A stretch of 64,000 nucleotides of DNA from Eledone cirrhosa (lineage: Eukaryota): assembly GCA_964016885.1 (NCBI GenBank), contig OZ024742.1, positions 149,668,001-149,732,000 of the forward strand, given 5' to 3'. This document shows, piece after piece, positions 1-64,000 of this stretch (its first letter is position 1; each line of letters begins with the position of its first letter). The position numbers and the translations under genes are program-made. The notes beneath the pieces are model-generated. The model worked only from the letters and a program-made list of their open reading frames with translations, was not told the origin of the DNA and searched no databases.

Positions 1-980
1 AGAATAATTGGTTCATGTTGAGCATAATTCTTATATTAACATTTTGTAAGGTGAAGTTGGGTACATCTGATCATTTCTAATACTCTGAGAAAATAGGAAA
101 AAGGAGTAAATAGATATTAATGATAAAATAATGAAGTAATTTATGAGGATGATAGCAAGCACCATAAGTGTATCAGTAGTGGAGCTAATACAACAGGGGG
201 TCTCATCAATTAAAAATTCCCCTCCAGGGTTTTACTAATATTATTATCATAGTATTAGATATTATTTTAAGAAGGAACAGCTGTTTTTAGATAAATAAAA
301 ATAATATAGCTAAAAAAAAAATCACATTATTTCCAGTTTCTGAACGATGGTGTTATTGAGGTTATGAGATTTTACTCAGGTATTCTTTACTGGTTTCAGT
401 TGTAATTTAGCCGTGCTGAGTTACTGCTTTCAAAGGTTTTTGTTGATCATATTAACTCCAGATAGGCGGAAAATTGGCAGAGTTGTTGAAATGTTCGTTA
501 AAGTGTTTTGCGGTATTTGTTTCAGCTCTCTGCCCTCTGAGTTTAAATTCCACTGAGGTCAACTTTGCCTTTCATCCATTTGAGGTTGAGAGAAAAAGTA
601 CTAGTCAAGTACTGGGGTCAATTCTTCCTCTCTATCTCTTCTCACGTCTATTCTCTCACTCTCTATCCTTCTCCAGAGGAAATCTGCTGTATTCAAACAT
701 AGAGAGGAGTTAGGCTCTGCTAAGTTTTAAAATGCTCTTGAAATGCTGTGTGTAAATACAGCACCACTACAACTCCTCGGGAGTTACAGGATCATGCATG
801 CATGAATGCATTAACCCCAGCTCTTATTGCCATCTGGTACTTATTTAATCAATCGATATCTATGGCTGAGTGAACATTGGCATGGCTGAGTGATTAAGAA
901 ATGTGCTTCACAATCATGATGTTATGGGTTCAATCTCACTAGGTGATATCTTTGACAAGTGTCTTTACTATAGGCTCAGG

Positions 981-1182
981 TTGTTATGGTGATGTTGGCC
1001 TGTTTGAGGTGGTGGTTATGGTGGTGGTGGCCTGGTTGAGGTGGTGGTTATGGTGGTGTTGGCCTGGTTAAGGTAGTTTTGGCCTGGTTAAGGTGATGGT
1101 TATGAGGGTATTGATCTGGTTAAGGTGATGGTTATGAGAATATTGGCTTGGTTGAGATAGTGGTTATGGTGGTGTTGACCTG
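981..1182 (+). repeat. Degenerate G/T-rich minisatellite, unit about 32 bp (ggtggtggttatggtggtgttggcctggttga), about 6 copies
   Basis: Recurring ggttatg...tggcctggtt(a/g)agg blocks are visible directly. Confidence 0.8.
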
Positions 1183-1504
1183 AGAACATTATTTTCATTA
1201 TTTTTAATGGAATCATTTGAGCATTGAATAAAATGTTTTGTAGCATTTAGTTATGGTTCTTTATGCTCGCTCGGAATTCAAATTTCACGGAGGTCAACGT
1301 TGCCTTTCATCATTCTGGGGTCAATAAAATAAAATACTAGTAAAATACTTGGGTCAATATAATTGATTTGCTTCTCTACCAAATTATATATATAAAAGCA
1401 ATGAAACAATATATCTCTAACAGTCAACTGATGAGATGGGACTGTCTGTATTCATTCATTTCCCTGCCTTCATCTATATATTTTATATATATATAAATAT
1501 ATAT

Positions 1505-2026
1505 AAGTAAGTATGTTTTGAAACAGTGAGCAGGTTTGAAATTAGAAAATAGAATAGCTTTCACCGTATTTTTGACTAAAGAAATTTTAGTCTGATAATG
1601 GGGTTTAGAACCCTCAGATAAATGGAAAAAGATGAGTATTGACGTACATGGGAGTCAAACCCACATCTTTGGATACTCATCTTTTTCCATTTATCTGAGG
1701 GTTCTAAACCCCATTATCAGACTAAAATTTCTTTAGTCAAAAATACGGTGAAAGCTATTCTATTTTCTAATTTCAAACCTGCTCACTGTTTCAAAACATA
1801 CTTACTTGTCATTTATACTCGCTAAGAATGTAGCTTCTAATTTGAATGGAAGGAGATGGGTGATGTGTTGGTGTAATAGTAGCACAGTGGTCTGGATAAC
1901 CAAAGATGTGGGTTTGACTCCCATGTACGTCAATACTCATCTTTTTCCATTTATCTGAGGGTTCTAAACCCCATTATCAGACTAAAATTTTTTTAGTCAA
2001 AAATACGGTGAAAGCTATTCTATTTT
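1505..2026. mobile_element. Penelope-like non-autonomous element: inverted partial copy plus a 260-bp unit with 94-bp terminal redundancy
   Basis: 1505-1639 is a perfect inverted repeat of 1673-1807; 1933-2026 repeats 1673-1766 with 1 mismatch; 1640-1672 is the reverse complement of 1900-1932; TA runs on both sides. Confidence 0.65.
1862..1932 (+). pseudogene. tRNA-derived cloverleaf (pseudo-tRNA, anticodon position GGA) inside the element above
   Basis: Acceptor GATGTGT/GTACGTC, D stem GTGT/GCAC, anticodon stem TGGT/ACCA with 7-nt loop CTGGATA, T stem GTGGG/CCCAT with loop TTTGACT. Spacing is canonical but the T loop and position 37 are not. Confidence 0.6.
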
Positions 2027-2052
2027 ATAAATATATATATATATGCACACAG

Positions 2053-2232
2053 GAACGTCGACAAAAGGAAGCAGCAGAAAGAGAACGCCGGGAAGCAGAA
2101 GATGCTAAGAAAAAGATAGCAGACGAAAAACTTGCTGCTGAAGATGCTATACGACGACAAGCTGAAGAAGAACAGCAGAAGAAAGAAGAAGCAGAACGCA
2201 AGAAGAGAGAAGCAGAAGAAAGACGCAAGAGA
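2053..2232 (+). CDS. TnI: Troponin I exon, N-terminal E/K/R/A-rich extension (ERRQKEAAERERREAEDAKKKIADEKLAAEDAIRRQAEEEQQKKEEAERKKREAEERRKR), phase 0-0
   Basis: cacAG acceptor at 2051-2052 and GTAAGT donor at 2233; 180 nt open frame. A charged helical extension like this is typical of long molluscan (scallop-type) TnI, and it is in phase with the downstream TnI exons. Confidence 0.85.
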
Positions 2233-2299
2233 GTAAGTCATTTATAATTTTGAAAGTTATGTTAATATTTACTTCTCTCTCTGTGAATATATACACATA

Positions 2300-2660
2300 T
2301 CATCATTATCACTATCACCATTTAACGTCCATTTTCCATGCTTGCATGGGTTAGACAGGTTGTCACGTTATGCTCATACGAATCTAAATATTGGCTTGGC
2401 TTTTACAGCTGGATGCTCTTCTTATCACCAGCCACCTTACATAGTGGACAGGGTGCTTTTTATCATGGCACCAAAACGACTACCTTACAGGGTGGACAGG
2501 GTGCTTTTTGTATGTCACCAGCATAAACAACTTACAGTGTGCACTGGGTGCTTTTTCTCATGTCACAAACATGACCACCTTATAGGGGTGGCTGGGTGCT
2601 TTTGTTGTCACACCGAATCAGCATACAGGATAGATTTTGTACTTTTTGTCATGTTAACAG
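2300..2660 (-). mobile_element. Old SINE copy with about 5-6 tandem copies of its internal aaaaagcaccc...tgtaa(a/g)gtgg module
   Basis: Reverse complement of the gcaagcatggaaaatggacgttaaatg(atg)n tail at 2300-2361, plus repeated gggtgcttttt blocks. Confidence 0.6.
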
Positions 2661-3151
2661 CATTCTGGGAGATTAGATGTTGAGTATGTCCGGCTCCCCC
2701 ACACACACACACACTCCACCCTGATTACACCTTCAGATTTATGCCTGTGATTATTGGGGCACTGGGATATGTTAGTAACTGCCTCAATACAAATCTTGAG
2801 AAGCTAGGCTTCACAGGAACAGAAAGAACACAACTAGTTAGGAAATTAGAAGTACAATCCATTAATGGAACAGTAAAAATATGTAAAACATTCCAAAAAT
2901 TTTGCATCTAATAACTGCATATACACATGTACAGATACAAAGCATATACACATGCACACATACAACTCAAAACATATACATCCACACATGCAATAACATC
3001 CATATCTACACATGCATGCATACATACATATCTACCTAGTTGATGTTGTGTGAATTTCAATGAGAGAGTCTTGTGTCTATGTTAGAAACTGACTCTCCCT
3101 CTATTGGTAACTTTGTGAAATTATAAAACCAGAAGAACATACATACATACA

Positions 3152-3760
3152 TGGTGGCTGCCAACTCGTTTTCGAGTACGGCCACTACTTTATATCCATG
3201 TAAGAGAACCCCTACCAATGCGCTGAACGAGTGTGACTTTTTAGTCCAGCCAGCGACTTGAAAACTCGGGTACAAACACTACACTTGTGACAATTATTGA
3301 CACATAGTGCTAGGCCCATGGTACCATGTGACGACAAGTGCAGAGAGATCTCCAGATACAAAGCAATGCCTGTGCCGTGAAGCTTTTATAGTGAGCAAAG
3401 GAACTGCACAAAGCCAGTCCCACTCTCTTAACCAAGATGATATTTACCAAAAAGAAGAACAAGTCAACATCATTGGATACCATCAGGGTTGCAGGTGTTA
3501 TATCAGAGTTTTCCTTCTCCTAGAATTCTGCCTTGACAAAGGCTAAGGGGTCATCTCTCCTGGTGATTTTGGATGGCCATTGACTCTTAAGAGCTCCTTT
3601 GCCCTTTGACAGGTTTTGTTTTTAGTCCTGCAGGATGTCCAAAGTCACCCTCCTCACCAAGAAACCTTGGTGGGGTTGCCAGTTTAGTCGCCAACGACCC
3701 GACCATGAGACATGTTGTACTGGGATACATGTTACCAGTAGCACCAACTGGTGACCTGAC
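3152..3760 (-). mobile_element. About 610-bp non-autonomous retroelement with an RTE-like 5' UTR, inserted in an (ACAT)n array
   Basis: Minus strand contains ctaggagaaggaaaactctg and ggtcgggtcgttggcgactaaactggc, resembling RTE-clade 5' UTRs (recalled). (ACAT)n lies on both sides, and the 3' half recurs at 17453-17755. Confidence 0.6.
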
Positions 3761-6700
3761 ATACATACATACATACATACATACATACATACATACATAC
3801 ATACATACATACATACACACACATATACATATATATATATATATATACTGGCCTGCCCCTCCTCGTAATGGTGCCACCCAGTTCCACACTGTAAATCTGG
3901 CCAGATTTGTCTCATGTTGTGGATGACCTGTCTAACCCATGCAAGCATGGAAAATGGACATTAAATGGTGATGATGATGATGATATATATATATATAATG
4001 GTTTTGAGTGTTTCTGTTTATTCAATTCTTTGTCTTTTTATATATGACTTTCTTTCTCCCACCATCCCATGTCTTCCCTTCTATCTTGTCTCTGTTTAAT
4101 TTTCCATCAATCCCTCTCTTTTTATCTACTCCCGTTTCCTTTGATGTTGGGAAAGCAGTAAGGAAAAAGAATAGTCTGAGCACTATACTAAATAATTACA
4201 CCCCAATTCAGAATTGAACATTTTTTCTTCTTGTTTGTGTATGAGTGTATGAATGGTGGGTGTTTTTACTATGCACATGTGAACTTTTCAGGGTTAAGCA
4301 CTTTGGTTAAGCCACATATTTTCCTCTCTGTAGCCAGTAAGAAATAAAGACCGACCTGACTAGTTTCAATATCTTTTACTGCTTTATCAGAGATCAGTTA
4401 TTTATCTTCCTGGAAGAATAGTAATTTGAAGCTATTCACAGTAGACACAAAATTAAATAGAATTAAATCGGTTTTCTTCAGTATGCATAAAAGTGCAATT
4501 GTTGGTAACATTATTCAATCAGTAGAAGCAGGACACAAGCTTTTTTTAAAATAAATTGTAATAGACTTCCTCAACAAAGTACAAGATTTCACCATAGTCT
4601 GCATAGTGATGTTTAGTTAACATTCATCTTTGTTGAAGCTAGAAGCTAATTGGCTGGAGCTTATTTTGGTTTCATATAGCATTAAGTGATTGACAGTACA
4701 CAACTTTCCACTAGACAAGATACCAGCCCAACACAAGATTAACTCCCAGCTGTTACTGTTGCGGCTGGGGCTCATTTTTATCAGCTAAGTGGTCTGGAGC
4801 AACATTTAGCGTCTTGCTCAAAAACACAATGTGCCACTTGTCTGAGAATTGAACCAATAACCTTAAGATCATAAACCTAACATCCTAACCACTAAACCAA
4901 ACACCTTCAATAAAGTTGTGATGAATGCATCACTCAGTAGATGTACAATACAATATTGTACACAGTAAGCATGAACAATGATAATAATAAGTCTTTTGAT
5001 AACAGACTATTGAAAACCATCCCAATTCTATAATAGAAAGCTGTTTGCTTTAAAGTGTTTACATTTATCTAAAAATGTTTATCATAATTTTATGTAAAAT
5101 CCTTTGTTAATGTATGTCCAAAACAGCAGCTTAATAATGAGAAAGTTCGTTATAAAAACAAAATCTTGCCAAATTCTTGATTATTTTCAAAATTATTTTT
5201 AATCATAGGCAGTGACTTTCATATAGCAATGATAGTGTTAAAAAAGTTTCCACTGAATATTAGTTACTCAAATGCTTTCCACATCTTGATATTCCTAGAA
5301 TTGGCAGGCATATATTCAATAGCTAGGTAAACTGATGTATTTAGAATAAAATGATCTTGTTCTAGACAGGAACTGGAATACTTGTCAGAAGATTTGAACT
5401 CACAAACTAAGCCCTGGTAGTTAGTCAAGTATTTATCCATTCAGTTGCTTTTACACAAAAATCTAATTTTTAAAAGTAAGATTGAAAATAGAGAATTAGA
5501 TAATATAAGATAATAGATAATTTTAAATAAATCTTTCTTCTGATCATTTTATTATCCTCTTCTTTATGGACATTGTGTTTGTTATATGTTTGTCACCATT
5601 ATCACCATCTTTATCATCATGTACTAAACAATAACAAAAACTACAAAGTATTTTGGTCAAGAAGGAATGGAATAGTGACATTGCAAAAGTTTAACAACCT
5701 CTCTCTGCCATTTATGATGACTGAATATTATCATACTATGAGCAGTGTCCATATTGATGCTACTACAAACTTTTGTCAGTTATACAATATTAAACAGCTA
5801 TACATCTATCCTTCTCACACATCTCCAATATCATCTACCAAATTTAATTGGTGTGCTTACCTTCACCTCGGTGAAGCTGTCAGAAATTTTTATTTATTAT
5901 GTATTTCCCTGTGATCTTACTTCCATAATTGTATTTTCTAGACATAAAACAGATAGTAAGGTCAAACAAAATTCCTCTTGCCTACCGACTTCCTCTCTGA
6001 TTCTTCCTTTAAATCTTAAAAATGTTGCTGCCTTCCGACTTCCTAAGCAGAACATTTTGTGGCTTAGATGGAAGGGGATAGAAATATAGAAGAAAAAGAA
6101 AGATGGCAAGTCATATGCTAGTAGCCAGCAAGTTGTACAGCAAACTTGCCAAATAATATTAGTTTTAATAATAGTTGCATACTTTATCCAACCTTGGAAG
6201 GTCAAATGCTTAAAGGGAAAAAGAGCATTGCCATGCATAAATTGCCATTTGCATCTCTGCATATTTGCAGTAAATAATATTACTAGAGTAACATTTTCAT
6301 AATGTCAGTCTTATTGCATGATTAAGAAAGTATGTAATAAATCTTACATATCATCATCACCTTCACAACCGCCATATTGATCTGAGTCACAGTCACTATC
6401 TTCATCATCTTTATCCCTTACTTCTTCGACATCTTCATGAATTTTATTCCTTCTTCACCATGAATATTATTTATGTTTGTCTAGCTTTTATTTTTGAAGT
6501 AGCATAACTCCTAAAAATACTTTAATGTACATTTTGATAACAGATATACATCATATACTTTCTCCTTTCTCTCTCCCCTTCTCTCGCCTTTGAACAAAAA
6601 TAAACATATTTTCCCCTTCCTTTGAAATATATCAATTACAGTGGTTTCTGTGTTGTTACTTAACACCTAACTATCTCTTTAGTTTCTCTCTATCTATAAC

Positions 6701-7099
6701 ACATTGCCAGTGCAGAGTAATTGTGAAATTCTGGTTATTCAAGCTTCATCTGCTAATTGCTTCACTTACTTTCAGTAAATCCTATTACATGCTGCTTCAC
6801 TTAGTGCCCAACTCCTCTAGTTTCCTACAGCATTAAATATCCTCCCAGAATTGAATATCTATTGTAATTAGACAAAACACTCAATTCTAAATCTCATTGC
6901 AGGTAATTTAGGTTTCTATCTATCTTAAAAGTTATATAAGATAGGAATATGATTTCAGTTAAGTGAAGTAAATGCATGACAAAAGCGCCATTAAAGTCAT
7001 TTAAAACACATATACAATGTTTTGTACACTTATGGTTTACTTTGTAAAAGTATAATATACTATAAAGTGTGAAATCTTTTTACAAAAACAAAAATGAAT

Positions 7100-7226
7100 A
7101 ATAATTGTTTCTACTTTAGGCACAAGGCCAGCAATTACCTAGTGCATTACTGGTACTTTATTTTATCGACCCCGTAAGGATGAAAGGCAAAGTCAACCTC
7201 GGCGGGATTTGAACTCAGATCGTAAA
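7100..7226 (-). mobile_element. 5'-truncated young tRNA-SINE (family A) with target-site duplication
   Basis: Reverse complement of ...gagttcaaatcccgccgaggttgactttgcctttcatccttacggggtcgataaaataaagtaccag...; aaatgaataataat on both flanks. Confidence 0.85.
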
Positions 7227-8309
7227 TGAATAATAATGTATGTTTTTAATGATTCTAACATGATGTAGTTGATTCAGTTTCAACATATGATCACAAATCA
7301 AATTCCTTGCCAAACGGGCCCATGTAGAGCTAGTAATGAGCTCCTATATAGATGGTAATGAGGCTCATGTAAAGCTAGTAACAAGCCCAGGTTAGATGTA
7401 AAATGTAGAGTCTATTTCAATTGATAGTTGGTCCTGGTAACCATTGCTTAGGATTTAAGTATGGGTTATGGGTATATACATGTAGTGTACAGCATATACT
7501 TACAAGTAACACAACAGTATAAAAGAATTAGAATGATTTCTATAAAAAAGGTAATCTTTAACCAAATAATCATCCCTTTGGCTTTAACTACAATGAAAGG
7601 ACCCCTTAAAACCATAGGTCCATGCCAACTGAACCACCTCTCTTCTGCTCCCTGTTTAAACATGCTTGCCAAACAAATACAACTCCTAAAGTTGATTTCA
7701 ATTTCTCTTGATTGTTGATGGAGACAACATTGTTTGAGAAAATAAACCTATGGTACAGAGATAGTTGATGGAAGAGATTTTTTAACAAGTATTCTATTTA
7801 ACGTTTTGTAGATATTATATATTAAGAATTAGGACTTTAAACATTAGGTGTCTATTTTAAAATAGCATAGAGATTGCTGAGAGAGAAACTGTATTGAGCA
7901 GGTTAATGTGGTCCTTTTTGGTTGTTTTCTCTTGGAATAAACATATGTATTTCACAAATATTTTTGAACAATGAAAAATAACAAAAGTAGATGAGAATTA
8001 TCAGCAAAACCTATGAAAAACTATTCAATATGAGTATGAAATTTCCTGTAAATTTTGCATTAAGATATGTGGAATTATGTTTATCTCAATTCTGTTATCG
8101 TTGTTGATCACGATGATGAGATAGATGAGGTATTTAGTAGATAGTATGGCAATACAGCAGAGGCAGGTTCCAGATATTAATAGATTTTCTATCTATCCAA
8201 GGCTATCAAAGATGTAAACTGTAAGAGTTGTTTTGATAATTGTTATACATCTATGCCCTACATAAATAATAATAATTATCATTTTCATATCTGTGTATTA
8301 TTACTATTA

Positions 8310-8950
8310 AGGTAGGGGATTGTCAGGATCATTATTGTCAGGCAAAATGCCTTGTGGTATCTGTTTTAACTCTGAATTCAAATTCTGCCAAAGTCAGCGT
8401 TGCCTTTCATTTTTCAAGTTTTGATAACATAAAGTACCAGTTGAGTAATGGGGTCAATACTAACCACTTCAGCTCAAAAAAATGTTATCATGTGCCTATG
8501 CAAAGAATTATTAGTATTGTAATTACTACTGGCAAAAGGGCAATTGATTGGCAGTATTGGTGGAGTGTTGAATATGCTTTGTGGCATCTGTTTACTTTCT
8601 GAGTTCAAATCCCACCGAAGTTAGCTTTGCCTTTCATTCTTATGGGTTCGATAAAATAAAGTGCCGGTAATGCACTCTTGTTGATTTAATAAACTTTCCC
8701 CTCCTCCAAAATTGTTGGCCTTGTGCCTAAATCAGAAACTTTATTATTACTAGTTGGGCAGTGGTTTGGCAGTATCGGTAGAGGGTCAGACCCATGATTT
8801 GCAGCAAAGCGTTACGGCCCTTTATGGTCTGAGTTCAAATTCCGCCAAGGTTAACTTTGCCTTTCATCCTTACGGGGTCGATAAAATAAAGTACGAGTAA
8901 TACACTGGGATAATTGCTGGCCTTGTGCCAAAAGTAGAAACAATTATTAT
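8310..8950 (+). mobile_element. Three head-to-tail family A SINEs, youngest at 8756-8950
   Basis: A box (tggcagtatcggtaga), B box (gagttcaaatcc), core gcctttcatccttacggggtcgataaaataaagtac and (att)n tail, repeated three times. Confidence 0.85.
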
Positions 8951-11900
8951 TATAAGTTAATAGCTGTAGTTCACAGAAAAAAAATTGCAAATAATAAAAC
9001 AAATCCTGTTTTCTAATAAACGTCACTTCATGATAATATAGCTTAATTATGTGTCTTAGTTTTATAGCCTCTTTCTGTATTACTATCCTTCTCTACCTTT
9101 TCCTCTTTATCATCATCATCATCAGCATTATCATGATCGTTGTCATCATTTTCAGAAGACCGTATTCTGTTGGTTCTCATATTTCAAAGCTATTTGTATG
9201 CTGTGTTTTATGTCAATTCATGTAGTTATGCCATCTATTTGGTGGTGGTGGTGTTGGTAGTGGTGTTCCCCATGTAGTACCAAATTATTATAAAGTTAGA
9301 CACCAGATGTCACCTGAGAGTGGGTAGGTCAGGTAGGCAACTGTGATATATGTTTATATGTATGTATATCAGTTTTAAGAGATATCACTTGACATGGTTC
9401 ACTGTTTTTGCTACTTTCTAGGAGTGTGCCAAATATTCATATTCTGCAACAAGAAAGCAGTCAATAAAAAAATGTAACAGGTTTTTGAGTTGCAATGATA
9501 ATTTTTTGTTTTTGTTTTTGTCATTGTCATTTGTACTACTTTTAGTCTTTTCTTATTAGTTAGTTTGGTATAGTATTGTTCTAGCTTATAAAATATAAAT
9601 AAATAACCAAAATAAAGATAATGCAGATTTGAGTGGATTTTGTCTTTAAATCATTTGTTATATTTCTAATAAAAGACACTACCTATGATTTTTAAATAAT
9701 TTTGAAAATAATTAAGAATTTGAAAGGAGTTAGTAATATAATTAACTTTCTCATTATTAAGCTGGTGTTTGGATCATGACTCAATAAAGGTTCCTATATA
9801 AAATGATGATGGGGAAATTCATAGATAAACATAAACACTATAAAATAAATAATTTAGTGTCATAGAACCTGGGGTGATTACAAGCAGTTTGGTATATGAA
9901 TTAGTTATGCAGTATGTTTATCTGGTTTATTCTGCATGCTGCAGCATCCATCCTCTTCTACTGTCACATCAACTGACATTTTTGCTTGCCAACTTGACTG
10001 AAACCTGAGATTCCATAGAGTGAACGTGCATATTTACACATGATATATTGAAACATATTGTGTGTTGTATAAGTTTCTCTGGTAAATTGCCAATTTGCAT
10101 CTAAAGTGCACTACTAGTATCTATCTCAACATGTACCATCTGCATCTTACACACATAGTCCAGTTTTCTGCGTTTTATGTCAATTGTGTGCATGCATATG
10201 ATATAATTAGGTTTGAACTAGTAATAAATGTGTTAATAATATCCACCTGTTTACAAATAAACTTAACATGATAATTGGGACACAGTGACAATTAGGCACA
10301 AAATAAAAATAAAATTGACCTCTGCTGCTTGATAAAATTGAACTGTTTTATGTGCTTTCTAGATTGATTCTTTAGTTAAGATATATATATATAAAGGACA
10401 TAAGTTCAAATCCCAGTCTGAGTGCCAGTCATGAATGATGGAACTACATTGAGCCAAGCACCACTGTAGGCTTGGGAGGCCAAGTGGAAGCATGCCAGAT
10501 ACATACACAGAGAGAGGAGGATAAACATATTTTATGGCCATTTTTCCCTACTAAAGCTTGGGTTAGAAGCATTGTGGGAATAGAAAATGATCCCTCTCTT
10601 TTGTCTGTCTTTTTTTCTGTTTGTCTCTTTCTGTATCCCCCCCCCCCTCTCTCTTTCCCTCTCTCTCATATTTACTTTTAGCTCTATATTGTGATAAAAT
10701 AACTTCCAATGCTATAAATTAATCTTGCTTACTTTTCAAATGTTTTAAAATACAGCCATTTGTTTCAGTGAAGACATTGTGTTTAAAGATACATGGTACA
10801 AACTATTATTTTCATTTCAAAGCTATTTCATATTTTTTTACAGTTTAGAGTCCTGATTTTTTAACACTTGATTCTAGCTTGCTAGTTTCTATATTTCTGT
10901 GTTCCTTTAAAAATGCATATTCTATTACTTTTTGTTCTCATAAACATTTGGATAGTTTCATATTGGAATTAAAATGGGGAAAATCGCAGGAACAAAATTA
11001 GCTGCATTAATCCAAAATTGTATTTAGTTATTCCTTAACTTCTGCCTCTGGAAGTAACAACACAGATCTATCTAGTAGAGTGTTTTAAATTATCCCTTAA
11101 GTTCTCAACATTTAGACAAAGTTTTTACAGATCATTCCTCAATTTGATAATAAAGACTCTTAGACATTTTTTTTTATTTTTGATAAAAATATATGTAGTA
11201 TTTAAGAATTATTTAACATCTAATATATACAATAGTTAGAAGTGCATGAACATCACAAACTCTTTCAAGTAATGGACATTTTTGCTTGGTCAGGAAAAAA
11301 CCAGCATTAGGTGTCTTCATTGTGTATTAGTAGGAACATTCAAATGATACTGGGTTATGTAGGCTGCAATTTAGGCAACTTATCTAGGATGGTAGTAACT
11401 CTGAGTAAAAACTGCTAGAGGATGAGGGAAGTCTTAAGGTCTGCCAAAGGTATCTTTTTGTAGCCCTGGTGGCATGATAAAATGCACCCTTACTTTTCTG
11501 TAAAGTGAATGAGATATTCTGAGACCCATTCAATCTAAGCAAGCATGGTATGAGATACAAGCTTTTTATTTCTCAATTAAAGCCAGTTTACTAACTGCTC
11601 TTTAGAAAATTCAGAATGTCACCCAGCCAGATGCATTCCCATAAAATTTGTAGCCCTGCTAGTTGCTAATAAGTATTGTAGGAAAGACCAGAATTTGATT
11701 TTGATTCTCATTCATAACTTTTTCACTTCACTTTACATATTGCTATGGACACCCAACTTTCTCTTTTCCATCAGGTTTATATCTGAAATCATATTTGTAT
11801 GTATGTAATTGATTACATGAATTGGTTCAGATACATTGTTTTGTATCAGGGATAATATTGATTCTTTTCAACTATGCATAGGGGCCATATATTTTAAGGT

Positions 11901-13282
11901 AGAAATGTTGTAAGATTTAATGGCATAAGGGATGTGAAGTGGAACAGTCTTGAACAGAGATTGAAATGATGTCTTGTTTTGCTTAGAGTTCTATTCAATA
12001 CTTGTTTCGCAAACATTGCTTCTTGAGAATGGATTCCTATACTATGGTGATTTCTGCCAGAGTCAGTATTAAAAATGAGTTCTTTTCACTACCATATCAA
12101 TAAGGGTGTGAAATCTGTGGATCTGATTAAGTACTAACTTTGTCTGGAATAACCTGTCCAACCCCTGCTAACAGGGAAAATGGACATTAAATAATTATAT
12201 ATATTTATATATGTGTAATGCCTAAGTCATGATGGGACCATTACAAATCTATCTGGAGTTGAAGGTCTAATGACTTAGGAGACAAGTGGAGTACTAAATT
12301 TTATTTAGATGTCTTCACATTAATGAACGTTTTCTTTTCTGAAAACAGGGTCTCAGTTATCTTTACTTGTATTATGCTGCCATCATATATATTGTTTACC
12401 AATGAGGTAGGGTCATACATATTTCTATTTTGAGTTTGTGTGTATATGCATATGCATTCATACATGTAAATGGCACAATGACATGCATATAAAACACTTT
12501 TTCTGATAGGACTATTGGCCATCTTCATGAAATATTATAGTTTCTACTTTTACTCCACCTGAATATTATTATAGTTGTTCATTATAATGGTTAATTGTTG
12601 TTGCTAGTCTGATCTGTTTGAAGTGGGTAGGTAGTGATAACGATAACAATGATGGTGGTGGCAGCAGTAGTGGTGATGTAGCAGCCTTATGATAAAGGTA
12701 TATATAAATGTTTGCAAGAATATGGTGGGGCTGGAATGTTTCTCATATTACATAGCTGGGGTATTTCTAGTGTGATATAGATAGCTCTCTACTCTCAAGT
12801 AATCACCCCACCCCCCCACTTTCTCTTTCCCTATTTTTTTTTCTTTCATTTCTCACACAGCATCTAAGCGAAATAAAAATATAAATACAATTTGCAGGAA
12901 ATAGTAATAAACTAAAAGACTGGTGTTGATGATAGTGGTAATAGTAGAGATGGTAATAGAGAAGAGAAGATAGAGTGGCTCTGATGTTTTCCATTTGGCC
13001 TGGCTAGCTGAATTGTTTGTAAAGCACTGAGAGTTCTCTGTTATCGGTTCTCTACTACTGCTATTTGTAACAGCTTGTTACCTCTAACCGGTGTGCATTA
13101 CATGTGGAGTTGCTACTTTTTCTGATGCCGAATGGGGTATCATGTCATGTGATCCTCTTACTGTATGCCTGCCACTGATACTTTTCTGCAATATAGAACA
13201 GCCTTTTGGCAAGGGGCCAATCTATAATAATCTTGAGAGAAGCATTCTAAGACCTAAGACCATACCATTATAACCAAGCAGC

Positions 13283-13320
13283 TATTTAAACCCTGGTATC
13301 ATCTGTAGACTTCTCAGTGG
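13283..13320 (+). promoter_or_regulatory. Candidate internal core promoter (TATA box plus initiator) for a short TnI isoform
   Basis: TATTTAAA at 13283-13290 and Inr-like TCAGT at 13314-13318 (A about 33 nt after the TATA start), followed by ACC-ATG-TCT|GTAAGT. Confidence 0.55.
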
Positions 13321-13396
13321 AGTGTTTTTTGCAACAGAAAGTAGTTAAGAGGGGTTACCTGTCTTCTGATTTTTTCTTCTCAAATTCACAATAACC

Positions 13397-13402
13397 ATGT
13401 CT
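13397..13402 (+). CDS. TnI: Coding part (Met-Ser) of a candidate alternative first exon of TnI; exon about 13316-13402, phase-0 donor
   Basis: ACCATG context, perfect GTAAGT donor at 13403, and phase 0 matching the acceptors at 22127 and 31804. Confidence 0.6.
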
Positions 13403-14502
13403 GTAAGTATATCCTTTTGTTGGTTCAACTACATAATTGTACCTTGGATCAATTTTTGTATGGATTTAACTGCATTGAGGTAAGTAAGGGATTGTTTAAT
13501 TGCATGGTGACATCCAAGATTTTTTTTTTTTTTTTGGCTTGTTTGATAAACTAGCTTCAAGAACACCAATTCCAAATTTCTAGTTATTCTCTACCTATAT
13601 ACAATCATAAATTAATTAAAAAAACTATAGTTTAGTTAAACTTCAATTCATTTTATTGAATGTATTTAATCTATTTATATTTCTCATTATGAAAAATATA
13701 AATAGATTTTCTCTTTATATAATGAACAAAATGTTTTAATGTGTTATTAAATATGCTAAATAAAAAACATATGTATATATGTATGTGTGTTTATAAGTAT
13801 GCATGTAATAGAACATAAAAAAGATTACTTTATTTAGCATATTTAATATATTAAAACTAACCTTTTTATTAGTACATTTTCTAATCTAACTATTTAGAAA
13901 TCTAAGTCAGTTATTATATGGATATATTTATTTTATTGAATCAAGACAATAATTTGGTTTTGAAAAGATTATTCAAAAATAATTTAAGTATTTATTTTTG
14001 TAATGTAGATAAATAAATCTAGATGTTTTTTCAAAACATTCTTTAAAGCTACATCTTTGAAGAGAGAGGAAAAAAATACAAAACACCTCAAAACAAAGAA
14101 GCCACAAAGTCATAGTCTTTTAATTCACTTTATTGATGGATGTCTAAAGTAACATTTGAGTGCTATTTATTTATTTATTTGTTTGTTTTTGATGTTATTT
14201 TCTGTGTATGCTTTAATTGAAGAACACTTGTTTGTGGGAAAGGAAACTCAGATTCTTAAAACTGATAGAAAAACAAGCAAAGATTTAACAATTCAAATTT
14301 ATGATTTTTTCTCTCTCCTTTCTTTATTCCTACAACTTGTTTCTTTGGTATTTCATAAAATTTAAAATTATTTCAATGGAAAATTTAAACACTTTTATGA
14401 CCATGTTTACAAACGAAATACACTGTATTTCAATTAATTAACGAAAAATTAGTGGGGGGATTTACTAAATTTCATCAGTAACATGGAATTTGCAATATTG
14501 AT

Positions 14503-14948
14503 GAAGGCGCATGGCTTAGTGGTTAGAGCATTGGGCTTGTAATTGAAAGGTTGTGAGTTCAATTCTCAGACAAGGTGATGTGTTGTTTCCTTGAGCAAGA
14601 CACATTGCTTTTCACATTGCTCCAGTTTACTCAGCTCTAGAAATGAGATGATAGGACTGGAGTCCCTATCATTCTACTGCAAAGTGGTCGTGGAGGTGCC
14701 ACGGCAAAAAAAAAAAAAGCACCCAGCCCACACTGTAAAGTGGACATGTAGGTTCCATGGCAAAAAAGCACCCAGCACTCACTGTAAATGAGGTTGGTGT
14801 TAGGAAGGGCATCCAGCTGTAGAAATCAAGCCAGAATCAGTTTCCATATGAGCAAGACAAGGTCAGCCGACTGGACACTGCCCACAACAGGACAAGTCCC
14901 ACCCTTGCAAGCAGGAAAAAGCGGACGTAAAATGATGAAAATGATGAA
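14503..14948 (+). mobile_element. CORE-type tRNA-SINE (family B) with a duplicated internal module, apparently nested in an older TTAA-type MITE
   Basis: tRNA head tggcttagtggttagagc...gagttcaattc; CORE-like ccttgagcaagacac...ctcagct...aaatgag; ttaggaagggcatccagctgtagaaa; ggacgtaaaatgatga tail. Confidence 0.85.
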
Positions 14949-16320
14949 AAGGTTTCTTATATAAAATTATATTGGAATGTTATAATTTAAAGAAGAACCC
15001 TTCAAAATAGGTGGTTAAGTTTCATAGATCCAGAGGTGGGTTGGTATGAAAAGAGTTAACAGAATTGTAGATGAACCACTTGTTAACCTTAAGTAGAGTA
15101 TCAGACAAAATGCCTTGCTTTTGTATATAGTTACAGTCTTTTATGTTCTGAGTTCAAATCCCACCAATTTCAACAAGGTAAATAATGGGTCAATTTAATT
15201 ATATTGTCCCTCCCTGTCAAACATTTCTGGCATTGTACCTTTGTAAAGAATTATTAATTTTGTCAGCGTACCGCATATTTGTTTTTTCTATCAAGTTGCC
15301 CTTCCCTTTGACACTTGAGACGTATTTTGTTTGATGCCAAATTGCCTGAAACCACCCATGGTTCTATGATACTAAGTTATTTATTTAAAAAGTTTTTATG
15401 TTTATCTAAAAATCTTCCATCATAATTTTATGTGAGAAACTTCAAACATTAGCTTAATCCCAAATACTTAATAATTTTGAAAATCAAAGACACTGCTATC
15501 TATTAGAGATATGGTAACAAAAAGGTTCAAAATGTAAAGGGATCAATAATAGAATGACTAAATTCTAACTATATTCCTAAGTTGTACCTTTCTTTGGAAA
15601 TATAGTAATGAGAGTGTTAAGACTTTAGCAGAAAAATGTTCAATAACTTGTCTAAAGACTGATAAAACATCAATCAATTGATATTAATTCTCATTATTTT
15701 GGTTTCCTAAATGCCTCCTTTTTTTTTTTACATACATATATCTTGAGTCAGTTAGGGAAACATTACATGGTTGACTGATTTACTAGACATAGCTGATAAA
15801 TTTTCCTCAAATCCCCTTGATCTGTTGGAAACAGTAGACAAAACCTCCCTATAAATAAATGCTACCACCTTCAAACGTGCTCATATTGGATAGTATTGTC
15901 TGCTGTCTGACAAGGTTGGAAATGTTGTCTGCAGTATGTTAAGGTGGAAAGAGTTGTCTGACATATGTTAAGGTGAAAAAGTTGTCTGATGTATGTTACA
16001 TGGGTAAATTGGGATGGTCACTATATGGAAAATGGGATAACTCCAATATAAAACCTGCGGCTCAGTAGTTAACGATGATGTTGATCTTTTCTTCTTTTCG
16101 GGTTATAGCTACTGTTGCTCAGAGAGTGGGATTGGCTCAGTGCAGTCTTTCCTCACTTTAAAAAATATCTTCATGCACAGGCATTGAACGATAGAATTAA
16201 TTAATAATTATTAATAATGGTATATCGTGCAATGGCCATACTCAATAATGAGGGGGCAGTCATCATCATCATATATATGTATGTATATCCAGTTTCATAT
16301 GTGTATATGTGTGTGTATGA

Positions 16321-16362
<42 letters not shown>

Positions 16363-16459
16363 ATTAAAATACTGGAGCGTGTTGGAGTTAAACACCCTCT
16401 TCGTATTATAGAAATGACAGTAAAAGGTATAGCTCAATGTAATTAAACAGAGCCGAAGA

Positions 16460-16586
16460 ATTATGAAAATAAAACAAAGAAGCTTTCAATACATCAAAAG
16501 TCTTTATTAGCCAACAATGTTTCGTCCAATATTGGCTAATAAAGACTTTTGATGTATTGAAGGCTTCTTTGTTTTATTTTCATAAT
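16460..16586. repeat. Foldback hairpin with 55-bp arms, probably a Penelope-like element end
   Basis: 16460-16514 pairs with 16532-16586 (1 mismatch); the loop reads ggacgaaacattg on the minus strand. Confidence 0.75.
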
Positions 16587-16626
16587 ATATATATATATAT
16601 GCATGTATGTTTGTATATATATCTAT

Positions 16627-16784
16627 CTAAGGCGGGTAAAATTCCCGAGATCCATGGACGAGTTCTCTCCAGCGGTCTCTGTCCCTCATTATCGCTGCCA
16701 TGTCCTGCATCACCAACAGACCAGTGTCTGTCCTTAGGGCATCAACATATGTTAACCTTGGTCTTCCTCTTCTAGTGTGTCCAT
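16627..16784 (-). mobile_element. RTE-clade LINE 3' end fragment
   Basis: Minus-strand translation [48 protein letters not shown] fits the RTE C-terminal RGRP...W pattern. Confidence 0.8.
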
Positions 16785-17452
16785 ATATGTATGTGTATAT
16801 ATGTATGTATATATATATATCCAGAGAATATCCAACTGATAAACTATGATTTTCCTGGGTATGTCTCTATTTATATATATATGTGTGTGTGTGTGTGTGT
16901 ATATCTGTGTGTGTGTATATATGTGTGTATATATGTGTGTGTGTATGTATGTATGTGTATATATATTTATGTATGTATGTATGTATGTATATCTATGTAT
17001 GTGTATATATATGTATGTATGTATATGTATATATGTATGTATATGTATATATGTATGTATATATATATGTATATATATATATATGTATGTATATATATAT
17101 GTATATATATATATATGTGTATGTATATATGTGTATGTATATATGTTTATGTATATATGTGTATGTATATATATGTATGTATATATACACATATATACAT
17201 ACATATATATGTGTATATATATGTGTATGTATATATATGTGTGTATGTATATATATATATTTATATATATATATATATATATTTGTGTGTGTGTATGTAT
17301 GTGTGTATGTATGTATATATGTGTGTATGTATGTATGTATATATGTGTGTGTATGTATATATAAATCTGTGTATTTATATGTATATATATGTATGTATAT
17401 ATATATGTATGTATATATATATATGTATATATATGTATATACATATATGTTA

Positions 17453-17755
17453 TTTTTGGTAAATATCATCTTGGTTAAGAGATTGGGACTGGCTTTGTGC
17501 AGTGCCTTTGCTCACTATAAAAGCTTCACGGCACATGCATTGCTTTATATCTGGAGATCTCTCTGCACTTGTCGTCACATGGTACCATGGGCCCAGCACT
17601 ATGTGTCAATATTTGTCACAAGTGTAGTGTTTGTACCAGAGTTTTCAAGTCGCTGACTGGACTAAAAGGTCACACTCGTTCAGCGCATCGGTAGGAGTTC
17701 TCCTACATTCATATAAAGTAGTGGCCGTACTCGAAAACGAGTTGGCAACCACCAT
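17453..17755 (+). mobile_element. 5'-truncated copy of the 3152-3760 element, embedded in TA/TATG microsatellite
   Basis: Near-identical reverse complement of 3152-3450; both ORF translations give [35 protein letters not shown]. Confidence 0.85.
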
Positions 17756-17882
17756 ATATATATGTATATATATATATATGTATGTATATGTATATATGTA
17801 TATATATATATATATATATGTATATGTATATATGTATATATATATGTATATGTATATATGTATATATATATGTATGTGTATG

Positions 17883-17913
<31 letters not shown>

Positions 17914-18220
17914 GTATGTATATATATGTATGTGTATGTATATGTATATATATATGTATGTATATGTATATATATATGTATGTATATATGTATGTATATG
18001 TATATATATATATGTGCATGTATATGTATATATATAAATGTATGTATATGTATATATATATGTATGTGTATGTATATATGTATGTGTATGTATATATATA
18101 TGTATGTGTATGTATATATGTATGTATATATGTATGTGTATGTATATATGTATGTGTATGTATATATGTATGTATGTATATATATATGTGTATGTAAATA
18201 TATGTATGTATATATATATA

Positions 18221-18417
18221 GTAGGACCTACTGCAAAATCAATACATGTTTTGTTACGAAGAATGAACTGTGACGTGAACTTATTTCTAAAAACCCATTC
18301 CGGAACACTTTTTAGTTTTTTATGCCCTTGAGAAGCCCTTTCGGGCGAAACGTACATAGGCCCTATTTTAAGTAAACATGTTTTAACGGTTTGTTCTCCC
18401 TTATATATTTCTTCATA
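18221..18417 (+). mobile_element. Penelope-like terminal fragment with a degenerate minimal hammerhead-like motif
   Basis: cttgagaa-gccc-tttc-gggc-gaaacgta at about 18327-18354 (stem II GCCC/GGGC, GAAA, ACGT palindrome); a unique island inside TA repeats. Confidence 0.5.
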
Positions 18418-18459
18418 TGTATATATATATATATGTATGTATATATATATATATATATG

Positions 18460-18569
<110 letters not shown>

Positions 18570-18642
18570 TGTATGTATATATATATGTATGTATATATAT
18601 ATATGTATGTGTATATATATATGTATGTATATATGTATGTGT

Positions 18643-18678
<36 letters not shown>

Positions 18679-19120
18679 GTATGTATGTGTATATATATGT
18701 ATGTATGTGTATATATATGTATGTATGTGTATATATATGTATGTATGTGTACATATATGTATGTATGTGTATATATATATATGTATGTATGTGTATATAT
18801 ATATGTATGTATGTATATGTATATATATATATGTATGTATATATATATGTATGTATACATATACATGTATGTATATATATGTATGTATATATGTATGTAT
18901 ATATATATGTATGTATATATATATGTATGTATATATATATATATGTGTATGTATGTATGTATGTATGTATGTATGTATGTATGTATATATATATGTATAT
19001 ATATATGTATGTATGTATGTATATGTATGTATATATATATGTATGTATGTATGTATATGTATGTATATATATATGTATGTACATATGTATGTGTGTATAT
19101 ATATGTGTATATATCTATAT

Positions 19121-19462
19121 GGAGGCACATGGCTTAGTGGTTAGAGCATTGGCCTTGCAATCGAAAGGTTGTGAGTTCAATTCTCAGACCGGGCGATGCG
19201 TTGTTTCCTTGAGTAAGACACTTTATTTCACATTGCTCCAGTTTACTCAGCTGTAGAAATGAGATGATAGGGACTGGGATCCCTATCATTCCACTGCAAA
19301 GTGGTTGTGGAGGTGCCACGGCAAAAAAGCACCCAGAACTCACTGTAAATGAGGTTGGTGTTAGGAAGGGCATCCAGCTGTAGAAATCAAGCCAGAATCA
19401 GTTCTCGTCCCACCCTTGCAAGCAGGGAAAAGCGGACGTAAAATGAAATAATGATGATGATG
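19121..19462 (+). mobile_element. CORE-type tRNA-SINE (family B), full length
   Basis: Same head, CORE-like block and tail as the copies at 14503, 29938 and 43361. Confidence 0.9.
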
Positions 19463-19547
19463 ATATATATATGTATATATATGTATATATATATATGTAT
19501 ATGTATATATATGTATATATATGTATGTATATGTATGTATATGTATG

Positions 19548-19595
<48 letters not shown>

Positions 19596-19617
19596 TATGT
19601 ATATATATATGTATATA

Positions 19618-19658
<41 letters not shown>

Positions 19659-19713
19659 ATATATGTATATATATGGATGTATATATATGGATGTATATAT
19701 ATGTATGTATATG

Positions 19714-19745
<32 letters not shown>

Positions 19746-19789
19746 TGTATGTATATGTATATATATATATGTATATATATATATGTATG

Positions 19790-19832
<43 letters not shown>

Positions 19833-20019
19833 GTATGTATATATATGTATATGTATGTATATATGTATGTATGTATGTATATATATATATGTATATATAT
19901 ATATGTATATATATATATGTATGTATATATATATATGTATATATATATATGTATGTATATATATATATATATGTATGTATATATATATATATGTATGTAT
20001 ATATATATGTATATATATG

Positions 20020-20058
<39 letters not shown>

Positions 20059-20061
20059 ATA

Positions 20062-20106
<45 letters not shown>

Positions 20107-20481
20107 ATATATATATGTATGTATGTGTATGTATATGTATATGTATATATATCTGTATGTATGTATGTATGTATGTATACATACATAAGTGTTAACATCA
20201 GTCAAGTAAAAAAAAAAAATTAATTATGATGATAGCAATAATAATCTTTGCCACATTTCTTCAAGTGTTCTTCTGCATATGCATAACTAATATTAAATGT
20301 CAGGCGTATTATGCCTTCTGCTTGAGCTCTTCATTTGATTTATTAATATACTAATACAGAGAAAGCTACTACCACCTTACTGGGATAAACATTACTTGTT
20401 AGCACCTTATTTGTCTACTTCACTTCAAGCCTTTTCATCAAAACACTGTGCAGTGTGTAAACATGTTATATATATATATAT

Positions 20482-21210
20482 ATACATATTTCAGAGGTAC
20501 TGAGCTATCTTCAACAGTACGTCCTCATCAGATAAAATATGATGATGCATGATATATATATTATACATATTTCAGAGGTACTGAGCTATCTTCTACAGTA
20601 CGTCCTCATCAGATAAAATATGATGATGCATGATATATATATTATACATATTTCAGAGGTACTGAGCTATCTTCTACAGTACGTCCTCATCAGATAAAAT
20701 ATGATGATGCATGATATATATATTATACATATTTCAGAGGTACTGAGCTATCTTCAACAGTACGTCCTCATCAGATAAAATATGATGATGCATGATATAT
20801 ATATTATACATATTTCAGAGGTACTGAGCTATCTTCAACAGTACGTCCTCATCAGATAAAATATGATGATGCATGATATATATATTATACATATTTCAGA
20901 GGTACTGAGCTATCTTCAACAGTACGTCCTCATCAGATAAAATATGATGATGCATGATATATATATTATACATATTTCAGAGGTACTGAGCTATCTTCAA
21001 CAGTACGTCCTCATCAGATAAAATATGATGATGCATGATATATATATTATACATATTTCAGAGGTACTGAGCTATCTTCTACAGTACGTCCTCATCAGAT
21101 AAAATATGATGATGCATGATATATATATTATACATATTTCAGAGGTACTGAGCTATCTTCAACAGTACGTCCTCATCAGATAAAATAAGAGATACATGAT
21201 ATATATATTC
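20482..21210 (-). repeat. Tandem array of 9 near-identical 81-bp units, each carrying a hammerhead-ribozyme-like core on the minus strand
   Basis: cagaggtac starts at 20492, 20573, 20654, 20735, 20816, 20897, 20978, 21059 and 21140. The minus strand reads tattttat-CTGATGA-ggacgtactg...cagtacctct-GAAA-tatgt. Confidence 0.9.
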
Positions 21211-22126
21211 ATACATATATATGTGATATATATATTATATATGTTTATGTGCACACTTATAAAAAGCTACTGTGTTAAGCAGGTTAACACAATATATATC
21301 TTGTGGGAAATTCAATCCTTTAAATTTCTGGTGTTTGGCTTATATCATTTAAGGAAAACTAGAATCGAGGCTTTATGATGTGTAGCCCTATATCTTATTG
21401 CCTATAATTTCAAATCCTCCCCTACACTCATACGCAGATTTAGTTTGCAATTTCAACCTTTGTTGTCTACAAACTATATAATGATATAAAACTGTAATCT
21501 ACCTACCTTTTATATAAGATTAAAATATGTTGTTCTGTTTTCATAATACATATATGCATGAGATTTTAGTTTATTTGTCTGTGAAAGATGAGAGTATTCT
21601 TTCCATCACCATGTTACTTATTTCCTATTAGAATTAATTGAGATTCTGATGCTTCTAAACAGTTCAAAATATTTCTTTGGATACGAGTTGTTGGCCCTGA
21701 GGTTATTTGGTTTATTTAAGCATTGTTCGACAATATTTACCTGTAGTGTAGTCTTAATTACTTATAGTTATCATACTTACAATATCAAGTGTGATAGTAT
21801 TTAATTATCTATCCACATCTTTATAGTATTTGGTAGCAACTTTTCACTAGTAATGTGAATTGATATTGATAAGAACAATGCTAGTTAATTCAATTGTGAT
21901 TTTTTAAATTATCTTTATCACTAAGATATATATTTTTTAAAATATTCTAGTATATTTGGTAGCTTTCTCTACATTTTATAAGTGTTCTGTATAGTTTTGC
22001 ATGAGTCAAATTGATTTTTTATTGATACATATCAGTTGTATTTTTGATTATTAATTTGAAAATTAATTGCTTTTGTTTTTTAACCATGTTGTGTTTTATA
22101 TGCATGTTATCCTTGCATGTTAACAG

Positions 22127-22555
22127 ATTAATGAACGTTATAAACATCTGGTTACCAATGACACATCAGATAACTGTGAACCCTCTCCTAATCACTTTAA
22201 CATTGAAAGAGATGTCACATATGGCCAGGATGATGAGGATGATGGTGATGATGAAAAGGAAGATGATGATGATGATGATTGTGATAGTGATTTTGAAGAA
22301 GGACCTGAAAAATCAGACACATCCCTGGAACTTCAGAACCACAGTGGAAATTCTGATGACTGTTTGAATCAGAAAACTAATTCTTTTTGTTCGCCTATTA
22401 AAAGAAATTTTGACTCATCCGCTGAGATTCGAGTAAGTACTGCAAATCCTCTGACAGATTCTGAGCGACTTTCAGCAAAAATACTGAATGATTTGTCTCC
22501 AAAGGTTGCCGCTGATGATTACACTTATAATACATCAAACATATCTGAAACAAGG
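22127..22555 (+). CDS. Candidate cassette exon, 143 aa, acidic/disordered (INERYKHL...GQDDEDDGDDEKEDDDDDDCDSDFEEGPEK...SNISETR); alternative in-frame donor after 22432
   Basis: taacAG acceptor at 22125-22126 with an in-frame TAA just upstream; no stops for 429 nt; donors GTAAGT at 22433 and GTGAGC at 22556, both phase 0. Confidence 0.65.
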
Positions 22556-24082
22556 GTGAGCAAATTAAAAAAATCTCATTTTTCTTACTACAACAGTATT
22601 AAATACTATCAAGTTATAATTTCTAAATACTTAGTTTTTAGTTTATATTTCATATTGTGCTGGGGTTGATTTAATCGACTTTCTGCTCTTCAAAATTGTT
22701 GACCTTGTGCCTAGATCAGAAACCATTATTTTTATTGTTAAGAATCAATTTCTCTTTATAAAATCTGATGATAATGACCACTATTTAAATTTTAGACAAA
22801 TAAAAGGCATGACATTCCCAAGAAGAATCATATTCCTAGCAGAGGTTCAAACTTGATGGATATACAAAAGAAAGTAAGCACTATCTATGTCAGAATTTAT
22901 TCTTTCAATTAGAACATTAGGTAAAGATTTATTAAAGCTCATTTCCCCTCGAGTCAACTTTGTCATGTGTTTCTTATGAAAGGTTGTTCTTCTTGCTTCA
23001 GACAACTGGATTTAAAGTTGAGTAGTTTCTATAAAAAAGGGGTATCCATATAACAAAAAATATTTGCTCCCATACTTTATACAAATATCTGATGTATGTA
23101 GAAAAATCTAGTTTATATCTGAGAAACTATCTATACAATTATATCTTATTCGCTCTCTCTCTGTTGGGGATTGTTAAGTTTTGGCATCTTGAAAGCTGAA
23201 TTCTCTAAGAAATATTTCAAAAGGAGCAAAATCAAATCCATTTTCCTTATGTTTAAATCATATATTAAAAGAAAGAAAGAGCAATAAATGATTAGTTTTC
23301 AAGTGATTGAGCCAAGAGATATCGTTATAAAATTATGTAATGGTATTTACAGTTGAAATAGTTTTACTTTTTTAACATTGTCCATCTATTTTTGGCTGGC
23401 AGTTAATATCCCACTGTTAGATTTATCTAAGAAACTTACAATGTTTATAGAACTTGCTATTTTTGTACTTTTTCCTAGCTATTGGCTCCACTTATTTCTT
23501 CTTTTGCTGCGTAATCTAAGACTATTTTCCTCTTTCCTTATCTCTTTCATAATGGAAAGAAGGAAAAATCTTAATATACACATATATCTTACTCATGCAT
23601 ATGCTTAGTTAGTGTTATGTTTATTCAAGTGTTAAATATGTAAGTCTTACACTTAGAATATCTACTGCTGTAGCTGCTACTGTCTTACTAAGTTCAAAAC
23701 CTTAATGTTGTCATTACGTTGTGCCTCTAAACAAGGTATCACATAATACCTACCTTAGTGCTGCTCACTAAAAAATAGATTCCACTTCATGGCTGGGTGA
23801 TTAACAGTAAGAAAGACATTCAGTCTGAAAGAGTATTTTCCCCACAATGCATATTCAAGTATCTGGAAAGAAAAGCTTGGGAAAAATGGACATAAAAGAA
23901 GAAAAAATAAAAGAGGGAAGGAAATGTATATTTGGGTTTTCTCACTTTTTAAAATAGTTTTCCCAACCCTATTAGAATATTAACTACTACAAGCTGTTAG
24001 ATATTGAACATTTAGAGCAGAGGTAGTTTTCTTTTACATTCTGTCTTGTCTTAACAAGAACAAAACATTTTTCCCCATACAG

Positions 24083-24148
24083 TTTGAAGCTGTGAGCAAA
24101 CAAGAGCCAAAGGAATTTGGTAAAAGAAATATAAACTTTCATGAAAAC
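24083..24148 (+). CDS. Candidate cassette exon, 22 aa (FEAVSKQEPKEFGKRNINFHEN), phase 0-0
   Basis: tttttccccatacAG acceptor, GTAAGC donor at 24149, 66 nt with no stop. Confidence 0.6.
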
Positions 24149-25759
24149 GTAAGCATCTCTGAGGAATTTATTGAATTTTATTTATCGTTAGGAAAATAAA
24201 TCTAAAAAACAAATCCACATCAGAATAATTTATTTAAATAGGTTTTAGTTTTGTAGAAATTGAAAAGCAAAAACATATTTTACATAAATTTGTAGTGTTT
24301 TTATTTATTATCTTATATATTATTAAAGAAAATACAAAACTAGATGCTTTATGATACTTCTTCATTTGGCACTCGAGGAGTTTAAATCCTATCTTGGTTG
24401 AATTTACTCTTCATGATTCTAGATTTAGTAAAATGTGAATCGATTTATGAATGTCACATCTACTAAGGTCTTGACTAAATATGGTTTTCATTTTAGCAGC
24501 AAAAAGGATCCCTTTTAGTTTTACATAGATTTAGCTGTTAGATTGAGCAGGTCATGTGGAAACATAGACAATCTCTTATCTCTTTTAACTTTATGCTAAT
24601 AATATACTGGAGTTGATCCAATTGGTTATATCTCAACTCTCTTATGAGATCCTGTTATCAGAGACAACATGACAAAGTAGACGTCACTGGTTGTTATAAT
24701 AATAATTTGGTATAAGGCTGATGGGTTGGCAGAGCTGTTAGAGTATCAGATAGAATGTGTTGCAGCATTTGTTCTGACTATCTGCACTCTGAGCTCAAAT
24801 CCTGCCAAGATCAACTTTGCCTTTCAGCTTAAATTGATAAAATAGTGTACCATTTCAGTAATGGGGTCAGTATAATCAGGTTTTCCTTCTCCCAAATTGC
24901 TGACCACGTGCCTATGTTAGAATTATGAATGTTTGGTAACCTCTACTGCAATTATAAGATTGCATTTTGAGCTAATGCTTTTACTTGATTCAATTTACCA
25001 GTTATGACATTAGAAAAAGTGCCCATAGGAAGTTGATCAACTAAGCATTTCTACTTTTCCGTGGGGGGGAGGGGGGTATCTTGCATTCGCTTCATGGTAC
25101 CTTAATTTACAGATGTCAACCAGCTCAATGAATCATTGTAAATACTTACAATTCTTTATTAAGTTAATTTTTGTTTCTTTCTTTATAAACTAAAATTAGC
25201 TCCATCTTTGATATAGAACAAGATAGGGCTAGTAGCGCGTGACATATTGTCAACCATATTTTGTTTTCTATCTTGTTAAAATGCTCAAGGCTGTTTTCTG
25301 AAGACTTCATACAAGTAATATGTGATGAATGTTCTAGCTTTACAGTGGATATGCAAGGAGGTTTATCCCTTAGCTTGTTTCACAGATTAAGAATAATGGA
25401 TAATTTCCGGCTGTCCTTGAGCTGATTGTTGCTGTTGGGGTGATCTGTGAAGCTTAGGCATGTTTTATTGATTTGATGGTTCAAATTCACTTGAAGAAGA
25501 AAGAGTGGATGAGGGATGGTGACATTCCTGGGGATATTTTTATGAAGCAAAGTGTACATGTAGTAGACATAATCTGTGTGAATTACCAAAACTGAGTTTC
25601 ATTTACATGCGGGATAAAAACTTCAGCATGCTATTATTGACTTATGTATGATGGCTCTATTTGTTCATGCTTGCCAATTCTAAATTGGACAAGGTGCTCC
25701 CATAGTTGGATGACTGGCATAAAAAAATATTTTCATTATTATTATTAAAATGATGGTGG

Positions 25760-26400
25760 TAAAATTGCTAGAGTGCCAGAGGAAATGTCTTTGTGTTTAG
25801 TTGTCCTTTTATATTCTGAATCTAAACTCTGCTAAGATAAACCTTGACATTCATCCTTTTGAGGTCAACAAAAATAGATGTACCAGTCAAATAATCTATT
25901 TATACTCTTCTCCAAGGTAATGTTTTGCCATTTTATGACAGAAATGCTAGGGCCAGTCTTAAAATTCCATGCAGCATTAGTTGGAGTTCAAATCCCACCA
26001 GTCTTGACTTTACCATTTATCTCCCTTGAATCAATTAAATTGATTACTTCATCCTCCAATATATGGTCTTGTGCGAATTTAGAAATTGTTATTACTATTA
26101 CTATTATATTTCTGGTATTTATTCTGACTCTTTACATTTTGAGTTCAAATCTGTCCAAGGTCAATTTTGCTTTTCATCCTTTTGACAGAATTGTTAGTGT
26201 TGTTTAAAATGTCCTGTAGTATTTATTCTGGCTTTTTAAATTCTGAGCTCAAATCTTGCTGACATTAGCTTTGTCTTTTTATCCTTCATAGGTTGATAAA
26301 ATAAAATACCAGTCAAGTACTGGAGTGAATTTAATCAACTTTCCTCTCCTCCCAAAATTGCTTACTTGTGCCTAATTTAGAAACTATTATCATTATTATT
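25760..26400 (+). mobile_element. Cluster of about 4 degenerate family A SINEs immediately upstream of the large exon
   Basis: Repeated gagttcaaatc / ttttcatcct / gataaaataaa..ccag blocks. Confidence 0.7.
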
Positions 26401-26513
26401 ATTTAATAAACCTTTTAGGTATTTTAGAAAATATTCTCTCTACCAATACTTTTGAAAACTGACATTATTATTATTATAATTGTATTATTCTATTGTTAAT
26501 TTACTTTTGCCAG

Positions 26514-41188: not shown

Positions 41189-42306
41189 GTGAGGTGAAAT
41201 TGGTGTAATTATTGCTAAACTTTGAGAGATAAAAGTTATGGTATTGTGAACATACTTGCAAAATGAAGATAGTTTGTACAGAAGAGTGGTGATTGGAATT
41301 GAAATTGTATATGATGTATAGTATATATGGTAGGGAAAGATACAAAGTAAGGCTGGTTAGAATCAGATAGGTAGGTGTAACAAGTAGATTTGAATAGATT
41401 TGAGATGCCAGAACAAAGTTATTTCATTAACTTCAGTTGGTAGTTACTTTGATTATTCAAAGAACATTGAATGCTCAAACTTTGTCCACCTGCAATATGT
41501 TTTCCTGATGATTCATCTTATGGTGGTGCAATTCATAATGACAGACTCAAAAGATCAGCTATGATATTTCTGTTTGAAGAAGTAAATTATCTTTACCAAG
41601 CAAGCACCATACTAACTTCTAATAGTTAAACATAGTCAATGGTTGGTTCTTTGGCATGTAAGTATCTGGTTTAGAATAGACACACCATATCCTTACCTGT
41701 TGTAAGTATCAACTAAAAGGGTTGGTGTCAAAAATCCTGTCCAATCTATCCCAGCATAGAAAAGTTAACATAAAAACGATGGTGATGTATCAGATCATTA
41801 GTAAATAAATTAATTAGTTATATATCAGTGACGCTGACCATTAAGCTACTTCCTGCTCCATTTGTTCACATTTTGTGTTATTAAAATTAGAAGTTAATAC
41901 TATACCTGTTCAATATTGAATAATGATAATGAAAATTATTGTGTACAGTGCTTAGGGGCACTACAACTCATCAATGATACATGTAGAGTACATAGAATAA
42001 TTTACAAATGTCAGGAAAGTGAACAGTGTATGAGTCATGATATACACACAGAGACATGCGTGCATGTGTATGGAGGGGGAATATCAAGTGTTGCGTTGGT
42101 GAATTTTGGGAAAATACTTGTATATCAATCAAACTCACCAACAAGATGAAGAGAAAATTAAATGGGTTCTAATAATTTAGATTGTAGTTTCAAAAGAATT
42201 AACTCCTCCATGCTAATTAATAAGTCAATTTACATATAACAAACTGATCAACACAGTTCAATGTTATTTAGCCAGTACTTACATTTCTGCTCATAAACAT
42301 ATAGTA

Positions 42307-42469
42307 CAGTTGTTGGCAACCTTTTTCAAGCAGTGGGTCACATAGAATGTGGCTCATCATAATGTAGGCCACACTACTAAAAACTTCAAGACACTTTTGA
42401 AATTAGGCTTGTCATTCAGAAACCCAAATGGTCAAATGTGGCTCCCGGGCTGCAGTTTGCCCATGACTG
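42307..42469. mobile_element. hAT-type MITE
   Basis: Imperfect TIRs cagttgttggcaacct / agtttgcccatgactg; 8-bp flanks atatagta and ctatagca. Confidence 0.65.
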
Positions 42470-43360
42470 CTATAGCATACACTTAAATCTTTCCATTTAA
42501 GAAATTTCTTCAAAGATTACTAATGGATGCATAGTATCTGTCTCTCACTCTCTCCAGAATTTCATTCCTCTCTGAGACACTCACCTACATATGTCTTATA
42601 TTTATGCTAGAGTAATGAAGAACTACATTTTAATAATAATTCTGATCCTTTAGTCATTCTCCTAAACTTATCATTATTCTTGAGAAGTGTCTTCTATTAA
42701 CTATTATGCTCTAATTTTTGTATATATTTTAAAGATCTGGTAATTTCACTTATGTAAATTCATACTATCTGTTTTGAAATTGTTCTTTGAGAATTCAAAT
42801 TCCATTATTTTCCATTCTATAAGTACCTGAAGTACTAGATTGCCTCTCACTATCGAATTACATAGCTTAATTGCTTTGATATTTGTCTTCTGAGTAGTAA
42901 TTGGATCCTCACCCACATCAATTGTTTTCCTTGAGTGTATGCACACACATTTCTACAACTCTCTATCTAAGAAATTCCCCATAAATTTGTTTTTTTATGA
43001 AGGAGTTAATGCTTTATATGAAGAAAATAATCCAAGAGCAAACAAAACACACAAACAAACAAACAAAACCTGATTTCTCTTCAAGTTATCCATTATTTAA
43101 CTCATAAATAAGAATTATTTCAAAATGGCATACCATATAGTATTCCCAGTACTCAAATTTCAAAGTACAATGGTGACAAGCTGATGGCAAAATCTAGACA
43201 AGTGATTTACAAACAATCACAAAATTATAATTAAAAAATATGAAAAATAAAACTAAAAATTCCAAATATATATATACATTACTTAATTTATTGAACAAAG
43301 ATGTAAGTATTCATTTTCATAGTTTAAATTATTTATATATAAATTATTTCTAATATATAA

Positions 43361-43690
43361 ACATGACTTAGTGGTTAGAGCATTGGCCTTGCAATCGAAA
43401 GGTTGTGAGTTCAATTCTCAGACCAGGTGATGTGTTGTTTCCTTGAGCAAGACACTTTATTTCACATTGCTCCAGTTTACTCAGCTGTAGAAATGAGATG
43501 ATAGGGACTGGGGTCCCTATCATTCCACTGCAAAGTGGTCGTGGAGGTGCCATGGCAAATAAGCACCCAGCACTCACTGTAAATGAGGTTGGTGTTAGGA
43601 AGGGCATCCAGCTGTAGAAATCAAGCCAGAATCAGTTCCCGTCCCACACTTGCAAGCAGGGAAAAGTGGACGTAAAATGAAATGAAATGA
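43361..43690 (+). mobile_element. CORE-type tRNA-SINE (family B)
   Basis: Near-identical to 19121-19462; ends in an (aaatg)n tail. Confidence 0.9.
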
Positions 43691-45575
43691 AACAACATTT
43701 TTTAGATACATCTTTGCATATTTTTATTTGCTCTAAAGTGTGCCATGGATTGAAAAAGTTCAGGAAACAATATTCTTAATAATAATGATCCTTGAAAGAT
43801 TAAGAGTGAAAATGAAAATCAAGATTAAATTCCTGTATAACTGCATAAGTAGTAAATAAAACAAGTAGAAGCAACAGTAAAATTATATCCTGCCCACTGC
43901 CTATACAAACAATTGAGTCCTCTACCACAAACTTAAATTCCTCTGTGGAGCACCAAATTTTAAATGTTCTCTGCTCCATTCTGATATGTCAAGTACCTTT
44001 CCACTATTCTACCAGATATTTATTTGAACTTGACACGTTTTAAATCTTCATGATTACCACCAACCCCATGTCATCATTACTATCACCACTACAAGCATCA
44101 CCTCCGCTAACAGAAGCACTAAAGCCACTACCATTATCACCCTCAGCTGTTCCAAACTGCTATGAGTAGAGAAGTAAGACAGCAAACTCTCCATCTTATG
44201 TTGTTTTATCTGTGAGGTTTTCAGTCCATGCTGATTTTTGTTAGTTTCTTCTATTATGTAATAATGATGTATTTATCATTATATCCTTAGACTCTATCTC
44301 CTACCCATCTATTTATGTTACTGTTTTAATTTATCAATTATTAGTTTTCAACCAAAATATTTAGTTTTCCTTTCCGGAATGTTATTGAATACTGAAATCT
44401 GATATTTAAAAATATGATAATTTACATTTTTAATATTATGTTTTTAAATAGGGCAGTTGATTGTCAGAATTGTTAGAGCATTGAATGAAATGCTTTGCAG
44501 CCTTTAGTTATTGCCCTTTACATTCTGAGTTCAATTCCCACCAAGGTTATCTTTTCATGACATCGTCATGGGGCTGATAAAACAGAGTATCAGTAAAGTA
44601 CTGAAGTCGATTTAATTGACTTCCTCTGTCCACTAATTGCTGGCCTTGTGCCTAAATTAAACATCAATATTATATGCTTGAATATGTTGAAAATATGATT
44701 GAAACTTATTTTCACTATTGATAATGTAAAAGAGTAAATCAGTCAATTTACTTAGCCCTTCATCAATGATAGAAATTACTAGTTGATGATTTATTAACTC
44801 ATAATTTGAGTTCCATCACGCATTTTTAATATTCAAACAAAATACAAGCAAGTACTTGTGATGAATATTTTTGCTTTTTATTCTACAATTTTTCTCCATA
44901 TTTTCTATTACACACACTCACACATATGTATATTCATTTTGTATATACATTGACTTTTTTTTCATAAATTTCATTTTAGATAAATGACATTTTAAAAATA
45001 AATTCAAAGATATTGTTTTCACTGTTAAAGTTTCAAAAAATATGCGTTTGAACCAAATGAAGCTTAAGGCTTAGAAAGCTTTGTTGTAGAAAATATGTGA
45101 AAGTATTTTATGCAATGCATGCTGGGTTTTTAAGTGAAGGAATGGCTGACATGATATTTGGCTGAAGTTATCTAAACAATTCTCACAGACTCGATGATAT
45201 AACCTCTTTGAATGATGCAGTGAAATTACATTTTCCTTTTTTAATTATTTTTAATATAAATTTTTTTTCCTTTGCCCAATGTTTTTCCCCCTATTTTTAG
45301 TATAGTGAAATCTTTCTATGTAGCAGTAAATATGATAGATATTTTTTATTGTTTGATTTTTGTAGCAAATCTTGGCTAAATTACTGGAACCAGTGTGACG
45401 GCATCTTGCCTACATTTAAGTGTATGAAATTAAAAGTAAAAAAGAAATAATATAAATGAATAAGCACTACTAAAAAGAAAAAAAAATCATTCCATACAAG
45501 AAAACAAATATTCATTGATATGACTATCAATATTAATTTTATCAATACAATTATCATTATTATTATTTATTACTA

Positions 45576-45990
45576 TTTGGCAGAATCAGAGCATTGGACA
45601 AAATGCTTTGTGGTATTTAATTACAGCTCTTGATGTTCTGAGTCAAAATCATACCAAGCTCAACTTTACCTTTCATTCTTCAAAGGTCAATAAAATAAAT
45701 TACCAGTCACATACTAGGGTTAATTTAATCAACAATCTGCTTCCCCCAAATTGTTGGCCTTGTGCCAAAATTAGAAACCATTATTACTATTATTTATTTG
45801 GGCGGTGGATTGGCAGTATCGGTAGAGGGTCGGACGCCATGCTTTCCAGCATAGTTACGTCCCTTTACGATCTGAGTTCAAATCCCGCCGAGGTTGACTT
45901 TGCCTTTCATCCTTACGGGGTCGATAAAATAAAGTACCAGTAATGCACTGGGTAATTGCTGGCCTTGTGCCTAAAGTAGAAACAATTATT
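45576..45990 (+). mobile_element. Old family A SINE followed by an intact young copy (45800-45990)
   Basis: Full consensus gggcggtggattggcagtatcggtagagggtcggacgcc...cctaaagtagaaacaattatt. Confidence 0.9.
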
Positions 45991-46145
45991 ACTATTATTT
46001 ACATTAGGATTGTATAATTCAACAGTTTGCAAAATGTAAAATTGTTCATTTCATTTCCTGTTCAGTTTAGTGTCTCCTTTTAAAAAATGTTAATATTTTA
46101 CTGTATTCCCTCTTTTTAGAGTGAGCCAAAATAGCAAAACATTGT

Positions 46146-46351
46146 TTAACCCTTCTGGCAACCAAACTGCCTAAAATTGCCCCTGGTTAATTTTATGTAA
46201 AAGCCGTTTTAAGCTATGTTCCAAATACCAGCTTAATAATGAGGAAGTTAATTATATTTCTAAATCCCTTCAAATTCTTGATTATTTTCCAAGTAATTTG
46301 AAAATTATAGGCAGTGTCTTTCATTAGAAATATAGCAATGAAAAAGTTTAA
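46146..46351 (+). mobile_element. piggyBac-type MITE (TTAA-CCCTT end); related copies at about 5000-5250, 9660-9900, 15310-15530 and 52895-53127
   Basis: TTAA followed by ccctt at the left end and aaaaagtttaa at the right; internal block ccaaa.accagcttaataatgag.aagtt shared among copies. Confidence 0.55.
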
Positions 46352-46542
46352 TCTTTCTATTATCTGTACTGGCTTATCATTTTAGACTACAGTTTTTCCC
46401 TCACAAGTCTTTATAGATTAATTAGAGGTTTAAAGCAGTTTGAACAAGGAAAGATCCTCTCTGAGAAGGAAACAATCTGTTTTCACCTGTCTATGATTAC
46501 TAATCTCCTCGAATAAAATACATTTGAAATATTGATAATATT

Positions 46543-46733
46543 AATAATTGTTTCTACTTTTGACACAAGGCCAGCAATTACCCAGTACATTACTGGTACT
46601 TTATTTTATCGACCCCGTAAGGATGAAAGGCAAAGTGAACCTCGGCGGGATTTGAACTCAGACCGTAAAGGGACGTAACTATGCTGGAAAGCATGGCGTC
46701 CGACTCTCTACCGATACTGCCAATCCACCGCCC
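46543..46733 (-). mobile_element. Intact young family A SINE, inverted relative to 45800-45990 and 52426-52611
   Basis: Near-exact reverse complement of 45800-45990. Confidence 0.92.
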
Positions 46734-47345
46734 TTTGATAATATTAATAATAATAATAATAATTTATAGTAATATTTATTAATAATTTCTTTATTGGTCA
46801 CAATGGCTCGAGACATAGAAGACATCACAAAGGCAAAATACAATAATGATAATAATAATAATAATAATAATAATCGATTATAGTTATGATTATTCAATAT
46901 TGAATTTTTATTTTACCTATCAACTCTGTCCCAGATAAATTTGCGCTTTATGTATTTTTTTTTTGTTGTAAATAATCTTTAATATATTTTCATAAACACA
47001 CACACATACACAAAGTAAAAGTTTTTTTAAATACATTCAAAATGTTATGATTACTATGCAAATATCTTGACACTCTGACTTCATCAGATTCTATACTGAT
47101 AATCAATATATGTGAAACCAATTCAATTTATTGAAGAAATATCAATGATTCGTCCCCTTCACTCCGTTATTGTTCTTTTTTTTTATACTACACATCAGTC
47201 TTCTGTATCTGTCCCCCCACTCTCTCTTTCTGCTCTGATATGCCCGGCCCAGTCTCCCCACCCCTTTAATGGGACCCAGAATGTAGTAGATCCGCTGTTA
47301 CGTGAACCTGTCTACTAAGTATAACATAAGAACCTCTCTGCCCAG

Positions 47346-47441
47346 GCTGCCCGGCGAAGGCACGAGGAGGAAGAGAAGAAAAAGAAGGGCAAAAGAAAGG
47401 GTTTGGGTGGCCTGTCTCCAGAGAAGAAGAAACTACTCAAG
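47346..47441 (+). CDS. TnI: Troponin I exon (AARRRHEEEEKKKKGKRKGLGGLSPEKKKLLK), phase 0-0
   Basis: ctctctgcccAG acceptor and AAG|GTACTG donor. KGLGGLSPEKKK-LK matches the molluscan TnI segment leading into the TnC-binding helix (recalled from scallop TnI). Confidence 0.95.
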
Positions 47442-48764
47442 GTACTGCCATATCTGTTCAGCCCCTCTGGCTGTTGCAGACACTGTTGTTTTCACTGTAT
47501 TTTGTTCTGGTCACACTGTTTCCTGTTACTCTCATCAAAAGCAAGCAGCATGTGTTGTTGTTCTCTCCTTTAATTTTTATATATATAAATATTTACATTC
47601 ATTCTCTGCATGACTGAATGTTGGATCGTTTCCCTCTGCTTCATGACTCTTGTAGGTTTGGGACTAGTAGTGTGTGTGTGTGTGTTTAAGTTCACATACA
47701 CATGGACACACACACATGCATACACACATACACATGCATAATAATGGTGAATGCTGTAGAGTAGAAGGTAAGCTCCCAGCAAATTGAAACAAGTGACTTA
47801 TTAATTCTTTTTTTTTATCCCTGATTGAAGTTATTTCACTTCACTCAGTTTACTATTTCCTTCTTAGAAAATTATGGGCACAAAACGTCCTTCTCTCCCT
47901 CCCTCTCTGTTCAAACTCAATAAAATCAACTATTTCTTGGTGAATACCTCTGATTACAAAACCTAAAAATATTGACTCTGTATATTATGGCTACATATCA
48001 AATGATTAATATATAACATGTGTGCTGTCCACTACATCCCTAAATATTTGTTTGTTTAATAGTCTTAATGATGGCAACACTGTAGAACAACTGTAAACAC
48101 TTATACAAACAGATGGATATATTCTGTATCATTCTAATTCAAATAAGTGTTCAGTTTTTCTGTTTGATTTTATGCAAAATACATACAAAAAGAAAATATG
48201 ATACTACTGTTGATACACAAAAAAGAGCTGTTTGATCCACTCAACTTAGCTATAAATTTCTTAATAATGATTAAAAAGGTAACATTGTGGTTTAAGTACA
48301 AATATTAGCACAAGCTCTGCAGTTAATATGGAATAGTTATAGCTAGAAGGTTATACAGTGAAATTCATCGTAAATTGACACTTAGTCTTCACTAGGTATG
48401 CTATTTTAAGATGATCATCTCATTGGATGTTTCTATTGTATTAAATTGGTCATTAGAGCTACTCAACTTCAAATGTTCAACATTTTTCTAGCCACCACCA
48501 CATAAAACTGGATTATCTTTGTCTTTATATCTTCATGATCCTACCATCCATTTAACTATTACTTTTCTGTAATGACTGAAGATAGAATACACATACAAAC
48601 ACAAATATATATTATATAAAACAAATTAAGATGACAAATAAAAGTTCTTAAATCATTGAATTTAATTACAGTTGTTTCAATGCAACTTTCACTAAATACA
48701 TAACTAGGATGGACAAAATGTAATAAATAATAATAATAGTCGTAACAATAATAATAATAATAAT

Positions 48765-49885
48765 GATTTCATTTATTAGCCACAAGGGCCGACATGTAGG
48801 GGACAATACAAAGACAGGGACAGTGGGGGTTTACAATAAGGTCGAGTAAAAGTGCACAATGGCAAGACTAATTTAACAATGAAAATATAAAAATATAAAA
48901 TAAACTATGCATAAATATAACAAAATAAATTCCCCGATAGGGGGTGTACGACCCTGGGGTGCTTCAGGTACCCCACCAATCCTGAACCACCCTGCGCTTC
49001 TAGGGCACCCAGGGAGAGCACCCCTCTCCTCAAGTTAGCCAGCCTATAGGCGCATGGTCAGAGTAGGCCCATTCACACGAGCCATTCTCACCACATTCAT
49101 CCACCTTTTAGCAAATGTACTGGGGGGCAGCACTTCTCTCTCCACCCTCACCCTCCTTTCCAGGTGAAACTTGAAGAAGTTGATGAGGGATTGGCCGAAG
49201 AGAAAAATGTTTGTCTTTAGTCCTTTCAACCTGGTCCACCATATAATCTCTTTCGCAACTGCCACCAGACAGAGGAAAATGTCCTGCTCTTCCTGACCTA
49301 AGGAAGGTGGCGGCTCGATCTTCACTATGGACTCGGCCGATAGCCGGATTCGTTCCACATGCGACAGTAGCTGTTCGACATAACTCAACAAGTCAGTAAT
49401 GCACGGACATTGGACAAGTGCGTGCAAAACGGTTTCGTCGTTCTGTGCGCATCTTGGGCAGGTCCGTCTGACAGCACTTCCGTGCCTGTAGAGTTTATCC
49501 CGAACCGACAGTGCCCCCCGGTAGCACTGCCAAGCGAGGGATTTCTGGAAATTGTCCATCGTCCCTGGCTCAAAAGTCCTCCGGTACAGACTGGTCAGTT
49601 CGACTTCGTCGAGGCCTAAAGCTTCTCCGAGTGCGTCATCGCACTTGCCCACCACTAATCCTCTATAGAACTTGAGAGTGGAAGTTCCACTGATCGCATT
49701 GCCCGCTTGGTAGAGGGCAGTGAGTGCCTGGCAACATTCCAGGTGCCAGTCACCCAGTCTTGGTCTCTTCTTGACCCAGGACTGCAGCTCAGTCAAAGAA
49801 ATGAGCTGCGGAAAGGCTCGTCTGATAAACGGCGACCACACCTGTTCACCATTGAGGCAGAATATCTGGAGATGTCGCAGCCTCA
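48765..49885 (-). mobile_element. 5'-truncated L1/Tx1-clade LINE: ORF2 C-terminus with zf-RVT zinc knuckle plus 3' UTR
   Basis: ORF 49044-49898 contains LAWQCYRGALSVRDKLYRHG...CPRCAQNDETVLHALVQCP...AKEIIWWTR; GC-rich island with (aat)n at both junctions. Confidence 0.85.
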
Positions 49886-52425
49886 AATAATAATACAAGT
49901 ATGAGGAAAATTACATATATTTTACCATTAGTATGTATTTAAATAGGTATGTATTTCATTGGAAGACTGAAGAATCAATGTCAAGGAAAGATCCATTAAT
50001 GCGAGTAAAGGGAGCAGAACATTTTATCACTTTTATTCTACTTTTAAGATTCTCTTCCCTATATTTTTATTTGTAAAAGTATAAATACATTGAGACTAAA
50101 TTATCGCACTCACAATTTCACTTCAAATAACACCATGCATATGTTTTTCTTATATATGATTAAAAAATATCATTAAAATATATGTGCATATAAATGGACA
50201 AGCATATGTGTGTTTATGCATGTTTGATACAGCCATATAGTTACTTTCTACTTGTATTATATTATATATACATCATCATTTCACTTCTATAGATTTAAAA
50301 GATTTTATGCTTTGTATTCTTCCATACATTGTTAATACATTGAACTTTTTGGCATTGTGTAATAAACAGCTCTCATACCCAATTTTTTTAACTCCTATAT
50401 TATAATATATATATATATATATATATTTTTTTTAATTTTAAGCTGAAATTTTAGAAAATTTTTAAGCAATAAAAGAATAAATCAAATGTTCTTATGTTAT
50501 ACAAAATAAAATAACGTTGAATATGCACATTAATAATATACTAGGTTGTCCAGTATTCACTTGTAAGATATTTTGAAATATTTCAATAAGATGTTCAATT
50601 TATGATAGCAAAATTAGATAGTGATTTCAATTTATTTGTAGTGTGTATCTATATGGTATAAGGCTCTTTGGTGTTAGGCATTTAAAATATTTCAACAAAT
50701 ATTTTGATTTATGACAACAAAAGGATATTAGCTCTGAATGGATGTTTATGATAGAATTCCTCTGGAATAATATATTAATTTTTTTTTATATATATAAAGA
50801 CCACAGCCATCATTACCTGATTTACAAAGTTATATCATTTCCCAACTAGGTTTATAATTTGTTATATTGTTATTTCTTAAAAATTGTTTTATACTATTTT
50901 GTAAAATTAACTATATTGTTCTCCTGATCAAGACAAATAATTCTGCTTGATTTATTATACCTGATTGAATCCACTAGTGGCAAGTTGGCATATTTGTTAA
51001 GGCATTGGATTAAATGCTTTGTGGTATCATTTCCAGCTCTGTACATGCTGTCACCAGAAAAATGACTATGAGATGTAACTTCACATGGGTGAGCCATAAC
51101 AACATTTCATGTGATCAGTCTAAAATACCTGGGAGACAAAATAGTTTCTACTTTATTGTTGATAATATTTATTGTTAAGTGATTAGTGATTGGAAGAACA
51201 TCCAACAACAGCATATCCTTTTACTATTAAGGAAAATGTGATATAAAGTAAATTTAAAAATGAAATTCTAACCCAATATGATAATTATTTAGATACATAT
51301 TTGTAAACTCACGATACAAGCATCAAGAAAATATAAAGAGATAAATATTCATAAATTTCTTTCCTGAATTCAAACTGGTTAAGTTTATTTAAATTTTCTA
51401 CAATTGGCAAAAGAATGCAGATGGAAATGGTCAGTACTAATGCTTACATTAACTGCATGAATTAAGTAAGATCAATATTTTTTTTCTTCTTTCCTTCCTT
51501 CAAATCAATGATACAAACACCTATAAAACCTATGTATATAGTCACTCAACCTGCTAGAAAGAGCAGCCAAATTTTCCTCAAATTACATGATCATATTCTT
51601 AAAAAGGAAGATTATATTGGATAATGTAGTTCCCCACTGCTCAAATATAAAAACAGGATGGGTTGGTCAATGCTTCAATGTCTTTTAATCATAGTTCTGT
51701 TTCTTTAGTGTTGACTTGGGGTTAAACAGTGCTAACTCACTTTGTAACCCCTCAAAGCATATAAAACAGATGTCCTTCTTTCTTTGTCTGTAAGAAAGGT
51801 TTGTATTGACACACACACACACACACACACACACAATATAGTGTGTGTATGTACACATACATGTACATATATGATTATAAATACATGTATGTGTGTGTGT
51901 ATATCTACATATATGACTATAAATATATGTATGTGTGTGTGTATAAATGTTGATACATGTATGCATGTGAATATATAGCTAGGTAGTCTGAATGTGCTCA
52001 TAAAAGTTGAAATGTCAAATCCAGTGGCTCTTATTTCTTAGAAAAAATATAACCTATACTCTTCCCATATACATTGAGTACTCCTTCAATTATCTTATTG
52101 AGTTTGTGTATGATCTTTCATAAAACACCTACTGCAGTATATCCATATATATAAAGCTTCATATAATTTCATTTTATTTTTTAATGAGAATATCTTATAT
52201 TATTCTGCTCATCAAATATTGGAACATTAGCATTAATAAATAATGGAGCAATGTATAAAAAAAATACATCACTTTTTCCTCCATTTCCTTTTTCTTTATA
52301 TCTGTGTCTTTATAACACCCACTACACACATATATGTGAGTGTGTATATCTGGAGGGTGTTATATTTCTCAGAAATGCTCTCATCAAACTATTTTTTCTA
52401 TTGGAATCGTGTCTACTGATTATTA

Positions 52426-52611
52426 GTGGATTGGCAGTATCGGTAGAGGGTCGGATGCCATGCTTTCCAGCATAGTTACGTCCCTTTACAGTCTGAGTTC
52501 AAATCCCGCCGAGGTTAACTTTGCCTTTCATCCTTACGGGGTCGATAAAATAAAGTACCAGTAATGTACTGGGTAATTGATGGCCTTGTGCCAAAAGTGG
52601 AAACAATTATT
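52426..52611 (+). mobile_element. Young family A SINE; further copies at 53228-53298 (3' fragment) and 53668-53819 (internal deletion)
   Basis: Consensus match. Confidence 0.9.
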
Positions 52612-54651
52612 TCTGTTTTTAAGAAAACCAAAAGTTAGCCATCATACCTCGTCTATTTACATCAAATTTAGTCAAGGTTTCTCTGCTTGCCAAAATATGT
52701 AGTATTGAGATGAAACTAGCAATACTGTGGATGTGTCTGAGGATATATGAAGCAATATTGAATCAGTACTGTATATATGTGTGTGTTTGTATTAAAGAAA
52801 TGATGTTCTTTGACATTGGAGTAGTTGCTGGCATTCATCATGCTAGTCAGTGTGTGAAAAGGCAATTTTTTACAATTTCATTGCTTCATTTCTAATGATA
52901 GTTACTGCCTTTAATTTCCAAATAATTTTTTAAATAATCAAGAATTTGGAGTGATATAGTAATATAACTAACTTTCTCACTAAGTTGGTGTTTGGAGCAT
53001 AATCTAGGAAATGTTCTAACATAAAATTATGGTGAAAGGGATTTAGATTAATATAAACTCTTTAAAATAAACAGTTTAGTATTGTAGAACCAGGAGTAGT
53101 TTCACACAGTTTGATATCTAAAGGGTTTATGTTTGTGGAAAGCTTTCCTTCATGCCACTCTGACTGTATCTTCATCCACAACATTCTACATGTTTTCCAT
53201 GTTGTACTCACTTCTCACATACATTATTAGGATAAAATAAAGTACCAGTAATGCACTGGGTAATTGCTGGCCTTGTGCCTAAAGTAGAAACAATTATTAG
53301 TTGTTAGTAAATGAACACTGTATGAGATTGTCATTCCTAAGTCATCTAAGAACTTTACTAGGGGACTTAGATTCTTATTAAGTGAGAGGTCACTTTTACG
53401 GGCAGTAACTTTAATGAACAGACTTAAACATTTTCCATATTTTGGCAAAGTATGTTAGTGTGAGAGAAAGGGCTAGATAGTAGGTATGTGTCTTTATATA
53501 TCAGAGCTTTGTGTGGGTTTCCAACCCTTGCTAGCAAATGGACGTTAAATGATAATGCACACAAGATTGTCTGTATGCAATTCTTGACTAATTTAAATGT
53601 TGAAGTTAGTTACGCTGTAAGTTTGTAAAGAAAGCAGATGTTAGTAGTCATCTAACTAAATAGGATTAGGGTAGGACGCCATGCTTTCCAGCATAGTTAC
53701 GTCCCTTTACGATCTGAGTTCAAATCCCGCCGAGGTTGACTTACGGGGTCGATAAAATAAAGTACCAGTAATACACTGGGTAATTGCTGGCCTTGTGCCA
53801 AAAAGTAGAAACAATTATATTTAATTTATTTTTATCAATCAATAGTTTTATGATCCTAAATTGCATTGTTGCTGTAGTTTCCATCTGTGGTACATTTTCA
53901 AGACATTTATTTAAACTATTTTCAAGTTATTAAAAAATCATTCAGGAATGTAATATTTCTAGAAAAGGAAAAGAAAATGTTTTAGGAAAGAAAAATATAA
54001 TTTATTTTACATTCATGTCTTATTTGACTGTAGAATTATGTTCTAATTGCACTTTATCATTTTTGGTCTTGTGTTTTCTTGGTTGTAATTTTATATATGA
54101 GGCTCTTCCCATATCAAATGAACTAGCCTCCACATGATCGCTTGACTTGCTAGAAATACCAGCCAAATCTTTCTCAACTTACATCTACCATACTACCAAA
54201 GAAAGGACACATTAGACAATGAATTCACTGATATGTAAAAAAGGTGGGATAGTCGTGGCTGGAAATCCTTTGAAAATAGATCTTCTATGTCAGAGCTAGT
54301 ATAGGATAAGCAACAACATCACTAGTAACAATCTATCGTATATGAAATTGAGACTCAAATACTCCAACAAACTACATAATTGTTGTTGCAATCAAGATTG
54401 GTTTCTCTCAGTTAAATATCCAGATATCACTTCCATCATGTAAGTTGTAAGGCGTTGTTACCATACAACTCTTTATTCTGCACCTTGAATATTAGATATC
54501 TATACATGCTTTCTTCATGTTGAATATGCTGAGGGCTTTTTTACAACTGGGTCAAACTCCTGTCACAAACATATGGCAAAATATTTTGCAGATTTGACCA
54601 CATCCTGCTTAAATCTATCTTCTCATGGGATACAAATGAGAAGATGGGCAT

Positions 54652-54690
<39 letters not shown>

Positions 54691-54693
<3 letters not shown>

Positions 54694-54765
54694 GTAGAGC
54701 ACTCAGTCCATGGGATGAGTTAGGTAGAAGTGGTTACACAACTAACTGTTGTGTAACCACTTCTA
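54691..54765. repeat. Short insert in a TA run ending in an 18-bp perfect hairpin (54725-54765)
   Basis: tagaagtggttacacaac-taact-gttgtgtaaccacttcta. Confidence 0.75.
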
Positions 54766-54960
54766 TATATATATATACACAGTAAGAAGAGCACTGCCTT
54801 ATTTAACTTTTTTTTTTCCTGATTCCTTTTGAAGCAATTCTGTGTATTTGTGTGTCTCCATGTACTTCTGTTATCATCAATTGTAAAGCAACATACATTT
54901 TTTTTATTTCTCATTTTATTTTGTCATCCCATTGCTTATGCATTCATCAACAAATAACAG

Positions 54961-55000
54961 CAAATATTTTACACCAACGACACACACCTTATCATCTTAG
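54961..55000 (+). CDS. Possible 40-nt exon (QIFYTNDTHLIIL-G), phase 0 in and phase 1 out; alternatively the end of a non-coding first exon
   Basis: taacAG preceded by about 70 nt with no AG and pyrimidine-rich; strong TAG|GTAAGC donor at 55001; bridges exon 47441 (phase 0) to exon 58997 (phase 1) in frame. Confidence 0.4.
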
Positions 55001-56130
55001 GTAAGCTGTGATTATGTGTATGTGTGTCTTTGTGTTTATGTAGGTTTAAGTAAAGAAGGAAACACATGTGTGATGTTATGCTTTGTAACACCAATTTAAC
55101 CTGTTTTTCCAAGCTGATTTATATGGTTTAGTTGCTATTACTATAAATTGGCAGAAGAATTAGAGGGATGGGAGACATGCCTTGTGGTATTTTTCCAGCT
55201 CCTTGCATTCTGAGTTCAAATCCAACTGAGGTCAATTATACCGTTCATCCTTCTTGGGTCGATAAATAAAGAAGCAGTCAAGACAATGGCCAGGCAGATT
55301 TATTATAGCATTGGACAAGATACTTCTCAGTATTTGTTGTAGAATTTTGCTTTCTGAATTCAAGTTCTGCCATGGCCTGTTGTCTGGTTTAATATTTGTA
55401 CCTAACTCTTGGTTGAATCAACTCTGTTGTAAATATCTGGGACAGGTCTCTTGTATGAGGCTACCTTCCTCCCTCCAAAATCTCACTGACCCTGAAAATG
55501 GTCTTGGGTATTGCTCATTTCTCCTTACTGAATGATAAAAAGAAATTACTATTGAAAGAGACACTAAATAACCATACAAAAAATTATTTTCAAAAATAAG
55601 AAAAATATATTATTTTTTCCTTTTATTTTTACCTTCCATTTATTTTCTCTTTATGCTGTTATTTTCGTCATTTATTTTTCCATCTTGAAGTTGTACTTAT
55701 TTGGCAACTGACTTGATTTGAACCACTATGTTGAAACTGAAGAATTACATTGTTGAATAGTTATTTTAACCATAAAATAAAATAAAATAAAATAAATACA
55801 CAATAAAAAATACAAACTTTTAAATCCACATTACATTTATTTCCTCTGCGGTGAAAATGTGTCAATGACCAGGTTGCAAAGAGTGTATTGAAAATGTTGA
55901 CACCATAAAAGGAAAAAATGAATAGGGAATATGACAGTTTTTGTGTGATTTTGAATGGTTTAAATGACTCTTGTACATCTTTGCAATCTATCACCAATAA
56001 TATCTTTCACTGTCAATTTTCCATTTACAATGGTTACAAATATAGGACTATAAATATACCAGCATTAAAAATGTCACTAATAATTATAAAACTCACTTCT
56101 TTATCCTTTCTTACTCTCTCTCTATTTATT

Positions 56131-56347
<217 letters not shown>

Positions 56348-58996
56348 TATATATCCCTATTGCTATAACTTTCTCACTTCACCTTGACTTGGAGGTTCTT
56401 CACTTAGTGAATGCATGACAACATTCTTTTAGTAAATTTACTTTCAGCTCTTCTATGCTATCACCTTCATTATCATCAGTTTTTATTATAATCATTATTA
56501 TTATTATTTTTATTATTATTATCATCCTTATTATCATCATCATTATTATTTATTATTAATTTATTATTGTTGTTGCTTTCTTACTTATTATTATGTATTA
56601 TTCTATATTATATTTTTTTATTTATTTCACTTTCATTCAATTTTCAACTCGTTCCTTTATTTCATTTTTCTTCTTGATATCACTATTGCACAATATTTCT
56701 TAATGTAACTGCGGATAAAAAAAAATGCATTGTTTTTAAATCACATTTGGAATGTTCAGTTGTTAAATTGCTATGTTAGCATGAATTTTGCATTCGATGT
56801 TTCTAGATTAATAACTCTTGAAGAAATCAAACTATATGGTTTCTTTATTGATACTTATTTTTCCTGTTATTTAACATGGCACCATTATTTTCATTACATG
56901 ATTAAGCCATTATTATTGTTGTTATTATTTATCAAAAGGGCTATGGTGTGGCAGAAACAGTAGAGAACCAGACTAGATACTTTATGGTATTTAGTTATCT
57001 CCACTTAAACTGAGTTTAGATGCCATGGAGGTCTCTAGTGTTTTTTAACCATTATTCATTTGTCCTTCTGGGTTTGATAAAATAAGGACTAGTCAAGCAT
57101 GGGGTTCTTTTCACTCAATGCTACCATCTGTAATAAATTCACAGCAATATGTCAATGTGAGAACCCACTATCATCATCATAATTATTATTGCAAGATACA
57201 ATAATTTAAAACAGAATAAAGTACTAAATTCCTGTTCCCTAGATATTAGTCTGTGTTTATAGCAAGACACTTAACCTTGCTTGCTTTTGCCTTAATGCCC
57301 ACACAAATTATCCTTATCATCTTATTATGATCATCATTATAATCATTATTATCATTATCATCATTATTATTATCATTATCATCATTATTATCATCATATA
57401 TGAAATGCTTGAGATTATTGTAAAATTAAATAAAAATAGATCATCCAGAACTTTTCATTCTCATCATTATTATTGCTGCTGCTACATGTAGAAAATAGTT
57501 CCAGTTGAGATGAATTGCAGTGATTGCTCTATGTTTAATTAGATGGTATGTAGTTATGTAGAACAGCATTGATTGGTCTCTTGCTTGTTTTCTTCTTCCC
57601 CCCTTTCTTTCCTGTATAACTTTGTAAGCATTGAGGAACATATAAAGCAAGATAAAGTTTACAAAGAAAGCTTTGGAACAAATATCTCAATTTAATCCAG
57701 AACTTAACATTCAAATGGAATTGACATACATCAGTTCCATCAATGAGTCTTTCAGTTGTTTGATCATTGGAACAAACTGAAATTAACCTGCAAATGGCTG
57801 AATGTTCCACAGGCATGTATTCCCTTAATGTAATGCAGACTATCACATACTTGGCCATTTGAATTACAGATGTGCTTAAAATACCACTAGAATATAAATA
57901 TTGTGAAGCAAATTTCTTTAAATTACAATGCAAATTATCGCTCCTGAATTGATGCATAATTTAAATATTACAGTGCAAAAGCATTAAAGAAATAAAAAGG
58001 CTTGTTTTCATGAAAGAAGAATTGCTTTCAGAAATCCTGATGAAGCCAACTTTGCCTTCATTCTTTTGAGATTGATAAAATAAATTATCAATCAAATACT
58101 GGGGCTACTTTAATCACATATACCCAACTCTCACACCCAAGAGCTTATGCTTGTATAAGAAAACAATATTATTTTAAACCACTAGTGCCTTGTTTCATTT
58201 CTCTTTGTAAGTATATTTGTACAGATTTTGGAGGGTTTCTTTTCTTCACTCCACTAAAACTTGTGCATTGTTTTCATTTTTAATTGCCATTTTATGGCCA
58301 TTCTGAGATATTTGAAGAGAAATATGATATTACGACATTTATGTATTCCACAAGAAAAGGGAAATAGCTTCAACTATCATAATGTTCATTCACCATCAAT
58401 TAATTGTTTACAAGGCTTCAAATTTATGCGGAAGGAAGAGGTAAATGGAATTGTTTTATGTTCATATCTTTCTCAAAGATATTAATAATATAAAATTATA
58501 TGAAGCCTACAACAGAATAAAAACTGGATTGCAGGCATGACTTGTTTTCAAGTTATTGGGAGCTTAACTCTACTCTGTTACACAAACACTTTGGGTACAC
58601 AATAATAGTAGAATTGATAAGTAATTCATTTTGAGCTGTTTAATTTTGTATGTGTTAAGTATTATTGTATTTACTGTCTGTGTGTACTCCTCCCTACATA
58701 ACATAACATGTATTTTTTTATGAAATCTTTCTTTCCCTGGAGTGGCTTCTCCTTCCTTTATAACTCATCCAGATTCATCATTTTTAACACTCATCAAATA
58801 CAAGCAATAGCTTTAATTACCAAAGGTAATTTTTGTCTTTGCTGCTGTATTATTTTGTTTACTTCATCTGTTCCATTTTCATATCTTAAGTAATCAATCC
58901 AATCCAATCCAATCCTTGCTTGCTGCTCTAGTTTCACTGGTGCATGAGTATTTGTCTTTTGTTTGTAATAGCCATTTCATGATGCTCGTGCTGCAG

Positions 58997-59128
58997 GAGA
59001 GAAAATGACAAAATTAACTGATGTCAGTCAGCTAGACTTAGATGACACTGATGATGAGACAAGGAAGAAACTAATACTTTCACAACGTATAAATCATTTA
59101 CCTGACAATCTTGAAGAACTAAGTAAAG
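58997..59128 (+). CDS. TnI: Candidate alternative exon, divergent counterpart of exon 62871-62991 (EKMTKLTDVSQLDLDDTDDETRKKLILSQRINHLPDNLEELSK-G), phase-1 donor
   Basis: ctgcAG acceptor, ATG at 59005, G|GTACTG donor at 59129 in the same phase as the 62991 donor. KLILSQRINHL...LEELSKG aligns with ERFISERVEPL...DGLNEG. Confidence 0.65.
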
Positions 59129-59539
59129 GTACTGTGATTTCAACTGAACACAAACTTCTTTAGTTCTGATCGACATATATGAATGATTCCATAAATGTAT
59201 AAGTATATTGATTTTATGAAGTTATTTCTAATTTGAATAGGAAACAGTGATACATTGACATACCTGTAATTTATTAATGCATAGAGTCCTATTATTAATA
59301 TTTAGCACCATCATAATTCTCATCATCATTATTATTGCTATTGTTTTGGGAAGTAGTCAAGTATGCAGGAAATTCTCAATAAGATCCAGTTTGAATTTTC
59401 TGTTCATTACAGAATGTGAACTATTTTAGTTACATTATTAATGCTCTTAGGAGATGCCATAATTTCCCATTTCATTCAGTTCTAAAATATATAAATATGA
59501 TAATTATTATTTCTTATGTAAAGAGTTAAAGAAAACACT

Positions 59540-59920
59540 GTTAATTTTATATGTTCTGAGTTCAGATCCTACCAAGGTCATCTTTGCCTTTTACTCATCC
59601 TTCCACAGTCAATAAAATAGAATACTTACGGTGAATTTAATTGATTAATCTCTCACCCCAAAATTGTTCGCCTTGTGCCTAAAGCAGGATCAATTATCAT
59701 TATTGAGGGCAGTAGATTAGCAGTATCAGTAGAGTATCAGACACTATGCTTTGCAACATAGAGTTATGTCCTTAACGTTCTGAGCTAAAATCCCGCCAAA
59801 GTTATCATCCTTATTGAGTTCGTAAAATAAAGCACCAGTAATGCACTGGGGTTGATTTAATCGACTTTTCCCACCTCCCAAAATTGCTGGCCTTGTGCTT
59901 ATAGTAGAAATCTATTATTA
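59540..59920 (+). mobile_element. Two tandem older family A SINEs
   Basis: Degenerate B box, core and tail, repeated twice. Confidence 0.75.
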
Positions 59921-62474
59921 TTATATAAGACATAATTTTATACAGATCTATTCATATCTCACTATAAAAACCTTTCTGATGTCGCTATAGACAAAACTAC
60001 TTGCCAAAGATTCATATCTATCTATTCAGTAGATCATCGCCTTTATCATCATTACTGTTTTGTTATTGTTATTGTAACAGGTGATGTGTAACATGTTCCT
60101 GGTTAATTGAGTCCCAGACTAATTTGCTTTCAGTTTAAACTACTTAACAAAACTTACTTAGAGAGAATCATGAATGTAACAACTTAGCATTTCTATAAAC
60201 ATTCTCAGGCTTCATTCAATGTATTTGTTTTTGTGTTGGGTGGTGGTAAAAATCAGTAACATGGTTTCAATATTGCATGGAAACCATGTTCTACTTCATT
60301 TACATAGCAAGAGTTTGTATCCATCATATGTTAATATTGTTTCAACAGGTGATGTGATGTCATGTCATGTCATGTAGGTGTTTGATTCAGTTCCAGTATA
60401 TTACTGGTAAATATCAAATCCAGTGAAAAACGTCTATGTTTACCTCTGGTACGTCTTTTATAAACTTTGCAGGAAGTATGAATGAAAGGCAAAGTTGATT
60501 ATGCCAAAAACTGAACTCAGAAACAGGAAGCCACAAATGGTGGAAAGGCACTGAAGAGATGTTAATTGTAAATGGTGCCTTCTTTTATTAGTACCAACCC
60601 CACCACTTTCCTTTATCCCAATGATTTGTTCAATAGGCAGTTTGCTGGAATGATGATGATGATAATAATGATGATAGTAGCAACATTATTGTAAAATTCA
60701 AAACCAAACCTTTGGCATTTTAAGATCCCATTTGCCCTCTGATGCCCTTCACCAGTTTTCTTACATTATATGTGGCAATGGTATGCAGAATGTGTTACAT
60801 AAAAAAATCATATTAGCATTATAAGCTTTATTTTCTGCATGTTGCATGTGTAAAACACCTTTACCTATGTTTAATATTGTTATTTTTTAATATTTTTAAT
60901 ATTTTTAATCAAACATTTTAAACATTTCATAAATTCATTGACTCTTGATATTTTTATAATAATAATATTAATAAAAATAATACCAATAATAATAATAACA
61001 ACAATATTATTGTTATTATTAGTATTATTATTATCATCATTATTATTATTTCTGTTATTGTTAATAATAATATTTATTATTCATTCTCATACATTGATAT
61101 ATATGTATATATTTTCCAGCTATAATTCTCTTTAAAAAAATTACACTTCCAACTGGGCAAGTTCCTAGTTAATCATATAGATTTGATATTGTTTCAGCAT
61201 TGTATTATTGAATAATGTTCTATTAATCAGTATTGTATTATTTTATTCATATATGTTTGAATATTTTGTTTTATTGTTGTTTATTCATTGTTCCATTAAG
61301 ATATTTTCTGTCTAGATTAAATAAATCTCACCACTTTCGAATTTATCTCAATGTGTTTTATATTAGCCAATAGTATTATTCTTGTTGCTGGTGTTATGAT
61401 GGAGCTCTTATTTGTGATGGTGGCATCTTATAGATATTTTCTTTGTCATATATTCTTTGATTTGCTGTAAAGAATGGAGAGAATCTTTGACTGAATGAGT
61501 TTTAAACAGACTATTATTCAACTATTTCATTATCACATATCTAATGATAAAAGTTGCCTGTCATTTTCAAATAATTTTGAAAATAATTGAGAATTTAAAG
61601 GGATTTTGTCTAAATAGTTAATGTTCTCATTATTAATCTGATATTTGATATATAACTTGAGAAAATTATGATGGCAGTTTTTAGATAAATATAAACACTG
61701 TAAAATAAAGTTTTGTATCATAGAAGCAGTTTGTTTTTAAAGGTTTAAAATCTTTCTTCATGACATCTGCAACTATGCCACTTTCTGTAATTAGGTGACC
61801 TCTATTTTATGAGCTCCAAGTATTGTCTATTAAAGATAAGACCTTGATCACTTCATTTCATGAACCCATGATTTGTTTTTTGCATATTTTGTGTTTTCAT
61901 GATGTAATTTAGAAAAAGGCAGGAGCTGTACTCTGTTCCATTCTTCACTTATTAGAATATGAAATATTTTGTCTGCATAAGCAATAATTGTTTAGCAAGT
62001 TAGCATTCTTTTTCATGTCTTAGATCTAACTTGATATTCATGGCATAAATTTGTGGAATAAATATTAAAACTCCATGTCCTTACATCATCTAATTTGAAC
62101 TTAGATTTCTTTCATTCTGTTAAATTTTTATGAATGGATATTTTAGAAAATAAATTACAGGCATGTTAAACTGGAAATACATTTGTTTTCTATAAAAAAA
62201 AAAGACAATCACTTCTATTTTAATCAACATCTAAGAGTTAAATTTACTCACCTCTTGTCCTTTATTAAAGTTGTGACTGAAGTACTTTAAAATCTTACAT
62301 GAATGCTTGGTTATCTTGGATGGTTTAGAGATGAAACATTATTTGCTGTGGTTAGTGGTCTGCATAGGATTGGTGGAGTTCTAGCCAGTTAACTAACTTG
62401 AAGTACCAAATTTCAATAATATTAGTCAAAGCTTGGATTTAGTTGTAGTTGGGACCAATTCACTTGTATTATTA

Positions 62475-62660
62475 TGGATTGGCAGTATCGGTAGAGAGTC
62501 GGAAGCCATGCTTTCCAGCATAGTTACGTCCCTTTACGATCTGAGTTCAAATCCCGCCGAGGTTGACTTTGCCTTTCATCCTTACGGGGTCGATAAAATA
62601 AAGTACCAGTAATGCACTGGGTAATTGCTGGCCTTGTGCCTAAAGTAGAAACAATTATTA
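62475..62660 (+). mobile_element. Young family A SINE about 210 bp upstream of the TnI core exon
   Basis: Consensus match. Confidence 0.9.
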
Positions 62661-62870
62661 ATGCCTTATTCTTAGGAACATCACGACTTCCCACATCTCC
62701 TCCTTTACAAATTTCAGGTTTCATGACTGTTATAAGAAATCATTGTCTTATTAATGTTACTTGGTGTTTTCTGTTTTGCTATTCTTCATTTCATCTTTGT
62801 ATAAACATTGTCAAACCCTTGGTTTTGTTCATACCATCATATGAAGATCATTGTTGCTGTCTGTTTGTAG

Positions 62871-62991
62871 AAAATTATTATGCAAAAGGCTGCTGAAGAT
62901 CTGAAAAATGAAGCTAAACGGAAAGCAGAAGAAAAAGAGCGCTTCATTAGCGAGAGGGTTGAGCCACTGGTTACCGATGGTCTAAATGAAG
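62871..62991 (+). CDS. TnI: Troponin I core exon (KIIMQKAAEDLKNEAKRKAEEKERFISERVEPLVTDGLNE-G), phase 0-1
   Basis: ctgtttgtAG acceptor and G|GTAGGC donor. MQKAAEDLKNEAK-KAEEKE is the molluscan TnI H1 (TnC-binding) helix motif. Confidence 0.95.
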
Positions 62992-64000
62992 GTAGGCGTT
63001 GCCTGCTGTGTGCTGTGCATGCCGATATGTGCATACCTCTTCCCTGCAGGATGATGCCATACCATGTGTGTGTTTTTACTTAGAATATTTTCAGCAAATG
63101 GATTTGAAACATTTACTTTTCACCTCTTTCTATAATCCATATCTTGCTATATTTTGCTCCCATTATTTCCAATTCCAGTTTTTGTATTTATTTTACATCA
63201 GTCCCATGTCTTTTTATTTAATCTATTTTTTTCTCTTCCCGTGGTCACCTGGAATGCAATCTTTGTTCAAAGAGGTTATAGAATCTCTTTTTTTCTTTTC
63301 CAAAATCTAATTTTTTTCTTCCTTGATCCAGGTCAAAACTTCCTATATACTGTGTGTTATTACAAAAAAATAAAAGAAATTAATAAAAATCTGGCTTAAT
63401 TGAAAAATGGGACATATAACTAAAAGAGCTTTATCTTCGCCCTATCAGTACTTATTTTGCCTTGACTTGATTTTATTTAACTTGTCCTTTCTCTAATGTC
63501 AACAATGGATTCAAATCACTGATGCATGCTCAAGAAAATTTTCTCCCTATCGTTTTATATTCATTTACTTTTTTCTCTCCTCTTCCCTTTCTATATAATT
63601 GTGTCTTTCTCTTTTCTCTCTTTACCCTCTTTTATCTCTCAAGATGTTCCCTTCCTAGTTTTTACCACAACTAGCTTGTACTACCTAGTCCTGAATGTCT
63701 TTTGTTTTGCAGATTTAACTGCATGTATAGATGATATCTTTAGTTAGTTTATCTCATCTTGGGTGAGAGGAAATATTTGCTAAAGAGTTTACACTACTAT
63801 CTCTATAATTTTCTTTCTATTAGTGAAATCTTTAGTGTGACATCTAGTATTGTCCTAATGCTGAATTTCACTTCATAAGGAAGGAATCTAGCACTTCTAA
63901 ATAATTCATTGTTCTGTAGGGGCTATTGGTCTACCATACTTTAATTTTCTTGGTGGTGTCCAAGTAAACAATTCTTTTGTCTGTGACTAGTATATTTTGA

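What the first reader, a model, noticed from the sequence alone, without database searches (positions are those of the whole stretch)
20482..21210. Nine-copy 81-bp satellite built from a minimal hammerhead ribozyme and broken at its cleavage site
Seen on the minus strand of each unit: stem I arm tattttat, CTGATGA core, stem II (ggac-gtactg/cagtac-ctct), GAAA, then the self-complementary ATATGT (palindromic stem III) followed by ataatat, which pairs with stem I only if the cleavage nucleotide (C of GUC) is missing. In the edge copy the motif joins (TA)n at exactly that point. Full units differ only by an A/T in the stem II loop (copies 2, 3 and 8). Known: minimal type I hammerheads with palindromic stem III occur in Penelope pseudo-LTRs and in tandem non-LTR retrozymes, and cleave as dimers. 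Inference: a young retrozyme-like or Penelope-derived array whose boundary was set by self-cleavage; as written it may be inactive.
Basis: partly seen in the sequence, partly recalled or inferred. Interest (0 to 1): 0.72.

Follow-up and report, generated by a model that had tools for sequence, protein, structure and literature searches.

The report
Locally duplicated Penelope hammerhead fragment
This is a nine-fold tandem repeat of an 81-base scrap from the end of an abundant Penelope-type jumping gene; its hammerhead self-cutting RNA motif keeps a normal cut site but has lost most of one supporting helix, so it is likely an inactive, ordinary by-product of local DNA duplication.

Summary
The array is real: 9 hammerhead cores, period 81, minus strand. 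The 'missing C' is wrong. Helix III is an 8-nt palindrome and the cleavage triplet is AUA, a natural one. 3,570 of 4,046 exact genomic matches carry it with a perfect 8-bp helix I, and sister families covary in that register. The parent is a Hydra-clade Penelope-like element with the motif in its pseudo-LTRs. What the array lost is the 3' arm of helix I (3 of 8 bp left), so it is predicted to be near-inactive. Self-cleavage did not demonstrably set the edge: 3 of 4,046 matches end there, against 2 at a control site. The unit occurs only here (8 of 8 matches), antisense in an intron. It most likely arose by duplication between AT-rich microhomologies, then local expansion. Tandem arrays born from PLE ends are already proposed (Li 2026 preprint), and this scan noted Hydra-type hammerheads in this genome before, on other DNA. 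Low interest.

The parts
20481..21203 (-). Array of nine hammerhead-bearing units, period 81 bp, each a fragment (about -23 to +3 relative to the core and the cleavage site) of the pseudo-LTR of a Hydra-clade Penelope-like element
20930..20936 (-). Catalytic core C3-A9 (CTGATGA) of one representative internal unit; the others start at 21179, 21098, 21017, 20855, 20774, 20693, 20612, 20531
   Evidence: invariant apart from position 7 in alignment A1
20898..20929 (-). Helix II of that unit: 3 bp, a C.C mismatch, 6 bp, 12-nt loop holding the A/T variant
   Evidence: fold; 4 of 6 scored pairs change on both sides across families
20887..20894 (-). 8-nt palindromic helix III (A15.1 to U16.1), predicted to pair only between two motifs
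   Evidence: three different 8-nt palindromes in sister families; 100% of cells paired
20886..20886 (-). A17, the cleavage nucleotide (triplet AUA); predicted cuts between 20886 and 20885 and every 81 bases, the last between 20481 and 20480
   Evidence: AUA is natural in ELVd(+) (PMC1636495 abstract)
20878..20885 (-). Damaged 3' arm of helix I: after 3 parent bases it runs into a TA tract, leaving 3 contiguous pairs of 8
   Evidence: duplex +0.3 against -3.2 kcal/mol in 5 of 6 parent copies
20937..20944 (-). Intact 5' arm of helix I; it overlaps a competing hairpin that pairs with the core
21206..21218 (-). Flank sequence matching the unit end (8 + 4 bases, one extra G): likely microhomology for the first duplication, or a decayed partial unit
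20467..20484 (.). (TA)n tract at the 3' edge of the array; its first bases overlap helix III and A17, so the junction is ambiguous over 4-5 bases; the parent's tail is absent
2239..22126 (+). Apparent intron of a plus-strand host gene (exons 2047-2238 and 22127-22561 match consecutive parts of octopus proteins); the hammerheads are antisense to it

Best explanation
The array is nine tandem copies of an 81-bp piece of the hammerhead-bearing pseudo-LTR of a Hydra-clade Penelope-like retroelement, likely made by DNA-level duplication and expansion at this one locus and predicted to self-cleave poorly or not at all. Shown: parent identity, intact core, helix II, 8-nt helix III and AUA triplet, truncated helix I, single locus, antisense intronic position. 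Inferred steps: (1) a 5'-truncated pseudo-LTR stub inserted into a TA tract, like solo stubs L005, L010 and L025, which begin at the same base; (2) slippage or unequal exchange between the AT-rich end of the motif and a look-alike stretch in the 5' flank duplicated 81 bp and replaced the 3' arm of helix I with TA; (3) the tail was lost by a deletion between TATA in helix III and the downstream (TA)n; (4) one internal unit expanded recently and the loop variant spread to 3 units, while the 5' edge unit was left out. If transcribed, each unit would likely fold its core into a competing hairpin instead of the double-hammerhead.
For: Parent: 4,046 exact 21-mer matches, 3,570 with intact AUA plus helix I. 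Copies with pseudo-LTR, RT/GIY-YIG ORF, about 2 kb 3' UTR and second pseudo-LTR in L122 and L123. Hydra motifs in several copies (against PMC8557442 section 11). Single locus: 8 of 8 short-linker tandem matches are this array. DNA-level history: all 8 junctions identical, flank microhomology, 5' edge unit diverged at 3 positions. The same family made 10 other short tandem arrays with other breakpoints, none holding a whole core. Activity: helix I duplex +0.3 against -3.2 kcal/mol; the active dimer lies about 32 kcal/mol above the best fold, against 13-16 for three parent copies.
Against: The 3' edge lies exactly at the last position compatible with the cleavage site, and a cleaved RNA ending in UAUA could pair with a (TA)n primer. 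Both variants seen in the array also occur in dispersed copies (loop A in 3 of 27 held arms from 2 loci, upstream CA in 4 of 27), which could mean mixed templates or gene conversion. Nearest-neighbour energies ignore core and tertiary contacts and rank even the parent's active fold 13-16 kcal/mol above its best fold. Published PLE hammerheads have helix I as short as 2 bp (PMC4209133) and one needs its protein to cleave (PMC11167929). The 15 rows of A1 were hand-picked from motifs found by a descriptor that required these helices, so the pair counts lean towards the structure. The flank match may be a decayed unit and not the cause.
Confidence: 0.78

Rival explanations
1. The repeats were written at insertion: the PLE reverse transcriptase copied the same short RNA stretch several times by template jumping, starting on a cleaved RNA end or at internal TA microhomology.
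For: Ten other arrays of this family sit at the 5' side of a final complete copy, 9 of 10 beside a clear inverted arm, where cDNA ends are joined. One of them (L170) has units of 57 and 84 bp with different junctions. Array variants also exist in dispersed copies.
Against: This array has no inverted arm and no tail; all 8 junctions are identical and contain flank-like TA sequence; the 5' edge unit is more diverged than the internal units. For PAc, uncleaved RNA is the dominant template and no RNA-seq reads ended at the cleavage site (PMC11167929).
Confidence: 0.1
2. It is an incipient non-LTR retrozyme: antisense transcripts are cut into 81-nt monomers as double hammerheads (perhaps with help from the PLE protein), circularise and could be mobilised by the parent's enzyme.
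For: Every unit has an intact core, helix II, helix III and AUA. Li et al. propose that PLE ends give rise to tandem retrozymes by local amplification and report units of 51-972 bp. The genome holds many parent ORF copies, one with a 750-codon open frame.
Against: No second locus. Helix I is 3 bp and the core is paired in the predicted folds. The unit lacks both parent 3' end sites (about +55 and +150), where 30 of 30 sampled arms end. Eight of nine predicted Xenopus retrozyme dimers did not cleave in vitro.
Confidence: 0.06
3. One reading: a GUC hammerhead lost its C, and self-cleavage fixed the array boundary.
For: The edge copy meets (TA)n at the cleavage site, and the 6-nt register gives 7 of 8 helix I pairs within the array itself.
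Against: 0 of 30 read non-A copies show the predicted ancestral form; 3,570 of 4,046 have AUA with an 8-bp helix I; a sister family with ATGCGCAT cannot pair in the 6-nt register; no excess of ends at the cut site.
Confidence: 0.03
4. The copy number is an assembly artefact of a single or double motif.
For: No short-read contig spans the whole array.
Against: A structured A/T pattern across units; junction contigs at about 6-11 times flank depth in runs X1, X2 and X4.
Confidence: 0.02

Closest known systems
Hydra-clade EN+ Penelope-like elements (Craig et al. 2021, PMC8557442; passages, section 11 and supplement rows read)
   Same: The parent has RT with C-terminal GIY-YIG, RW and DKT motifs, a CxCx5C linker, no CCHH, CxxC and CxH around E/N, a hammerhead in pseudo-LTRs, (TA)n targets, inverted 5'-truncated copies and a one-sided tail.
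   Different: The motif reads RWR in place of RWK; the unit is about 4.5 kb (Hydra 'generally <3 kb'); the tail is about 95 bp, not 30-40. The hammerhead differs from the one listed for Hydra-1_Obim, and two of its motifs are absent from the supplement text, so this is another family.
Minimal hammerheads of PLE pseudo-LTRs (Cervera and de la Pena 2014, PMC4209133; parts 1-2 of 4 read)
   Same: Type I, long helix II, palindromic helix III needing a dimer, thousands of mostly solitary copies, inverted pairs close together.
   Different: Parent helix I is 8 bp and AU-only (4-5 bp typical there); in the array it is cut to 3 bp. Helix II starts with G-U or A-U and has a conserved C.Y mismatch at its fourth position.
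Metazoan non-LTR retrozymes (Cervera and de la Pena 2020, PMC7229834, passages; Li, Clavereau and Pollet 2026, bioRxiv 10.64898/2026.07.22.740005, parts 1-3 of 5)
   Same: Head-to-tail repeats, each with a type I hammerhead core, low GC (31%), related to a PLE pseudo-LTR; Li et al. propose this local-amplification origin.
   Different: Single locus; unit 81 bp against 150-450 bp for the tested families; minimal instead of canonical hammerhead; helix I broken; no evidence of RNA, circles or mobility.
PAc Poseidon element mechanism (Frangieh et al. 2024, PMC11167929; parts 1-2 of 4 read)
   Same: Two reverse-transcription start sites downstream of the hammerhead give two 3' ends; the parent here ends at about +55 (18 of 30 arms) or +150 (12 of 30), not at the cut site.
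   Different: Different clade; the sites here lie upstream of the ORF; the array retains neither.

Membership tests
Minimal type I hammerhead | Core CUGANGA ... GAAA ... NUH | tested here: met
   9 of 9 units; triplet AUA
Minimal type I hammerhead | Helix II with covariation | tested here: met
   4 of 6 scored pairs change on both sides across 15 selected motifs
Minimal type I hammerhead | Palindromic helix III allowing dimers | tested here: met
   8-nt palindromes, three variants
Minimal type I hammerhead | Helix I of 4-5 bp or more next to the core | tested here: not met
   Array 3 contiguous bp, duplex +0.3 kcal/mol; parent 8 bp, -3.2
Minimal type I hammerhead | Rfam hammerhead model hit | tested here: inconclusive
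   No hit for the array or for an intact parent control
Minimal type I hammerhead | Site-specific self-cleavage | not testable with these tools
   Needs an in vitro assay
Hydra-clade PLE (parent) | Single ORF, RT then C-terminal GIY-YIG | tested here: met
   L035, L122, L123, L178; Pfam support is weak (RVT_1 E=0.023; GIY-YIG E=0.005 in homologue P0004; none for L178)
Hydra-clade PLE (parent) | DKT, RWK-type, CxCx5C, CxxC and CxH motifs; no CCHH | tested here: met
   All six motifs in L035 and L122; subsets in the other 12 of 14 loci scanned; R in place of K in RWK
Hydra-clade PLE (parent) | Pseudo-LTRs with hammerhead, inverted copies, (TA)n target | tested here: met
Hydra-clade PLE (parent) | Placement in the clade on an RT tree | not tested
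   Reference proteins were only seen in the supplement; resemblance judged by eye
Non-LTR retrozyme | Tandem units each with a complete type I hammerhead | tested here: inconclusive
   Tandem and core present; helix I incomplete
Non-LTR retrozyme | Dispersed copies of the unit (mobility) | tested here: not met
   8 of 8 exact-pattern matches at this locus
Non-LTR retrozyme | Monomer-length linear and circular RNA | not testable with these tools

The most novel reading that the evidence does not exclude
The array is a retrozyme caught at birth from a Hydra-clade pseudo-LTR, with a twist: its intact core and 5' arm can form a full 9-bp helix I plus 8-bp helix III with the parent element's RNA but only 3 bp with itself, so an antisense transcript would be a cleavage-resistant, nine-valent trans-acting hammerhead aimed at the parent retroelement's RNA.
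Probability: 0.04. Interest if true: 0.6.

Novelty: new member of a known kind. Interest (0 to 1): 0.2.

Why it matters
As it stands it matters little: it is one more piece of a large PLE family, and arrays born from PLE ends are already proposed in print. It is a clean worked example of that step, with parent, breakpoints and likely microhomology all visible, and it was the only one of 11 short tandem loci found for this family that kept a whole catalytic core. It also shows that tandem hammerhead arrays called from a core motif can be structurally dead. It would matter more if the array made 81-nt circles or cut the parent RNA in trans.

Tried and rejected
Rfam scans found no hammerhead in the array or in an intact parent control; the snoRNA and microRNA hits lie far below their gathering scores and are treated as chance. 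The 'missing C' register was tested and rejected. A GUA triplet one register earlier was rejected by inspection because helix I cannot pair. I first took the parent for Neptune from the cysteine linker (recalled); the DKT, CxCx5C and no-CCHH pattern fits Hydra. The pattern was meant to catch edge-type junctions too but did not; one search did that. Sequencing runs: no RNA holder listed. RAD-seq runs X7 and X8 covered only dispersed family copies and not this locus, and X5 and X6 hold at most family pieces, so allele variation was not seen. A genome-wide count of the loop A variant was not obtained; only 27 held arms were counted. Pfam names neither the host exons nor most of the parent ORF. 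Lunse et al. 2017 on PLE hammerhead dimers was not held and is recalled only. Paper searches showed no description of this family or array; the bioRxiv supplements of Li et al. and Repbase/Dfam could not be seen and may hold it. Folding the whole array gives z = -0.66 against 20 shuffles.

Full report
OBSERVATION. Tandem Repeats Finder gives an 81-bp array at 20470-21218 with 9.2 copies and 98% matches. On the minus strand there are nine CTGATGA cores at 81-base spacing (21179 to 20531), each followed by a 32-nt hairpin and GAAA. Three of nine units carry the loop A variant. The 5' edge unit differs at three more positions upstream of the core. Short-read contigs that span the array-specific junction have depths of 103, 138 and 29 against flank depths of about 9, 13-15 and 3-5 in runs X1, X2 and X4. 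The tool warns that this is no copy number, and the runs come from one study, but it fits an array of roughly this size. Rfam finds no hammerhead here and none in an intact relative.

THE CLEAVAGE SITE IS INTACT. A search of the own genome (3.0 Gb) with two units returned 72 matches on many contigs. Dispersed copies read GAA, an 8-nt palindrome, A, and then an arm that pairs perfectly with the 8 bases before the core. A 21-mer ending in the palindrome has 4,046 exact matches and its reversed control 0. 3,570 of these continue with the intact site and arm. Only 44 have a base other than A after GT, 15 of them C. Among the 30 of 44 read, 27 are point substitutions and 3 are junctions or small rearrangements; none has C followed by the helix I arm. 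A descriptor over all held loci found 88 distinct motifs, 85 with 8-nt palindromes, including sister families with ATATATAT and ATGCGCAT before the same A. On 15 selected motifs this register pairs 97.8% of 270 cells, with 24 cells changed on both sides and 0 of 500 shuffles as high. The rows were picked by a descriptor that demanded these helices, so the figures lean my way, but the genome counts do not depend on it. AUA is a natural triplet, the slowest of four tested in the ELVd(+) hammerhead (PMC1636495, abstract).

WHAT IS BROKEN. In the array the 3' arm of helix I keeps three parent bases and then runs into TA. The helix I duplex is +0.3 kcal/mol against -3.2 in 5 of 6 parent copies (-0.8 in one mutated copy). 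The active double hammerhead lies about 32 kcal/mol above the best fold, against 13-16 for three parent copies. A hairpin that pairs the core with upstream bases exists in the parent (-3.8) and is slightly stronger in the array (-4.3); it forms in every unit of the whole-array fold. These energies omit core and protein effects: some PLE hammerheads have a 2-bp helix I (PMC4209133) or need their protein (PMC11167929). 'Near-inactive' is therefore a prediction.

THE PARENT. [quoted passage not shown] L122 and L123 have pseudo-LTR, ORF, UTR and a second pseudo-LTR with hammerheads 4.5 and 4.4 kb apart, in (TA)n. The protein shows RW, DKT, CxCx5C, no CCHH, and CxxC/CxH, the features that define the Hydra clade (PMC8557442 section 11). 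No tree was built. 143 scored ORF matches exist in the genome; most are broken, and the longest open frame is 750 codons and lacks the N-terminus. The published Hydra-1_Obim has another hammerhead. In a position-ordered sample of 30 arms, 18 end about 55 bases and 12 about 150 bases past the cut site, in TA tracts. This matches the two-start-site tail model shown for PAc, where uncleaved RNA is the main template.

THE EDGE. The left edge copy joins (TA)n at or up to 4 bases before the cut. Genome-wide 3 of 4,046 matches do so. Two break into TA ten bases further on at a similar microhomology, and two loci, this one included, at +3. The numbers are small, but there is no excess at the cut site. 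The two other cut-site cases are truncated arms of inverted insertions.

ORIGIN OF THE ARRAY. Head-to-tail motifs with a 10-40 base linker give 8 exact matches, all here, so the unit has not spread. Solo stubs beginning at the same base in a TA tract exist (L005, L010, L025; selected by my query). The 5' flank holds an 8 + 4 base match to the unit end with one extra G. An exchange within it gives exactly the junction seen eight times. Searches for repeats of the 5' half with periods 46-107 found 11 loci: this one and 10 others of 2 to 21 units. All 10 lie 5' of a final complete copy, and none repeats a whole core. The family is thus prone to short tandem duplication whether or not a ribozyme is included, which argues against selection for a retrozyme here. 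Repeated copying by the RT at insertion remains a rival, mainly for those 10.

CONTEXT. Exons at 2047-2238 and 22127-22561 on the plus strand match consecutive parts of octopus proteins (58-78% identity). The array therefore appears to lie in an intron of about 20 kb, antisense to the host RNA, which would carry only the reverse complement. The genome is likely an octopod's.

COMPARISON. It works like, at most, a minimal PLE hammerhead dimer. It is not filed as a retrozyme, because dispersal was tested and not met and helix I is incomplete. Tandem arrays arising locally from PLE ends are proposed by Li et al. 2026, who found cleavage in 1 of 9 tested dimers. Earlier notes of this scan report Hydra-type hammerheads and two-armed insertions elsewhere in this genome; none matched this place or this sequence.

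BOLDEST READING. The array's core can close a 9-bp helix I on parent RNA but only 3 bp on itself; the gaps to the best fold are 17 and 29 kcal/mol, against 14 for parent on parent. A transcript could in principle be a stable trans-cutter of the parent RNA. Nothing here shows transcription, so I put this at about 4%.

VERDICT. Real, explained, a new instance of a known kind. Interest 0.2.

Noticed in passing
L004/L133 (G000:C8:17739200-17740900), L155, L158, L130, L170, L132, L154, L168, L169, L171: Ten other loci where this family forms short tandem repeats (57-99 bp, 2 to 21 units) of the pseudo-LTR 5' half, always 5' of a complete final copy and in 9 of 10 beside a clear inverted arm. Most break in helix II and restart about 60-70 bases upstream of the core. 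The centre of inverted PLE insertions looks like a minisatellite nursery.
   Followed up: partly
L039-L068; reference L037:2900-3060: 14 of 30 sampled arms have their 5' end 55-70 bases upstream of the core, about 30-40 bases downstream of a TATA-like box at -97. This suggests that many stubs are full copies of the RNA's 5' leader from a pseudo-LTR promoter (the alignment end is affected by variants in the reference).
   Followed up: partly
L122:5401-5460, L123:1640-1720: Both parent 3' end sites (+55 and +150) carry AT-rich words resembling the (TA)n target; in tandem copies the +150 site is followed by a short TA run and then the 5' UTR, so priming may use TA microhomology.
   Followed up: no
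L010:568-642, L016:2894-2959, L041:827-896, L081:986-1054, L091:2754-2823, L035:3681-3747, L017:1044-1094: At least five sister hammerhead families near sampled loci share the 8-nt palindrome, A17 and a C.Y mismatch at the fourth position of helix II; one unrelated family uses a 6-nt palindrome.
   Followed up: partly
L031:2444-4038; L128:8211-9458: Two other Hydra-like PLE ORFs of different families; the second is 35-46% identical to the parent.
   Followed up: no
window 2047-2238, 22127-22561, 22790-22885, 24056-24160, 26514-27587, 58972-59157, 62877-63023 (+): Exons of a host gene whose octopus homologues (890-1,000 aa) have a charged, troponin-T-like N-terminus; 3 of 4 carry a precomputed PF00992 hit. 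Further 5' exons lie 23-35 kb upstream of the window.
   Followed up: partly
window 49047-49910 (-): Fragment of a LINE-type ORF with a zf-RVT domain, E=2.7e-7.
   Followed up: no
window 16872-20187 and 32343-35333: Very long degenerate (TA)n/(TATG)n tracts of 2.4-3 kb; they cause the spurious microRNA hits in Rfam.
   Followed up: no
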